Source of the DNA: Candidatus Binatia bacterium
GTDB lineage: Bacteria; Desulfobacterota; Binatia; UBA9968; CAXXLF01
NCBI GenBank assembly: GCA_963664015.2
Contig: CAXXLF010000002.1
Coordinates: 640,001-704,000 of the forward strand
Direction of reading: 5' to 3'
Length of the DNA stretch: 64,000 bases
Part shown: positions 1 through 64,000 of the stretch, one piece after another
How positions within the stretch are numbered: the first letter of the stretch is position 1
How the letters are laid out: each line of letters starts with the position of its first letter
The notes under the pieces: model-generated
Seen by the model: only the letters and a program-made list of their open reading frames with translations
The model's database searches: none
What the model was told of the DNA's origin: nothing
Translations under genes and position numbers: made by a program

Positions 1-2
1 GG

Positions 3-83
3 GCAGATTTGGATAGCGTGGTACCGCGCCTGTACATGACGGTTCGCATGCTGGAACTACTTGGCAAGATGGATACTGATTAA
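3..83 (+). CDS. 3' end of a probable M20-family peptidase (glutamate carboxypeptidase-like), truncated by the window edge
   Basis: Manual translation ADLDSVVPRLYMTVRMLELLGKMDTD* resembles the C-terminal 'LDSIVPRLYL' segment of carboxypeptidase G2-like proteins. Confidence 0.45.
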   Translation, partial: ADLDSVVPRLYMTVRMLELLGKMDTD

Positions 84-116
84 GTTAATACCCTCCTGAA
101 ACTCATGTAGCGATAG

Positions 117-842
117 TTATTCAAGCCACTCGATAAACTTCGATCTCGGCCATGGATTATCCATCCAGGAAGTGTCCGGAAGTGGTAGGTCGTTCGCATT
201 TTGGACAGAGAACCATCCGGTTTGCAAATCAAATTGACTGATCGAACCCCGTTTTGTTACCCATCGGAAGGTGTTTTGTTGCTCCATCGTGACTGCTACA
301 TCCAGTGTGGTTTTACAATCCTGTGCTACATAATCCCAAACACGCTGGAATTCGCCGTCTCTCCAAAGCTGAGGGGCCATCGAACCGTCAACTCCCGATA
401 ATTTACCCTCAAGGCCAGCTCCTTTCGCGGCGGCATTGAGGCTCACAGCGAAACCTCTTAAACAGAACACTTGAAACATCATATCGACGTGGCCAAGAAC
501 AAGTTGCTTGCAAGCATCGAAACGGTCCGATTCTTCTGCAAGTATATTGAAGTCGAACCCCGACCCGTTCCACGTGACAATGGTGTATCCCTCGTTCGAT
601 CGGTTCATCAAAAAATCAACAAAGTTGGAAAGGTCGTCCCGGGTCATTTGGGCGGCAGGTGTTTCGTCCGGATTGGTTGAATAAAACAACTGGGGCGTAT
701 CTTCATCCGATGCCAACGTCGCGGTACAACAGATTCCTAGAGGACGGTGTGACATTAGGTCTCCCGCATCTGCTGGAAGGATCTTCGCCGTTTCAATATC
801 AAAAGCAAGATATTTTCGGTCCATATTTCGATTCTCATCCAT
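117..842 (-). CDS. RNase H-like / DEDD 3'-5' exonuclease domain protein (YprB/RNase_H_2-like)
   Basis: ExoI FDIET, ExoII TWNGSGFDF and ExoIII YVAQD motifs. Confidence 0.8.
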   Translation of the reverse strand: MDENRNMDRKYLAFDIETAKILPADAGDLMSHRPLGICCTATLASDEDTPQLFYSTNPDETPAAQMTRDDLSNFVDFLMNRSNEGYTIVTWNGSGFDFNILAEESDRFDACKQLVLGHVDMMFQVFCLRGFAVSLNAAAKGAGLEGKLSGVDGSMAPQLWRDGEFQRVWDYVAQDCKTTLDVAVTMEQQNTFRWVTKRGSISQFDLQTGWFSVQNANDLPLPDTSWMDNPWPRSKFIEWLE

Positions 843-990
843 TAAAAATGAAGAAGTTTCGCTTTGCGTAATTAATCCTTATAGCAGAAACAAGGTTAGA
901 ACTAAAAGCATAGGTTGTCAGTATTCCGAAGCGCTTGATCAGAAATCCCATTGGGGAGTGGGTCAGGGTGACCCCTTACTTCCCCGCGGT

Positions 991-1444
991 CTATAACACT
1001 GGCTGATACTTCCGAACTGACCCCTTCTTGAATTCGATCGGCGGAATTGCAACACGCTCGCCGACCTTCCTCACTTCTTCGAGAACAAGCGTGAAATTCC
1101 TATCAGGAGCGGCAGAGGTGTTAAACCAGAGCATTAAACAGGTCCGCGAACGGAACTGGACCGAACCTTGAGATATCCTCACCTGGAGGCGTTGCGACAC
1201 CCAACCGCACGAGGACCCGACGGCTCGCGGATTCACACGTAATAGATCGGGTCCCCCATAACTCGATAGGCGCACCACCTCGCCACCGCCGAACCTGAGG
1301 ACCACACGACTCAGATCAAAGGAAAAGGATTCGTCCCTGCACCCCACGGGGAACAGCAACTGGCACGCTGACTTCGTACGCGAAGAACCCGCATCCCTGG
1401 AGCTGGATGGCGAAGCATATAGTCAAAATGAGAAAGGCGCGCAT
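991..1444 (-). pseudogene. Probable frameshifted hypothetical lipoprotein
   Basis: ATG at 1444 gives MRAFLILTICFAIQLQGC (signal peptide with lipobox-like LQGC), which stops after 42 codons; the 122 aa ORF 991..1359 continues in another frame. Confidence 0.35.
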
Positions 1445-1487
1445 GCTGTGAACCTACCATCCGCTGTGTCTTGGCAGCTCGACTGCC

Positions 1488-1585
1488 TTTTCCCCATCCA
1501 CCAAGATCGTCTTATTTTAGCGCTGAAACAAATGCCCGCCCCGTCCACGCCGCTTGTTGATCAAACCCGTGTAACGAAAGCAATG
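1488..1585 (-). mobile_element. Remnant of a REP-associated tyrosine transposase (RAYT / Y1 family)
   Basis: Manual translation FRYTGLINKRRGRGGHLFQR*NKTILVDGEK matches the RAYT segment 'YTxxxNxRxxRxGHLFQGRYKxILVD', with an internal TAA. Confidence 0.6.
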
Positions 1586-1976
1586 CGCCCGGTCATGAAA
1601 GTGGCGCGGTTAGGCATGCGAATGGGAGTGGCGGTGTAAAACCGATCGAATCGTGTACCTCGCGCAGCTAGCGCGTGATGTTCGGGGTTCACACCACCGG
1701 GTTGCCATAACAAACCAGATGATCGGCACGATGTTGATCGGTAATGATGAAAATAAAATTGGGGCCATTGTCCATGGCGCTGGATTCCTTCCGTGAGATC
1801 CCTTTATCACAACTGACTTCCGTTGCAACGCGCTTCGGCTTAAGGTATTGGCAGGTGAATGAATGATAATGATAGAAATTCGCGTGGTTTGGGGTCAGAC
1901 TTCTATATCTCGACTTTCTTGCAGGCCTTAAAGGCCCGCGCCTCGGTTATTCCGACTACAAGACTAAAAGGTCTTA

Positions 1977-2330
1977 CTAAGCAGCGCATTTGAAGGCGTT
2001 TTTGTTGATTTCCAGTTTATTGCCGAGCCAGAGGGAGCGGACCGTGTGGTCCCCGTAGCCGTCGCCGGAGTTGGTGCTGGGGTGGACGAGAACGTCCAGG
2101 TTCTCGCGGTTAAGCATCAGCCAGCGGACGATTTCGGAGAACTCACCCGGCATAAACTCTACCTGGTACATCCCTTTGGTGTGCGGGCCTACGGGATCGT
2201 CGTGCCAGCTGCCCAAAACCGCATCGAACTTTCCCAGGCCCTTGCGTACCCGTGCCGCCACCTCACGGGTGGCGGAATCGTAGTAGACATGGGCGTGGAA
2301 CTTGCTGATCTTGGCGGGATCGTTTTCCAT
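1977..2330 (-). CDS. DOPA 4,5-dioxygenase family protein
   Basis: FHAHVYY, PVGPH, LDVLVHP and DH..RSLWLG motifs; start moved to MENDP. Confidence 0.85.
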   Translation of the reverse strand: MENDPAKISKFHAHVYYDSATREVAARVRKGLGKFDAVLGSWHDDPVGPHTKGMYQVEFMPGEFSEIVRWLMLNRENLDVLVHPSTNSGDGYGDHTVRSLWLGNKLEINKNAFKCAA

Positions 2331-2358
2331 CGGTCTTATCCTCTTTGGGGTCTTGCCC

Positions 2359-2817
2359 TTACCCCTCCGGTGACATACCCTTCTCATTCAGCTCTTTAAT
2401 CGCATCGGCTGTTTTCTTGAGGTAGGCAACCCCCATACCTTTGAGGACATTAGGCGCCTTGGTGAACTGGATACCCTCATAGGGAACCACTTCGATTCGA
2501 TTACCCCACGGGTCACGGAAGTTGAGCCTCTGGTCGAGAGGTTCGACCCCAAGCTCTTTAAGAGCGTCGCGTATAGGCTCCCGATCGTCTACGACAAAAC
2601 CAAAATGGCGCTTCGTATCGGGTCCTCCCGTCTTACCGAGGGTCAGCTGAATAAACTGATCGCCAAGGTCGATGAAGGCGTTGTGGTCGCCCTTACCCCG
2701 GAGCTTAAATTCAAAGATAGCGCCGTAAAATTCCAACGCCTTATCCAGGTCCCCTACTTCCAGAACCACGTGGTTGATTCCTAAGGCACGGGCCTTTCTT
2801 TTACCGGAGTTGCTCAT
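2359..2817 (-). CDS. VOC / glyoxalase family protein
   Basis: GINHVVLEV, HFGFVVD and FRDPWGNRIEV motifs. Confidence 0.85.
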   Translation of the reverse strand: MSNSGKRKARALGINHVVLEVGDLDKALEFYGAIFEFKLRGKGDHNAFIDLGDQFIQLTLGKTGGPDTKRHFGFVVDDREPIRDALKELGVEPLDQRLNFRDPWGNRIEVVPYEGIQFTKAPNVLKGMGVAYLKKTADAIKELNEKGMSPEG

Positions 2818-2932
2818 AAAGTGCCTCCTTTTACCTGGGCGATGGCTCACAGGCGACGCTCCCCAGTCCTGCGAGCCCTTTTATATCTTCTACAACATGT
2901 TGGCAAGACGGCGCCGGCACCATCGAACCCGT

Positions 2933-4536
2933 TTATTCTACCAGCTTCAGGATAACCTTTTTAAGCCGTCGATGCTGGTTGAACCGGGCAATGAAATCAG
3001 ATTTTCACGGGCCACCCTTGGCGCGGGCGACCTGTACGGGGGCCCGTTTATCCGCGGTGCTCCAGCGAGAGACCCCCGGTAACGTCAGGATCAGCGGGCT
3101 CCACCGTTCCCATGCCTGCCGCTCCGCCGGCGACCAGCCTTGCTGAGATCTAACTCCCAATAGCCGAGCGGCCTCGCGCGACAGGATGCGGAGCCCCTTC
3201 TAGCGCTCGCCTCCGAAACGGTCTGCCAGCAGGCGTGAGATCTTGAGCCCAATGTTGCAAGGGGAAGTTTAGCGAGAGCGTGGAGCGGTGTCGAGGGTTT
3301 TTACCCATTTGCTGCAGCTCGGAGCGCAGGAGCGAACGTACTTGGGAATCCTCAGGTCGAAATCCAAGCTTGTAATAAAACCACCAGGCTCCCGAATGAA
3401 GCCCCTCGCTGTTGTCGTGACCGAGCTGGTAGGGATCAAGGGAAAAGGTCCGGGCGGCGAACAGATGATGGGCCACTGCCAGGGCATATCCGAATATAGA
3501 CGCGGCTTCGGCCCCCCCGGTAGGTCTCGAACACATTGAAATTGATCTCGGCGTAGTTAAAAAGCGATGTCGCACCAATGTAACCGATGGGCACACCGTT
3601 CTTGAGCACCAGGAAGCCGTATACGGCCTCCAACAGTTACCGGCGTCCGGAAATTTGTCCGATGCACGCAAACTGGAGGCCTTGACCGCAATCGACCAGC
3701 CTCACGCCGTTCTTGTCGCCAAAGGCCAAAGCGTCGATATGGCAGGCGTGGCTGATCATGGCCACGACTGCCATATCGATTAGCCGCCGGCCTTCACGAG
3801 GCGATAGCTTTCGTACCCCGACCGGAGGTTCTTAGGTTTCACGTCTCAGATCGGGGCGCACTCGGGATAGGGGCCGTTGCTGAGAAACTACAGGAACGCC
3901 GGCGAATTTCGCCACGGTACGATTCGGAGTGCGGGGACCGGACGCAAGCCGCATGGGAACATAGATTTCATCGTAGAGCTTTTCCTGAGCAAGGGATCCT
4001 GCCTTATAGGCGGCAAACCGAAGGACCAGAAAGGCAGCGTCTGTCTCGCCGGGCCCTTTGAGACGCTCGAGCCACTGCTCGGGTGAATAGTTCAACATTT
4101 CCAGGGAATAGATTTCAGAATAAGGCAGCAGGACAGGCAGCAGATCGACCAGCTTATTCTTGTTATCGAATACAACCCAGTCGATGGTAAGGTAATCAGG
4201 GAAGCGCCGGACCAACCAGCGGGCAGTGACCCAGAAAAACGAATAATAGATATCGGTGCCGGCGATGCCGGTGTCGGCAAGCGCGCGGCTAAATCTTTTC
4301 AGGTCACTGCGTTCGGATAACCCGGCGAGCATCCGCTCGACCAAGTCTAGAATCGACTTGTTGTCGGGATAAGCGTGGAGGAAGGAGAGCGTTTCGTGAA
4401 GCCGGTAGACCTCCCCTGCCTTCCCCAACCGCCGCTGACCTAGCTGCTTGAGCAGCTTTAGCTTACGCTCGGCGGCACCCTCGCCGTAAATGCTCTTTAG
4501 CGTCTCGAGCTGTTTCAGCAGAGATGAAGCATTCAC
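2933..4536 (-). pseudogene. Decayed large hypothetical gene
   Basis: The frame continues past TAA at 3832 (EPPVGVRKLSPREGRRLID...) and past a second TAA near 3637 into the 3436..3633 ORF, then shifts at a G run into the 3150..3671 ORF; residual C-terminus DFIARFNQHRRLKKVILKLVE* ends near 2933. Confidence 0.7.
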
Positions 4537-4589
4537 GTGTTTACCCCCATCGGCGGTTCGGTCCCTCGCGTCAGGCCTTTTCGGCTTAT

Positions 4590-5567
4590 TTATCGTCCCT
4601 GCAACTCCCTGGCCATATCCTTGGCAAAATAGGTGAGAATGATATCGGCGCCGGCACGCTTGATGCAGAGAAGCACCTCCGCAGCAACCCTGGCCTCGTC
4701 GATCCAGCCATTCTTTCCTGCGGCCTTGATCATGGAGTACTCACCGCTCACGTTGTAGGCAGCTACCGGATAGCCGAACTTTTGCTTCACCCGATATATG
4801 ACATCGAGGTAAGCCATGGCTGGCTTCACCATAATGATATCGGCGCCTTCGCGGATATCCAATTCCACTTCTCTCAAAGCCTCGTCCGAGTTCGCCGGGT
4901 CCATCTGATACGAACGACGATCACCAAACTGGGGCGTGGACTCCGCAGCTTCACGAAAGGGACCGTAGAAACCAGAAGAGTACTTAGCCGCATAGGCCAT
5001 AATAGCCACGTGACTAAAACCGTTCTGGTCTAGGGTAGTGCGTATGGCCCCTACCCTACCATCCATCATGTCCGACGGGGCGACCATATCTGCCCCGGCC
5101 TTGGCGTGAGAGAGTGCCTCCTGAGCCAGAAGCTTGAGCGTGCTATCGTTGTCGACATCTCCCTCTTTGATCACCCCACAGTGCCCGTGGTCCGTATACT
5201 CACAAAGACAAACATCGGTGATCACAAGGAGCTCAGGGACTTTTGCCTTGATCTCTCGTATAGCCTTTTGCACCACTCCGCTGTCGGCGTAGGCCTCTTT
5301 TCCCAACGGGTCCTTTCGCTCCGGGATACCGAAAAGGATCACGCCCGGGATACCAAGCGATTGAACCTCCTGGCACTCTTTGACAATACGGTCCACCGAC
5401 TGCTGGGCAACCCCTGGCATGCTCTTAACCGGCTGGGTCTTGTTCTTACCTGAACAAACGAACAGTGGATAAATAAAATCTTTTGGATTCAGGACTGTTT
5501 CCTGAACCATCTCACGTAATCTCTCATTTCTTCGCAGCCTTCTTGGGCGGTATCTGGGAAATTCCAT
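4590..5567 (-). CDS. hemB: Porphobilinogen synthase (delta-aminolevulinate dehydratase)
   Basis: [24 protein letters not shown] and MVKPA motifs. Confidence 0.97.
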
Positions 5568-5583
5568 CAAACCCTCCAAGCCC

Positions 5584-7293
5584 TCACTGGGTTCCGACCG
5601 GCTTACTGCTGAAGTACTCGGCAATCGCCTGGATCAGCCCCGTCACCGTATACTCCTTGGCCACCACATCGACCCTCATTCCGTTCTCCTCTGCCGTTTT
5701 CCGAGTGATGGGACCGATACAGGCCACAGCAACGCCATTTAGAAGTTTTTTTCTATCTTTTTTGGGCAACGAGTCGAGAAAATGCTTCACCGAGCTGGAG
5801 CTGGTGAAAGTTACCATGTCGATCATCTTTTCATCCAGCGTTTCTCTGAGCCATGTGGCATTGCCCTTGACGGGAACCGTCCGGTAGGCCTGAACTACAT
5901 CGACCTCCGCCCCCCATTCGCGTAACGTTCTGGGCAAAACGTCACGTGCCACAGCCGCCCGGGGTAGAAGTAACTTCTTTCCCCGAACCTCTTCAGGTTT
6001 GACTCCATGCAATAGCCCCTCGGCTCGATACTCGGCAGGGATGAGTTCGACCTTTAACCCTTCGGAGGAAATCCTCTTGGCCGTCTCGGGACCTATGGCC
6101 GCTAATCGAATACCATCTAGATGCTCGACACTCCGGCCAAGATGCCTCAGACGATTCATAAATTCTCTTACGCTGTTGACACTGGTAAACACGATCCAGT
6201 CGTACTCCTTGATGCCCTCGATGGTCTTGTCCATCGGCACATAGCTTTCCGGCGGAACGATCTGGATAGTGGGGAACTCGATGACTTGAGAGCCAAGGGC
6301 CTCGACTCCGCGGACTAAGGGGCCCGCCTGGTCCCGCGGCCGGGTAATCATAATGCGTCGCCCGGACAGGGGCAGGAACCGGCCATTGAGCAGTTTGTCC
6401 GCTCCCGCCTGAAGCAACCGCCGCGCCAGACTTTCTCCCAACTCCTCCGCCTCCTCAGCCGCACCGGAAAGCTCATCTCTCAGTACCTGCTTTCCCTCGG
6501 TGTCGGCAACGATCCCGATGAGTCTCACATTGCCCTTCTCCGCATAGGCCAGTGCCCCAACGGGCACCTGACATCCTCCCCCGAGAGCCCTGAGAAAGGC
6601 CCGTTCGGCCAGGACCTCGGTAGCCGAAGGTTGGTGATGAAGAAACGCTATTTCCCCTACGATCGGACTTCCCACACATGTCTGCAAACCCAGAGCCCCT
6701 TGAGCCGCCGCGCTCACACAGATTTCGGGGGGGAGGAACTCATTGATCCGTTTCTCCTGCCCGATCCGTCTGAGCCCCGCTGCGGCCATGATCAGAGCGT
6801 CGAACTCGCCGTCGTCCAACTTCTTGAGCCTGGTATCCACGTTGCCGCGGACAGGAACGACTTCGAGGTCGGGACGGTGGTGGAGGATCTGACTCTGCCG
6901 CCGCAGGCTCCCGGTTCCGATACGCGAACCGGAAGGCAGATCCTTCAGGGCCACTCCGTCGCGGCTAACCAGCACGTCACGGGGGTCCTCACGCTGGGGC
7001 ACGGCAGCAATGGTGAGCCCGTCGGGTATCTCTGTGGGTAAGTCCTTCATGGAATGTACTGCGAGCTCAATATTCCCTTGGAGCAGGGCGTCCTCGATCT
7101 CTTTGACGAAGATCCCCTTTCCTCCGATAACTTGCAGGGGGCTGGAGAGAAACCGGTCGCCGCTGGTCTTGACCACAACCGTCTCGACTCGACACCCGGG
7201 TAAGTGTTTTACCAATTCGCCCTTGACCCAGTGGGCCTGAGCCAAAGCCAGGGCGCTTCCCCGCGTACCGATTCGAATGTTCCTCGTAGCCAT
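5584..7293 (-). CDS. hemC: Fused hydroxymethylbilane synthase / uroporphyrinogen-III synthase
   Basis: N-terminal [18 protein letters not shown] and GGCQVP (HemC); C-terminal [24 protein letters not shown] and CIGPIT (HemD). Confidence 0.93.
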
Positions 7294-7299
7294 TACCGC

Positions 7300-8592
7300 C
7301 TAATTCTCCTCATCTTCGTCCTTGTCATCGACGTCGAAGAGCTTCCTGAGCGTGTCCAGATAGATGGCCTCTTCCTCGGGCCGGGTCCGGATCCGAACTA
7401 GAGGGGAATGTAGGATCTTATTCATCATGGCCGAAGTCATATCCTCCAGGGCCTGGCGCTCACGGTCCGAGAGGTCCTTGAGGGTCGTGTTGAGAGACTT
7501 GATCAGCTCCTGCTGCCGGATATCCTCGAACCTCTGCTTCAAAGCCACGATGGTCGGCACGTGATCGAGAGAATCGAGCCAAAGAAAAAAACTCGTCACC
7601 TCTTCAGCTATGATCTCATCGGCCTTGACCGTCTCCGTATTCCGACCCTTTAGGTTCATTTTTGAAACCTCATCCAGGTCATCGATATGGTAGAGGTAAG
7701 CATTGTCGATCTCGTTGATAGCCGGATCAAAGTTCCGCGGCACACCGAGGTCAATAAAAAACATGGCTTTTTGCTTTCTCTCCTTCAACACTTCCGCTAC
7801 CATGTCCGCACCCAGGAGAAATTGAGGCGAATCCGTGGAGCCGATGACAACCTCGGCGAGCTTCAGGTAGCGTTGGTAATCCTCAAACCGAATGGGGCTT
7901 GCGTGAAACTCTCCGGCCAGCTGCACCGCACGTTCGAAGGTCCGGTTGGTGATCATGACGCTTCGGATACCGTTCTGGATCAGATGGCGAACCACGAGCT
8001 CTCCGATCCTGCCAGCCCCGATCACCATCACAGTTTTCCCGTCGAGCTTGTCGAAAATACGCTTGGCCAAATCCACGGCCACCGAACTCACCGAGACCGG
8101 ACGGATAGCAATACCCGTCTCACTGCGCACCCTCTTGGCCACCGAGAAGGAGCGATGAAAGAGGCGATGGAGAATATTTCCCACCGTCCCCACCTCCTGG
8201 GCCGCAACATAATAGGCTTTCAATTGGCCGAGAATTTGGGGCTCCCCAACAACCATGGAGTCGAGGCTAGCCGCCACACGGAATAGATGGCGCACGGCAT
8301 CCTCGTTCGAGTAGGTGTAGAGTTGGCTTTCCATCCGCTCCGGATCCTCAACGGACTCCTGTGCGGCGAGAAATCCCTTGATATCCTGTAGCACCGATTT
8401 TTCCGTTGGTGAGACGGTTAGAACCTCGACCCGATTACAAGTGGAGAGAAGGACCCCCTCCTCCACGGAGGGAAGAGAGATCAGCCGCTTGAGAGATTCT
8501 CTGAGCGCCGAATGATCGAAGGCCACCTGTTCCCGTAATTCGACAGGCGCGGTGTGATGACTGAGACCGACTATGGTGACTGTTTTTTTCAT
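7300..8592 (-). CDS. hemA: Glutamyl-tRNA reductase
   Basis: LSTCNRVE, SLDSMVVGEPQILGQ, GAGRIG and DLGVPRN motifs. Confidence 0.97.
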   Translation of the reverse strand: MKKTVTIVGLSHHTAPVELREQVAFDHSALRESLKRLISLPSVEEGVLLSTCNRVEVLTVSPTEKSVLQDIKGFLAAQESVEDPERMESQLYTYSNEDAVRHLFRVAASLDSMVVGEPQILGQLKAYYVAAQEVGTVGNILHRLFHRSFSVAKRVRSETGIAIRPVSVSSVAVDLAKRIFDKLDGKTVMVIGAGRIGELVVRHLIQNGIRSVMITNRTFERAVQLAGEFHASPIRFEDYQRYLKLAEVVIGSTDSPQFLLGADMVAEVLKERKQKAMFFIDLGVPRNFDPAINEIDNAYLYHIDDLDEVSKMNLKGRNTETVKADEIIAEEVTSFFLWLDSLDHVPTIVALKQRFEDIRQQELIKSLNTTLKDLSDRERQALEDMTSAMMNKILHSPLVRIRTRPEEEAIYLDTLRKLFDVDDKDEDEEN

Positions 8593-8594
8593 CT

Positions 8595-9422
8595 CTACTC
8601 AAACCGACCGGCATGACGACCCGTAAAGACAAAGTCTCCCAAAAGGAAATAACTCAGCACCACTGCAAACCCCACGATGGTCCACAGGGCCGCCTTTTTT
8701 CCCCGCCAGCCACCAGTGATCCTGCCGTGCAGCAACGCCCCGTAGAGGAACCAGGTGATGGCCGAAGAAATCTGGCGCGGCTCCCACGACCAGTAGTCCC
8801 CCCAATAAACCCCGGCCCACAAACTGCCCGTAATGATCCCAAAGGTCATGAGTGGGAATCCCCAGATGAGGAAAATATAGTTAAGACGGTCCAACGTTTC
8901 CAGGGATGAAAATCGCTTGTGCAAAATCGTCCGTTTTTTGTTTTTCAGCTCGTATTCTTGAAACAGATAGACGACGCTCACACCGAAGGCCAAAGCAAAC
9001 ACGGCGTTACCAAGAAAGGCCAGGGTGACGTGTAGGGGAAGCCAATAGGTTTTCAGGGCCGGCGGGATCTCCGCGTCACCGGCACCCAACGTAAGGGCCG
9101 AAAGGCACATCAGAAAGGCCAACGGGGCGATAAAACAACCCAGAACCGTCAAACGGTACTTGAACTGAACCAGGATGTAGGTCCCCACCATGACCCAGGC
9201 TTTGAAGGAAAGCGCTTCCCGGAATTGGGTCAGGGCGGGAAAGCCAGCATGAAAGAAAATGACGGCGAGGGCCGTACTGTGAATGATCAAACCGATTAGA
9301 AGAATAAACGGGGAAATGCGCGAATAGGAGTCCTTGCCAACAAATAGGTAAAGAAAGAAGCTCCCCGTCGCTACGAGGTAAATTAGAACCGTAAGCTGGA
9401 GCAGGTGGATCGCCATAGGCAC
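8595..9422 (-). CDS. ccsA: Cytochrome c assembly protein (CcsA/ResC family)
   Basis: Multi-pass membrane protein with WWD-type domain GSLWAGVYWGDYWSWEPRQ; located next to hemA. Confidence 0.88.
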   Translation of the reverse strand: MPMAIHLLQLTVLIYLVATGSFFLYLFVGKDSYSRISPFILLIGLIIHSTALAVIFFHAGFPALTQFREALSFKAWVMVGTYILVQFKYRLTVLGCFIAPLAFLMCLSALTLGAGDAEIPPALKTYWLPLHVTLAFLGNAVFALAFGVSVVYLFQEYELKNKKRTILHKRFSSLETLDRLNYIFLIWGFPLMTFGIITGSLWAGVYWGDYWSWEPRQISSAITWFLYGALLHGRITGGWRGKKAALWTIVGFAVVLSYFLLGDFVFTGRHAGRFE

Positions 9423-9480
9423 TTAACCATTATACCCTACCCTCGGTCTGGCTCAAATTCCATATTACCAATAACCCCAC

Positions 9481-10335
9481 TTATCGGGTCCGTTTGGCCT
9501 GTAAAACCACTCGGCCCCGAGCCCCCAGGGTCGCCAGCATGTGCCCCATCTTGGGGTGTTCGGGTTCCAGGTCGGTGCGCAAGCCGTATTGCTCAATGGC
9601 CTCTGTACAGATCGGCCCAATAGAAGCAATCAGGACATTGCCCATGGCCTGGCGCAAAAGATAATCCGTATTGTCCTGTTTAGCCAGGTCAAACAGGTGA
9701 AACACCTGTGTGGCATTGGTAAAAATCACGATATCGGCCTGGCGATCCAGTATCCGCTTCAATGCAAACCGAAGCGGCCCCGTGTCCTCAGGAAATGCCC
9801 AACGGTAGATGGGGACACGTAACACCTCAGCACCGCGCGCCTCCAGCCCGGCGATCAAGTCTCTGTTGGTCGCGCCGTACTCCTGCACCGCGACCCGTTT
9901 CCCCCGGACCTCTGCCTTGCTGTCCAATTCGGCCAGGACCTCGCGCCAGGTATTGGGCTCGGGCACGGTGATAGCGGGAAGCAGCCTCATTTCTTTGAGC
10001 ACTGCGGCAGGCTTCGGCCCCCGGGCCACAATGGCAGTCTTTTCCATGGCTGCTACGACCTTATTTTCCGAGAACTCGCCCGCAACCGCTTCGATGAGGG
10101 CCCGAGTTCCTACCCCGGTCATCAGGATTAAATAGTCGATGCTTCCCTTCTCGAGTTCCGTGATCAAATCGAAGGCACCGCGGTTTTCCTCAAGGGGGAT
10201 CTCCCGCATCGCGGGACCGATGAAAGGTTCGCCGCCGTAGTTTCGGATCAACTCGGCCATCTCCTGAGCCCGACGGCTCTCAAAGGAAACGATTCGCAGC
10301 CCTTCAAGGCTGGATTTGCGATCGGTCTCCATCAA
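9481..10335 (-). CDS. hemD: Stand-alone uroporphyrinogen-III synthase
   Basis: FESRRA, MTGVG, ARGPKP, VQEYG, YRW, FTNA and SIGP motifs. Confidence 0.85.
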   Translation of the reverse strand: MMETDRKSSLEGLRIVSFESRRAQEMAELIRNYGGEPFIGPAMREIPLEENRGAFDLITELEKGSIDYLILMTGVGTRALIEAVAGEFSENKVVAAMEKTAIVARGPKPAAVLKEMRLLPAITVPEPNTWREVLAELDSKAEVRGKRVAVQEYGATNRDLIAGLEARGAEVLRVPIYRWAFPEDTGPLRFALKRILDRQADIVIFTNATQVFHLFDLAKQDNTDYLLRQAMGNVLIASIGPICTEAIEQYGLRTDLEPEHPKMGHMLATLGARGRVVLQAKRTR

Positions 10336-11770
10336 ATGGTCTTTCTCTTTCTACGGCACTGACAAGTTCATCAAACCAGCAAAGCTCATCCCTCAAGAGG
10401 ACCACCGCTCCGATAACCGCGAGAACCGGCGTCTTTATCCCTATAGACCGCTCACAAATACTGCCCAGAGTGCCCGTGACGGTTTCCTGCTCGTGGGTCG
10501 TTCCCGAACGAATCAAGGCAATGGGCGTTTCCGGACCTCGGCCATGGCCCAGGAGTTGGGCCACAATGTGGGGCAGATTACTGAGTCCCATGACAATGAC
10601 GAGCGTATCCACGGCTGACGCCAAGCCCGACCAATTGATCGACGGTTCACTTTTAATGGCCTCGTGTCCCGTGATCACTGCAAAGGATGAAGAGACCCCT
10701 CTGTAGGTCAGTGGAATACCAGCATATGCAGGAACGGCCACGACCGAAGTGACGCCCGGCACGATCTCGAAAGGAATGCCGGCCTTTGCTAATGCCAGGG
10801 CTTCTTCACCACCGCGCCCAAAGACGAAGGGATCCCCCCCCTTGAGACGGACCACCCGGTTCCCCAAACGAGCCTGGGAAATGAGAACGCGGTTGATCTC
10901 TTCTTGAGGAAGCAGGTGGTGCCCCGCTTCTTTGCCGACAAAAATAATTGTCGCTACGCTGCGACACCGCTGGATGAAATCGGGGTTAACCAGGCGGTCG
11001 TAAACGACCACATCCGCATTACTCAACAGCTCCCGGGCCCGCACCGTCATGAGATCCGGATGGCCCGGCCCTGCACCGACGAGGTAAACCATGCCCAATG
11101 CCGGCTTAACCAAACGCTCCCCTTTCTCCTGTCCTTCCGACTGATAGCTCTGCCTCAGTTGTTTACGGAGTAGGATTTTTGCCTCACCATGCTTTCCCTC
11201 CCGGATCAGGCGGCGCATGTCGCCCTTCAAGGCCTTGCCCCAGGCCGCGGCACTAGGCACGGGTAAGTCGTTGCTTAGCTCCTGACGCACCTCAGCCGCA
11301 ATACGCGTGATGTCGGCGTACTCACGGCCGATCGTCTCCTCGAGCTCTTCCCTGACTACCTTGGAAAACGCAGGGCTTTTCCCTCCGGATCCCACGGCAA
11401 CCGTCAGATCACCCCGCTTGAGAACCGACGGGACAATGAAATCGCAATGGCGAGGATCATCCGCCACATTGACCCATACACCCAGCTTTCGTCCTTCCTC
11501 GGCGACGGATTCATTGACACGCTCGTCACCAATGGCAACAAAGGCAACCTCATACCCTGCCAGGTCACCCGACCGATAACCGCGCGCCTCGTATCGGATC
11601 TTCCCCTCGTTAAGCCACAACCGAAGCTGTTCCGTAATGTCGGGACTGATAACGGACACGCTCGCACCCGCATCAAGGAGGCTTTCCACCTTGCGCTCAG
11701 CGACGGCACCCCCTCCAAGCACCAGGCAAGGGCGTTTCGACATATCGAGAAAGACCGGATAGTATCCCAT
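10304..11770 (-). CDS. cysG: Siroheme synthase (precorrin-2 dehydrogenase/ferrochelatase plus uroporphyrinogen-III C-methyltransferase)
   Basis: GGGAVAERK and NVADD (dehydrogenase part); VGAGPG and RLKGGDPFVFGRGGEE (methyltransferase part). Confidence 0.95.
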   Translation of the reverse strand: MGYYPVFLDMSKRPCLVLGGGAVAERKVESLLDAGASVSVISPDITEQLRLWLNEGKIRYEARGYRSGDLAGYEVAFVAIGDERVNESVAEEGRKLGVWVNVADDPRHCDFIVPSVLKRGDLTVAVGSGGKSPAFSKVVREELEETIGREYADITRIAAEVRQELSNDLPVPSAAAWGKALKGDMRRLIREGKHGEAKILLRKQLRQSYQSEGQEKGERLVKPALGMVYLVGAGPGHPDLMTVRARELLSNADVVVYDRLVNPDFIQRCRSVATIIFVGKEAGHHLLPQEEINRVLISQARLGNRVVRLKGGDPFVFGRGGEEALALAKAGIPFEIVPGVTSVVAVPAYAGIPLTYRGVSSSFAVITGHEAIKSEPSINWSGLASAVDTLVIVMGLSNLPHIVAQLLGHGRGPETPIALIRSGTTHEQETVTGTLGSICERSIGIKTPVLAVIGAVVLLRDELCWFDELVSAVERERPFDGDRSQIQP

Positions 11771-11895
11771 GAGTTTTCTTACGCTAAGACTGAAAAGCTC
11801 TGTACCATCTTAATTTAATTATCTTTTGCGCTACCCGGTGTCAACTCGCAACGAATTGTAGGGACGCAAGGAGCGAAAAGCACAGTGCCGAATTC

Positions 11896-12678
11896 CTAGA
11901 AAACGAAACGGATCCCTACGGCAAAAAGACAGGCCGCCAGAATCGGCCTGACCACTCGGTCGGGCAAACGGTTTCCAAGATGACTACCCAGATAGGTCCC
12001 CGGCAGGGCGCCAATAAGCAAAGCGCCTAACAATGCGTAATCCACGTTGCCGATCTGCAAGTGTCCCAATCCGGCAATGGCCGTCAAAGGAACCGCATAG
12101 GCCAGGTCAGTCCCTGCAATGGCGATGATGGGGAGCCTGGGGTATAAAAAGAGCACCATCGCCGCACCCAGAACACCGGCACCCACAGATGACAAAGTTA
12201 CAAGGATTCCAACGATTACCCCCGCCAGAACGGTAAATAGCCCTCGGTGATGACGAAAAACTCCCGTAATGGAATTGAGAGTATTGGATTTTTCTGAAGG
12301 GTGCCCTGCGGACTTAAAGACGAGCACTATGGAAGTCAGTATGAGGGCAACGCTCAACACCAAGGTAATGAAGCGATCGTAATCAATCCCCAGGGACATG
12401 AGTTTTTTCAAGAGAAAAACCGTGAGGATAGCCGATGGTACGCTCCCGGCAGCTAACAGGCCGACAATGTTCCAACGAATCGACCCGTGACGACTATGAA
12501 CCCAGACTCCAGCACATTTGGTCACTGACGCATAGAGCAAGTCTGTACCTACGGCAATCGAGGGAGAAACCCCAAAAACCAGCACGAGAATCGGTGTCAT
12601 CAGGGAGCCACCACCCATCCCCGTCAGACCAATGAGTATGCCAACTGTGAAGCCCACTAAGGGGAGTGCAAAATCCAT
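11896..12678 (-). CDS. Sulfite exporter TauE/SafE family permease
   Basis: GLTGMGGGSLMTP, AVGTDL and SSVGAG motifs; last gene of the cys block. Confidence 0.9.
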   Translation of the reverse strand: MDFALPLVGFTVGILIGLTGMGGGSLMTPILVLVFGVSPSIAVGTDLLYASVTKCAGVWVHSRHGSIRWNIVGLLAAGSVPSAILTVFLLKKLMSLGIDYDRFITLVLSVALILTSIVLVFKSAGHPSEKSNTLNSITGVFRHHRGLFTVLAGVIVGILVTLSSVGAGVLGAAMVLFLYPRLPIIAIAGTDLAYAVPLTAIAGLGHLQIGNVDYALLGALLIGALPGTYLGSHLGNRLPDRVVRPILAACLFAVGIRFVF

Positions 12679-12793
12679 TTTCGTTATCCATCTCTACGTT
12701 CATACCACGCTTCTTTGATTCCCTGATCATGATCGCGTTGCCCGCTAGGCTCAAGGAGCCCAACCTAACTATGAGCCGGGGTCCAGGCTGAGA

Positions 12794-12837
12794 AACTCCC
12801 GACCTTATCTTGCTTATCTTGCCACGGGAGTCCAGCC
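12794..12837. repeat. Stem-loop enclosing a 9-bp tandem duplication
   Basis: GGCTG..ACTCCCG pairs with CGGGAGT.CAGCC around TTATCTTGC x2. Confidence 0.4.
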
Positions 12838-12884
12838 GATCACCGAATTTTACTGTTTAACAGGAACCTGAACCGTCAACCATG

Positions 12885-14078
12885 TCACGCTAGATCCCCC
12901 GTACGGGTCCAATCGGACAAGATCTTATCAACTTCGGGGCGAGTAAATTCCTCAGGCAACGGATCGCCACTGCCCAGAAGTTCCCTTACCCGGGTACCTG
13001 ATAGCGCTACCCGATGAGAGGCATCGTGAGGACAGGTCTTAGCTGAGGCAACAGCACCGCAACGGCGGCAGAAAAACGTCTCAGAAAAATAGAGCGGTGT
13101 GATATCCAACTCGGTGCGCTCAAATTGGCCGAAAAGATCCCATGCGTCGTACGGGCCGTAGTATCCCCCGAAACCGGCTGCATCACGCCCCACGATAAAG
13201 TGAGTGCAACCGTAGTTTTTCCGCACCAGGGCATGAAAGACGGCCTCTCTCGGCCCCGCGTAGCGCATGGCACCGGGGAAAACCGACAGCATGGCACGTT
13301 CTTTGGGAAAATAGTGTTCGATCAACACTTCATAACAACGCAGACGGACATCCGACGGGATATCGTCCAGCTTGGTTTTCCCGACCAGAGGATGAATTAA
13401 CAGACCGTCCATCAGCTCCAAGGCACATTTCTGGATATACTCGTGAGAGCGATGAATCGGATTACGGGTCTGAAAGCCAACCACCGTACGCCAGCCTATC
13501 TTCTTGAAAACGGCTCGGTTTTCCACGGGGTCAAGCCTGTAGGCCTCGAAGGCCCTCGGCAACTGAGGTCTCTCGAGCAGGTTGATCCTGCCGCCAAGAA
13601 GGACATCCCCGCGTTGGTGAAGATACCAGACCCCCGGATGGCGATCCTCGTCCGTCCGATAGACCTCCATGGCCTCTTTTCTCTTGTCGTAGGCAAAGAT
13701 CTCGTCCAGCTTGAGAATACCGACGGTTTCTCCCGTGGAGTCAAGAAGCGCCACGTCCTCCCCTTCGCGAAGCTCTTTAGCCTCTTCCGAATCTACGGCC
13801 AGGGTGATGGGCAGGGTCCAAGGCAAACCCGATGAGAGGCGCATATCATTAATAACCCCCTCGTAATCCTTCTTCCCCATAAACCCTTCCAGTGGGCTGA
13901 CGGCCCCGATAGCCAACAGCTCGAGATCGGAAAAGGTTCGCGCGTTCAATGCAACCTTCTTCAACTCCTTGGCCTTGGCCTTGACCTCTTCCCGCTCCTG
14001 ACCGCTTAAAACTCTGTTGACTAGAGACCCGCCGTGGGGGCGGATCTGTCCGACTCCATAATCTTCGGTATTCATCAT
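12885..14078 (-). CDS. sat: Sulfate adenylyltransferase
   Basis: PHGG, FQTRNPIHRSHE, YAGPREA and HFIVGRD motifs. Confidence 0.96.
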   Translation of the reverse strand: MMNTEDYGVGQIRPHGGSLVNRVLSGQEREEVKAKAKELKKVALNARTFSDLELLAIGAVSPLEGFMGKKDYEGVINDMRLSSGLPWTLPITLAVDSEEAKELREGEDVALLDSTGETVGILKLDEIFAYDKRKEAMEVYRTDEDRHPGVWYLHQRGDVLLGGRINLLERPQLPRAFEAYRLDPVENRAVFKKIGWRTVVGFQTRNPIHRSHEYIQKCALELMDGLLIHPLVGKTKLDDIPSDVRLRCYEVLIEHYFPKERAMLSVFPGAMRYAGPREAVFHALVRKNYGCTHFIVGRDAAGFGGYYGPYDAWDLFGQFERTELDITPLYFSETFFCRRCGAVASAKTCPHDASHRVALSGTRVRELLGSGDPLPEEFTRPEVDKILSDWTRTGDLA

Positions 14079-14086
14079 TGACTCCT

Positions 14087-14812
14087 TTAGGCAGATTTGA
14101 CGTGAAGCCCGCATTCCTTGGACTCAGGCATTTCCCACCACCAGCGGCCGGCGCGAACGTCCTCGCCGGGTTGGATCGCCCGCGTACAGGGCGAACATCC
14201 GATGCTGGGGAATCCACGGTCATGAAGCTTGTTGTAGGGCACATCGTGTTCGTGGATATAGTCCCATACTTGTTTTTCACTCCAATCGCCAATGGGGTTG
14301 AGCTTGATGATCGAACCATGGGCCTGATCGATCTCGATCTTATCCGTTTGCGTGCGAGTCATAGCCTGTTCGCGCCGCAAGCCCGTAATCCAGGCCTTGA
14401 GATCCTTGAGGGCGCGATTCAAGGGCTCTATCTTTCGGATACCACAGCAAAACTTCCGACCGTCGATGCTTTGCCGGAAGGAATAGAGGCCCTGTTCTCT
14501 CTCCAGCTTCTCCACCGCGGTAGCGTTGGGAAAGTAGACTTCAATTGAAATGCCGTACTTCTCCCGCACCCCTTCCATGACCTCGTAGGTCTCTTCATGG
14601 AGACGACCGGTGTCGAGGCTAAAGACTCGAAAGTTGGGATCCAAGCGCCAAAGCATATCAATCAGGACAACATCCTCGGCTCCAAAACTGGAGGCCAGTG
14701 CCAAATCGCCGGAGTATTCCTTCAACGCCCAACTCAGAAGCTTCTCCGCGCTTTGGCTTTCGAATTCCTGATTTAACTGATCAATGTTCAATGCTGGTGT
14801 GGTCGATGACAT
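14087..14812 (-). CDS. cysH: Adenosine 5'-phosphosulfate reductase, 4Fe-4S type
   Basis: SFGAED, DTG, CC pair (FCCGIRK), SIGCSPC and ECGLH. Confidence 0.93.
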   Translation of the reverse strand: MSSTTPALNIDQLNQEFESQSAEKLLSWALKEYSGDLALASSFGAEDVVLIDMLWRLDPNFRVFSLDTGRLHEETYEVMEGVREKYGISIEVYFPNATAVEKLEREQGLYSFRQSIDGRKFCCGIRKIEPLNRALKDLKAWITGLRREQAMTRTQTDKIEIDQAHGSIIKLNPIGDWSEKQVWDYIHEHDVPYNKLHDRGFPSIGCSPCTRAIQPGEDVRAGRWWWEMPESKECGLHVKSA

Positions 14813-14852
14813 CTTTTTCCCCCTCTCTCTTATTGTAATTTTTGACTCATTT

Positions 14853-15437
14853 TTAATTAGTTCTCGCGGCGCCCAGATTTTTGAGCAGCGTCGCAACGTC
14901 AAACCGTGAGCCGGCTGCGATCCGAACGGCAAAACGTTGCCTGGGATCAAGGTCAGGCTCGAGTGCGAAATCGGTCTCGCCGTATACGTTCTTGGCCAGA
15001 GCATCCAGACCGGAACGAACCGCCTGAAAGGTTTCTTCCGTGTTGGGTGAAAGCAGCCGGTCGTTGATCAGAAACAACATTTCCCCGCCCAAGAACTTGA
15101 ACTTCCCTTGAAGCGACGGTTCCGTTTCGATTCTGCAGCAGGTTTCCAGAGTCGATGCCAATACGGTCCGTAACTTCTCCAGAGTCGTACCACTGAGGGG
15201 TTGCTTTTGATTGTAGAGCAGCCCCAGCCGGTTCCCGGTCTGATCGATGCTGATATTGGCCTCGTGGGCGAGCAGCAAGACCCCGGGCCCCGCGTGCATA
15301 TGGCTGTAGTCCGCCACGTCGTGAAAGTCTCCGTCGGTCGCCTGTATCCAGGAATGGAAGATCGGGATAAAGGCAGACATTGGGACGCCATCGGGCTCAG
15401 CGACAAAGATCTTGAAATTTATTTTTTGAACGTCCAT
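14853..15437 (-). CDS. Conserved hypothetical protein inside the sulfate assimilation operon
   Basis: 194 aa with FHSWIQ, DVADYSH, GPGVLL and INDRL motifs; between sulfite reductase and cysH. Confidence 0.75.
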   Translation of the reverse strand: MDVQKINFKIFVAEPDGVPMSAFIPIFHSWIQATDGDFHDVADYSHMHAGPGVLLLAHEANISIDQTGNRLGLLYNQKQPLSGTTLEKLRTVLASTLETCCRIETEPSLQGKFKFLGGEMLFLINDRLLSPNTEETFQAVRSGLDALAKNVYGETDFALEPDLDPRQRFAVRIAAGSRFDVATLLKNLGAARTN

Positions 15438-15451
15438 CGTTCGTGATCCGA

Positions 15452-17725
15452 TCAGGGAGTCGACTGAGCGCCCATGAGGCGTCCATAGCAACTATGGGCG
15501 GCGTCAATGAACAACTGTGCCTCTTCTATTCGTTGATGGGCCAGGTCTTGGGTCGTCTTTCCGTTACCTCCATTTTTCTTCAACGATTCGTCGGCCATAA
15601 AAAGAAAATCCGCAAACTTGCTACCGGCATACTTATCATGGAACACCTTGGTATCGTAAAAACGCGCGCGAAATTCGGCGAGGATCGTCTCCGGATCGTC
15701 TGGGATATCCGCATATTGGGTCTTGATGAGCCCCTGGGCCGCGTGCAGCATGGAGCGATACGCCGTCTGTACTGCCTTTCCGAAATCACAGTTGTCGAGC
15801 ATTATCTGTGACTCGAATAGCTCGCGCTCGCTGCCTGCAAGGGTAAACTGTGCCTGGGAAACGACCTCTCCCGCGCATTCGCCGATTCCCATGTCTTTGA
15901 GCGTGAACTCCCGCGGATCGCCCCAATCGCTGTAATAGGAGGGGTCCACGTCATGGGAAGGGACACGGGTCAGGTCTTCCAACAGACGCTTGACCTCCAG
16001 CTTGCCGATCCTGCTGATGAAGTCCTGAAAGCTCTCCCCCTTCTCCCGCTCCCGAACAAAACGCTCGGTAACCCGTGTAACCACATCCGGTACGCGCTTG
16101 GAAGGAATCGCCCCAACGGCAAGCCCATAGGAGCCCCCATTGTCTTTCCATTTGCCGCCAAGAACCACTTGAAAATGAGGCACCGTATAGGAACCGATAT
16201 TCCGGCTGATTCCATAGAAACCGATGTCGGCCACATGATGCTGGCCACAGGAATTGAAGCAGCCACTGATTTTGATTCGCAGCCCCTTGACCGCCTCGTC
16301 AAGCTCGAGGCTCTTTTCGCCCAACCGGGTGCGCAACTCTTTGGCTAGCCCCCTGGAAGAAGCAATGCCCAACTTACAGGTATCGGTGCCCGGGCAAGCC
16401 GTCACGTCCACAATCGTTCCAGCATTGGGCTGTCCTAGTCCGATCTGGCAAAGGGCCGAATAGAGCTCGTGAAGATCGGATTCGGTGATCCAACGGAAGA
16501 TGATATTCTGTTCTACTGTCGTGCGAATGGTGTCCTTTACAAAACGACGGGCAATGGATGCGAGGCCACGAAACTGGTCGGCGGAAAGATCCCCTAAAGG
16601 CAGAGTCACAGTGGCTACGACATAACCCGCCTGACTCTGATGATAAACATTGGTCGCAGTCCACGCCTCGAACCCATCCGGAGGTGTGGCTCCATTCATG
16701 GTCACACCTTTTTTCAAAGGCTCTTCCGTCGGCTCGTTGACCGTGGCAAGAAAGTCCGTCCAACGGGGATCCGGTGTCAATTTGCCGCGCTCCTCCAGGA
16801 CGAGCTTGCGGAACTCCTCGATTCCAAGCTTAGTCACCAGGAACTTCACCCGGGCACGGGCCCGGTTACGCTTTTCGCCCAGGCGGGCAAAAACCCGAGC
16901 CATCGCTTGCGCGACGGGCAATAGCTCCTCTTCCGGCAGGAACTCATCAAAGAGCTTGGCCTGATGGGGAACAGCACCCAATCCTCCGCCAACATAAAAC
17001 TCGAAGCCGCGGCGTTCCGTACCACCGACGACTTTCGTCTTAGCGATTGCCCCCATATCATGCATGCTGGTAAGGCCGCACGCCTCCCCTTTACAACCGG
17101 AGAAGGCGATCTTGAATTTCCTGCCAAAGTCCTGCGTATCGGGATGGCCCAGCAAGAAGTTGGAGCAAGCCACCGCATAGGGAGTCACATCGAAGACCTC
17201 ACTATTGCAAACTCCCGCGATCGGACAAGCAGTAACGTTGCGAACGACGTTACCGCAAGCCTCCCGGGTAGTGATACCAACGGCAGCAAGGCGGCGCATA
17301 ATCGTCGGCGTGTCGTCAATATGAATAAAATGGAACTGAAAGTCCTGACGGGTCGTCACGTGAGAAACCCCATCCGAATACTCCTCGGAAAGGTCTGCCA
17401 GAACCTCCATTTGCTCCGGATTAAGACCCCCAAAAGGAATCTTGATACGCATCATACCCGGCGCGTCCCACACGGTTTCGGGGCCCTTGGTCAATCCATT
17501 GGATGGAAGTTTTAATTGCTGTGTCCTTGTTCCGTCGTTCCTCTGGCCGTTATCGTAGCGCTGCCCGTAAACACCCCGGCGCAACCGAGTCTCTGCAAAG
17601 ACCTTCTCCTCGATCTTTCCTTGCTTGCGAAGCTCGATTTGGGTCTCAAAGATATCGATCTCACGGGCCAATTCCTGCGGCATCCGATCGGCAAGCTTTT
17701 CTTTCCAGCTCAGAAGATTACCCAT
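15452..17725 (-). CDS. Ferredoxin-type sulfite/nitrite reductase hemoprotein with C-terminal HEPN-like extension
   Basis: RLRRGVYGQR, TTRQD, CPGTDTC and SGCFNSCGQ siroheme/4Fe-4S motifs; first gene of the cys operon. Confidence 0.92.
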   Translation of the reverse strand: MGNLLSWKEKLADRMPQELAREIDIFETQIELRKQGKIEEKVFAETRLRRGVYGQRYDNGQRNDGTRTQQLKLPSNGLTKGPETVWDAPGMMRIKIPFGGLNPEQMEVLADLSEEYSDGVSHVTTRQDFQFHFIHIDDTPTIMRRLAAVGITTREACGNVVRNVTACPIAGVCNSEVFDVTPYAVACSNFLLGHPDTQDFGRKFKIAFSGCKGEACGLTSMHDMGAIAKTKVVGGTERRGFEFYVGGGLGAVPHQAKLFDEFLPEEELLPVAQAMARVFARLGEKRNRARARVKFLVTKLGIEEFRKLVLEERGKLTPDPRWTDFLATVNEPTEEPLKKGVTMNGATPPDGFEAWTATNVYHQSQAGYVVATVTLPLGDLSADQFRGLASIARRFVKDTIRTTVEQNIIFRWITESDLHELYSALCQIGLGQPNAGTIVDVTACPGTDTCKLGIASSRGLAKELRTRLGEKSLELDEAVKGLRIKISGCFNSCGQHHVADIGFYGISRNIGSYTVPHFQVVLGGKWKDNGGSYGLAVGAIPSKRVPDVVTRVTERFVREREKGESFQDFISRIGKLEVKRLLEDLTRVPSHDVDPSYYSDWGDPREFTLKDMGIGECAGEVVSQAQFTLAGSERELFESQIMLDNCDFGKAVQTAYRSMLHAAQGLIKTQYADIPDDPETILAEFRARFYDTKVFHDKYAGSKFADFLFMADESLKKNGGNGKTTQDLAHQRIEEAQLFIDAAHSCYGRLMGAQSTP

Positions 17726-17756
17726 GATAAATTCTCCTCATAGGCGATGAATTAAT

Positions 17757-17784
17757 TAATTCCTGAGTTTTTTTATCGGAATTA
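17757..17784. promoter_or_regulatory. Palindromic operator upstream of the cys operon (Rrf2/IscR/CymR-like)
   Basis: TAATTCCTGA-N8-TCGGAATTA imperfect inverted repeat between the promoter and the RBS. Confidence 0.5.
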
Positions 17785-17798
17785 TCCATTAATATAGG

Positions 17799-17827
17799 TT
17801 TTTATCGCTTACAGGCGCCTATGTCAA
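17799..17827 (-). promoter_or_regulatory. Sigma70 promoter of the cys operon
   Basis: TTGACA-17 bp-TAAAAA on the minus strand. Confidence 0.6.
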
Positions 17828-18023
17828 CCCTATTCAACAAATTTCAAGATCAATGTCAAGGGACAACTTATACAATCGGAAAAATCAGTTATAGCAAAAT
17901 GGACCTAATAGGGCAATATTAGTGGGAAAAGATGCCTACTCCCCAAAAGAGACGTGAACTATTGGGTAAAAGGGAGAGATTCAGAAGCCGAATTCTGGAG
18001 GGTCTTGACAATTTAGCTGGGAA

Positions 18024-19250
18024 TCAGGGTTTGGGAAGCTTAAGCTGCTGCCCAACCGTAATCAAGTTAATGTTAGAAAGTCCGTTGATACTCTGGATTT
18101 CACGAATGGAAATTCTATAGGCCATGGCGATGTGTGATAGGGTCTCACCCCGTGCCACTCGATGGTTAACCCAAGGACCATTGACGACCCTCTGATGGGC
18201 CTCGGCAAAGATCTCAATTTTTTCCGATGGAATCTTGACCCGATACCATTTGGGGATGAGCCTGATATTTCGACTCAATGCAGGGTTCCAACTCAAGAAC
18301 TCGCGGCGGGACACCACAGCAAAGCGAAGCAGGACGGATAGGGCTATGGGCTGATCCAATTTCAGCTCCTGAAAATTCCTCGGTAGATCGTATTCAATCT
18401 CTGGAAAATACTCTCGATCCCGGAGCGCCACCTCTACTGCGGCCACAAACTCCGCATAAAAGTTTTTCGACGCCACTCCGAACCGACGACTCTTATCGTG
18501 TTTAATGAGATCGGTGAGATCGCCGGACCCGACACGCATCACGGCTCGTTGAATTCCAGCCCTTCCGTGATTGTAAGCGGTGATAGCCAGAGGCCAGTCG
18601 TTAAACATTTCAAAGTTTTCTTCCAGCAGGCTAGCCGCCGCCCGGGTGGATTCCAATGGATCCTTCCTCTCGTCCACGGTGGAAGTTATACGGAGGTAGC
18701 GCTTCCCGGTCCGGCGCATGAACTGCCAAATGCCGACAGCACCAGCACGGGAGCGGGCATTGAGCTGAAAGGAGGATTCGATTAGTGGCAAGTAGGCAAG
18801 CTCAACCGGAAGTTCTCTCTTGCGGAAAATTTCCTGCATCTGGTCCAGATAACGCTGGGATTGCTGCAAACCCGAGATAAAACGTTCCTTGACCCCCCGT
18901 TGAGCCATTACCCGGCGTACGGATTTTAGACCGTGCTCGTTAGCGATCCTTTTTCTCTCTCTTCGGATGAGCGAGCGCAATCGACGACTTTTACCGATGT
19001 TCACTACCTTATAAATCTTAGATTGATCTTTAGAATCGTAGAAAACGATTTCCGACCTGCGGTAACGGGTAAAAATTTGCTTCCAGAACTCAATCGCAGT
19101 GTTAAGACCGGCAGGGACGGGAAAGGGATGACCGTTACGCGCGACAGATTTCCCCGCCTGGAAATCTTGGGCGCCTACAAGATTTAAGGGAAGGAAAGAT
19201 AGGGCCAACAAACAAAGACCCAAGTTTCTACAAATTACACCTTTGACCAT
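18024..19250 (-). CDS. Lytic murein transglycosylase with LysM domain (MltD-like)
   Basis: IESSF, AGAVGIWQFM and AYNHG SLT motifs; C-terminal LysM (HRVARGETLSHIA). Confidence 0.9.
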   Translation of the reverse strand: MVKGVICRNLGLCLLALSFLPLNLVGAQDFQAGKSVARNGHPFPVPAGLNTAIEFWKQIFTRYRRSEIVFYDSKDQSKIYKVVNIGKSRRLRSLIRRERKRIANEHGLKSVRRVMAQRGVKERFISGLQQSQRYLDQMQEIFRKRELPVELAYLPLIESSFQLNARSRAGAVGIWQFMRRTGKRYLRITSTVDERKDPLESTRAAASLLEENFEMFNDWPLAITAYNHGRAGIQRAVMRVGSGDLTDLIKHDKSRRFGVASKNFYAEFVAAVEVALRDREYFPEIEYDLPRNFQELKLDQPIALSVLLRFAVVSRREFLSWNPALSRNIRLIPKWYRVKIPSEKIEIFAEAHQRVVNGPWVNHRVARGETLSHIAMAYRISIREIQSINGLSNINLITVGQQLKLPKP

Positions 19251-19499
19251 GGTAGAGACAGGAGGAAAACTTAATAAAATCATAATAACCAGTCCACCAT
19301 TTTGGGTCAAGCCAAGAGAGACATTCAAAAGTCTTTCTCAAACTATTCGCATCTAGCACAAAAATCAAACCATGGCTTTTTCGATCCTCCTTCACGATCG
19401 AAAAAGCGATTGACTGGAAAGCCCCATCTCCCAGTGCGGCATTGCCTATTGCACTGCGAGATGGTAGAAGAGGCAAAATCATTTGCGAGGTAACCGGCA

Positions 19500-20060
19500 A
19501 TGGAACTTTACTCAGCTACCACCTGACCGTTTGCGCACAGGACTAGGATTGTCCTCGCCGAAAAGCAGTTACCTTACAAACTCATCGAAATCGACCTCAA
19601 ACGTAAACCCAAGGCCCTTTGGCAGAAGAACCCATACGGTAAGGTCCCCGTACTCATAGACGGGGATACGGTCGTTTACGAATCTGCTATCATCAACCAA
19701 TACCTTGAGGAACGGTACCCCCAAAGCCCTCTGATGCCTAAGGACCCCGCTCAAAGAGCCAGGGCAAGGATCTGGATCGACTTCTGCAATTCCCGCCTCC
19801 AACAGGCCGCCAGTGACTTTCGTCACAACAGGGAACCGGAGAAGGCGCAAAAAAGATTGGATAAAGACCTGCACACCTTGGACCAGGAGATGAGCCACCG
19901 AGAGTATATCGCCGGTGCTTATTCACTGGGTGATATCACCTACACCCCTTTTTTCTTGCGCCAGAAACAATATAAAATCTCCATCGGCGACGACATGCCG
20001 CATTTAAAAGCATGGATGAGCCGCATCATGGACCGGCCCGCCGTACGTTCTACTTTGTAA
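19500..20060 (+). CDS. Glutathione S-transferase (Omega/SspA-like), probable selenoprotein with Sec at codon 9
   Basis: ATG at 19500 reads MELYSATT-(TGA 19524-19526)-PFAHRTRIVLAEK...NPYGKVPVL...ESAIINQYLEE and is in frame with ORF 19734..20060; TGA occupies the Cys of the CPFA motif. Confidence 0.85.
19533..19558 (+). promoter_or_regulatory. Candidate bacterial SECIS hairpin after the GST UGA
   Basis: GCG/CGC plus AGGAC/GTCCT stem with a G-containing loop (TAGGATT); the AGGAC arm starts 12 nt after the TGA. Confidence 0.45.
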
Positions 20061-20517
20061 CCGTTGCCCCCGCCAGGGGGGTAAATGTACCGAGACGCCA
20101 CGCTTCAGTCCCCCAATCGACCCCCTCAATTTCGGGACCGAAACAGTACGGGTCCTCTCAGTCTAATTAAGAACACTACACACCTTATTTAACAGGAACG
20201 TGCAATGGGTGGGGGAACAGTCGGATCAGGAACCACTGATGCAACCAGAAGATCGCTTGACTCAACATGGTTGATAAAAAACGGTTACGATTAATGTCAA
20301 TCCGGATCCACACGCCAATTAGGACAAGCCCGGTAGGGATTTACCGGTCTGTTCTTTGCGAGATTTGGAACATCTATGCCCCTTTTCTGAGTTGTTCATC
20401 ACAAAATCGGAATTGGATGGCGCGTTTTAGACTAGGGCTGGCAACGGGAGCAATCGCGTTGGAATAGCGACGTATTGGGAGTGTGCTAAGGGAATTGACG
20501 CAGGAACAATGGGAGGA

Positions 20518-21951
20518 TCACGATTTTCCGAAAGGATTCGAGCGGGAAGGTAATGGGGGCGCACCGGTGGGTAGGAATTCCTCAAGGCGGACGGTATCCC
20601 CTCCCATAGGGCTCAGGCGTTCGAATTCAAGACGCTTTGCAGGATCGCACTCCGGCGGTTTGGTGGCATCGATCATGACCTTACCTCCGATTCGGTGCCA
20701 CCCAGGACTTCCCGGCGTTCCCACCTGGCGGCACGATGGGTCCATAGCGTGAATCTTAGTACCGGAAATCACGGTGATATCCTCTTCTGGATCGACCCGG
20801 GTCGAGATTGCCCACAACACGTCGGCGTAATTGAAGATGTCCACGTCCTCATCGACGGCGATGGCGACTTTGGGGTGCTGGTACTCTCCGGAAAGGGCCG
20901 CCATAAGCACGTTTTTTACCTCGCCGTAATACCGCGGGGTCATCTGGATCACAACACCGAATATGCCCGGTAGCACAAGCACGTTCTTGATGTTGGCAAA
21001 GCCCCCAACGGTCCGGATGCGGCGCAAGATCTGTCCCGACATGGGGACCTTATGGTACACGCAGCCCTCGACTTCGGCCCCGTTTTGAATGTTCTTAAAG
21101 ATGGCGTCGTTACGCATCGTAACCGCGTTGATCTTGAGTACCGGGTTTTTACCGGAACCGGCGAGGTAGTAGTCCTGGAACTCGCTAAATGGGCCTTCCT
21201 CTTCCCGCACGTTGGGTAGGATCTCCCCCTCGATAACAATCTCAGCATTGGCTGGCACTTCGAGATCCACCGTCTCGCACTTGACCAATTCAACGTCCTC
21301 CTGAAGGAGGGCTGAGGCCAATTCCAATTCATCCACCCCATAATCCGTCGTGGTGGCCGCGGCAAAGTAGTACATCGGGTGATGTCCCACCATGATCGCC
21401 ACTGGCATGGGCTTATTCTCCTTTTCGTACTGTTGGAAATTCATCCAGTTATGCCTTGGGTATAAAAGCACCCCGGTCTTTCTAGGCCCCTTTAACTGTA
21501 GCCGGTGAAAGCTCATGTTTCTCGCACCCGTGATCGGGTTTTTGGAAATCATCAATCCGGAGGCAATGAAGGGCCCTCCGTCTCTCTTCCCCGCCTGATG
21601 GATTGGCATCTTGCTGATGTCGACGTCATCGCCCAGCATGATTTTCTCTTTGACCGGGCCCGTATTGACCATGCGCAGAGTACCCGGTTGGGAAATCCGT
21701 CGCACGAATTCGGGAACCATTTCGTCTCTATGACAATCAAAGGCCAATGGTGCCATCTCTACGTTACCCGGAGCCTGGCCTAGACATCGCCAACCGGGAA
21801 ATCCGGTCAGATTATCGAAATACAGGGCACGAGCCCGTGCCTGCCACAACAAGGCTCCCATCTGCGTTCGGGGGTCCACTGGCTTGCTGATCTGCGCCAA
21901 AACACCCGCCGTTTCCAATTGATCAATCCACGTTCGCATATCTTTTGCCAT
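20518..21951 (-). CDS. UbiD family (prFMN-dependent) decarboxylase
   Basis: DGGPFI, NMSFHRLQ, EIVIEGE, EGPFSEF and VDEDVDI motifs. Confidence 0.92.
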   Translation of the reverse strand: MAKDMRTWIDQLETAGVLAQISKPVDPRTQMGALLWQARARALYFDNLTGFPGWRCLGQAPGNVEMAPLAFDCHRDEMVPEFVRRISQPGTLRMVNTGPVKEKIMLGDDVDISKMPIHQAGKRDGGPFIASGLMISKNPITGARNMSFHRLQLKGPRKTGVLLYPRHNWMNFQQYEKENKPMPVAIMVGHHPMYYFAAATTTDYGVDELELASALLQEDVELVKCETVDLEVPANAEIVIEGEILPNVREEEGPFSEFQDYYLAGSGKNPVLKINAVTMRNDAIFKNIQNGAEVEGCVYHKVPMSGQILRRIRTVGGFANIKNVLVLPGIFGVVIQMTPRYYGEVKNVLMAALSGEYQHPKVAIAVDEDVDIFNYADVLWAISTRVDPEEDITVISGTKIHAMDPSCRQVGTPGSPGWHRIGGKVMIDATKPPECDPAKRLEFERLSPMGGDTVRLEEFLPTGAPPLPSRSNPFGKS

Positions 21952-22098
21952 ATGAAACCTCCGATCGGCTGAGTGCTTTCCTCAAGTCACTCCATTGATG
22001 TCACGCGCACTCGCCCATGGAACCAACCATCTTAAATTCCAAGAGTTGTCTTAAGCCCACTTTAGACTGAATTTCGCAAGATGGTTTTCAGCCGCACA

Positions 22099-22719
22099 TC
22101 AACCTCTAAACCCGGTCATATACGGGAGTTTATAGGCCACTTCCTTTACCTTTCCCAAATTGCCTCGCAACAGCGATGTCGAATCCCACGCCCCGGTCGT
22201 CAGGGCATTACGATGGGTTTCTGGTAGATCTATTGAAATCTCCTTCCCATTGTAGGACAGGATTTTGGATCGGAGATCAACGGTAAAAGAAGTGTCCGAG
22301 GCGCTTTCCACAGTTTGCATCAACTCACCAATCGCCTCTGGGGAAACCATGACCGTAGGAATCCCCAGCATGATACAATTCCCCGCAAATATGGCGGCGA
22401 AGGACTCACCGACGATGGCGTGAATCCCAAAGCGAAGAATGGCCTGTGGGGCGTGCTCACGGGATGATCCACAGCCGAAGTTTTTGTTGACGAACAGGAA
22501 CGAGGCCCCTTTGTACTTTTCATCGTTGAAAGGGTGGCTTTTGGGGGTTCCCGATGCATCGAACCTCTCATCGTAGAAGGGATATTCGCCCATTCGCTCA
22601 AAGGTCACCTCTTTTAAATAGCGCGCCGGCAAAATACGATCCGTATCTATATCATTGCCGCGTACAGGAAGGGCAGTTCCGCTGATGCGGGTTACTTTGG
22701 GGTCACTTATGGCACTCAT
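22099..22719 (-). CDS. leuD: 3-isopropylmalate dehydratase small subunit
   Basis: DIDTDRI, NFGCGSSREHAP and SFAAIF motifs. Confidence 0.93.
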   Translation of the reverse strand: MSAISDPKVTRISGTALPVRGNDIDTDRILPARYLKEVTFERMGEYPFYDERFDASGTPKSHPFNDEKYKGASFLFVNKNFGCGSSREHAPQAILRFGIHAIVGESFAAIFAGNCIMLGIPTVMVSPEAIGELMQTVESASDTSFTVDLRSKILSYNGKEISIDLPETHRNALTTGAWDSTSLLRGNLGKVKEVAYKLPYMTGFRG

Positions 22720-22743
22720 CTAACGCCTCCTTACGCCTCCCAA

Positions 22744-22951
22744 CAGGCTACTTAAAAGACACTCAAATGCTAACAGCCTGCTTCAAGCCGGCGATTTCAA
22801 AAGTTGCGGTTGATCGGCCGGGGAATTCTTCCGCTCAGAGCAAAATCACTCCAATGTACCGCTTAAGTACGCCGACCCTCATCAATTTTTGGCACGCCGT
22901 TCGGCTGAGCTAGGTCGAGACCTCGCCTCTGAGATCTTTTTGACCAGCCTG
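22744..22951. mobile_element. MITE-like element between leuC and leuD
   Basis: Left end CAGGCTACTTAAAAGA; right end reverse-complements to CAGGCTGGTCAAAAAGA; about 208 bp, non-coding. Confidence 0.5.
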
Positions 22952-22975
22952 CATCCTGATTTTTTCAAAATCCTG

Positions 22976-24373
22976 CTAGTTGTATTGCCGCACGTCCACT
23001 ACCTTGCCGTTCAAAGCGGCGGCAACGACCATGGCCGGGCTCATGAGCAGGGTGCGCCCGCCCGGACTTCCCTGCCTACCAATGAAGTTACGGTTCGACG
23101 ACGAAGCACAGATTTCTCTTCCGTTCAATTTATCGGGATTCATGGCAAGGCACATGGAGCATCCGGCTTCCCTCCAATCAAATCCCGCATCTCGAAAGAT
23201 TCGATCCAGCCCTTCTTTTTCGGCCATGGACTTGACCTCTGCAGAGCCCGGCACCACCAGTGCCCGGACATCCGAGTGGACCCTCTTACCGGCAGCAACC
23301 TTCGCAGCGATGCGCAGGTCGCTGAGCCGCGAGTTGGTACAGGAACCGACAAAGGCCACATTAATAGGCGTCCCCATTATGGGGCTTCCAGGCTGCCACC
23401 CCATATGTTTGTAGGCGAGTTTGGCCCCCTCTGGATCGGAGAAATTCTCGGCTAAGGGAAGCTTTTCAAATATGCCTACCGCCTGTCCCGGGTTAATTCC
23501 CCAGGTGACTGTGGGCTCTATCTGCGCACCCTCAACATCAACGACGTCGTCGTATCGGGCATTGCCATCGGAAGTCACCGACTGCCAGTAAACGACGGCC
23601 TTTTCGAATTCGGCGCCCTTGGGGACATACTTTTTGTCTTTCAAGAACTGAAAAGTTGTCAAGTCCGGATTGACATAACCGATCAGGGCACCTCCCTCAA
23701 TGCTCATATTACAGAGAGTCATACGCTCTTCCATATTCATCTTCTCGATGACCGGACCGCCGTACTCGTACGCAAACCCCTTTCCTCCCCCAACCCCCAG
23801 TGTACGGATTATGTAGAGGATCACGTCTTTGGCATAAACCCCTTGGGCCAGACCGCCATTGACGTTGATTCTGCGCACTTTTAGTTCATCCATGGCGAGG
23901 GTCTGCGTCGCAAGCACATCACGGACCTGGCTCGTGCCTATGCCAAAGGCGAGGGTCCCGAAGGCCCCGTGGGTACTGGTGTGGCTATCACCACACGCCA
24001 ACGTCATCCCCGGTTGGGTTAACCCCAACTGGGGCCCGATCACATGGACAATCCCCTGATTTTCGCTATCCAGTCCAAATAATTCGATTCCAAACTGACC
24101 TGTGTTTTTTTCCAGCGTTTGCGTCAATTCCTCGGCTTGGGAATCCTGGAACGGGCGAGAACGGTTATCCGTGGGAACAATGTGGTCGACGGTAGCAAAG
24201 GTCCTCTCGGGAAAGGCAATATCCAATCCCTTTTCACGTAACATGTCGAAGGCGGGTGCCGTCGTAATTTCATGGATTAGATGGAGTCCGATAAAGATCT
24301 GGGTTTGACCGGTGGGGAGCTTGTCCACCGTGTGGGAGTCCCAAATTTTATTATACAAAGTGTGCTTTGCCAC
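22976..24373 (-). CDS. leuC: 3-isopropylmalate dehydratase large subunit
   Basis: [33 protein letters not shown] and NRNFIGRQG motifs. Confidence 0.96.
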
Positions 24374-24621
24374 GTTTACATCCCTCCCTAGAGAAGCATC
24401 CTAGCTTTCTACGCCTCCGACTTCAAGCATGACGAGGACTTCTCCATGACTCAGCGCTCAATCATCTGCTGATCAGCGGCCTGCTTTCACCCGTCCTGCC
24501 CAGATTTGGCCAATTACCCTTGAAGAAATAATATTTCCAATGTGTTAGACCAATCAGCAAGAACCGACACTTAAGCTTTAAAAGAGCTCAGTATCTTGCT
24601 TATTATACCTGAAGCAAAGGC

Positions 24622-24885
24622 ATGATGGCCCTTGCCACTGCCCGACAGTTCAAGCCCGATTTGATCCTGCTTGACGTGGTCATGCCGGACATCGACGGCG
24701 GTGAAGTCGCCTCTACCATCATGGCCGATGAAGAGATCAAGAATACACCGATCGTGTTCTTAACCGCAGCAGTTGGAGAAGACGAAGAAGGGGTTATATC
24801 GGGTTATCCCTTTATGGCCAAGCCGGTCAATTCGGACGATATGATCGAGCGAATCGAGAAACGCCCTATGAAATCAGTCGCTTAA
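24622..24885 (+). pseudogene. N-terminally truncated response-regulator receiver domain
   Basis: PDLILLDVVMP, VFLTA and AKP are present; the first strand with the acidic pair is missing. Confidence 0.6.
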
Positions 24886-25278
24886 CGCCCAACCCAGACG
24901 TCCCGATCACACCCTCAACGGTTCAGTCCATCGTCCCTCAATAGAAACAACGGTTTCCACCGCCGGAAGTCTAAACATCAGGTTATCTCAGAATTTTCTG
25001 TCGTTCGCCACACACCCTGAGACTTTTCCTTGCACCATTCGCCTGACTTAGGTAGGCTTAGGCAACGTAAAATTCATAGTGCGCATGGGTTGTCTAGCTA
25101 CAGCCTCTCCTTCTGCGAAGGATCCATCTCTTGCCCGAACAGGTTTCGAGATTCAGCTTCATGAGAAGTGTTCGTCCATCCGGAAGCGGATTGGTCACAT
25201 GACGGCCCCCTCGAGTATTTATCAAATAGAGTGCCACGTCAGTTGACCAGTTAAAGGAACAGGGAGGTCGGACCGTTC

Positions 25279-26310
25279 ATGGGACAGGAAACGAATTCAC
25301 ATATTTTTTCTCGCAAGCAACAGGATTGGCACTTGGTCGCCCCGTCCATTTGGGCCATGAACGGACAGCCGGCGGCACAGGACCCAGCTCTCGCTCTTTT
25401 AAAGACCCTTTTCGACCAACCACCGTGGTTGCAGGCCTTTCACCTTTACGACGAGAAGGGATCCCATCTGTTCGAACAGATCTGCGAACTCCCCGAATAC
25501 TATCCGACACGGACGGAAGAATCGATTCTGGAGCAACAAGCGGCGAAGATCATCGGCCTGGCACCGGTGGAATGCATCGTCGAGCTAGGTGCGGGTTTTT
25601 CTAAAAAGACCGTGCACCTGTTGAGAGAACAAACGCGCCAAAGGCAACGGGCCATCTTTGCGCCGTTGGACGTGAGCATTACCGGGCTGGAGGTTTCGAG
25701 AGACGCCGTGGAAGAACAATTTCCACAATTGACCTTCCAAGGGATTCAATCACTGTTTGACCAGGGAATTGCGTGTATCGATAAGGAACTGCCAACTCTC
25801 TTCGTCTTCCTGGGCAGCACGCTGGGAAACTTGAGTCAACCGGAGTTTATTCAGTTTTTTGAACACCTTTCCGATTCCATGGGGCCCCATGACTTCCTCT
25901 TGCTCGGAGTCGATCGAGTCAAAGACACGGATGTGCTGAGCAGGGCTTACGACGATTCGCAGGGGATTACCGCGGCTTTTATTCTCAACGTCTTTGACAA
26001 TATCAACCGCCTACTCAACAGCAACTTCGATAGGAGCAAGATGAAGTTTGATTCCAGGTACAACTCGGACCGACAACGGATCGAGATGTCGTCTATCGCC
26101 ACCAGCACACAGGAAATTCACTTCCCAACCCGCGGGGCATCCTTTAAATGGACCGAGGGGCAAAGGATCCTGGTAGAGATCAGCCGGAAGTTCATTCCTT
26201 CCGCTCTATCAAAACAGCTTCAGTTCTTCGATTTAGAATCTGTCGGCCATTTCACGGATCCCAAGGAGTGGTTTTCACTTCTCCTGTTGAAAAAATCCCT
26301 GACCACCTGA
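25279..26310 (+). CDS. egtD: L-histidine N-alpha-methyltransferase (EgtD family)
   Basis: YDEKGSHLFEQICELPEYYPTRTE, ELGAG, FLGSTLGN, AYDD..G.TAAF..N, IEM and EISRKF motifs. Confidence 0.88.
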   Translation: MGQETNSHIFSRKQQDWHLVAPSIWAMNGQPAAQDPALALLKTLFDQPPWLQAFHLYDEKGSHLFEQICELPEYYPTRTEESILEQQAAKIIGLAPVECIVELGAGFSKKTVHLLREQTRQRQRAIFAPLDVSITGLEVSRDAVEEQFPQLTFQGIQSLFDQGIACIDKELPTLFVFLGSTLGNLSQPEFIQFFEHLSDSMGPHDFLLLGVDRVKDTDVLSRAYDDSQGITAAFILNVFDNINRLLNSNFDRSKMKFDSRYNSDRQRIEMSSIATSTQEIHFPTRGASFKWTEGQRILVEISRKFIPSALSKQLQFFDLESVGHFTDPKEWFSLLLLKKSLTT

Positions 26311-26395
26311 TTTGCGTGGGTGACCCCATTCACCCCTTTGGGGATTTCGACATTCGACGACTCTTTCTAGGACAGAGGATTCCCAAACCGCTTTT

Positions 26396-27820
26396 ATGAC
26401 CCGAAGGTGGTTCATATTTTCTTTTGTAGGCCTGGGTGTATTCCTTACCACCAGTGGCTTGACCATCGTTAACGTCGCGCTTCCTTTCATTACCGAGGAC
26501 TTTGGCTCTGATATTCGCAGCGCTCAATGGATCCTGCTGGGTTATCTCCTGGCCACATCCAGTACACTGATCAATTTCGGCAGGCTTGGGGACATGGTGG
26601 GTAGTTTACGGGTCCATACCATCGGATTTGTGATCTTCATTGCAACCTCCATCCTCTGCAGCCTCGTCACTTCCGTAGAGATGCTCATCGCCTTTCGCGT
26701 AGGCCAAGCCCTGGGAGCCTCTATGATCATTGCCACCGGTCCGGGTATCATCACTGCATCATTCCCACCCGAACAAAGAGGGAAGGCCGTCGGATTGCAA
26801 GGAATCGTGGTGGGCACGTCTCTCTCCCTTGGTCCGACTTTGGGAGGACTCTTGACTGGGGTGTTTGGCTGGAGATCGGTCTTTTGGTTCAACGTTCCCG
26901 TTGGCCTGCTGGGTCTTCTCATGAGCACCTTTATTAAAGGACCGGCAGAAGAGCATAAGAAGGTTGAGATCGATATCCCCGGCTCCCTCCTGTTCTTTGC
27001 TGCAATCGCCTGTCTCGTCTTGGCCACCCACCGGTCAGGGGACCTAGGTTGGTCTTCTCCAACGATCGTGAGCCTCATGGCTTTTTCTGTTCTGTTGAGC
27101 CTGGCATTCGTTCAAGTTGAGCGGAAGAAATCCAACCCCATGCTTGATCTGACCCTGTTTAAAAACCGGGTCTTCACACTCGCTCAGTTAGGAAACTACC
27201 TCAGCAACATGACCATGTTCAGTGTCTTGTTTCTCATGCCCTTCTATCTGGTTCAGATTCGTCAATCCTCTGCCGAGACTGTAGGACTTTTACTGCTTCC
27301 CCTACCGCTCACCATGGTGTTCGGTGGCCCGATTAGCGGCTATTTGACCGATCGTCTGGGGACCAAGTGGCTATCCATATTAGCCATGGGCTTTCTATGC
27401 GCCGGTTTACTTTCCCTCTCGACTTTAGAACGGGACTCGTCCGCCGTCGGAATCATGGTGCGGTTGATCATCCTGGGCACGGGCCGTGCGTTCTATCGCT
27501 CTCCCAACCTGACCGCAATTCTCAGCTCGATTACTAAAGACCGGCTCGGGGTAGCAGGGGGAATTTACGCCACCATGCGTCACCTGGGAAATATCTCGGG
27601 GGTTGCCCTATTGGGAAGCTTTTTCAACGTGCGCGTGGCCCATTATCTCCAAGTTGCCGATTTGAACCAAACCCTGAGAAGCGCCTCATCCCTGGATGCC
27701 TTCCGCGAAACCTTTCTCCTCGGGCTGTGCGTCGGTCTCCTTGGCCTCGTCCTGGCAACATTCCAGAAAGAACTCAAGACCACCGGGACATCCTCCGAAC
27801 CCACCACCGCCAAAAACTAG
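26396..27820 (+). CDS. DHA2 (EmrB/QacA-type) MFS transporter
   Basis: About 14 hydrophobic segments; IVNVALP, GRLGD, GPTLGG and WRSVFWFNVPVG motifs. Confidence 0.9.
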   Translation: MTRRWFIFSFVGLGVFLTTSGLTIVNVALPFITEDFGSDIRSAQWILLGYLLATSSTLINFGRLGDMVGSLRVHTIGFVIFIATSILCSLVTSVEMLIAFRVGQALGASMIIATGPGIITASFPPEQRGKAVGLQGIVVGTSLSLGPTLGGLLTGVFGWRSVFWFNVPVGLLGLLMSTFIKGPAEEHKKVEIDIPGSLLFFAAIACLVLATHRSGDLGWSSPTIVSLMAFSVLLSLAFVQVERKKSNPMLDLTLFKNRVFTLAQLGNYLSNMTMFSVLFLMPFYLVQIRQSSAETVGLLLLPLPLTMVFGGPISGYLTDRLGTKWLSILAMGFLCAGLLSLSTLERDSSAVGIMVRLIILGTGRAFYRSPNLTAILSSITKDRLGVAGGIYATMRHLGNISGVALLGSFFNVRVAHYLQVADLNQTLRSASSLDAFRETFLLGLCVGLLGLVLATFQKELKTTGTSSEPTTAKN

Positions 27821-27889
27821 GATAGCAATGGCGGTTTACCATGGTCTTTTGAAAGCATGGATGAGAACCCGGGGGTTCGATGATAGGGG

Positions 27890-28290
27890 CTAGACGGTGC
27901 GACGATCAGCCGATTGGAGCTGGGACAGCACAACCCCGATGTAGGCCAGCAACAGGGCCGAGTAATTAACAGCCATAAACCAGCCTGTGGCCCAGGAGAT
28001 GCCCCTCACATAGGGAGTAGTGAGAGGCCAAAGATAGGGCGTGGGAACATAGGCCAGGCTATGGGTAAAGTTATAGACATAGAAAACGAAATCCGGCAAA
28101 ATGTCCAGGGCAGGCGGCCCAGAGACCCGGCCCAGTATCCGTTGCCCGATCCACTGTGGATGGATAATGCGGAAGAGACCAAAAGAGAAAAGATCCGGCG
28201 CCCTCCTCACGACGACAGCGGTCATGAATCTCTTCCTCCCCTGGGTCGAGACCCCCCCCCACCCCAAAGGCCATGTGCCAAGACATCCTT
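27890..28290 (-). pseudogene. Decayed membrane-bound metal-dependent hydrolase-like gene
   Basis: DVLAHGLWGG N-terminus without an ATG, a frameshift in the G run near 28260, then APDLFSFG, YNFTHS and PTPYLWP; middle region apparently deleted. Confidence 0.55.
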
Positions 28291-28304
28291 GGAAGTCTTA
28301 ACCC

Positions 28305-29093
28305 TCAGCGTGCCTTCTGGCTGAACTTGAAGTCAACCTTGGCTTTTCCATTGGGATCCACCGTGACCCTTTGCACTTGCTTACCCAAGAACTCGTGCCA
28401 CACCTCCAGGTTATAAGCCCCAGGGGGGACATCCGTCAGCTGAAAACCGCCGCCTCCCCCAGTAACAGCGTAATAGGGATGATCGGACACAAAAATCCAC
28501 GCGTTCATCCAGCTGTGCACATCGCATTTGAGCGATATCAACTCCTTCTTATTAAAGACCTCGGTAATCTTCTTGCGGTATTTTGGCTGTGCTCGATTGA
28601 AGGGACTGTTCTTCTCACTAAAAGAGTGAACGTTGTGCAAGACACCATCACTATTGAGGATTTCCAAGGTCGTTCCCACGGGGAAAGCCAGCACATGGGG
28701 GATGTACTTGCAGCCCTTTTGATCCAATACCGGAGTAACGGGTCCCATGCTCTTACCGCTCTGGATATCCGTGATACGAACCACGGCACCCTGGACCCCG
28801 CCGCCGGAGCCTAGCACCAGGGATGGATCCGGTTGACTCTGACCACAGGCTTCCTTGTCCTTACTTACCGCAATCGAAGCTGCCTTCCACGTCCCGTTGA
28901 AAATAACCTTACCGGCGATCGTTCCGCCGTCACGCACGGCTACCGTCTGATAACCCTGCGGCTTTTCAAACGCACCGGTTGATGCGGGAGTTAGGCTCTT
29001 GTCGGGCGGAGATTCTTTTTTATCCCCCGAGCATCCCCAGAAGACAATGGCCACCACTAGCGCCGGTCCCAACCAATTCAATCTAACCTCCAT
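28305..29093 (-). CDS. Lipoprotein with cupredoxin-like and carboxypeptidase-regulatory-like domains
   Basis: Lipobox FWGC; DQKGC.Y.PHV, N.DGVLHNVH, CDVHSWM and PPGAYNLEVWHE motifs. Confidence 0.8.
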   Translation of the reverse strand: MEVRLNWLGPALVVAIVFWGCSGDKKESPPDKSLTPASTGAFEKPQGYQTVAVRDGGTIAGKVIFNGTWKAASIAVSKDKEACGQSQPDPSLVLGSGGGVQGAVVRITDIQSGKSMGPVTPVLDQKGCKYIPHVLAFPVGTTLEILNSDGVLHNVHSFSEKNSPFNRAQPKYRKKITEVFNKKELISLKCDVHSWMNAWIFVSDHPYYAVTGGGGGFQLTDVPPGAYNLEVWHEFLGKQVQRVTVDPNGKAKVDFKFSQKAR

Positions 29094-29372
29094 TTCCCCT
29101 TATCCTCCGATTCTCCACGGACATACAGTGAAAGTCAACCGGTCAGGATTGTGCTTGGTGGATACAACGTGTATCATCGAATAAGCTATCAACATATATA
29201 CGTAAAGCACTTTGGTACTGGCCCTTTTTCACTCTAGTAAATATAGACTCGCCTTAGTCCCTATCCCATGCGCAGCCCCATCAAAAAACGGGGCCAATCG
29301 ATTCATAATTCCCAACCCTATGTTCGCAGGTTCCGAAAGACACTGATAATATTGGATCCGGATTAACGACCC

Positions 29373-30656
29373 ATGGTAGCGAATTTTTTTTACGGCTACG
29401 TCATTCTGGCCCTTTGCTTTCTCAACATGATTTTTCAGCGTGGGGTCATCGGAGCCTTTGGCGTGTTCTATGTAGCGCTATTGGAAGAGTTCCAATGGAC
29501 TCATAGTTCGGTTGCCACCATCGCCTCGGTCAACGCTCTGGTCTATGCCCTGGTTTGTCCGCTCGTAGGCTGGAGCTTCGACCGTTTCGGCTCGCGAATA
29601 TTGATGCCCTTGGGGGCCCTTTTGATTGGAATAGGGCTCATCCTCTCGGGTCTGAGTCATTCAATCTGGGAACTCTATTTTTCCTACGGAGTCCTGGCCG
29701 GAATCGGCCAAGCGGGGTTGGGATTTGTTACCCAGAGCGCTCTTATCTCTCACTGGTTCGTCCAACGCAGGGCTACCGCGGTCGGAATTGCGGCCATGGG
29801 GATGGGATTAGGGGTCTTGATCATCGTCCCCCTTGCCCAGATCCTCATCGACCAAATGGGGTGGCGAATGGCTTTCATGGCGCTCGCCGGATTGGGCTTA
29901 TGCGTCGTTGTACCCGCCAATGCCATCTTTCAGCGCCGGGATCCAGAAGACGTGGGTCAAAATCCAGACGGTGCTCCATCCGTCCAAATCCATGAAACCG
30001 GTCCCAAACGGGCTAGCGACCCCAGCCATCGCCAGTGGACCATGGGCTCCGTCTTTTGTTCCTTTCCCTACTGGGCTCTCACGATCAATCACCTGGGCCT
30101 GGGATTTGGCAATGCCATGTTCTACACCCACGTTGTGGCCTATCTGGTCCACCAGGGGTTCGACAAGCTCCTAAGCGCCACCATAGTTGGTCTGATTGGA
30201 TTGACGCGTTTCGGAGGTACCGTACTGTGGGGATTTGTCTCTGATCGAATTGGCCGAAGCAAGGCTTACGCTGTGGCCATCGCCATCAACACAGTTGGGC
30301 TTCTATGTTTATTGGCGATTAGCTCTGATTCCCCCTACGTCTTGGCCTATGCCTTTGCCATCCTTTTTGGAATCGGCCACAGCGCTAGCAATCCCACCTC
30401 CGCAGCTGCAGTCGCCGACATCTTCTCCGGCAGCAGAATTGGTACCATCTTCGGTTTTCTCGAAATCAGTTTCGGCCTGGGGATGGCCTTGGGGGCATGG
30501 CTGGGAGGATACGTCTACGACATCACGGGATCCTATCGCTGGGCTTTTATCGTCGGGCTTCTCTCCTTCGTAACCTCATATCTGGCCATTCAGTTGAGCA
30601 TGGCATGGAATGATCGGAGCTTGGCCCGCCTGAGAACGGGCAAGTCTCCAATTTAG
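29373..30656 (+). CDS. MFS transporter (OFA/MCT-like)
   Basis: About 12 hydrophobic segments; FGVFY, DRFGSR, WF..RRATAVG and GYVYDITGSY motifs. Confidence 0.88.
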   Translation: MVANFFYGYVILALCFLNMIFQRGVIGAFGVFYVALLEEFQWTHSSVATIASVNALVYALVCPLVGWSFDRFGSRILMPLGALLIGIGLILSGLSHSIWELYFSYGVLAGIGQAGLGFVTQSALISHWFVQRRATAVGIAAMGMGLGVLIIVPLAQILIDQMGWRMAFMALAGLGLCVVVPANAIFQRRDPEDVGQNPDGAPSVQIHETGPKRASDPSHRQWTMGSVFCSFPYWALTINHLGLGFGNAMFYTHVVAYLVHQGFDKLLSATIVGLIGLTRFGGTVLWGFVSDRIGRSKAYAVAIAINTVGLLCLLAISSDSPYVLAYAFAILFGIGHSASNPTSAAAVADIFSGSRIGTIFGFLEISFGLGMALGAWLGGYVYDITGSYRWAFIVGLLSFVTSYLAIQLSMAWNDRSLARLRTGKSPI

Positions 30657-30732
30657 GAACCCATAGGTTCAAATCTTGGATGACCTTGTCCGCTCGCTGT
30701 GAAATTGCCCCCCAACGTTTTTTAACGATTCC

Positions 30733-30776
30733 TTGACAGGGTTGGGACCATTTTGATAGGAATAGCCGCTATAATC
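30733..30776 (+). promoter_or_regulatory. Promoter region of tctC copy 1
   Basis: TTGACA...TTTGATAGG...GCCGCTATAATCT, same layout as upstream of the second tctC. Confidence 0.45.
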
Positions 30777-30814
30777 TCATTACAGTAACACTAAGACTTG
30801 AGGAGGAATTGCCC

Positions 30815-31834
30815 ATGAAACGGTTAATTAGCATAGGGACGGCACTGTTTTTACTCATTTCCGCACAGGTTGGATTCAGCCAGGATGCGGAATTGGCAAA
30901 GGCCAAGGCTTTTTACAAAGGCAAGACCATTGTCTGGATGATTGGCTCTACACCCGGCGGCTCCGTCGACCGCCTTTCCCGGCTCGTGGGGCCCTTTCTG
31001 GCCAAATACACGGGCGCCAGAATCATCCTGCAAAACCGGCCCGGAGGCGGAGGCACTTTCGCCTTCAACTATCTTTATAACAAGGCCAAGAAGGACGGCT
31101 TAAGATTAGCATTTCATATTGGTTCGACGCAGGCCCTGAACATCGTCAGCGACCAACCGGGCATCAAGTTCAAACTCGACGAGCTGTCCTTTGTGGGAGT
31201 GGTCAGCCCCACAAATCTAACCTTCATGGCTTATACTAAAAGATTCAAAACCCTCGACGATCTCAAACGGGCCAAGAACATAAAGTACGGGTTCACCAGG
31301 CCTGGCGGCAATGTGCATTTCAATGGTGTTGCCCTGAGCAAGATATTGAACCTGGATTTCAAATTCGTCTCGGGTTATTCGGGAAGCTCCGCTGTACGCC
31401 AGGCGATCCTGAGCGGCGAGGTTGATGTCACGATGTTCCCCGCATCCTCCTACGTCTCGGCCATCAAAGAAGGGATCGTCACCCCCCTGCTTACCGTTGG
31501 GCACAACCGCCATCCTGCGGTGCCGGACATCCCGACTCTGAATGAACTGGTTAAAGAGATCCCTAAGCCATTCAATGCATGGATCGACATCGGTCGTGTG
31601 GGTTGGTTCCTCGCAGGCCCACCGGATTTGCCCAAGGATCGGCTCAAACTTCTGAGACTGGCCCTGAAGAAATCCCTAGAGGATCCGGAACTTTTGAAAA
31701 AAGCCAAGAAGCAGCAATTCTTGATCGCCTACCTCGAACCTGGGAAGGCCCTGAAAATTGCCAAGGACTTCATCAACATGTCTTCAAAGGATAAGGCTGA
31801 ATTGAAAACGATGCTCAAAGGCGGACGAAGATAA
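30815..31834 (+). CDS. tctC: Tripartite tricarboxylate transporter substrate-binding protein (Bug/TctC)
   Basis: Signal peptide; FYKGKTI, PGGSVD, NRPGGGG and GY.GS...AILSGEVD motifs. Confidence 0.9.
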   Translation: MKRLISIGTALFLLISAQVGFSQDAELAKAKAFYKGKTIVWMIGSTPGGSVDRLSRLVGPFLAKYTGARIILQNRPGGGGTFAFNYLYNKAKKDGLRLAFHIGSTQALNIVSDQPGIKFKLDELSFVGVVSPTNLTFMAYTKRFKTLDDLKRAKNIKYGFTRPGGNVHFNGVALSKILNLDFKFVSGYSGSSAVRQAILSGEVDVTMFPASSYVSAIKEGIVTPLLTVGHNRHPAVPDIPTLNELVKEIPKPFNAWIDIGRVGWFLAGPPDLPKDRLKLLRLALKKSLEDPELLKKAKKQQFLIAYLEPGKALKIAKDFINMSSKDKAELKTMLKGGRR

Positions 31835-31953
31835 CTCTGCGTTATCACCCAAGCCAAGCAATACCCAACCGGTATGAACGAAATTCAGGTTCCATTGGAT
31901 CTTTCCAATCCTTGAAGGCGTAACATACCGTATCATGTTGGATAAATATTGAG

Positions 31954-33456
31954 ATGTCGGTCTGGGAAGCATCTTTCACCGGGCTAATGAGTGTGCTCGC
32001 CTGGCCCACCTTTGGTTTTTTGCTGATTGGTGTCGTGGTCGGCCTGATCTTTGGGGCCATTCCCGGCATTGGCGGGATTACGGCCTTTATCATTCTGTTC
32101 CCGCTCCTGCTCAACCTCGGTACAGACGCGGCCTTGTCCCTGATCATCGGCCTATTTGCCGTAACGACCACGAGCGATACCGTCTCGTCGGTTCTCCTCG
32201 GTGTACCGGGAACTGCCGGATCTCAAGCGACGATCCTCGACGGCCACGCCATGGCCAAAAAAGGCGAGTCCGCCCGTGCCCTGGGAGCAGCCTACACGGC
32301 ATCCGCTATCGGCGGGGTCTTTGGCGCCCTCGTCCTGGCGGTGGGTCTTCAGATCCTACGCCCCCTGGTCTTGCTCCTGCAGTCGCCCGAGTTCTTTGCC
32401 CTGGGACTTTGGGGTATCACCATGGTGTCGGTACTCAGCGGGAACACCCCGCTGAGGGGCATTTCCATGGCGATCATAGGCATGATGGTCGCTACTATCG
32501 GGATCGAGATGACCATCGGCATCGAACGCTATACCTTCGATCAAATGTATCTGCTAGAGGGCATCCCGCCGGGCCTGGTGGCCCTAGGGCTCTTTGGTAT
32601 TCCCGAGCTCATGTCTCTCGCCATCGGTAGAACCAGCATCTCGCGTACAGCAACCTCCCCCGATCTGTTTCGAAGCCAGCTTCAGGGTGTCAAGGACGTG
32701 CTAAAGAACTGGACCCTAGTCCTCCGGTGTTCAGCATTGGGAGTCCTGGTAGGATTTATCCCAGGTTTGGGTTCCAGTGTTGTGGATTGGCTCGCCTATG
32801 GTCACGCGCTCCAAACCTCGCCTAACCGGGAAGCCTTCGGCAAGGGCGACGTGCGCGGGGTCATCGCTCCCGAGAGCGCGAACAACGCCAAAGACGGGGG
32901 TTCTTTGATCCCGACCATCGCCTTCGGTATCCCGGGAAGTCTCTCCATGGTCTTGCTGCTGTCCGTCCTGGTCTCTCTCGGTATCACGCCAGGTCGGGAT
33001 ATGATGACAATTCACCTCGCGTTGACCTTCACCATCATTTGGAGCCTTGTCCTAGCCAACCTCTTCGGTACCGGGATCTGTTTGGCCGCAACTAATCTCC
33101 TGGCACGCATCGTCTTTCTCCCCTATTCGTGGGTCCTTGCTGCGATTATCCCGATAGTATTTTTAGCCGCCTTTTCATGGAATTCTAATGTAGGGGACCT
33201 TTATACTCTAATGGCTTTCAGTGTACTCGGATACTTTATGAAACTTTGGGAATGGCCCCGCCCGCCCTTTATCCTGGGCTTTGTACTGGGACCTCTTTTG
33301 GAAAATCGCTTCTTTATCACCCTGAACCTGTACGGATGGAGCTGGCTATACCGTCCTTATTTTCTCATTATTTTAGCCATGATACTCGCAACCCTGCTAT
33401 ATCCTATGTTTGAGGAACGGCGCCAACGACTCAAAACCGCACGCAACCGTTCGTAA
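31954..33456 (+). CDS. tctA: Tripartite tricarboxylate transporter large permease
   Basis: GAIPGIG, LGVPG, DGHAMAKKGE, APESANNAKDGG and FGIPG motifs. Confidence 0.93.
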   Translation: MSVWEASFTGLMSVLAWPTFGFLLIGVVVGLIFGAIPGIGGITAFIILFPLLLNLGTDAALSLIIGLFAVTTTSDTVSSVLLGVPGTAGSQATILDGHAMAKKGESARALGAAYTASAIGGVFGALVLAVGLQILRPLVLLLQSPEFFALGLWGITMVSVLSGNTPLRGISMAIIGMMVATIGIEMTIGIERYTFDQMYLLEGIPPGLVALGLFGIPELMSLAIGRTSISRTATSPDLFRSQLQGVKDVLKNWTLVLRCSALGVLVGFIPGLGSSVVDWLAYGHALQTSPNREAFGKGDVRGVIAPESANNAKDGGSLIPTIAFGIPGSLSMVLLLSVLVSLGITPGRDMMTIHLALTFTIIWSLVLANLFGTGICLAATNLLARIVFLPYSWVLAAIIPIVFLAAFSWNSNVGDLYTLMAFSVLGYFMKLWEWPRPPFILGFVLGPLLENRFFITLNLYGWSWLYRPYFLIILAMILATLLYPMFEERRQRLKTARNRS

Positions 33457-33469
33457 TCGAAATAGCTCC

Positions 33470-33958
33470 ATGAAACTGCCGTTACTGTTCCCCGCTACTT
33501 TGGTTTCCGTACTGCTCTTTATGGGCTGGCAGGCTCAGGCGTGGAATTTTTCCGCTAGGCTCTTTCCAATGACCCTCGTAGGGGTCGGCGTGTTGCTGCT
33601 GTCATTTCACATAGCCCGCGAGCTGTGGCGATCTTTCTTTTCGACACAACCCCAGTCAGGCGGACAATCCATGGATATCGGTATGGGGGAAGGCGAAGAT
33701 CCTTCTGTCGTGCGCTGGCGCAGCATGGAGATCTGGGCCTGGCTCGTGGGGTTTTTTATCGCCATCCTCTCCATTGGCATGTTAATCTCGATTCCGCTCT
33801 TTTCTTTCCTGTACCTGAAATTCCACGCTCGCGAGGCTTGGTGGATCTCCATCCTCATCCCGGTGCTGGTCACCAGCTTCATGTATGGGCTTTTCGAGTT
33901 GATTCTTCACACAGCGTGGATAGAAGGGTGGCTCTGGGAACTACTCTGGACCGAATAG
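33470..33958 (+). CDS. tctB: Tripartite tricarboxylate transporter small permease
   Basis: 4-5 hydrophobic segments, ARLFP motif, directly after tctA. Confidence 0.8.
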   Translation: MKLPLLFPATLVSVLLFMGWQAQAWNFSARLFPMTLVGVGVLLLSFHIARELWRSFFSTQPQSGGQSMDIGMGEGEDPSVVRWRSMEIWAWLVGFFIAILSIGMLISIPLFSFLYLKFHAREAWWISILIPVLVTSFMYGLFELILHTAWIEGWLWELLWTE

Positions 33959-34010
33959 GTTTTGGCACTCATCATCGCTTCGGCTTTTTTATTCCCCAAT
34001 CATTAGACGA

Positions 34011-34697
34011 TTAGCGCAATTCCTCCTTCACCTCGGCCAGGTGCATAACGTCGGCGTACTTGTGGTGCAGATCAAATAGATTGACCTTATGGGACAAAAG
34101 ACTTCGATCAAAGCAGCTTTCCTCAACCAGGGTCGTATGATAACCGTAAGAATATGCGTCGACCGCGCTGGCTCGCACACAGCCGCTGGTAGTCTCCCCA
34201 CAGACAATTAACGAACCGATTCCCATACGGGTCAGATGGGCGATCAAGGGTGTGCCGAAAAAGGCGCTGGCCCTTTCTTTGAAGACGATCAGGTCACCGC
34301 TTTGGGGTTTGAAATCCTTGTAGATTTCATATGCCTCAGGGTCAATCTTCCGGATGTTCCGCGCAGTAGCGTGGACCGTTCCCGGCTTCGCCTCTTTACG
34401 TGTCTCGGTGGTCGTATAGATGATAGGAATTTTTTTAGACCGTGCCAGGCCAAGCAGTTCCTGAATGGGCTCGATCGCCTCATAGGCGTAGATGCCGCAT
34501 GAACTCTGCTGCTCTTTCACCGCCTCGTGGACCGGCCGCGCCCCACCCTGATAGACCAGATTGTATAGATCGATTGCTAGGAGGGCAGGTCTTTCGCCTA
34601 CGTAGGTTTTCCTGCGGTAAGGTTCATAAACCTTAAGGACCTCTTCCGAAACCAGGTCTTTCCAACAGTGATCTTCGAATGGCTCCATAACGATCAT
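34011..34697 (-). CDS. Isochorismatase-family amidohydrolase (maleamate / N-carbamoylsarcosine amidase-like)
   Basis: PALLAIDL, KERASAFFGT and GETTSGCVRAS give the Asp-Lys-Cys triad. Confidence 0.88.
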   Translation of the reverse strand: MIVMEPFEDHCWKDLVSEEVLKVYEPYRRKTYVGERPALLAIDLYNLVYQGGARPVHEAVKEQQSSCGIYAYEAIEPIQELLGLARSKKIPIIYTTTETRKEAKPGTVHATARNIRKIDPEAYEIYKDFKPQSGDLIVFKERASAFFGTPLIAHLTRMGIGSLIVCGETTSGCVRASAVDAYSYGYHTTLVEESCFDRSLLSHKVNLFDLHHKYADVMHLAEVKEELR

Positions 34698-34935
34698 CCT
34701 CCACGGAGTTTATAATGAAGCCATCTATAGCCTTTACCATCAACGGCAGGCAAGTCGAATATCATCACCCCCCACGACGACTAGACAGCGGACATAACGA
34801 ACTGTGTAAAGTCTTAATCGAAGAGTGTTAACTGGGCAAAAAACACCACTAGTGGATTCATAAAACTCAACCCTCACCACAGACCGATCGCTTCGCCCTA
34901 GGGCGGTCGGGCTGGGGTCTCAGTCAAATCATTCT

Positions 34936-34980
34936 TTGACATGGCGCCGGCCCGTTTGCTACGCATTGCCGCTACAATCT
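34936..34980 (+). promoter_or_regulatory. Promoter region of tctC copy 2
   Basis: TTGACA...TTTGCTACG...GCCGCTACAATCT. Confidence 0.45.
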
Positions 34981-35017
34981 TCTTAGGTAGAAAATTACAG
35001 TATGAGGGGAATAGTTT

Positions 35018-36039
35018 ATGAAACAGACACTTAGCGCAGCAATAGGCTTGTTTTTTCTAGCGATTACACAGGTCGGCTCGAGCCAGGACATGGATCTGTC
35101 CAAGGCCAGGGCCTATTTTAAAGGTAAAACTATCACCGGATGATCGGTTCGACACCGGGAGGCTCCGTGGACGGGTATTCCAGGCTCGTAGGCCCCTATT
35201 TCGCAAAGCACGTGGGAGCCAAGGTCATACTCCAGAATCGCCCGGGAGGGGGCAGCGTCGCGGCGTTTAACTACGTATACTCCAAGGCGAAGCCAAATGG
35301 GTTGAGTTTAGCCTTTCCTATCGGCTCGACTCAGGTGCTTAGCAAGATCACCGGTCGAGCAGGCGTGAATTACAAGGTGGAGGATATGTCCTGGATCGGT
35401 GTGGTCGCCCCGACCAGCAATACCTTAACGGCGTACAAAAAGAGATTCAAAACCATTGAAGATGTTAAACGGGCCGGCAGGGTTCGTTGGGGTCTTACCC
35501 GCCCGGGCGGCAACAGCCACTTCATCGGTATCACCCTATCAAAGGTGCTCGGCATCGATGTGCAGTTCGTTCCCGGATACTCAGAAAGTTCCTCAGTTCG
35601 CCAGGCCCTGTTGAGCGGAGAGGTTGACGTGGCAGCCTATCCTGCAACCCTATTCCTATCAGGTACTAAAGAGGGACTGGTTATGCCATTGATCACCATG
35701 GGAGACAATCGACACCCCGCAGCGCCGGATACTCCCACACTGCAAGAAGTCATCAAAAAAATCCCCAGCCCCTTCGATACCTGGATCGAGATCGCACGGG
35801 TGGGCTGGTTTCTGGTGAGTTCCCCAGGGCTATCCGAGGATAGACGGCAATTTCTAAGCCTGGCCTTGAAAAAAGCCGTACATGACCCCGAGATGCTCAA
35901 GAAGGCACAAAAACACCAATTCCTGATCGGATATCTCGAACCTGGGAAGGCCAAGGAAATTGCCAGGAAGATGCTGGAGATGCCGGCATCGGAAAAGAAG
36001 GAGCTCCGGCAGTTACTGAAGCTCCAGGGCAAACCTTAG
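35018..36039 (+). pseudogene. tctC: Second TctC paralog with a single-base frameshift near 35138
   Basis: MKQTLSAAIG...YFKGKTIT from ATG 35018 hits TGA; ACC-GG-ATG lacks the T of TGG seen in the paralog (GTC TGG ATG); ORF 35140..36039 aligns by eye with 30815..31834. Confidence 0.8.
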
Positions 36040-36057
36040 CAGCGCGAGGAATCAAGT

Positions 36058-36096
36058 TATATCGACCACGGGGTTTGAATCCCCGTGGTCGATATA
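36058..36096. repeat. Perfect 16-bp inverted repeat (REP-like hairpin or bidirectional terminator)
   Basis: TATATCGACCACGGGG-TTTGAAT-CCCCGTGGTCGATATA between convergent genes. Confidence 0.75.
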
Positions 36097-36186
36097 TATT
36101 AGCAAAGGGGAAAGTTGCCGCTTCTCCCCTTTGTAAACCCCTAGACTTTGTGCCCGCCTCAAGATGCGGGGTTGACCTCGCATCTA

Positions 36187-37032
36187 CTATTTTTTCTTGC
36201 CGGCGACGGGGATCTCGAGCCTGCCGATGCCATCGATCTCCGCGACCATCCGGTCGCCGGGGTGGATCTCACCCACGCCCGGGGGCGAACCCGTAGAGAT
36301 CAGGTCCCCAGGATTAAGCGTCATCACGTTGGAAGCGTAAGCAATAATAGCGGGTATCTTCACCAGCATATCGCCGGTATTAGCATCCTGCCTCAGATCT
36401 CCGTTGACCCACAGCTTTACGCTCAACCCGTGGGGGTCTTTGATCTCGTCGGCGGTCACCATACACGGCCCCAAGGGAGTAAAGCCGTCGTATGATTTAC
36501 GTCTCGACCGGTCCCCCTTTCCCCGGAGGGTCACATCGATAGCGATGGTGTATCCGAGGACATGATCCATCGCTTCCGATTCGGGAATGTTCTTGCCGCC
36601 CTTCCCTATGACAACAGCCAGTTCGGACTCGTGGTGAATCTCCCCAGTGACATCCGGCAGGCTGAGGGTATCTCCCGGACCGATAATGGAGCTCGGCGCC
36701 TTGAGAAAGACATCGAAGTCAAGCAACCAACTATCAGGCGCCCCCCGATCCCTCATCTCGTCAACATGGCTTCCATAATTTGATGCTGCTGCGAGAACCT
36801 TGGTGGGATTCAGGACGGGGGAACGAAGTCGAACCCTGTCAAGAGGTCGGGACTCCCCTTTTTGAACTGCGGCATCGATCTTGGGTCTGACTTTTTCGAA
36901 GTTACTGCATAGCCGCGCCCAGAAGTTTGCCGCATATCCATTCTGATGCTGGGGCACGACGCTCGTCACATCACAAAAACCTTGCTCCGTTAACACTCCC
37001 ACACGGTTGTCGTCAAATAGTACAATTTTCAT
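36187..37032 (-). CDS. Fumarylacetoacetate hydrolase family protein
   Basis: NY..H, FLKAPSS, HHESELAVVIGK, DVT.R, KSYDGFTPLGP and PGDLISTGSPPGVG motifs. Confidence 0.92.
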   Translation of the reverse strand: MKIVLFDDNRVGVLTEQGFCDVTSVVPQHQNGYAANFWARLCSNFEKVRPKIDAAVQKGESRPLDRVRLRSPVLNPTKVLAAASNYGSHVDEMRDRGAPDSWLLDFDVFLKAPSSIIGPGDTLSLPDVTGEIHHESELAVVIGKGGKNIPESEAMDHVLGYTIAIDVTLRGKGDRSRRKSYDGFTPLGPCMVTADEIKDPHGLSVKLWVNGDLRQDANTGDMLVKIPAIIAYASNVMTLNPGDLISTGSPPGVGEIHPGDRMVAEIDGIGRLEIPVAGKKK

Positions 37033-37153
37033 AACGGATCGGACTCTACCAAGGGGAATGTCCAATATCAAGGCAGCAAAAGATCTATCACTTGCAGTGG
37101 ACCGGAAACATCTGAAGGCCTAAATTATGGCTCGAAATCCACAGGGAAGCCCG

Positions 37154-38104
37154 TCAATTCCCCAGGAGGATTTTCATCGTGCCGGGACGGACGGCGTGGT
37201 GTATGGCTTCCGGTCCGTCGCCGAGGGGATATGTCTTCTCGATCATCGGCTTAACCGTAACATCCTTTTTCACCAGGGCCGCTAGGGCCGGAGCGAATGG
37301 ACCGCAGCGTGAGCCCACTACCGTGACCTCATTGATCACCAAGGGAGCGAGGGAGAGGCTATGGGATTCAGCCACGGTACTTTTGAGTACCAGGGTCCCG
37401 CGTGGTCGGACCGCCTCCATGGCCATTTTCATACCTGGAAGGGAACCCGTGGCCTCGACGACGACATCCATCAAACTCAGGCGCCAGTCGGGTAATAAAA
37501 TCCCTTGAAGGCCCAACCCTTTGATGAACGAGAGCTTCTTTTCATGTCTGCCGACCACAGTGACCTGAGCGCCCGTAAGCCTCAAAACTTGTGCGCATAG
37601 AAGCCCAAGCTTTCCGTCCCCCAAGACCAGGACCTTGTCGTTAGAATTAACATGAACCTGTTCCAGGATCTCAAAGGCCGCCGCCAGAGGTTCGACAAAG
37701 ACCGCCTCTTCGTCACTCAGGTTATCGGATACCGGATGTAAGTTCACCGCCGGGACCGCCACATATTCGGCGAAGCAGCCGTCGGCTCTCAAAATGCCCA
37801 TGACGCTGCGCTCAGGGCAATGGCGCCCCAACCCTTGCATGCAAAATGCGCACCCGCCGCAGGTGAAATTGATCTCCCCAACCACACGCTTACCTAGCGT
37901 TTCCTTCGGCCCCTCTTTCACCTCACCGATAAACTCATGCCCAGGGACGCCATGAAATCCCATATAGCCTTTTAAGATTTGGAGGTCGGTTGAACAGATC
38001 CCGGCCAGCCGCACCTTTACCAGAGCCGTCCGGTTATCGGCATCCGGCGTGGGGTAAGAGCGATTCAATTTCAAATCCCGACCGTCCCAAAACAGAGCGT
38101 GCAT
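37154..38104 (-). CDS. Zinc-binding (MDR) alcohol dehydrogenase family protein
   Basis: GICSTD, GHE, CGGCAFC...HC, EPLAAA and GDGKLG motifs. Confidence 0.9.
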   Translation of the reverse strand: MHALFWDGRDLKLNRSYPTPDADNRTALVKVRLAGICSTDLQILKGYMGFHGVPGHEFIGEVKEGPKETLGKRVVGEINFTCGGCAFCMQGLGRHCPERSVMGILRADGCFAEYVAVPAVNLHPVSDNLSDEEAVFVEPLAAAFEILEQVHVNSNDKVLVLGDGKLGLLCAQVLRLTGAQVTVVGRHEKKLSFIKGLGLQGILLPDWRLSLMDVVVEATGSLPGMKMAMEAVRPRGTLVLKSTVAESHSLSLAPLVINEVTVVGSRCGPFAPALAALVKKDVTVKPMIEKTYPLGDGPEAIHHAVRPGTMKILLGN

Positions 38105-38218
38105 CCGCAACTCCTCGTCAAAGACTGTGCTTACAACCGTAGGTCCATCGGGCTCTTTACCGGGATTTCTTTTTGGCGCCGAACGTCGATCGACACGCTA
38201 GGAAGCGAACCGGTTAAA

Positions 38219-39180
38219 TCAGATCAGGCGTCGTTTTTCGCTCTTGACCCATTTGACAATGGCGGCAATACCGCTGTCGAGGTCAAGGGCAGGAGCAAAT
38301 TCTAGTTCTTCACGGGCCAGCGTGATATCCAGAAGATGACTGTGAGGCAATTGGTCGATGGTCTTGGAGACGGGCGGCTTTTCGATCGCATAGGAGATCT
38401 CGGGCAGGTGCTTCCGCATAGCGCGTTTTAGATTGGCCTCGAAATAGCCCTTGCCACAGCCAATGTTGTAAGCCCAACTCAATGGCCGATTGGAAAAACA
38501 TGCCAGATGGAGAGCCTGAACCGCGTCCTTCACGAATATGGGATCGTCTGGAATTCGAGCAGGCCGTAAACGGCACTCTCGACCGAGGCCCCCCTCTTTG
38601 ATAGCCGCTCCCATACCGGACCGTTGTCCCGGGCTGAAAATCGAAGAGAATCTTAGTCAAATAAACTTGACTCCGTGATTGTGGGCATAAAACTTTCCAA
38701 GGAACTCGCCAACAATCCTACCGGTGCGGTGGAGATTGACCGGATAGATGCCCACTGGATCATCTTCCTTGACCAGACTCCGCTCTCTCTTCTTACTCAT
38801 CCCGTAAATAGCCCCGGAACTTGCAAAAACAACCCTCTGAACTTCCAGGTCCTTGGCCGTCTGAAGGATATTGCGTACCCCCTGAACACAGGTGTCAAAC
38901 GTCTCAGACGTTTCCTCACCGGTGGTCCTGGGCCGCATGAACGATATGCGTTACGTTCCTCTTCTTGCACAGCCGGCTGAGGCTCATGGAATCGGTCACA
39001 TCGAGTTTCGTGCTCGAGACCTTGATTGGAAGCAGTGACAGGTCGCGGGAGGAAGGGTGGATATCAATGGGGATCAACCGGTGCCTGACCTGTCGTCCTC
39101 AAGCCGAACCTGCAGCGGGACTCCCCCACGGCGGCGCCGTCCTATTAAATCCGTCAATTCCAATAACTGAACACGCCGCA
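38219..39180 (-). pseudogene. Fragmented NAD-dependent epimerase/dehydratase
   Basis: Fragments in different frames: RVVFASSGAIYG, FVKDAVQA..LA, AYNIGCG and LDITLAREEL; the YxxxK region is degenerate. Confidence 0.7.
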
Positions 39181-39566
39181 CCAAACCGCCACTAGAATAC
39201 CCTGATTCCCCCTTTCAGGGGAAGAAAAAAACAATTGACCGTGCCTCTCAAGACATCAGGCAAATAGCAAGCAGATCGCCGTTTCAAGCATGCGTAAAAA
39301 AGCTGATACCAACACGCGAGAGTTGGCAGCCAGCTCTATACTGTTCCTATTGATTAACAGCCTATCTTTCCTGCCTTTCGATTTTTCTTAGTTGACGGCT
39401 GATCGTTAATTAGCGCTATGCGCTTTACTGCTGATCTCAGCTCTCAACACCCAGTCCTGATTAGCTGATAGCTATGTGTAAAAGGTCGACTGACGCCTAT
39501 TCCAGCGCCTGGACATTACCTCCTTGCTTATGTATAAGCGGGTGGATACTCGTCAGGGGGGGCGGC

Positions 39567-40286
39567 ATGGATCGGTTAACGAAGGAATTCAAGGAACAGC
39601 TCCTCAGCCTCATTGCTTCCTTTGGTAAGAAGCCGGACCTCCGGGTGCTTTGTGAGGAAAAGGGTCTGACCCGCGAGGGTGGCAAACGCCTGATTTTGGA
39701 GAGAAACGGGTTCAACCGGAGCTGGCCCCGCTGGCTCGGCGGGGTAGTTTCCAATTGCCCTCATAAAGAAGTCAATCTATACCTCATCTCTAACATGTAC
39801 GAAGAGGGGGTGATCGACCCAAGGGTCGGAACGGACCATAACGAACTCCACATGCGACTGGGCGAAGCACTCAGTCTCACACGCAAGCAGATCAATGATT
39901 ACGAGGCCAGCCCTACAACGGTAGCGGCAACGAGCTATTGGGAAAATGTGTACCGCACCAGGCCTTGGCTTGAAGAATTTACGGCTTTGGTGTGTCTCGA
40001 AATACGGACCAGCAAGAGGGCCATGGGGCCCCACTTTCAACCTAAACGAGTGAGATCAAGCGAAGCCTGGGCAAAATTAGGAATTGAAGTAGGGGCCTTA
40101 AAAACATCCACCAACCACGAGGCCGCCGACGAAGACCACGGCGGCGAGGCCCTTACCCTCCTTTCAAAATACGCAGATACGGAAGAGAAACAGAGAATCG
40201 TCCTTCGTATGACCCGGGAGAGTCTAACCGTCGAGCGCATGTTTAAAGACAACATAGGAAGAATGATGATGGCATGCGGAGAATGA
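39567..40286 (+). CDS. Heme-oxygenase-like diiron protein (TenA/PqqC/CADD superfamily)
   Basis: N.YEE...DHNELH..LGEAL, WLE...LE and HEAADEDHG metal-ligand pattern. Confidence 0.78.
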   Translation: MDRLTKEFKEQLLSLIASFGKKPDLRVLCEEKGLTREGGKRLILERNGFNRSWPRWLGGVVSNCPHKEVNLYLISNMYEEGVIDPRVGTDHNELHMRLGEALSLTRKQINDYEASPTTVAATSYWENVYRTRPWLEEFTALVCLEIRTSKRAMGPHFQPKRVRSSEAWAKLGIEVGALKTSTNHEAADEDHGGEALTLLSKYADTEEKQRIVLRMTRESLTVERMFKDNIGRMMMACGE

Positions 40287-40421
40287 ACCCCTACCCTTTC
40301 ATCTGCCAGTGGACCCTGAATTACTGTCACGAACGTAAGCATAATCCCAATTCGCAGCCTTGTTATGGGCTGTACCAAGAGGAGGCCACCCGGAACGGGT
40401 AGACCACGGGCGAGATAAGAT

Positions 40422-42113
40422 ATGCCACCACAAAAACCAAACATCGCCATATTCTCAGGTGCGACGGCCACCATCCAAAACAGTCCCCCATTGGTTACGA
40501 GCAACAAGGCCCGTGAGCAGTACGGCCTTGCCTTTCGCACGAACGGCGATGGGAGTCCACTCCGCTTCGATACGCTGCGTTCCCAGCGGCTCGCCGCCCC
40601 GGTTACCGTGTATATCGAACAGTTCAGTGCCCACCCCCTGGAGCGGGACTCGGCTGAACTCTACGCCCCACCGGATGGCTACATCGACAGCGCAGGAGAA
40701 TTTCACGAGCAACGACAAAGCCCAGATGACACCCCGGTTTATAAGGTGACTTTGAACCCGGAAGACGGGCTCTACCCATTACCCTTCATGGGCCGCCAGG
40801 CCAATGGCCAACCCTGGGAAGGGGACGGCACAGGGCCGCAGGCACCGGAGGCCCAATGCCGCATCCCCTACTATCCCGACGCCTCGCGCATTGTTGAGGA
40901 AATCGACCGCTTGGGAATCGGGGAGTCCGGCTTTGGCGGCATCCTTTCATCCATGGCAAATTTTCACTTTTACAGGCCGGCACCATCAGGAGGCTACAGA
41001 AAGGGTCTGCCACAAGCACAGCGAACGGATATGGGAGCGGGAGATATCCAGCCGGAGATTCTAGGCAAGGATTTTTTTATTTACCGACCCGGTCATCTAC
41101 GATGCTCACCGACCATGGATACCCTCGCCCGAGTCACAAATGTGGTGCAGGACGCCATGGGGTCTGGGCAGTATGAGGGAGGCGTCTGGCTCGAGGGCAG
41201 CCCCAACGTGGAAGAGAGCTGCTACTGGCTCAATCTTTTGATCGATACCCGGGTGCCCATCGCGGGCAACGCGTCACAGCGACCTCACGGGCAGGTGGGA
41301 AACGACGGCGACCGCAATATCATCGATTCTGTGGATTACATCGTTTCCCGTGTCTGGACGGATCCGTCCGGGCAAGATGAAATCGGGGCGGTCGTCATCA
41401 TGGACCAGCAGATTTTTACTTCCCGCGAGGTCCAGAAGGCCGATGCACGTCCAGGGGGGTATACCGCCACCGGCGGACATGGCGGGATCGTCGGAACGGT
41501 TGGCCATGGACCCGCAGCTATCACCTTCAAGCCAGTCAGGCGACACACGCATACCTCGGAGGTTAACCTCAACCGTCTGCCGGACACGGTTCAAGGAGTC
41601 CGCCGAAAGGGTCACACAAATGAGCCCGTGACCCTACGAATCAAAGACGAGCGGGGCCACCTCCTCCCAAGCGCCATTCCCATGGTGACCATCGAGAAGA
41701 GCGCCCGTTATCGAGATGGGGGTTCCGAGAGCTACGAGGTTGGCATTCTCGCCCTGGCCGAGCGGAACCTAAGGGAGGGACTACTGGCAGGCTTCGTTGC
41801 CGAGGGGGCAGCCCCTTACGGTAGTACAGTCAATTCCATATCCGCTGCCCTTAATCGCGCTTCCTTATGCGGCATGCCCGTGGTCAAGGTGGGACGCGGC
41901 AACGCTGAGGGGTTCACGCCAAAGCGACCCAACGAGCTTGCCATTGCCGGCAGCAATCTGACAGCGACCAAGGCGAGGGTGCTACTCATGGCCTGTTTGA
42001 TGAAGCTGGGAAGCCTGCCCCCGGTGGCGGATACGGACCATCCGACCAAGAATGAGATCGACCGGATTCGGGCCAAATTGGCAGAGTATCAACGGATATT
42101 CGATACCCACTGA
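40422..42113 (+). CDS. Atypical asparaginase-fold protein
   Basis: IAIFSGATATI, GGVWLEGSPNVEE..YWL.L...P.AG.ASQRP....DG.RN and C-terminal SNLTATKARVLLM. Confidence 0.75.
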   Translation: MPPQKPNIAIFSGATATIQNSPPLVTSNKAREQYGLAFRTNGDGSPLRFDTLRSQRLAAPVTVYIEQFSAHPLERDSAELYAPPDGYIDSAGEFHEQRQSPDDTPVYKVTLNPEDGLYPLPFMGRQANGQPWEGDGTGPQAPEAQCRIPYYPDASRIVEEIDRLGIGESGFGGILSSMANFHFYRPAPSGGYRKGLPQAQRTDMGAGDIQPEILGKDFFIYRPGHLRCSPTMDTLARVTNVVQDAMGSGQYEGGVWLEGSPNVEESCYWLNLLIDTRVPIAGNASQRPHGQVGNDGDRNIIDSVDYIVSRVWTDPSGQDEIGAVVIMDQQIFTSREVQKADARPGGYTATGGHGGIVGTVGHGPAAITFKPVRRHTHTSEVNLNRLPDTVQGVRRKGHTNEPVTLRIKDERGHLLPSAIPMVTIEKSARYRDGGSESYEVGILALAERNLREGLLAGFVAEGAAPYGSTVNSISAALNRASLCGMPVVKVGRGNAEGFTPKRPNELAIAGSNLTATKARVLLMACLMKLGSLPPVADTDHPTKNEIDRIRAKLAEYQRIFDTH

Positions 42114-42300
42114 TAGAATTAGATTTCGCACCCTCGGCAACACGGCCCCACGGTCTTCGAATCGGGGTTTGGGGACGTTTGCAACGCTGGAGCACACCTG
42201 TCCTGTCGTAGGGAATTTAGAGATTGATGATGCTTTGTGGCTTGGGATGCAGCCCCTTGGGCCGCTTGGGAGCCTCGAAACCCGACGAAGGTTTCAGGCC

Positions 42301-42938
42301 TTAAGCTTCAGCGAGAGGCGCTTTGGCGCCGGGGCTGAACTCGGGCATCTTGACGAGCTGCTCACTTTCGATGTTGAGTTCGGAAGGGGGAGGTACGCGC
42401 AGGTCCTTGGCCAAACGGCGTAGAAAATCCGCCACTGACTCATTGGTCCTGCGTTTCAAATTGAGTAGGGATTCGGCGCCTTCGATGGCACTGCTCCAGT
42501 AGACCCGACCGATGGGGTTTTGTTTCAGTGCCCTCTCGAGGCGATTTTTCAAGACCATTCGTTTCGCCCCTCTTTCCGTTCGATTGCACAACAAGCAGTT
42601 GAGCCAATATACCGCCACGACCACTACAAAACCACTACCGATTGCCGTGTACAGGGCCGCTTCCCGGCGGTCTACGAGTATCAGCCAGTCCTCGAGGCCA
42701 TAAAAGATTGGATAGATTTGAATGCCTACAGCGAGGGATACCAGAAGGGCTCCAGAGAGCAGGTGGGCCTTCTGCTTGGACAGGCTCCTGAGGCGCTCCA
42801 GGCTAAAGCCACCGTACAGCATGGCGCCAGCCTGGCAATCAAATCCGACGATAGACTGAAGGTCGCTAGGTGCACAAATAGGGCACCGCAGGCGGCAATG
42901 GTAGCAGAGGCAACGTTAAGGGATTCGTTTATTAACAT
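42301..42938 (-). pseudogene. Hypothetical membrane protein, probably frameshifted near 42824
   Basis: ORF 42726..42938 (hydrophobic N-terminus) and ORF 42301..42822 could be joined by a one-base shift. Confidence 0.35.
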
Positions 42939-43102
42939 GGGGTTAGCTGAAACAATCGAGCGCCCTAAAGCACCTAATTACATGAAAAACTCCGGTTCGA
43001 TGAGAATGTCGACTTACTAAAAATTATACGTGAGTTAGTTTTTATGCTCAAGCCAAAATTACAGGGGGGATTGGGCTTCACGCGGAGTGGCGGGTGCCGT
43101 CT

Positions 43103-43924
43103 CTAGCTCCCCGGCTGGACCGGATCGCCGATCAGCTCGAGATAGACGCTACCAAACCACAACTTGCTGGTGGCCTTGAGTAGGAATCTTTTAGGATCAC
43201 TGGATATCCAGATTATCCCTTCTCTAGCCTTTACTTCACTGGCCTTGCCGTCGTCCCCCGGGGAAACCTGTTTAATCAATGCGGCATTGATCCGGTAGGC
43301 GTCGAATTTCCCGGAGTTCAACTCTATTTTTTCCTGGCCGGCAATGTGAATGGTCAAGAGATAACGATTATTTCCACCAAACAGGTTTATTTCGAACCGG
43401 TCTTCGATTTCGATGTCGAGGCTTCGAAGGAGATAGCTAGCAGAAACCGGATCAAAACTATAGGGCCATACAATCTCTCGTTCTTTGATCTTCTTCCCTT
43501 TTGTCTTGCGGACCAGCCACTTCTGGTTTTTTCGATCATACGAGGCCCTGGTTTCTGACCGTCTCCCGTTTTCCTTTTGATTGAAGACGTAGTGGTGCGG
43601 CATAAACGTCTTAGCATCGAATACGGACTCGATTGAGTCCCGCATTTTCCATATGAGGTCTAGAGCGATCCAGGTTTTGGCCTTGATCTTGACTTCATAG
43701 AGTTTCTCACCCTCTACCCAGATGGGACGGGTCCGAATCTTCGCGGTGGCCACAGGGATACCGTTCCAGCCCGCCTCGTACTGCGCGCTTTCACCTCCTT
43801 CGAACGGATAGAACCGGGGTTGATGCTTTCGACTCCCATTGGAAGATGCACCCGTTGAACCCGCGTCGTATGGGATCGTCAGGCAGATAAACAACAGTGA
43901 TAAGTTTATAATGAACCGTTGCAT
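43103..43924 (-). CDS. DUF3108 domain protein
   Basis: Signal peptide; PF..GE...Y..GW.GI..A, D.IES, FDPVSA.Y and IWISSD motifs. Confidence 0.75.
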   Translation of the reverse strand: MQRFIINLSLLFICLTIPYDAGSTGASSNGSRKHQPRFYPFEGGESAQYEAGWNGIPVATAKIRTRPIWVEGEKLYEVKIKAKTWIALDLIWKMRDSIESVFDAKTFMPHHYVFNQKENGRRSETRASYDRKNQKWLVRKTKGKKIKEREIVWPYSFDPVSASYLLRSLDIEIEDRFEINLFGGNNRYLLTIHIAGQEKIELNSGKFDAYRINAALIKQVSPGDDGKASEVKAREGIIWISSDPKRFLLKATSKLWFGSVYLELIGDPVQPGS

Positions 43925-44456
43925 GCTACGAAAAATCACCCTGTTCCAAAACAACAAAGTTCAGTGAACAAGTCCCTATGCCCCCTTCTCTGCACACCTG
44001 GTTTACGGATATTTTACCATGAATGGATCTGGGTAATCAAAGTAGCCGATGTCCGATTTGTTCTCCTATCGGTAACCCAGAGGGAGCTGCACCCCGACGA
44101 CGAACCTCCAACCACTAACTGGGCATTGTACGATTGCATCATTTTATCTAGGACTTGTTGGCCTTGCGTATTCTCGGCGCAGCCCCGTACCAGGCGCTAG
44201 GTTCAGTTGGAATGTTTATCTAAGGTCCTAAACCACTAGTGAAACTGGTCGATCGGATCGTTCTCCATGACAGACCATAAGTGTGTAATTTGGTAATTGT
44301 TGCACCAAATCGGAAGTTTTTCATTTCTCCGAAAAGGCAGCAATCCTGCAAAATCAATGGGTTAACGCCTGGCCCCTCTTTTGCAATTAGGTCATCTTTA
44401 CCTTCCAGTCAAGATTTTTGGGAATTTAAAAGGGAAAAGGAGGTCGCAAGAGGATC

Positions 44457-44621
44457 ATGAGTCTCGATGGAATCCTTCTTGATCGCCAAGCGCTCATAAA
44501 CCGTGTTCGTACGCTCGAGGAAATCGTCGAACGAAGCGGCCTATGGGAATGCGAGTGCTGTGGTACCGTATACGCCGGTTGCCACCCGCAACCAGGTCTA
44601 CAGAGCAAGATCTACAAATGA
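44457..44621 (+). CDS. Small Cys-rich protein (54 aa), not in the ORF track
   Basis: AGGAGG/GAGG upstream; MSLDGILLDRQALINRVRTLEEIVERSGLWECECCGTVYAGCHPQPGLQSKIYK*. Confidence 0.5.
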   Translation: MSLDGILLDRQALINRVRTLEEIVERSGLWECECCGTVYAGCHPQPGLQSKIYK

Positions 44622-44689
44622 GGTGGGGAATGCAACAAACGGGCTCACCCCCGATAGCCACAATGGGCTAATGTTGTAAGATCGCCCGT

Positions 44690-45685
44690 TTACCCTTGAA
44701 ACTCTTCCCGGTATAACCCGAAGGGTTCATATAGGGGTCGGTCCGACATAAAGAAGAGGCACGCCTCCTCATCCAGGGATCGGTTCTCGTGCCGATGCCA
44801 GGTCCAATTGGGGATCACCAAGTAGTCCCCCTTCTCCCACTCCAACACCTCATCGTTAACGACCGTTCTACCGCGGCCTCGAACTACGTGAAAAATCCCC
44901 GAGGAAGTGTGGCGGCGATTCTTGCCCCTCTCCCCCTGACGCAGGAGATGCAGGCCGCAGCTCATGGTTGGCAATGTAGGGGCACCCCCCTGTCCCGTAT
45001 AATCCATGATTAGGTCACCGCTCGATTCTCCCGATCGTTCTGCCATCTGCCGCAAGCGCTTCTCGCTTTCCTGCCACTTGTAGTACCAGCGGGCCCCGCC
45101 GTCATGCCTTTTCCCATCGTCTGATTTTTTCCACTCTCGTTGGACCGTCTGCTGCGGCTTTTCATGATCCTCGATAAACATCACATCCATCGCCTGCGAG
45201 AAGGGAACATCCAGGCCGTCAATCCATATCATGGGGCCGTCGGACTTGTTGATATGATCGTGCCAGGTCCAGTTGGGCGTGAGGACAAGATCGCCGGGCT
45301 CCATCAGGAAACTCTCTCCATTGACGGTGGTGAAGGTGTCCTTGCCTTCAACGACGAAACGGATGGCGGCCATGGTATGACGATGTGCTGTGGCGACTTC
45401 GCCGGGAAGAACCATTTGGACCGACATCTGCAGAGTATGGGTTGTAAATTTCTTTGGAGCCATACCGGGATTAACGAGCTGGATGGTTCTTCGGCCGGCT
45501 TCGGCCACACCGATGAGATCACCCGCCCGCATTAGAGTGTCGCGAATGACCGACCCCTTCCAAAGCATGGGCTTCAGCTTGGAGCGCGGCTCCATGTTTG
45601 CCGGGAGCCCCATCTTCCAGTGTCCTTGGATGGAGTACTTTTGAATTTCCTGATCAAAATTTTCGAGCTCTTCAGCCTTGGACAT
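44690..45685 (-). CDS. Gentisate 1,2-dioxygenase-like bicupin ring-cleavage dioxygenase
   Basis: RR...LVNPG, PGEVATAHRH...AIRF, DLVLTPNWTWHDH, W.DGLDVP and second cupin RHT...PNWTWHRH. Confidence 0.9.
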   Translation of the reverse strand: MSKAEELENFDQEIQKYSIQGHWKMGLPANMEPRSKLKPMLWKGSVIRDTLMRAGDLIGVAEAGRRTIQLVNPGMAPKKFTTHTLQMSVQMVLPGEVATAHRHTMAAIRFVVEGKDTFTTVNGESFLMEPGDLVLTPNWTWHDHINKSDGPMIWIDGLDVPFSQAMDVMFIEDHEKPQQTVQREWKKSDDGKRHDGGARWYYKWQESEKRLRQMAERSGESSGDLIMDYTGQGGAPTLPTMSCGLHLLRQGERGKNRRHTSSGIFHVVRGRGRTVVNDEVLEWEKGDYLVIPNWTWHRHENRSLDEEACLFFMSDRPLYEPFGLYREEFQG

Positions 45686-45819
45686 AGAAATGCTACCTCC
45701 ATTTATGGCACCGTAAAGAAACAACTAAATCAAGCAATATCACCGCGGCCCCCATTGGGTCAAGATACCCGCCCAATGGGGCTCCCCTCTCGATGGTCTC
45801 TGCTAGAAGGTGGATCCGT

Positions 45820-46524
45820 CTACCTTTTACTTTCGTTAACCTTCGCCTCGTAATAAGCCCAGGTCCGTTCGAACAGGCCTGCGGGACGGTCGTTCTGCAC
45901 CGCAAGGTTTTCCAGCTCATGCTTGAAGTCGGCGAGCTCATCTTCCGCATACGCCTTGGCGCCGCCCGCCAGGCCGGCCAGGAGCTGTATTTTGGCGGCC
46001 TCTTCCATCATGACGGCCTTCACCGTAGCCTCCTCCAGGCTGGAGCCAGCCACCGAACCGCCATGCCCCTTCATCAATACCGCCGTCTCCTTTCCCATCA
46101 GACTCGTCATCTCCTCCCCCCGCTTCCTCGAGTTAATCAAGCCCGCCTTCTTGTAGACCTTGCTACCGGCGAACGGGAAGCCGAACACGGTACCCGGGAG
46201 AAACGTAGCCTCAGCCGTAGCCAGTGAAGTGACGTACAGGGAGTGGGTATGGACGATCCCCTGGACTTCCGGACGTGACTGGTAAATGCAGATGTGGATC
46301 CAGGTCTCGCCGTGCCACTTGCCCTTGCCTTCGAGAACCTTCCCGTTGAAGTCCACCACCAGGAGGTCCTCGTTTGTCACCAGGCCAGGCGCGATGGCCC
46401 GTGATATCAGAAGCCGGTCAGTGCCTGGGGCCCGAACGCTCACGTGACCGAAAGGAACCGTCAGGCCCGTCTTGTCCAGGATCCGGTTTGCCATTACGAG
46501 TTTTTCAATTAGCTCATTGCTCAT
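45820..46524 (-). CDS. Class II aldolase/adducin-fold protein (pyridine-dicarboxylate decarboxylase-like)
   Basis: LVMANRIL....FGHVSVR, E..IH..IY..RP, VHTHS and LMKGHG motifs. Confidence 0.85.
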   Translation of the reverse strand: MSNELIEKLVMANRILDKTGLTVPFGHVSVRAPGTDRLLISRAIAPGLVTNEDLLVVDFNGKVLEGKGKWHGETWIHICIYQSRPEVQGIVHTHSLYVTSLATAEATFLPGTVFGFPFAGSKVYKKAGLINSRKRGEEMTSLMGKETAVLMKGHGGSVAGSSLEEATVKAVMMEEAAKIQLLAGLAGGAKAYAEDELADFKHELENLAVQNDRPAGLFERTWAYYEAKVNESKR

Positions 46525-46576
46525 GCCATCGTCCTTCAATTGGGGAGGAAACGTCGTGATGTTGTAACCTATTCGC

Positions 46577-47170
46577 CTAACGGCCAACCCTTTTCGGATA
46601 ATCAGGATGACGCAGCAAATTTTCGATAAAGGTCTCCTTCATCGCACGGCCATGGAGCCGCCGTGAATCCACTTCCACACGCGCTTTTCCCGGCTCGATC
46701 TTGAGCACGAAAAAGCTTAGCCCCCCGTCAGCCAGCGACTTTGGCACGACGCGTTTGAATTCGTCCTCGGTGCGGATGGTCCCGGTTACGGGGATTCCGG
46801 CTCCCTTTGCGATCGCTTCGAGATCGGCGTGGGTAGCCGTCGCCGTGGGTCCCATGTCAGCGTACGATTGATTGTCCATAACGAGTGCCAGGAGGTTGGG
46901 AGGGTTGACACCGGCTACAGTCACAAGGCTGCTCGTATCCAAGAGGAGACTGCCGTCCGAGTCGATAGCGACAACCTTTCGCTTGGGGTAGGCAAGGGAC
47001 AAGCCCAAAGCAAAGGAAAGACACATTCCCAGGTTGAGGCTGTGAAAATTGGCACCCTTGGGCCGCAGATAAGCCCACTCCCTTGCGTTGGGTCCTCGAG
47101 CTGTTACGGTGATCGCGTGTTCGTCCAGCCAGGAAGCAAGCAACGTGAGACAGTCGTAGCGGTTTACCAT
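46577..47170 (-). CDS. ThDP-dependent decarboxylase beta subunit (ComE/Ppd-like)
   Basis: LGMCLSFALGL and DSDGSLLL...MDNQSY (GDG-X-N motif variant). Confidence 0.85.
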   Translation of the reverse strand: MVNRYDCLTLLASWLDEHAITVTARGPNAREWAYLRPKGANFHSLNLGMCLSFALGLSLAYPKRKVVAIDSDGSLLLDTSSLVTVAGVNPPNLLALVMDNQSYADMGPTATATHADLEAIAKGAGIPVTGTIRTEDEFKRVVPKSLADGGLSFFVLKIEPGKARVEVDSRRLHGRAMKETFIENLLRHPDYPKRVGR

Positions 47171-47676
47171 AGGACATCTCCGGTTAAGAGTAGGACCAAC
47201 GGAGTGCTGTAACCCTGGCACGCAGCGTGGGCATCCAGCAGCTTGCGTTTGAGTTTCTCTTTTTCCTCCACGATCCGATAAGGGATCTTCAACGCACTCA
47301 GCACTGGCTCACCCACCTGATTGAACATATTGAGCTGATCGCCGGAGATACCGCTGCGATCGCTGACGTCCCCACGATAGGAGGCGAGAATGAAGACCGG
47401 GATACCATAAAGCACCCCCATCTGAGCGAGGGCCCAGCTTCCGACCAACAGTCCCGCAATACCCGTAATAAAAACGCAATTGCGCCCCCCCAGGGACGCT
47501 CCCGCGCACAGGCTTATGCCATGCCCTTCCCCTGTAACCGTTACGGCGGTAAAGAATGGGTCCTGGCGAATTTGCTCAGTCAACGGGTAAGTCGGATCCT
47601 CCGGCAACGTAACCACCAGATCGATATTCTTTTCCTTTAATGTTTCGATAATAACGCCAACCATGTCTTTATCCAT
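47164..47676 (-). CDS. ThDP-dependent decarboxylase alpha subunit (ComD/Ppd-like)
   Basis: VVTLPED, E..G..LCAGASLGG and P..ILASYRG motifs; overlaps the beta subunit start. Confidence 0.82.
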   Translation of the reverse strand: MDKDMVGVIIETLKEKNIDLVVTLPEDPTYPLTEQIRQDPFFTAVTVTGEGHGISLCAGASLGGRNCVFITGIAGLLVGSWALAQMGVLYGIPVFILASYRGDVSDRSGISGDQLNMFNQVGEPVLSALKIPYRIVEEKEKLKRKLLDAHAACQGYSTPLVLLLTGDVLW

Positions 47677-47723
47677 CTTTTTTTCTCTTTTCTCCGAGCT
47701 TGGCGTCCTTTGCACCTTTCCCC

Positions 47724-47758
47724 CGACTTTGCTCGGAACCCTGAGCCTGTCGAAGGGT
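47724..47758. repeat. REP-like palindrome of the CTGAGCCTGTCGAAGG type
   Basis: CGACTTTGCTCGG-AACC-CTGAGCCTGTCG hairpin followed by AAGGGT; a related CTGAGCTAGGTCGAG occurs near 22905. Confidence 0.6.
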
Positions 47759-47800
47759 GCGCGAATCATCTATTTCCGGGTACGTAATCAATATCTTCCC

Positions 47801-48361
47801 CTAGGGATTGGTTAGCTCTTTGGGCTTGAGGGCCCTGCGCTGAATCTCCGAACCGTTGAGGTTAACCACCGAGAACACGGGTGTAGGCCGCATGAGCGTG
47901 TCTACAGCCCGGCACTCCCTCTCGGCAAATTCCACGAGCGCTACTATTTTCTCCTTGGGTTCGGGACTATCAATGAAGGTCTCTAAGGTTATGTCGGAAA
48001 AGCCACAGGGGAATTCGGCCTTCTTAGACAACGAGCGATAGTCAAGACGACCTTTGATTACGGTGCGAGCAGAGCTGATAGCGATATCCAGTAGCGACGA
48101 AGCCGTCGCTATTTGACTGTGCAGTCAAAAAGCGGCGCCGAGCAGAAAATACTCCAGCGGCCCCGGCGCGGTGTCGGTTCCACCGTGACCGCGCTTCTGC
48201 TCGTCCGCATAGATCTCAAAGTGCCGGATCTTGCCCCGCTTACGATAGTTCTCCACAATCTCGACCTCGGCCGCTACCACCTGGTCCACCGGCTGCCTCG
48301 CCTTGGTCAACTCTTTAGATATTTCCACTCGGCCTTCACGGAGACGCTTTCGATCGATCAT
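47801..48361 (-). CDS. OsmC/Ohr family protein, probable selenoprotein
   Basis: ORFs 48125..48502 and 47801..48031 are in frame and separated only by TGA at 48125-48127: DE...GGTDTAPGPLEYFLLGAAF-U-LHSQ...AERECRAVDTL; the TGA is at the first catalytic Cys of OsmC. Confidence 0.85.
48092..48111 (-). promoter_or_regulatory. Candidate bacterial SECIS hairpin after the OsmC UGA
   Basis: mRNA UAGCGACG-GCUU-CGUCGCUA: perfect 8-bp stem, G first in the loop, starting 13 nt after the UGA. Confidence 0.7.
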
Positions 48362-48681
48362 CACTTCCCTCCGTCTGTTTCCAAGAAGAGCGCCGCTAGG
48401 CGACTGTTTTCCAAGTCCACATTGATGATCAGTCGTGAGGGAACTGAAGGGGCGACGGCTGCGGCAACGTACACGGGCCAACCCTCTCCCTCTCCAACCC
48501 AAACGTACCCCACTGGGGGCACTTCCCTCTCTTCCACCAGGATCACTTCAAAGCCAACGGCGCAGCATTCCTCACACTCATTTTCGAACACGACCAGGGC
48601 CGCGTCCTCAATAGGATCTGCTGCGAGGGCACCGACCAGCTCTTCTTTCGCCTGGCGGCCGATCTCAATTTCCATTTCCAT
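48361..48681 (-). CDS. Small acidic Cys-rich protein (HesB/IscA-like layout, CEECC motif)
   Basis: MEMEIEIGRQAKEEL...FENECEECCAVGFEV...GWPVYV; its TGA overlaps the OsmC ATG (TGATG). Confidence 0.6.
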   Translation of the reverse strand: MEMEIEIGRQAKEELVGALAADPIEDAALVVFENECEECCAVGFEVILVEEREVPPVGYVWVGEGEGWPVYVAAAVAPSVPSRLIINVDLENSRLAALFLETDGGK

Positions 48682-48685
48682 AGGG

Positions 48686-49414
48686 TTAATCCAATCCGTC
48701 GAACAATTTTGGATCCACTCCACACGCAATCCGCATGCAATGGTCTTCGAGGATGTGAAACGTCCTTTTGAATTGAACCGCCTTTCGCACCCCTTCCTGC
48801 TGCACTTCTGTGACCGCATACTTTTTAACGAGGTCCCGTGTGGACGAACCGTGGTCGATGTCCATTTCCGAGTGAAGGGTAAAATGGACCAGGCCCCAGT
48901 CCGGTACATCGTAGTGCTTGGCCAGGGCCTCGGCCATTTTCATCCCGTGTCCCCCGGTCCCTGTCCCCGAGTCTTCGTCGAAGCTCATGGAAGCCCCTTC
49001 CAACCAGGAATGGTCCCTGGCGTAGTTGACCCACGAGTCACAGACCAATCGATAGGCGTTGTGGAGATCCCGATAACTCTCCAGTTCGTCCCGCGGGATA
49101 CCGAGCCCCTCTGCCAGTTTGGCCCATAGCTCCGAGTGGGCCCCCACGGTCCCACCCATCACCCGACTGTCCTCTTCCTCGATGTACTTTGTAATGCGCT
49201 CCATGCGTACTTCTTTGATAGAACAGTTAGCCAAGATGTAGAGTTCCTTGCGCGGTACGTTGACCCGGTAATAGTAAAGCTGCTTAACCCACATCTTTAC
49301 CTGCTCCTTGGTAAGCCTACCGTACTGGATCAACAGGCGGGTGGGCCGTTCCACCCGGTAGGCCTGCCGTCCTTTCATGAGATTCTGGATCAATTCTTCG
49401 GGCGGCTGCAACAT
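48686..49414 (-). CDS. Heme-oxygenase-like diiron oxidase (PqqC/CADD-like)
   Basis: GRLTKEQVKMWVKQ.YYY...P.K...LANC, EEE...GAHSELW..LAEGLG, WLEG and HF.LH..MD.DH motifs. Confidence 0.85.
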   Translation of the reverse strand: MLQPPEELIQNLMKGRQAYRVERPTRLLIQYGRLTKEQVKMWVKQLYYYRVNVPRKELYILANCSIKEVRMERITKYIEEEDSRVMGGTVGAHSELWAKLAEGLGIPRDELESYRDLHNAYRLVCDSWVNYARDHSWLEGASMSFDEDSGTGTGGHGMKMAEALAKHYDVPDWGLVHFTLHSEMDIDHGSSTRDLVKKYAVTEVQQEGVRKAVQFKRTFHILEDHCMRIACGVDPKLFDGLD

Positions 49415-49436
49415 AACGTCATCTCCTATTTCCGTC

Positions 49437-50867
49437 TTAATCAAAAAGGCCTTTCCATTTCTGCATTACCTTTTCCCGTTCCTCGTCGCTCGACTGAACG
49501 ACCCGGGGGAAATCCTGAATCCAGTCGAAGGGCCGGCAGGCGTCGATCACGGCCCGGGAACCGAAGGAGATCTTTTCAGGCTTGGGGTAAATGGGATCCA
49601 AAGGACCGGTATAGGTGTTGCGGAGAATATCGATATCCTTTTCCGGATTGGAACGGGTGCTGATGGCCCAGATGACCTGATCCAAATCGCTGGGATCGAT
49701 GTCGTCATCGACCACGACCACATACCTTCCCATGGAAGTCCCTCCTGCCCGGCATTGGCATACCATGAAACCGGCTTGCCGTGCGTGACCGGGATAGCGC
49801 TGTTTGATCGAGACAACTGTGAAGAAGTTGATGCCCGACACCTCGTGATACCAGACCCCTTTGACATCCGGGATGCCGTCTTTCTTCAGCGAATCTTTCA
49901 CGTTCGCAGATTTCATCGCCGACATAAAATAGGAATAGTCGTGAGGTGGGCGCGCCGGCATGGCGCCAAGAATGATGGGATCGTTCCGGTGGTAGAGAGC
50001 CTTGACCTGAATCACCGGTTCCTTCTCCCTGCCCGACGCGTAGTATCCCGTATACTCACCGTAGGGTCCTTCGTCTCTCCGTTCATCGGGCGGCGAAAAC
50101 CCTTCGATAGAAAACTCACTACCGGCGGGAATGGGCAGACCCGTAATCTCACCGGGGATCACCGGGACGGGCTTCCCGAAAATAGCCCCGACGAACTGGT
50201 ACTCGGATATACTGTAGGGGACACTCATCGCTGCAAGCACGTGATAGAGCGGATGGTGTCCGAAGGATACGGCAATGGGCGCCGCTTCGCCCCGAGCATG
50301 ATACTTTTTGACGTTTAGCGCACCATGGTGAGCGGAAGAGATATGGAGTGCCAGGGTCTTCTCATCGTGGAGCATCAAACGGTAGGCCCCCAGGTTGATC
50401 ACCCCCGTATCCGGATCCCGAGTGATAACGACACAACCCGTACCCAAATATTTCCCGCCGTCATACTCGTGCCACTTGGGAGCCGGGAACTTGAGCAGAT
50501 TGACGTCGTTACCGAAAAACCGGTTTTCCATCACGGCACCGTCGGAAACCTCCTCCGGTGCGAATTCACCCGAACGCCTTTCCCAATCGATCACCTTTCC
50601 CTCCAGGCGCGACACAAGCTCTTGGTCCGTAGTGATATCGCGGTACCCTAGGGTGAGCCCCAGCCTTTGGGCATCCAGAATAGCGCCGGTAACGATCCGG
50701 TATCCCTTGTCATGGCCCTTGATGTTGTCAAAGATGAATGCGGGCCCCCTGCGCTTGCAGTTGACTTCGGCCAGTATCCCGAGCTCCAGGTGGGGATCGG
50801 CGCCGTCAACGACCTTGAGTTTTCCTATTCCCTCGACTTCTTTAAGCCAGCTTCTCAGATCCTCCAT
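49437..50867 (-). CDS. UbiD family (prFMN-dependent) decarboxylase
   Basis: DGGKYLGT, NLGAYR, EFSIEG, EGPYGEYTGYY, VVDDDID and IDAC motifs. Confidence 0.93.
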   Translation of the reverse strand: MEDLRSWLKEVEGIGKLKVVDGADPHLELGILAEVNCKRRGPAFIFDNIKGHDKGYRIVTGAILDAQRLGLTLGYRDITTDQELVSRLEGKVIDWERRSGEFAPEEVSDGAVMENRFFGNDVNLLKFPAPKWHEYDGGKYLGTGCVVITRDPDTGVINLGAYRLMLHDEKTLALHISSAHHGALNVKKYHARGEAAPIAVSFGHHPLYHVLAAMSVPYSISEYQFVGAIFGKPVPVIPGEITGLPIPAGSEFSIEGFSPPDERRDEGPYGEYTGYYASGREKEPVIQVKALYHRNDPIILGAMPARPPHDYSYFMSAMKSANVKDSLKKDGIPDVKGVWYHEVSGINFFTVVSIKQRYPGHARQAGFMVCQCRAGGTSMGRYVVVVDDDIDPSDLDQVIWAISTRSNPEKDIDILRNTYTGPLDPIYPKPEKISFGSRAVIDACRPFDWIQDFPRVVQSSDEEREKVMQKWKGLFD

Positions 50868-50966
50868 CGGTTTTCCCCTTTATATCAAAATTTCTATTTT
50901 CTTAGCCCAATAGCTCGAACGCAAAACACCACAGTCAACTAAAGATAAGGTCAGGACAAACACGGC

Positions 50967-51869
50967 TTACTTGTCGTACTGCCGGGGATCAAAAACATCC
51001 CGTAGGCCATCGCCAAGCAAGTTGAAGCCCAAAATGGTCATGGAGATGGCGAGACCGGGGATGAGGGCCACGTGGGGTCCAAGTTCCATGTAACCCCGTG
51101 CCTCGTTGAGCATGAGTCCCCAGCTGGGAGCGGGAGGGGCAAATCCCAACCCGAGAAAACTCAGGGAGGACTCGGTGATGATGGCATGGGCGCAGTCAAG
51201 CGTTATCAGGACCAGTAAGGAACCGATGCAATTGGGAAGGATCTGAAAGAAAAGGATCCTAAACTCGGATTCACCCGTCATGCGAGCGGCTTCGACGTAT
51301 TCTTTCTCTTTTTGTGAGAGAACTACGCCTCGAACCACCCGGGCATAGCCGGGGATCGAGGTAATGCCAATGGCCAGCCACAGTGTCAAGAAGTTTGCGC
51401 CCATGGCAGCAACTAGGGCAATGGCCAGGAGACGTCCCGGAAAGGCGAGAACCGCATCGATAAACCGCATGATGAGCATGTCCACTCGTCCACCCATATA
51501 ACCTGAGAATGCTCCCAATGGAACACCGATGAGAATGGCCAGGAGAACGGCTCCCATGGCCACCTGCATCGCGATGCGAGTGCCCAGGATAACCCGGGTA
51601 TAGATATCCCGTCCGAACACATCGGTACCGAACAGGTGCTGAGCCGAAGGAGGCGATAGGCGGTCGATTATGTTCATTTGATAAGGGTCTTGAGTAATAA
51701 TGAGATCGGCGCCGAGAGTCACAAACACGACCAATGTGATCAAAAGAAGCCCTACGGTAGCAAGGCGGTTGCGTAGGATAACCCGTAGACCGCTGCTGAC
51801 CTTTTCTAATAACTCTCGAAATCTTACCGAAGAGGTGGGCGCAATGATATTCCCTGTTGTGTTAGCCAT
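50967..51869 (-). CDS. Peptide/nickel ABC transporter permease (DppC-like)
   Basis: HLFGTD.FGRD, EYVEAA and ESSLSFLGLG..PP.PSWG motifs. Confidence 0.92.
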   Translation of the reverse strand: MANTTGNIIAPTSSVRFRELLEKVSSGLRVILRNRLATVGLLLITLVVFVTLGADLIITQDPYQMNIIDRLSPPSAQHLFGTDVFGRDIYTRVILGTRIAMQVAMGAVLLAILIGVPLGAFSGYMGGRVDMLIMRFIDAVLAFPGRLLAIALVAAMGANFLTLWLAIGITSIPGYARVVRGVVLSQKEKEYVEAARMTGESEFRILFFQILPNCIGSLLVLITLDCAHAIITESSLSFLGLGFAPPAPSWGLMLNEARGYMELGPHVALIPGLAISMTILGFNLLGDGLRDVFDPRQYDK

Positions 51870-51870
51870 T

Positions 51871-52824
51871 TTACTCCATTTGGATTCTCGGATCGAGCCA
51901 ATGGTAAATGACATCAACAATCAAGTTCACAAAGACATAGGTGAACGCCAGGAAGAGGACGGATCCTTGGAGAAGAGGATAGTCTCTGGCGTAGATAGCC
52001 TCCAGAACCAAAAGGGCCAAGCCGGGCCAGGAAAAAACCGTCTCTACTATAGTCGACCCACCAAAAAGTCGCCCCACTTGCAATCCGATGGCCGTTGTTG
52101 CCGCCACCAGAGAGTTTTTCAGAACATGTCGGGAAACAATTGCTCGAGGCGGTAAACCTTTCGCCTTGGCCGTTCGCACGTAATCCAACCTAAGCTGTTC
52201 CAACATCTCAGCCCTGACGAATCGCGTAATGCTGGAGGCCATAGCGGTTCCGAGCACGATGGCGGGAAGGATCAAGTGCCAGAGGAACTGGATAAAATTC
52301 ACGGAGGGATCCACGTATCCCATGGTGGGAAAGACTCTCCAGTACAGGCCAAAAAAAAGGATAAGCAAGAGGGCAAGCCAGAAATTAGGGACCGAAATAC
52401 CGAACAGGGCAAACCCCATAGCCGAATAGTCCAGGGGAGTATTCTGCTTCACCGCGGCGATAACGCCGGCAGGGATGGAGATCAGGATTCCCACGATAAA
52501 GGCACTGAATGCCAGGTAAATTGTTGCGGGATACCGGGCCTTGACCATGTCCCAGACAGGCTCACCAGTCTGCATGGACTGCCCCAAATTCCCCTGCAAG
52601 ACGTTGCCCATCCAACGCACATATTGGATATAGATGGGGGCGTCTAGTCCCAGCTGTTTTCGGAGCGCGTCGTAGAGCTCCTGACTGGCCGCAGCATCGT
52701 CCTCCCCGAGCATGACCTCAACCGGGTCGCCGGGGATTAGATGGATGATTAGAAAAACAAAGATGGAAACGAAGAAAAGGACCGGGACGAGCTGTAACAG
52801 TCGCTTTAGTATGTACTTGCCCAA
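51871..52824 (-). CDS. Peptide/nickel ABC transporter permease (DppB-like)
   Basis: PGDP, GLD.P...QY, P.FWL, DYVRTAKAKGL and ETVFSWPG motifs. Confidence 0.92.
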   Translation of the reverse strand: MGKYILKRLLQLVPVLFFVSIFVFLIIHLIPGDPVEVMLGEDDAAASQELYDALRKQLGLDAPIYIQYVRWMGNVLQGNLGQSMQTGEPVWDMVKARYPATIYLAFSAFIVGILISIPAGVIAAVKQNTPLDYSAMGFALFGISVPNFWLALLLILFFGLYWRVFPTMGYVDPSVNFIQFLWHLILPAIVLGTAMASSITRFVRAEMLEQLRLDYVRTAKAKGLPPRAIVSRHVLKNSLVAATTAIGLQVGRLFGGSTIVETVFSWPGLALLVLEAIYARDYPLLQGSVLFLAFTYVFVNLIVDVIYHWLDPRIQME

Positions 52825-52861
52825 ACGATCCTCTTCTCCGTAGGATTGGTTGTTCTCTAAT

Positions 52862-54448
52862 CTACTTGGCCAGCCACGTCCGTGAGAGCCCGCCCGTGGT
52901 CAGGTTAAAACGGGCCCCGTCGTCAGTGGTGAAACCCCGGACCTTCTTGTTGAACACGAAGTAGCGCGGCACAATGACCAGTGGGATTTCCGGCAGGTCG
53001 CTGTGGACCAGGCGGATGGCCTTATCGTAGAGCTTGAAACGCTCTTTCTTGTCGCTGGTTTGACTCGCCTTATCCGTCAGCTGGTCAAACTCTGGATTGC
53101 AGTATCCCGAGTAATTCAGGATGCGTTTTTTTCTCTTGCCTTCGAGGCATGAAAATCGAAACGGATACGCGTCGGCAGGGTCTTTGACGACCTCCGCCCC
53201 ACTGAAGCCCAACATGAAGTTTCCCGAGCGACGCATCCGTGAAATTTTGCCGCCGGTGAGGAATTCAAGCTTAACATTGAATCCGGCGCTGGTAAGTTGG
53301 CGTTCAATCACCTGCATCATGGGCTCCTCACCCTTACGGGCTATTAACTCGATCTCGAAGTTCGGGTCCACTCCGGATTCTTTGACCAACGCCTTCGATT
53401 TGGCGACGTCTCTCTTTATTTCCGGGAGACCAATGTGCCAGGGGCTGGTGTCGGGAATCGCCCACACGGTGGCCGGCACACCGTAGCCCCAATAGGCCGC
53501 GGTGATCAACTCTCTCATGTCCAAGGCGTAACGAACCGCATGGCGCAGCTTGGGATTATTGAACGGCGGTTTCGTCACCTCGAAAATGAGCCGGCGAAAG
53601 CCCGAATACTCGGCCTCGGCGATGCCCAGGTTGGGATAGTCTCCATCCGTTATTTTCTTAATAAAGGCATAAGGCGCCCTCTCGATGAGGTCCAGATCGC
53701 CCGCACGCACCGAGGTGAAACGGGCCTGCGTATCCCGTGCCGGTTTTAATATCAGCTCGTCGAGATAGGGGAGCCCTTTTTGCCAGTAGTTCTTGTTACG
53801 AACCAGGGTCACATGCCTTGCCCGTTTATAGTTTTTGAAGACAAAGGGACCTGTTCCCGGTGGAAACCCTATTATTCTTTTCTTAGCCTTGACTAGTTTC
53901 TTCAATCGTTGATTACTTCCAGTGGCGACCGATCCTTCAGGGACCACGACGAAGGGGCGAATCGAAGCCATGATGTTAAGAAAAATCGGGTCGACACCCT
54001 TCAACTTGAAATCGACGATGAGGTTGCCCCTCGCCGTCACGGATTCCACATTGCGCAACAGGGACAACCCTGTGGCCGCGTTTTTCGGATTCATCGCATA
54101 TTCGGCGCTCCATTTCACGTCCTGAGCGGTCATATTCTTGCCGTTATGAAACTTGACGCCGCTGCGGAGCTTAAAGGTATAGGTTTTGCCGTCGGAAGAG
54201 ATCTGCCACGCCTCGGCCAAGGCCGGAACAGGTTTTCCTTTAAGATCGAAATCCAGCAGGCCCTCAAACATTAACTGCCGCACGTAAGAGTCCGTCGACT
54301 GGGTTCTCCAGAAGGGGTTGAGTGAAGAGAGGTCCTTACGGATACCAAAGATGAGACGCCCGCCATACTGAGGCGTGTCGGCAGCCCATAGGGACCCAGT
54401 GATCATAAAGAGTCCCAAAATTAACGCTAATGTTCGTAACTGTTTCAT
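52862..54448 (-). CDS. Family 5 ABC substrate-binding protein (DppA-like)
   Basis: Signal peptide; P.LAE.W....DG.TYTFKLR.GVKFH, GTGPF and N.NYW..G.PYLD motifs. Confidence 0.92.
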   Translation of the reverse strand: MKQLRTLALILGLFMITGSLWAADTPQYGGRLIFGIRKDLSSLNPFWRTQSTDSYVRQLMFEGLLDFDLKGKPVPALAEAWQISSDGKTYTFKLRSGVKFHNGKNMTAQDVKWSAEYAMNPKNAATGLSLLRNVESVTARGNLIVDFKLKGVDPIFLNIMASIRPFVVVPEGSVATGSNQRLKKLVKAKKRIIGFPPGTGPFVFKNYKRARHVTLVRNKNYWQKGLPYLDELILKPARDTQARFTSVRAGDLDLIERAPYAFIKKITDGDYPNLGIAEAEYSGFRRLIFEVTKPPFNNPKLRHAVRYALDMRELITAAYWGYGVPATVWAIPDTSPWHIGLPEIKRDVAKSKALVKESGVDPNFEIELIARKGEEPMMQVIERQLTSAGFNVKLEFLTGGKISRMRRSGNFMLGFSGAEVVKDPADAYPFRFSCLEGKRKKRILNYSGYCNPEFDQLTDKASQTSDKKERFKLYDKAIRLVHSDLPEIPLVIVPRYFVFNKKVRGFTTDDGARFNLTTGGLSRTWLAK

Positions 54449-54662
54449 GCAGTCCTCCTCTAAATTTATACAGAATCCAAAACCTTGACAGGGCTTTCTT
54501 AATTACCAATTCCACTCTACTCTGTCAACCGCGATTCCAGTACCATTCCAAAGCCCGAACTCATCAGAATCAAAAGATTATCTAGTGCGTATTCACTTGA
54601 ATTTTCGAGCGCTGCCACCGTATAGTGCAGGGCAGAGCAGGATCCGAATCTAGAGATCCGAA

Positions 54663-56945
54663 TTGAAAGTTGCCGTGGAATCAATGAAGGAAAAAAGAGC
54701 CAGGCCTCAAGCCGACCTGATTCGAGTCGATGCAGTCGACAAGGTCTCCGGGACCGCGTGTTACGCGGCGGATGTTCCCCTTCCGGGCCTGCTGGTAGGG
54801 GCTATGCTGCGCAGCACCATTCCCCATGGGCTCATCACTTCTATGGATGTCTCCAAGGCGCGGGAGATTCCCGGTGTCCACGGGGTTCTGACGGCTCAGG
54901 ACGTTCCCGATCTACGTGTCGGAAAGGGCTTACAGGACATTCCTCTTTTGGCACAGGAGCGGGTGCGGTTTGTCGGTGAAAGGATCGCTGCCATCGCCGC
55001 CGAATCTAGGGAGATCGCCGAAGAGGCGATCCACGCCATTAAAGTCGAGTACGCAGACCTCCCCACGGTCTGTGACGTCGAGAAGGCTCTCAGGCCCGAT
55101 GCCCCCATCATTCACCCTGAGCGCGCCACCTATAAACCCGCCGAAGGCCGTGAATGGCCCGAGTTCCCATCCGAGCCGAACGCAAATTCCCGGGTACTTT
55201 ATAAAAAGGGAAACTTCGAAGACGGCTTTTCGACCGCGGCCAGGGTTTTTGAGGACGTCTTCACTCTGCCCATGCAGCACCACGCCTTCATCGAACCCCA
55301 TTGCTGCACCGTCGCCGTCGATAACGGCGGCGGCGATGCGGAAAAGGTCCGAGTCTGGACCTCCATCAAGCAGCCTTTCTCCATGCGGGACTGGCTTGCA
55401 TCCGCCACGGGAGTTCCATCCGAGCGCATCGTCATCCTGCCCACCCAGATCGGCGGCGACTTCGGGGGCAAGGCCTTTCTATGGGACGAAGCGCTTGCCT
55501 ATTTTCTCGCCCGTGCCAGCGGCCGGCCCATCCGCATGGTAACGAGCCAGAACGAGGAGTTTGTGGCCGGCATCCACCGTCACGCCGCCGTGATTCGCAT
55601 CAAGAGCGGCCTGGACTCCCAGAACAACCTGACAGCACGTGAGGTTCGCATCCTATTTAACAACGGCGCCTACGCGGGCTACCGCCCCCACCCGACCATC
55701 GGTGGCTCTGCCCAAGCGGCTGGCTGCTACCGCATCCCTCACGTTCGCATTACGAGTACTCACGTCTACACCAATCAGGGCCCCTGTGGTCATATGCGCG
55801 GACCCGGTGAGCCTCAGGTCGGCTTCGCCGTGGAGTCCCACACCGACATGATCGCCCGGCGACTCGGGATGGATCCCGTGAAGTTCCGTCGCCAAACCGT
55901 CATGCGGGACGGCGACGAAGGCCCCCTAGGAAAGGTCTGGCATTCGGTTACGGCAGGCGAAATGGTGACAAGAGCGGCAACCGCGCTCCATTGGGATAAG
56001 CCGAAGAAACAGAACACCGGTCGAGGATTCGCCGTTAACGAGCGGGCTACGGGGAGGGGCAAGGCCGCCGTAGCTCTCGAGATCGACGCCGAAGGGCAAA
56101 TTTTGATCCGCACAGGTCTCGCGGAAATCGGCACCGGGGCCCACACCATGCTCAGGCAAGTGCTCGCCACTGCCTTCAAGATCGATCCCGCGGAGATTTC
56201 CGTGGTTCAGGGCGATACCGACAAGGGACCCTACGACCAGGGCGCCAACGCCAGCAAAGTGACCAACACCACGGGGGGCGCCGTTCTACTGGCCGCAAAG
56301 GATACACTGCCGCGCATCTTTGCCGCTGCCGCGGAGTTGAAGGGCTGGCCGGTCGGCGCCATCAGCGTGGAGCGGGGCCGAATCGTCTGCAAGGGCCGGC
56401 CAGGGTCCGTAACCTTTAAAGTAGCGGCAATTCGATTGGCGAAAACGAGCGGCGGCCGCTTCCGCCAGGACGCAGAACTATCATCGGAGCGCGGGGATTC
56501 GTTCGGCTACGCCTGCCAAGGAGTAGAAGTGACGGTAGACCGTGAGACCGGAAGGATTCGAATCAACCGCATCGTGGCCATCCAGGACGTGGGCTACGCC
56601 ATCAACCGCCAGGCCCTTACGAGCCAGATCGCCGGGGCCATCGGCATGGGGCTTGGCATGGCGCTGAGGGAAGAAATGCGCTACGACAACGGCTACCTTC
56701 AGGCGGTCAACTTCGGCGCGTACAAGATTTCCTGCGTCGCTGACATCCCGCCCACGACCTTTGAATTGATCGAGAACGGTGATGGCCCGGGTCCCTTTGG
56801 CGCCAAGGGTGTGGGGGAGATCGCTGCAGTGCCTATCATGGCGGCCATCGCCAATGCCGTCGAAGACGCCATAGGAGTGCGGATAACCGACTTACCGATC
56901 ACGGCAGAGAAGGTTCTGGGCGCACTCAACGGGCGGAAAAATTGA
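54663..56945 (+). CDS. Xanthine dehydrogenase family molybdopterin-binding subunit
   Basis: KVSG.A.Y..D, EPH, IGGDFGGK, MRGPGEPQ, EIGTG and GPFGAKGVGE motifs. Confidence 0.92.
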   Translation: MKVAVESMKEKRARPQADLIRVDAVDKVSGTACYAADVPLPGLLVGAMLRSTIPHGLITSMDVSKAREIPGVHGVLTAQDVPDLRVGKGLQDIPLLAQERVRFVGERIAAIAAESREIAEEAIHAIKVEYADLPTVCDVEKALRPDAPIIHPERATYKPAEGREWPEFPSEPNANSRVLYKKGNFEDGFSTAARVFEDVFTLPMQHHAFIEPHCCTVAVDNGGGDAEKVRVWTSIKQPFSMRDWLASATGVPSERIVILPTQIGGDFGGKAFLWDEALAYFLARASGRPIRMVTSQNEEFVAGIHRHAAVIRIKSGLDSQNNLTAREVRILFNNGAYAGYRPHPTIGGSAQAAGCYRIPHVRITSTHVYTNQGPCGHMRGPGEPQVGFAVESHTDMIARRLGMDPVKFRRQTVMRDGDEGPLGKVWHSVTAGEMVTRAATALHWDKPKKQNTGRGFAVNERATGRGKAAVALEIDAEGQILIRTGLAEIGTGAHTMLRQVLATAFKIDPAEISVVQGDTDKGPYDQGANASKVTNTTGGAVLLAAKDTLPRIFAAAAELKGWPVGAISVERGRIVCKGRPGSVTFKVAAIRLAKTSGGRFRQDAELSSERGDSFGYACQGVEVTVDRETGRIRINRIVAIQDVGYAINRQALTSQIAGAIGMGLGMALREEMRYDNGYLQAVNFGAYKISCVADIPPTTFELIENGDGPGPFGAKGVGEIAAVPIMAAIANAVEDAIGVRITDLPITAEKVLGALNGRKN

Positions 56946-57015
56946 ACCCTTCTTTCACTCGGGAACCAACCATCGGGGGTTTATCTTGGGTTCGTACTGA
57001 ATGACTCTGAAGAGA

Positions 57016-57675
57016 TCAGGGCAAAAGTATTTTGGATTTTCTCTGCACGCCTATGTGGGGAATAATCAGGCCGAGTATGATTCCAAACACGATCACCGCC
57101 GCGCCGATGATAAACCAATCCCGGTTTGACCCGTCCGACAGTGCGTGATTCTCGGATTTAAATTCGTCGATCTGCCGTTCGGCGTCATTTAGTTTCTTTG
57201 TTAGCTGCTTATTCTGGTCATTGAGTTGGATGGTGTTGGACGACAACTTTTGAATTTCCTCAAGCTGCCGTTGTAACCCACGGGAAGACCTTTTCGTATT
57301 ATCAAGCTGAGTCGTGAGATCCCTCAGTGCCCGCTCGAACTCCAGGCCCCGTGCTTTAAGCTGCCTGTTCGACTCTTCACTATCACGTAACCGGGCCTGC
57401 AACCGGGGTAGCTGGAGACGCGCTGTCTGGTTGGATAGCAGGTATCGAGTAAGCAACCAGCCTTCCATCCCGTCGGAAGTTTGTACCCTGGTATAACCGG
57501 ACTCGTCGTCCACCTCGAGCACCGTCACTTTGGTACCGCTGGGCATTACTCTGATGATACTTTGTTGCGTGTTCCTTCCTGTGCGCAGCATGACTTCGAA
57601 CTGATCGGAGATCCACCGATCATTGCTCTGTCCTAGTGCCAACCCCGGCCCAATACAAAGAGCGGCCGCCACCAA
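57016..57675 (-). CDS. SH3 domain protein (YgiM / TIGR04211-like)
   Basis: WISD....LRTG, SG..V.VL, EGW..TRYL, coiled coil and C-terminal WFIIGA...G.ILG..IP anchor; start uncertain (an ATG about 20 nt upstream is out of frame by one base). Confidence 0.8.
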   Translation of the reverse strand: MVAAALCIGPGLALGQSNDRWISDQFEVMLRTGRNTQQSIIRVMPSGTKVTVLEVDDESGYTRVQTSDGMEGWLLTRYLLSNQTARLQLPRLQARLRDSEESNRQLKARGLEFERALRDLTTQLDNTKRSSRGLQRQLEEIQKLSSNTIQLNDQNKQLTKKLNDAERQIDEFKSENHALSDGSNRDWFIIGAAVIVFGIILGLIIPHIGVQRKSKILLP

Positions 57676-57989
57676 AAATAATTTGACGCGGTTCCATCGA
57701 TGTGGTCGGAAAATACAAGCAAGCCTGAACCATTGAGTTTAAAAAATAGCCCAATACGCTGGTACAATGGTAGGAATCTGTTTTGGAAGAGTAGCCGCCA
57801 AGAATCAAAAACTTCCTGAGACAGCTACCTGTCAACCCACGGTCAATAAATCTATGCGGGAATGGGACAGCCCTTCTCTATATTGGGTGAGCAATATCCG
57901 ATAACGAGGCGTTATGTCAACAAAAACCTGACATTCCAGGAAAACTGCACATCCACATTTAGGATGGAGACAATTCGCCGGTGTAGCCC

Positions 57990-59249
57990 CTACTGTTTTG
58001 TAGCAGGATTTTTCAGCGTCATCAGTATGATACGGTTCGTGCTGCTCTGGTGGATCAGCAGGTTGCCGTCCCGCGTCGGTCTCATGTGCCTCACGATGCC
58101 GGCATAGATGCCCCCGGAAGGGATGGGCCAGCTCTGAAACGTCTCCGACGCAGGATCGAACCGCACCATTGTATCCGGCCTGCTGCCTGATTCGTTGTAT
58201 CAGACAATGTCGTCTACGACCGCGATGGCATAGGGGCGCGATCTCGGCCCGCTGGGTGAAGGCCATTCCTTGACCTCCCCCGTCTTCGGGTTGAACCGGC
58301 CCAACCGACCCTGGCGGGAATTGACGTACCAGAGCATGTCGTCGCTCGCGAAATCGAGTCTCCGGACGGTAGTCTTCGGATCCGGCAACTTATACTCGCG
58401 TAGTTTCATCGTCTCCGGATTGACGCTAACCAGGCAATTGCCACCGTTACAGGCAACCCACGGGACGCCGTTGGAGTCTAACTTGATGCCGTAAGGCCGA
58501 GATTTCGGGGTGGGCATAGTTACCAGCTTGATGTCACCCGTCTCAGGATTCAGCCGGCCTACCATATTGCTACGCTGCAAGGTGAACCACATCATTCCCT
58601 TGCCATCGAAAATCGCTGTGTGTGGATCCCTGGCGGCGGGGTCGGGCATCTTGTACACGGTGATCTTACCCGTGCGCGGGTCGAGTTTGCCTACCGTTCC
58701 GTTTTTGTTGCCCGTGTACCAGACGTTGGCCTCCCGATCCATGGTCACCGAATGGGGCATCGAGTTTTCCGGCAATGGGTATTCCTTCATTTCGCCGGTC
58801 TTGGGATCGATGCGCCCGATCAAGTTGCCCCATTGCCCAGCCCACCAGATGGATCCGTCCAGCGCCTGAACAGGGTCACGCGACCGCTGCCCAAGCGTGG
58901 GAACCGTCCATTCCTTGAAGCCTATCGAGGCACTGCCAGGAATCAGTTTGGGCTTCCGCTTAGTGTTCTCAGGGAAGTGAGTGGTCAGATACGTCGTTAT
59001 CGTCTCATAGGCAGAGCTGCCGGACAGGTCGATCATCGTACCGATCAATTCTTGCCAGCCTTCGCGGGTATACCCTGAACTGCGGGTAATCGGGTTCATG
59101 TTATGGCACGCGGCGCAGGCACCCTGCACGAGCTCCTTACCAGGTCCTGCCGGCAATTCACTCGACCACCTCTGCGCCATGGCGGGCAACGGCCCGATCA
59201 GAAGTACGAGGATTAGGGTACTGACAAGTCCGATGGTGCGAATCCTCAT
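57990..59249 (-). pseudogene. Cytochrome c-domain / Vgb-like beta-propeller protein interrupted by TGA at a Trp position
   Basis: Signal peptide, CAACH, repeated W-Y/F..GRLDP.TGE blades; the frame continues past TGA 58200-58202 (DIV*YNESG...MVRFDP...SW) to TAG at 57990. Confidence 0.8.
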
Positions 59250-59815
59250 GTTGATCTCCTTATTATTAATTATCAGGAAGGTACCCATATCATAGGGGGA
59301 AAAATTGTCAATCACTGCAGGAGGAATTTGAACAACGTTTTAATTGATTCCTACATAGGACTCATTTCATGAGCTATTTCATTGTATCCTAAAGCTGGTG
59401 GAATAAAAGAAAGTGCGGGCCCGAGGAGGACCGCGTTGATTACTATAAGAAAAAGGTTCCTCACACCTTTTCCGTCAGCTATCGATGTCGTCTTTGAAAA
59501 CGGCATTGGGCTTGTTACCCCACAACCCCAATGGACAGAGCAGCCCCTTAGGTTAAATCCTCCATTGCTGTGCCATGAGTCGTTATTTCGTTAAAAGAAT
59601 GCTAGAGTCAAACACCTGATCGTAATTACCAGCGTGCGCGCCCGAACCATAATCTATCCCTATTCGGCGCAGACAGCGCGGTTAAGCGCAAGAGTGGCTT
59701 GACGCCCCCTTCTCCATAATAGCGGACCGCGCCCGATCTAAACAAAAGAAGTTGTTGGATCCCGAAACCGTTCGCTTGGTTAACGTGACTTTATACTCTG
59801 GTAAGACAACCCATC

Positions 59816-61570
59816 GTGATTAAGATCAACCAACTTTCAAAGTCCTATTTTGCCCGTGAGCTTTTCACTGACGTCATTTTCCAGATGAATGCGGGTGATC
59901 GCTTGGGCTTAGTCGGACGCAACGGCCACGGTAAATCCACCCTCTTTAAACTCATTTTGGGGCAAGAAGAGCCCGACTCGGGCAAGATCGCTATCCCGCG
60001 AAACTATCGCATCGGCCATCTCGAGCAGCACTTACACTTTACCCAGCCGACGATTTTGGAGGAAGCGGCTTTAGGACTACCGGAAGAAGACTCCCATTCC
60101 ATCTATAAGGCTGAAGCCATATTATCCGGACTGGGATTTTCGGACACCGATCTTGAAAAGCCGCCTCATGAGTTTTCTGGCGGTTTTCAAATTCGCATCA
60201 ACCTCGCAAAGCTCCTACTCTCCGACCCCAATCTGCTTTTACTAGACGAACCGACAAACTACCTCGACATTACATCGGTTCGTTGGATCGCAAGATTTCT
60301 CGCTAATTTTAACGGCGAGCTTATTTTAATCTCTCATGATCGTGACTTCATGGACAGCATCACGACGCACACGGCGGTTATTCATCGCCAGAAAATTCGT
60401 AAATTCGAGGGCGGCACCGCCAAGGCGTACGATCAGCTCGTCATCGAGGACGAAATTCACGAAAAGACACGCGCCAACGAAGAGAGCAAACGAGCCCATG
60501 CCGAGGCTTTTATCAGTCGGTTTAGAGCCCAGGCTTCAAAAGCCAAGATGGTTCAGTCGCGCATCAAGATGCTCGAAAAACTCCCCAAACTCGACGGGCT
60601 GGCTAATATTGAGTCTTTGGATTTTGCATTTAGGCACGCCCCCTTTGCCGCCAAAACGTTACTTGATGCACGCAATATTTCATTTGGCTACACCCCCGAT
60701 AATGTCTTGTTCCAGAACATTAATCTGACCATCAATGCTCGGGACCGATTCGGCGTGATTGGCAACAACGGCAAAGGCAAATCGACTTTATTAAATGTAC
60801 TGTCCGGGGGGCTAAAACCGCTGACCGGCGAGCTCAAGGCTCATCCCGGTTTGAAACTGGGATACTTCGGCCAAACCAACATTCAACGGCTCAATCCAAA
60901 GTTGACCATCGAACAGGAAATCGAACGGACCAATCCGGCACTAACACGCACGCAGGTTCGAAACATTTGCGGCACGATGATGTTCGGCGGCGATTTAGCT
61001 TTAAAGAAAGTATCCGTACTGTCGGGCGGCGAAAGAAGTCGAACCCTATTGGGCAAGATCCTCGCTCATCCTTCAAACCTCCTTTTACTGGATGAACCCA
61101 ACAACCACCTCGACATGCAATCCATCGACGCCTTGATCGAGAGCCTGCAAGACTTTCCCGGGGCTTTGTTGATTGTCACCCATAACGAACGGATTCTTCG
61201 CGCCCTAGCCACGAAACTTATCGTCTTTCACCGCGGCACAGTCAATGCCTTCAATTCAGGCTACGACGAGTTTTTAGAAAAGATCGGTTGGGAGGACGAA
61301 AGCGAAGCCAACGGCGCACAGAAAAAGCCTACGTCGCGAAATAATTACAACGAGAAAAAAGAACGTGGGAAAGCGGAACGCAGAGAAAAAGCAAGAATCG
61401 CAAAGCTCGAAGCCCAGATCCTAAAAAGTGAGAATACGTTAAAGAAATACCACGAGCAACTCGAGATCGAAGCGAATCGCAACAATCTCGCTCAGTTGGA
61501 CGATCTATCCCGGAAAATCGGCCAGGTAAAGGAAGAAATCGAGGATTTGTATCGGGAGTACGCAGGGTAG
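59816..61570 (+). CDS. ABC-F family ATP-binding protein
   Basis: Two ABC domains: GRNGHGKST, FSGG and LLLDEPTN; GNNGKGKST, LSGGE and LDEP.NHLD; no transmembrane segments. Confidence 0.93.
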   Translation: MIKINQLSKSYFARELFTDVIFQMNAGDRLGLVGRNGHGKSTLFKLILGQEEPDSGKIAIPRNYRIGHLEQHLHFTQPTILEEAALGLPEEDSHSIYKAEAILSGLGFSDTDLEKPPHEFSGGFQIRINLAKLLLSDPNLLLLDEPTNYLDITSVRWIARFLANFNGELILISHDRDFMDSITTHTAVIHRQKIRKFEGGTAKAYDQLVIEDEIHEKTRANEESKRAHAEAFISRFRAQASKAKMVQSRIKMLEKLPKLDGLANIESLDFAFRHAPFAAKTLLDARNISFGYTPDNVLFQNINLTINARDRFGVIGNNGKGKSTLLNVLSGGLKPLTGELKAHPGLKLGYFGQTNIQRLNPKLTIEQEIERTNPALTRTQVRNICGTMMFGGDLALKKVSVLSGGERSRTLLGKILAHPSNLLLLDEPNNHLDMQSIDALIESLQDFPGALLIVTHNERILRALATKLIVFHRGTVNAFNSGYDEFLEKIGWEDESEANGAQKKPTSRNNYNEKKERGKAERREKARIAKLEAQILKSENTLKKYHEQLEIEANRNNLAQLDDLSRKIGQVKEEIEDLYREYAG

Positions 61571-61574
61571 CTCC

Positions 61575-61949
61575 CTACGCTGCAAAAGAGGTTCCACATC
61601 CACACGAACCCGTGGCCTTTGGATTTTGGAACGTGAATCCGGCTCCCATTAAACTGCTTTTGTAGTCGATCGTTGTACCTTTTAGATGGTCAACCGTTGA
61701 TTGGTCCAAGTAGATCTTGAGCGTCCCCTGTTCAACTACCGTATCACTTGGGTTAGATTCTTTTTCAAAATCAAGTTTGTAGGAGAATCCTGAGCACCCT
61801 CCACTGACAACGCTTATTCTGAGCCCATGACCATCCAGTTTATCACGCACGAGCATTTTCTTAATCTGTCCCATAGCAGCTTCGGTCACTGCCACAACCT
61901 TCCCAAGATCTAACTCTTGTCCGGTATCAGGTAAAATTTCAGTATCCAT
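61575..61949 (-). CDS. A-type Fe-S cluster carrier (IscA/ErpA/HesB)
   Basis: GGCSGFSY and NP.A.GSCGCGTSF motifs. Confidence 0.93.
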   Translation of the reverse strand: MDTEILPDTGQELDLGKVVAVTEAAMGQIKKMLVRDKLDGHGLRISVVSGGCSGFSYKLDFEKESNPSDTVVEQGTLKIYLDQSTVDHLKGTTIDYKSSLMGAGFTFQNPKATGSCGCGTSFAA

Positions 61950-62114
61950 AAGCAACCTCCATGAGTGTCAACTTTCATTCAAGATAGACCTAAAAATTTC
62001 ATCATGTCAAGGGGCACCATGGGCCACCGGAATCTTGTACTAAGGCGACGCGTTGATTGCCTCGGTTGCAGTTACAGCCGCTGAGATAAGGTAGGGACCC
62101 GATCATTACCTAAG

Positions 62115-62957
62115 CTACTGCAGGGGAGGTGACGTCTTCCCAAGTTGGATAATACGACTACGAATTTCCCTCACATCAGACCCGTCCGGTTGGAGCTCAA
62201 GATACCGCCGATAGTCCTGAATTGCCGACTGCGCGCATTCCAGTTGCTCGTATAAAAGACCACGGTCGCGAAGCTCTTCCGGCCAATCGGCCCGGATCAG
62301 TAGGATTCGGTCAACCACCGATAACGCCTTTGTATAATTCTCCTCATGCAAATAGATGGCCTTTAAATTGTGCAGCATACGGACCAGGATTTCCTTCTTC
62401 CCAACCCCGGCAAGGGATCGGCTCAACGCGATCTCCCGCCGGCGCCCGTGGTATTGGGGCAAGCGGTTGATTAATTCCTCCTCACTTAAAGAGTTCCCTC
62501 CCGAATACGGGTCGAGAACCACTCGACCGGTTTCCTGCCCGAGACTGACCAGAAAATGGCCGGGGAAGGAAACGCCTTTGAGCGACAGTCCGACGCGCAG
62601 GCCAACTTCCATATAGAGGATCGAGAGGGTGATCGGGATACCCAGTCTGCGGTCCAGCACATCGTTCAGGAAGCTGTTGCGCGGATCGTAATAGTTCTCC
62701 CCATTGCCAGCGAATCCTTCCTCCTCGAACAAGACATGGTTCATGGCCGCAATCATATTTTCGGGCGTGGCGGCGGGGGAAAGACGGGCGCGCACATCCC
62801 CCGACAGGTCATCGAGCCGCCGCAAATAGGCACCGATATCCAGCTGGGGATACTCGTCCTGGGCAAAGAGAAGGGCTACCTCTGCGAGGTTGATCCCCTC
62901 TTCCGGGCGGTTGATAAGCCGAGTTAAACGCTCCGTCGTTGGGTTCTCATTAGTCAT
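62115..62957 (-). CDS. SirB1/YchA-like transglutaminase-core plus TPR protein
   Basis: F.GN...YYDPRNSFL..VLDRR.GIPITL, FPGHFL and RDRGL motifs. Confidence 0.9.
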   Translation of the reverse strand: MTNENPTTERLTRLINRPEEGINLAEVALLFAQDEYPQLDIGAYLRRLDDLSGDVRARLSPAATPENMIAAMNHVLFEEEGFAGNGENYYDPRNSFLNDVLDRRLGIPITLSILYMEVGLRVGLSLKGVSFPGHFLVSLGQETGRVVLDPYSGGNSLSEEELINRLPQYHGRRREIALSRSLAGVGKKEILVRMLHNLKAIYLHEENYTKALSVVDRILLIRADWPEELRDRGLLYEQLECAQSAIQDYRRYLELQPDGSDVREIRSRIIQLGKTSPPLQ

Positions 62958-63027
62958 ACAGCTCTCAAGTGGGCCCTTTCGCAACCATGGTTTGATTCAC
63001 CTTGGAGAAAGCCTAGTTAAGGATCTT

Positions 63028-63178
63028 ACCGCAGAGGTGCAGAGAAATAGATTTTTATTTGCCGGGAGACGACGAGAAACAAAATATTCCTCAAATTCAA
63101 GCTATAATTTTTTACCCAATCGTCGTCTCCCGATTGGGCAAAAGGGATTTCCTCAGCGTACGCGGCCTCTCTGCAGTG
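63028..63178. repeat. Nested palindromic REP/MITE-like element
   Basis: Outer arms ACCGCAGAG / CTCTGCAGT; inner GGGAGACGACGA / TCGTCGTCTCCC; hairpin CCCAATCG-TCGTCTCC-CGATTGGG. Confidence 0.6.
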
Positions 63179-63272
63179 AAATATCCGAATCCTTATCTGC
63201 GAGAATCGGCGAAAATCTGCAGTTAAGTTATTAGAGCCGGTAAGGATTTCGCACGAGTCGTTTCCGAACTCG

Positions 63273-64000
63273 TTACTCCGTTGTCTCCTCGCCCTGCTGC
63301 ACGTACATAAACCCCAGGTTCTCCATTAACGGCCTGTTGTGGTGGACGAGGAAGCGAGCGGGCTCGTTTCCCGTGTTGAAGTGCTGGTGCCAGCTGAAGA
63401 CCGGGAGGCAGAGGACGTCTCCCTTTCCCCAATCATAGCGTTTATCTTCGATAATGCTGTATCCACTCCCTGACAAGACGTAGTTGACCTCTTCATACAT
63501 GTGCTGGTGAGCACCGGAGCTCTTGCCGGGTGAGATCTCCGCCATGAGCGTGCCCAGGACTCTCATGAAAAAGTTCGTCTTGGGGTCGATCACGTAGGCC
63601 ATTCGACCCATGGGGGTCTTTTGGAAGCAGATGTCCCGTCCCTTTTTCAGTACCTGCCCGGCGCGGCGTTGCTTTTCTTCGCGACTGGCAAAAAGCAGGT
63701 GCTCTTCGTAGAGCCCGTCGGTTTTATTGCTTGGGGGACGGTCAGATTCGGTCTTCATACGCACCCGGTTCCCGTCAGCAGCACCGGGGATTAACGACTG
63801 CATGGACTTCTCCCCTTTACCGCCAAAAACCCAGTATTCCGGGTACCGCTCGTCTTCGTATACCGCCAGCCCCAGAGACAACGACAACGGACCCGTGGTT
63901 GCTGCCACATAAATAAAGTCTTTGCTGTCCGTATTCAGATGGCGATGCCAGGCAAACATGGGAACGGAAATAAAGTCCCCCGCTTCCCAATCGTAGCGCA
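63273..64000 (-). CDS. Bicupin protein (gentisate dioxygenase-like fold), 5' end outside the window
   Basis: W.AGD.I.VP.FAWHRH and H.HMYEE..YVLSG.G...W..GD....P..SWHQHFN motifs. Confidence 0.8.
   Translation of the reverse strand, partial: RYDWEAGDFISVPMFAWHRHLNTDSKDFIYVAATTGPLSLSLGLAVYEDERYPEYWVFGGKGEKSMQSLIPGAADGNRVRMKTESDRPPSNKTDGLYEEHLLFASREEKQRRAGQVLKKGRDICFQKTPMGRMAYVIDPKTNFFMRVLGTLMAEISPGKSSGAHQHMYEEVNYVLSGSGYSIIEDKRYDWGKGDVLCLPVFSWHQHFNTGNEPARFLVHHNRPLMENLGFMYVQQGEETTE

Follow-up and report, generated by a model that had tools for sequence, protein, structure and literature searches.

A gene cluster with a proposed role in aromatic-acid catabolism, partly conserved among uncultured Binatia

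Pathways for the degradation of electron-poor ring acids often share a common logic: the acid is decarboxylated, the ring is hydroxylated with water, and the ring is cleaved. Nicotinate, picolinate and quinaldate are broken down by N-heteroarene acid pathways of this kind, and in the furan-2,5-dicarboxylate/furoate pathway (HmfF with HmfABC) a UbiD decarboxylase is reportedly paired with a Mo-hydroxylase. The cluster described here, which lies in a window of 64,000 nucleotides (the whole stretch of DNA that was analyzed) from a Candidatus Binatia bacterium, resembles these pathways in logic, but it lacks a CoA ligase/transferase and a three-subunit hydroxylase, and a putative diiron oxidase and a family-5 binding protein take their place.

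The cluster is real and partly conserved in uncultured Binatia bacteria. We lean towards the view that it constitutes one catabolic module, which imports and degrades a carboxylated, possibly N-heterocyclic, aromatic acid in a host specialized in decarboxylating aromatic acids. A previous sequence-only reading had proposed import and degradation of a polycarboxylated or sulfonated (hetero)aromatic compound by a pathway not described before; a carboxylated (hetero)aromatic acid is still the best reading, and the sulfonated option is set aside below. None of the enzymes reaches the curated cut-off of any characterized equivalog, hence no known pathway is matched, in agreement with that reading; for the same reason no substrate is assigned, which counts against the best reading.

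Organization and conservation of the cluster

The ORF list and the Pfam and NCBIfam profiles place 11 tightly packed minus-strand genes at 44690–54448, and both the co-directional arrangement and the gene families agree with those first read from the sequence. Between same-strand neighbors the spacing ranges from small overlaps to gaps of 99 bp when the longest ORFs are used, and the largest gap is ~135 bp with orthologue-supported starts. A promoter-like element (54500–54528, minus strand) precedes the DppA-like gene, the first in the operon, and may serve as the operon promoter. It consists of TTGACA and, ~17 nt further on, a TA-rich hexamer. When the intergenic regions of the window and of the related loci L028 and L029 are aligned, this TTGACA is unchanged in all three; the element was not among the matches listed by a consensus promoter scan.

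The family-5 (DppA/NikA/GsiB-like) periplasmic solute-binding protein (52862–54448, minus strand; SBP_bac_5, 261.7 bits) has a signal-like sequence at its N-terminus. It stays below every NCBIfam equivalog cut-off, with GsiB (171 bits) and NikA (157 bits) as top models, and its top match in the PDB reaches just 155 bits. The two ABC permeases are of the DppB type (51871–52824, minus strand; BPD_transp_1, 152.3 bits; BPD_transp_1_N, 58.9 bits) and the DppC type (50967–51920, minus strand; BPD_transp_1, 111 bits; OppC_N, 28.7 bits). Transporter ATPase genes were not found within the cluster, and the two DppDF-like pairs of the genome are located elsewhere. The ligands of Dpp-type receptors are amino-acid-like, and we know of no family-5 binding protein with a role as aromatic-acid receptor, which counts against the best reading.

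Among 35 loci with an oxidase orthologue, whose shared ancestry and near-duplicates make the counts overstate independent support, the conserved core consists of the family-5 binding protein, the PqqC-like protein and UbiD: a DppA-like gene is found within 5 kb of the oxidase gene in 28 loci and directly upstream of it in 21, and 19 loci have a UbiD no more than 1.5 kb away. Close relatives add the gentisate-type dioxygenase and the Mo-hydroxylase to this core. Four components vary between loci and are accessory, namely the Cys-Cys protein, Sec-OsmC, the ThDP enzyme and the class II aldolase-fold protein: four of the 35 loci have Cys-Cys with Sec-OsmC, one has the ComDE-like pair and three have the aldolase orthologue. 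In family f2 paralogues (22–37%) take the place of the dioxygenase. Orthologues of DppB and DppC occur in L002 and L028 only, and uptake in relatives is covered by ABC or MFS genes. Within the class, 8 of 401 genomes, this one counted, carry an oxidase orthologue. The metagenome contig L028 has nearly the whole gene order, with proteins 75–88% identical, and other loci share parts of it, which indicates that the arrangement is more than chance. The order thus recurs in other genomes and metagenomes, contrary to a neighborhood conserved nowhere else. The idea of the 11 genes as one system holds for the core trio, which recurs across families; the full set is not a fixed unit, its accessories being confined to few close relatives.

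The 3.5-Mb genome contains ~51 UbiD loci, 21 Mo-hydroxylase large subunits, ~16 bicupins and 12 aldolase-fold loci, and the UbiD expansion is seen in this order of Binatia only. With ~51 UbiD loci some adjacency of UbiD and oxidase genes is expected; genome-wide, just 2 of 51 UbiD loci have an oxidase gene 5 kb away or less, against a random mean of 1.1. In a genome so crowded, the cluster could be a row of independent small units (DppABC; UbiD with the oxidase; Cys-Cys with Sec-OsmC; the ThDP enzyme; the aldolase-fold gene; the dioxygenase) that have no common substrate, as would fit the varying accessory content among relatives, the transporter without ATPases, and the four genomic copies of Sec-OsmC, which make that protein not special to this site. 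We regard such side-by-side assembly as rather unlikely, given the tight same-strand packing with overlaps, the almost full order in L028 at ~80% identity, the non-orthologous ThDP enzymes that hold the same position, and the linkage of binding protein, oxidase and UbiD across two families with oxidase identities of 62–69%.

Genes for a protein of the fumarylacetoacetate hydrolase family and for tricarboxylate transporters are located 8–15 kb from the cluster. In seawater metatranscriptomes (three runs, three studies), contigs with matches of 99% or above were found for DppA, DppB/C, UbiD, the oxidase and the dioxygenase, and one contig of 645 nt crosses the DppA–DppB junction; this RNA evidence consists of contigs only and cannot establish a single transcript.

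The UbiD decarboxylase and the OsmC-related selenoprotein

The closest solved relative of the cluster UbiD, PDB 7PDA, is reported in PMC10850782 as PhdA, the phenazine-1-carboxylic acid decarboxylase of Mycobacterium fortuitum. The PhdA-like, UbiD-family prFMN decarboxylase of the cluster (49437–50867, minus strand) has three UbiD Pfam domains, exceeds the cut-off of TIGR00148 (294.7 versus 244.85 bits), matches PhdA over its full length (321 bits; next structure, 185 bits) and retains the EGPxGExTGY and G-x-YR motifs. It differs, however, in being ~40% identical to PhdA (by eye), a range where UbiD substrates differ, and in being one of ~51 paralogues in its genome. Furthermore, the PhdA locus of M. 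fortuitum presumably has a context unlike the binding protein, diiron oxidase and bicupin found here. L001, L002, L028, L029 and L030 each have an orthologue (83–88%) directly beside the oxidase gene, the nearest cultured relative is encoded in an island of UbiX, UbiD and CoA-transferase genes in A. aromaticum EbN1, and UbiX is present as a single gene in the genome.

The OsmC-related protein (186 aa; 47801–48361, minus strand) exceeds the cut-off of NF041052, OsmC_like_Se (116.1 bits, cut-off 95), and has an in-frame TGA (48127–48125) at the first conserved Cys position with a SECIS-like hairpin, GCGACG-GCTT-CGTCGC (48110–48093, minus strand), downstream. TGA and hairpin are retained in four of four intact orthologues, and the genome encodes tRNA-Sec and SelB (408.7 bits), which sustains the selenoprotein claim and makes it credible that the TGA is a selenocysteine codon. 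Three of the four Sec-OsmC copies in the genome lie above the NF041052 cut-off, the cluster copy with the lowest score of the three (107.6 bits when the copies are compared), and the fourth falls below it with 81 bits; only the copy in the cluster is preceded by a Cys-Cys gene.

This gene (48361–48681, minus strand), whose stop codon overlaps the OsmC start, encodes a small acidic Cys-rich protein of 106 aa with a conserved E-C-C-x-V-G-F motif. It gave no match in the Pfam search, is present in one copy in the genome (tblastn), and belongs to a rare family of 12 representative clusters (E ≤ 0.001) among 1.84 billion proteins. The previously noted CEECC does not qualify as a conserved motif, since E38-C39-C40 alone is invariant in four orthologues, and across 10 family members C39 alone, with C40 nearly so. 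The protein is possibly HesB-like, based on an Atlas lead (score 0.87) that is a lead only.

The selenoprotein and the likeness to PhdA could together suggest detoxification of a redox-active heteroaromatic carboxylate, e.g., phenazine-1-carboxylate, with UbiD initiating its breakdown and Sec-OsmC handling peroxides from redox cycling. Among solved UbiD structures PhdA stands well ahead of the rest, a peroxiredoxin-like selenoprotein resides inside the operon, and an AhpC-2OG-oxygenase fusion is located upstream in L001. We nevertheless consider detoxification improbable: the identity to PhdA is in the range of differing substrates, the UbiD paralogues may all fall in one broad clade, most related loci lack Sec-OsmC, and further known genes of phenazine degradation were not identified.

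The PqqC-like oxidase and the other enzymes

The heme-oxygenase-like putative diiron oxidase of the PqqC/CADD branch (48686–49414, minus strand; 242 aa from M11, the likely true start at 49414; longest ORF, 48686–49444) shares a common fold with PqqC, its top match by sequence and Foldseek, and with the second-ranking CADD, the Chlamydia pABA synthase. Its fold model matches PqqC, CADD, FlcD, BesC, HrmI and UndA, and the Pfam models Haem_oxygenas_2 (40.0 bits, cut-off 28.9) and TENA_THI-4 (52.7 bits) are recognized. The protein lies, however, below the NCBIfam cut-offs for both PqqC (97.6 bits, cut-off 240) and CADD. Identity with PqqC was rejected, as the active-site residues His154, Tyr175 and Arg179 of PqqC align to Gly, His and a gap. 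A further difference from PqqC and CADD is an invariant six-ligand-type pattern like that of diiron superfamily members: E80, E81, H93, D146, E147, H177, H181, D185 and H188 are invariant across 48 homologues and are candidate iron ligands (E..H..E..HxxxDxxH), in keeping with the diiron assignment made earlier. The tight family of the oxidase comprises 73 clusters at 57% identity or above, all environmental. Alternatively, the cluster could make or salvage a quinone or PQQ-like cofactor, with the PqqC-like protein completing or dismantling a polycarboxylated tricyclic molecule imported by the Dpp-type system. Such a role would suit the relationship to PqqC, the amino-acid-like ligands of Dpp-type receptors, and the three carboxylates of PQQ as compared with three potential decarboxylases in the cluster, but is very improbable in view of the low PqqC score, the replaced active-site residues, a ring-cleavage dioxygenase and Mo-hydroxylase that indicate degradation, and the lack of pqqB, pqqD and pqqE in the neighborhoods that were read, those of three other oxidase paralogues.

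The bicupin ring-cleavage dioxygenase (44690–45724, minus strand; Cupin_2 twice) resembles gentisate, salicylate and 5-aminosalicylate 1,2-dioxygenases in its two cupin domains, the N-terminal one with an HxH...H motif, but scores far below the equivalog cut-offs (TIGR02272, 263.4 bits, cut-off 442; MabB, 244.2 bits, cut-off 650). Gentisate/salicylate dioxygenases in the PDB match at 182–202 bits. Orthologues (74–83%) are present in L001, L002, L028 and L030, and the best plasmid-borne homologues (~38–41% identical) carry no annotation beyond 'cupin domain-containing protein'.

Transcribed divergently is the 760-aa large subunit of a Mo-hydroxylase of the xanthine oxidase family (54663–56945, plus strand; Ald_Xan_dh_C, MoCoBD_1 and MoCoBD_2); its orthologues in L028 and L029 (78–80%) share this divergent placement. 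The NCBIfam models for XdhA (442.8 bits) and the 4-hydroxybenzoyl-CoA reductase alpha subunit (438.4 bits) are both missed at their cut-offs, and the closest PDB entry is 1RM6 (253 bits). No gene for an FeS or FAD partner subunit lies beside it, the following ORF encoding an unrelated SH3 protein; the genome has 7 small-subunit genes versus 21 for large subunits.

The ThDP enzyme is split into a ComD-like alpha subunit with the Pyr domain (47164–47769, minus strand; TIGR03845, 81.7 bits, cut-off 147.95; TPP_enzyme_N, 22.0 bits, below the cut-off of 26.8) and a ComE-like beta subunit with the PP domain (46577–47221, minus strand; TPP_enzyme_C, 45.8 bits; TIGR03846, 98.9 bits, cut-off 221.5). 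Sulfopyruvate decarboxylase ComDE and phosphonopyruvate decarboxylase show the same division into Pyr and PP parts of ~200 aa each, and the ComDE models are the best NCBIfam matches of the pair, yet its subunits reach about half of the cut-offs. Orthologues of both subunits occur in L028 only; L001 and L029 have at this position a 580-aa benzoylformate-decarboxylase-like/PRK08327-like ThDP enzyme, and this replacement suggests generic 2-oxo-acid decarboxylation, not sulfonate chemistry. Together with the low ComDE scores it leaves the sulfonated substrate without specific support.

The class II aldolase/adducin-fold protein (45820–46587, minus strand; Aldolase_II, 105.8 bits) may be an aldolase, epimerase or decarboxylase. 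It is below all NCBIfam cut-offs, including that of the 3,4-dihydroxyphthalate decarboxylase PhtC (77.4 versus 200 bits), and has orthologues (82–88%) in L001, L029 and L030. Paralogous oxidase-aldolase pairs exist elsewhere in the genome, where an aldolase-fold gene lies within 3 kb of four of the nine oxidase paralogues. The three decarboxylase chemistries attributed to the cluster are present as families, with family membership as their sole basis.

A putative degradation route

In the catabolic module that we favor, putative steps are assigned according to enzyme family, in a provisional order. The family-5 binding protein would capture a carboxylated, possibly N-heterocyclic, aromatic acid in the periplasm for import via DppBC, powered by ATPases encoded at other genomic sites. 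The PhdA-like UbiD would take off a ring carboxylate, using prFMN provided by the single UbiX, and the ring would be oxidized or hydroxylated by the diiron oxidase with O2 and by the Mo-hydroxylase with water. The bicupin could then open the ortho-hydroxy-carboxy ring so formed to a 2-oxo acid, to be decarboxylated by the ThDP enzyme, ComDE-like here and benzoylformate-decarboxylase-like in relatives. The aldolase-fold protein would act jointly with the diiron oxidase, probably as a decarboxylase or aldolase that depends on a metal, and Sec-OsmC and its Cys-Cys neighbor may be a lineage-specific addition for peroxide or redox protection. With dozens of UbiD loci in the genome, this one among them, the cluster itself is less unique and the lineage more interesting.

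Cluster architecture and recurrence in related loci

The cluster lies in a Candidatus Binatia genome (G000) of 3.5 Mb in two contigs (C1 and C2) that is 97% complete. ORF, Pfam and NCBIfam analyses bear out the sequence-only reading of eleven co-directional minus-strand genes at 44690–54448, with a divergently transcribed Mo-hydroxylase large subunit at 54663–56945 (+). A family-5 solute-binding protein (SBP_bac_5, 261.7 bits; DppA-like) is followed by two Dpp-type permeases, UbiD, a PqqC/CADD-like protein (the oxidase), a 106-aa Cys-rich ORF without family (the Cys-Cys protein), an OsmC-related protein, a ComD/ComE-like ThDP pair, a class II aldolase-fold protein and a bicupin. Measured between the longest ORFs, the intergenic gaps are 37 bp (DppA–DppB), 99 bp (DppC–UbiD) and 95 bp (aldolase-fold gene–bicupin); the oxidase gene is separated from the Cys-Cys gene by 4 bp, and the Cys-Cys stop and the OsmC start overlap by one base. 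Orthologue alignments place the oxidase start at M11 (position 49414). A consensus scan revealed no promoter- or terminator-like site between genes that would divide the operon; as counts over the window, these scans are uninformative (7 promoter-like sites versus 6.2 expected, and 19 terminator-like sites versus 11.2 expected). Rfam and tRNA scans of the 64-kb window gave no matches.

The binding protein and the two permeases, assigned by Pfam, would belong to a putative Dpp/Opp-type importer, and the binding protein scores 122 bits against the DppA equivalog model (NCBIfam cut-off 1005). No ATPase gene for the importer is present in the cluster, and four oligo_HPY ATPase genes are located elsewhere in G000; the transporter would have to borrow its ATPases from one of two DppDF-like pairs outside the cluster.

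The catabolic cluster sits in the core chromosome, since the first 20 kb of the window carry housekeeping genes for heme and siroheme synthesis and sulfate assimilation. GC content is even along the whole window. The genes at 1–17725 encode ALAD, a HemC-HemD fusion, GluTR, siroheme synthase, ATP sulfurylase and sulfite reductase. Another group, at 29373–38110, comprises an MFS transporter, the tripartite tricarboxylate transporter genes TctC/TctA/TctB with a second TctC, an isochorismatase-family hydrolase, a fumarylacetoacetate-hydrolase-family protein and a Zn-dehydrogenase; these could provide downstream or parallel steps of aromatic-acid catabolism.

Eight of 401 sampled genomes of the class (G000 counted) and 28 metagenome contigs carry an oxidase orthologue. 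Comparison of 36 loci with the window proteins by tblastn left 35 with an oxidase orthologue of at least 58% identity. The locus dropped, L054, holds two binding-protein-plus-oxidase pairs at 25–48% identity and is too frameshifted to read, i.e., a lead only. In the 35 loci, which have ancestry in common and include near-duplicates (L029/L030, L043/L044 and L038/L039/L041), so that the counts are not independent events, a DppA-like gene lies within 5 kb of the oxidase gene in 28 and directly upstream of it (<300 bp, same strand) in 21, and UbiD lies within 1.5 kb in 19 and within 5 kb in 21. For five of the seven loci lacking a DppA-like gene, less than 2.6 kb of upstream sequence is available.

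The neighborhood claimed for the window is thus found again in other genomes and metagenomes, nearly whole in locus L028 and in part elsewhere. L028, with proteins 75–88% identical to those of the window, carries a divergent Mo-hydroxylase, DppABC, an extra DppA and UbiD, and then UbiD, the oxidase, the Cys-Cys protein, Sec-OsmC, ThDP alpha and beta subunits, the bicupin and DUF3108, with an M24/creatinase-type hydrolase at the place of the aldolase-fold gene. Loci L001, L029 and L030 have UbiD, the oxidase, the Cys-Cys protein, Sec-OsmC and the aldolase-fold gene in common; next in L001 and L029 is a 580-aa ThDP enzyme (292 bits to PRK08327 and 156 bits to benzoylformate decarboxylase in a family search). 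The bicupin orthologue is present in L001 and L030, and L029 ends before that position. L001 has an MFS transporter instead of DppABC, and in L002 the shared genes are limited to DppABC, UbiD, the oxidase and the bicupin.

In a second family of loci, with an oxidase 62–69% identical to that of the window, the order is Mo-hydroxylase, DppA-like protein, oxidase, UbiD, Mo-hydroxylase and bicupin; tblastn detected no orthologue of DppBC, the Cys-Cys protein, OsmC, the ComDE-like pair or the aldolase-fold protein there, and the loci contain two to four UbiD paralogues, several NMT1/SsuA-like binding proteins, amidohydrolase_2 and cyclase-family genes. We argue that the conserved neighborhood reflects function rather than inertia, because binding protein, oxidase and UbiD remain together despite the rearrangement from one family to the other, and because the ThDP enzyme and the uptake system are each retained by non-orthologous genes. 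Two second-family loci, L020 and L038, combine up to five NMT1/SsuA-like genes with UbiD and Mo-hydroxylase in a single operon and also carry kynurenine-formamidase-type cyclase genes and amidohydrolase_2 (these features at 948–3930, 14959–16512 and 19376–19900 in L020, and at 200–2223 and 9667–10698 in L038).

Public runs from 12 studies contain the window's stretch. Four of these runs, all from seawater, were examined: three metatranscriptomes, each from a different study, and one DNA run; shares below 0.2 in the remaining public runs were not used for a reading of habitat. Contigs from the RNA libraries match DppA, DppB/C, UbiD, the oxidase and the bicupin at 99% identity or more, and one 645-nt contig bridges the DppA–DppB junction. 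The Mo-hydroxylase is represented by only a 20-nt fragment and by trace depth in X15, and the absence of RNA-run contigs over the Cys-Cys, OsmC, ThDP and aldolase-fold genes is, with contig data, uninformative on expression. Contigs of this kind can demonstrate neither co-transcription nor a level of expression, and they may stem from DNA carried over into RNA libraries; they give a weak hint of cluster expression.

A putative diiron oxidase and its neighboring enzymes

The sequence-only reading described the oxidase as a PqqC/CADD-like diiron oxidase; the fold is borne out, and the invariant residues fit the diiron part. The protein scores 40.0 bits against PF14518 (cut-off 28.9), which assigns it the HO-like fold, and Foldseek matches of its AlphaFold model, itself of modest quality (pLDDT 66.4), list PqqC first, followed by CADD, FlcD, BesC, HrmI and UndA. 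It remains under the cut-offs of the PqqC model TIGR02111 (97.6 versus 240 bits) and of the CADD model (52.6 versus 200 bits). In a phmmer alignment to Klebsiella PqqC, residues H154, Y175 and R179, taken as the PqqC active site because they are named as active-site mutants in PDB titles, are opposite G, H and a gap, respectively, and H84, which we assume to be catalytic as well, is opposite E. Nine residues (E80, E81, H93, D146, E147, H177, H181, D185 and H188) are invariant in 48 homologues of 57–90% identity, and H181, D185 and H188 form an HxxxDxxH pattern. With E80 or E81, H93 and E147, these three would make up the HO-like diiron pattern Glu, His, Glu, His-x3-Asp-x2-His and presumably match the CADD iron-ligand positions. 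We assign the protein as a putative diiron oxidase and not as PqqC.

The oxidase family is tight and all environmental, with 73 clusters at 57% identity or more and none from a cultured organism, and a search of plasmids of cultured bacteria returned only true PqqC genes at ~30% identity. A PQQ operon is ruled out, as three oxidase paralogues at C2:240–258 kb neighbor aldolase-fold, amidohydrolase and dehydrogenase genes, and not pqq genes. Within the window, a second heme-oxygenase-like/CADD-like protein is encoded at 39474–40286 (+), followed by a 563-aa asparaginase-domain protein at 40422–42113 (+); L028 has a similar oxidase gene in the matching place (18083–18895).

The UbiD protein displays the UbiD_N, UbiD and UbiD_C domains (36.2, 216.3 and 111.2 bits in Pfam) and belongs to the prFMN-dependent decarboxylase family by its score against TIGR00148 (294.7 bits, over the cut-off of 244.85). 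Its EGPYGEYTGY and G-A-YR motifs align with those of PhdA and presumably contain the catalytic Glu-Arg-Glu and the residues that bind metal and prFMN, and a single copy of the prFMN synthase UbiX is present in G000 (C2:1280431–1280976, 238.9 bits). The closest solved UbiD structure, at 321 bits versus 185 bits for the next, is PDB entry 7PDA, which PMC10850782 gives as PhdA, the phenazine-1-carboxylate decarboxylase. By this similarity, the cluster UbiD is PhdA-like; a functional equivalent of PhdA would act on phenazine-1-carboxylate. Among cultured bacteria, the UbiD most resembles an unannotated Paraburkholderia gene (44.8%), followed by one that Aromatoleum aromaticum EbN1 carries on its plasmid 2 (43%); the EbN1 gene adjoins an ABC transporter within an island of UbiX, UbiD and CoA-transferase genes that is presumably the anaerobic phthalate cluster. 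The top match from a cultured organism comes from a P. caribensis locus that is unannotated and has only a distant Mo-hydroxylase in common with the cluster.

The bicupin has the expected two-cupin architecture (Pfam), and scores under the cut-offs of the models for gentisate 1,2-dioxygenase (263.4 versus 442.1 bits) and 5-aminosalicylate 1,2-dioxygenase (244.2 versus 650 bits). Enzymes of this class cleave the ring of ortho-hydroxy aromatic carboxylates to yield a 2-oxo acid, so a ThDP 2-oxo-acid decarboxylase fits downstream of the bicupin. The two ThDP subunits fall short of the ComDE models (81.7 versus 147.95 bits for TIGR03845, and 98.9 versus 221.5 bits for TIGR03846), and the ThDP enzyme of L001 and L029 is of another type; the specific claim of a sulfonate substrate is therefore abandoned.

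The aldolase-fold protein belongs to the fold family PF00596 only, since it stays under the cut-offs of PhtC (77.4 versus 200 bits) and of its top match, an epimerase subfamily (97.6 versus 251 bits). Four of the nine oxidase-family loci that tblastn with the oxidase query finds in G000 have an aldolase-fold gene at most 3 kb away, among them an oxidase–aldolase-fold pair at C2:243710–245410 and an oxidase–aldolase-fold–oxidase run at C2:250747–253138 (both in locus L058). The two proteins probably act in sequence, and the recurrent pairing may be a two-step module. The L058 genes are adjoined by amidohydrolase_2 and a Zn-dehydrogenase.

The Mo-hydroxylase has the domains of a large subunit (Pfam), and its nearest models, 4-hydroxybenzoyl-CoA reductase alpha and XdhA, all score under cut-off. 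No [2Fe-2S]/FAD partner gene lies beside it, and G000 has only 7 [2Fe-2S] small-subunit (Fer2_2) genes versus 21 Mo-hydroxylase large-subunit loci by tblastn. Large subunits of the 36–41% clade mostly stand alone in this genome.

The OsmC-related protein scores 116.1 bits against NF041052 (cut-off 95) and contains one in-frame TGA at 48127–48125, with a SECIS-like hairpin (perfect 7 bp, GCUU loop) at 48110–48093, 15 nt 3' of the TGA. All four intact orthologues (window, L001, L028 and L029; that of L030 is broken by an assembly gap and was left out) share the TGA, the frame downstream of it and the hairpin, and G000 encodes tRNA-Sec and a SelB over its cut-off. All of this favors the selenoprotein proposed from the sequence; we take the predicted selenoprotein to be real, but it is a member of a known family. 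G000 has four NF041052 matches, each with one in-frame TGA, and three of them, the cluster copy included, are over cut-off; the other putative paralogues are at C2:1336549–1336971, C1:76098–76526 and C2:1596931–1597344. With matches over cut-off in 20 of 151 genomes of the class, the Sec-OsmC family is ordinary for the lineage.

The neighboring Cys-Cys protein is rarer, with only 12 relatives at E ≤ 0.001 when 1.84 billion representative proteins are searched with its profile. The CEECC sequence noted earlier is not conserved as a motif; the relatives have E-C-C-x-V-G-F in common, with C39 invariant. A language-model look-up returned HesB-like (score 0.87; lead only), a Pfam search with the threshold set to E ≤ 10 matched Fe-S_biosyn to just one of four members (E 0.051), and the structure model is unusable (pLDDT 45.8). 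Together, Sec-OsmC and its rare neighbor pose a small question for selenoprotein biology.

Expansion of UbiD in the genome and the order

Searches of G000 by tblastn with the window proteins found ~51 UbiD loci, 49 of them covering at least 300 aa (e.g., C1:135454–136866, C2:704348–705754 and window 20518–21951), along with ~16 bicupin, 12 aldolase-fold and 7 DppA-like loci. A genome crowded with such genes is the setting for the main rival explanation, namely that the cluster is a mosaic of units, which we regard as quite unlikely; the association that binding protein, oxidase and UbiD keep in both families of loci argues for a functional neighborhood. Random placement within G000 served as baseline for the genes within 5 kb of the 51 UbiD loci. 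Another UbiD is found at 20 of them (random mean 7.4, maximum 14), a bicupin at 9 (2.5, maximum 7), a Mo-hydroxylase large subunit at 8 (3.7, maximum 10) and an oxidase-family gene at 2 (1.1, maximum 5). Because the last count is only 2 of 51 against 1.1, the UbiD–oxidase link is specific to this orthologous group and not general in G000. A further block, which runs from 63273–63959 in the window onward (G000:C2:703309–710680), comprises genes for a bicupin, UbiD, Mo-hydroxylase, another UbiD and a gentisate-like dioxygenase.

The expansion is not confined to G000. Among 61 genomes of the class, all 8 of the window's order have between 26 and at least 41 Pfam UbiD matches each, versus a match, a single one, in only 1 of the 53 genomes from other orders. 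A literature search for Binatia together with UbiD found no paper, related searches gave no relevant result, and the order-wide expansion was not found in print.

Proposed catabolic module and its significance

The cluster is real and partly conserved, and as stated in the sequence-only reading it corresponds to no described pathway: every enzyme stays under the equivalog cut-offs (NCBIfam), hence the cluster is not assignable to one. On balance, we lean towards a catabolic module whose substrate is a carboxylated and possibly N-heterocyclic aromatic acid and whose core would consist of uptake, decarboxylation by UbiD, oxidation by the new diiron oxidase and the Mo-hydroxylase, and ring cleavage by the bicupin, with add-ons that vary around this core.

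A wider reading, which we put forward tentatively as possible and somewhat doubtful, is an undescribed lifestyle on carboxyl-rich aromatics in one Binatia order, where UbiD is multiplied to 26–51 copies per genome and the cluster would be one module. UbiD would there be paired with orphan Mo-hydroxylase large subunits, gentisate-like bicupins and the new PqqC-derived diiron oxidase; the oxidase, traveling with a family-5 binding protein, would catalyze a new O2-dependent reaction of a polycarboxylated (hetero)aromatic acid that the cell imports. This substrate could be a benzene- or pyridine-polycarboxylate, an acid of the phenazine or quinoline type, or PQQ itself.

There is demand for UbiD enzymes as catalysts of reversible (de)carboxylation, and a genome with about fifty of them is thus a rich source. 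The most interesting results lie outside the original finding, i.e., the order-wide UbiD expansion and the new family of PqqC-derived oxidases with its link to a binding protein. If the proposed reading is true, it would provide a testable enzyme set for carboxylated-aromatic breakdown in uncultured marine and soil Binatia, define a new, tightly conserved HO-like diiron branch linked to a binding protein and UbiD, and point to the expansion of UbiD throughout the order.
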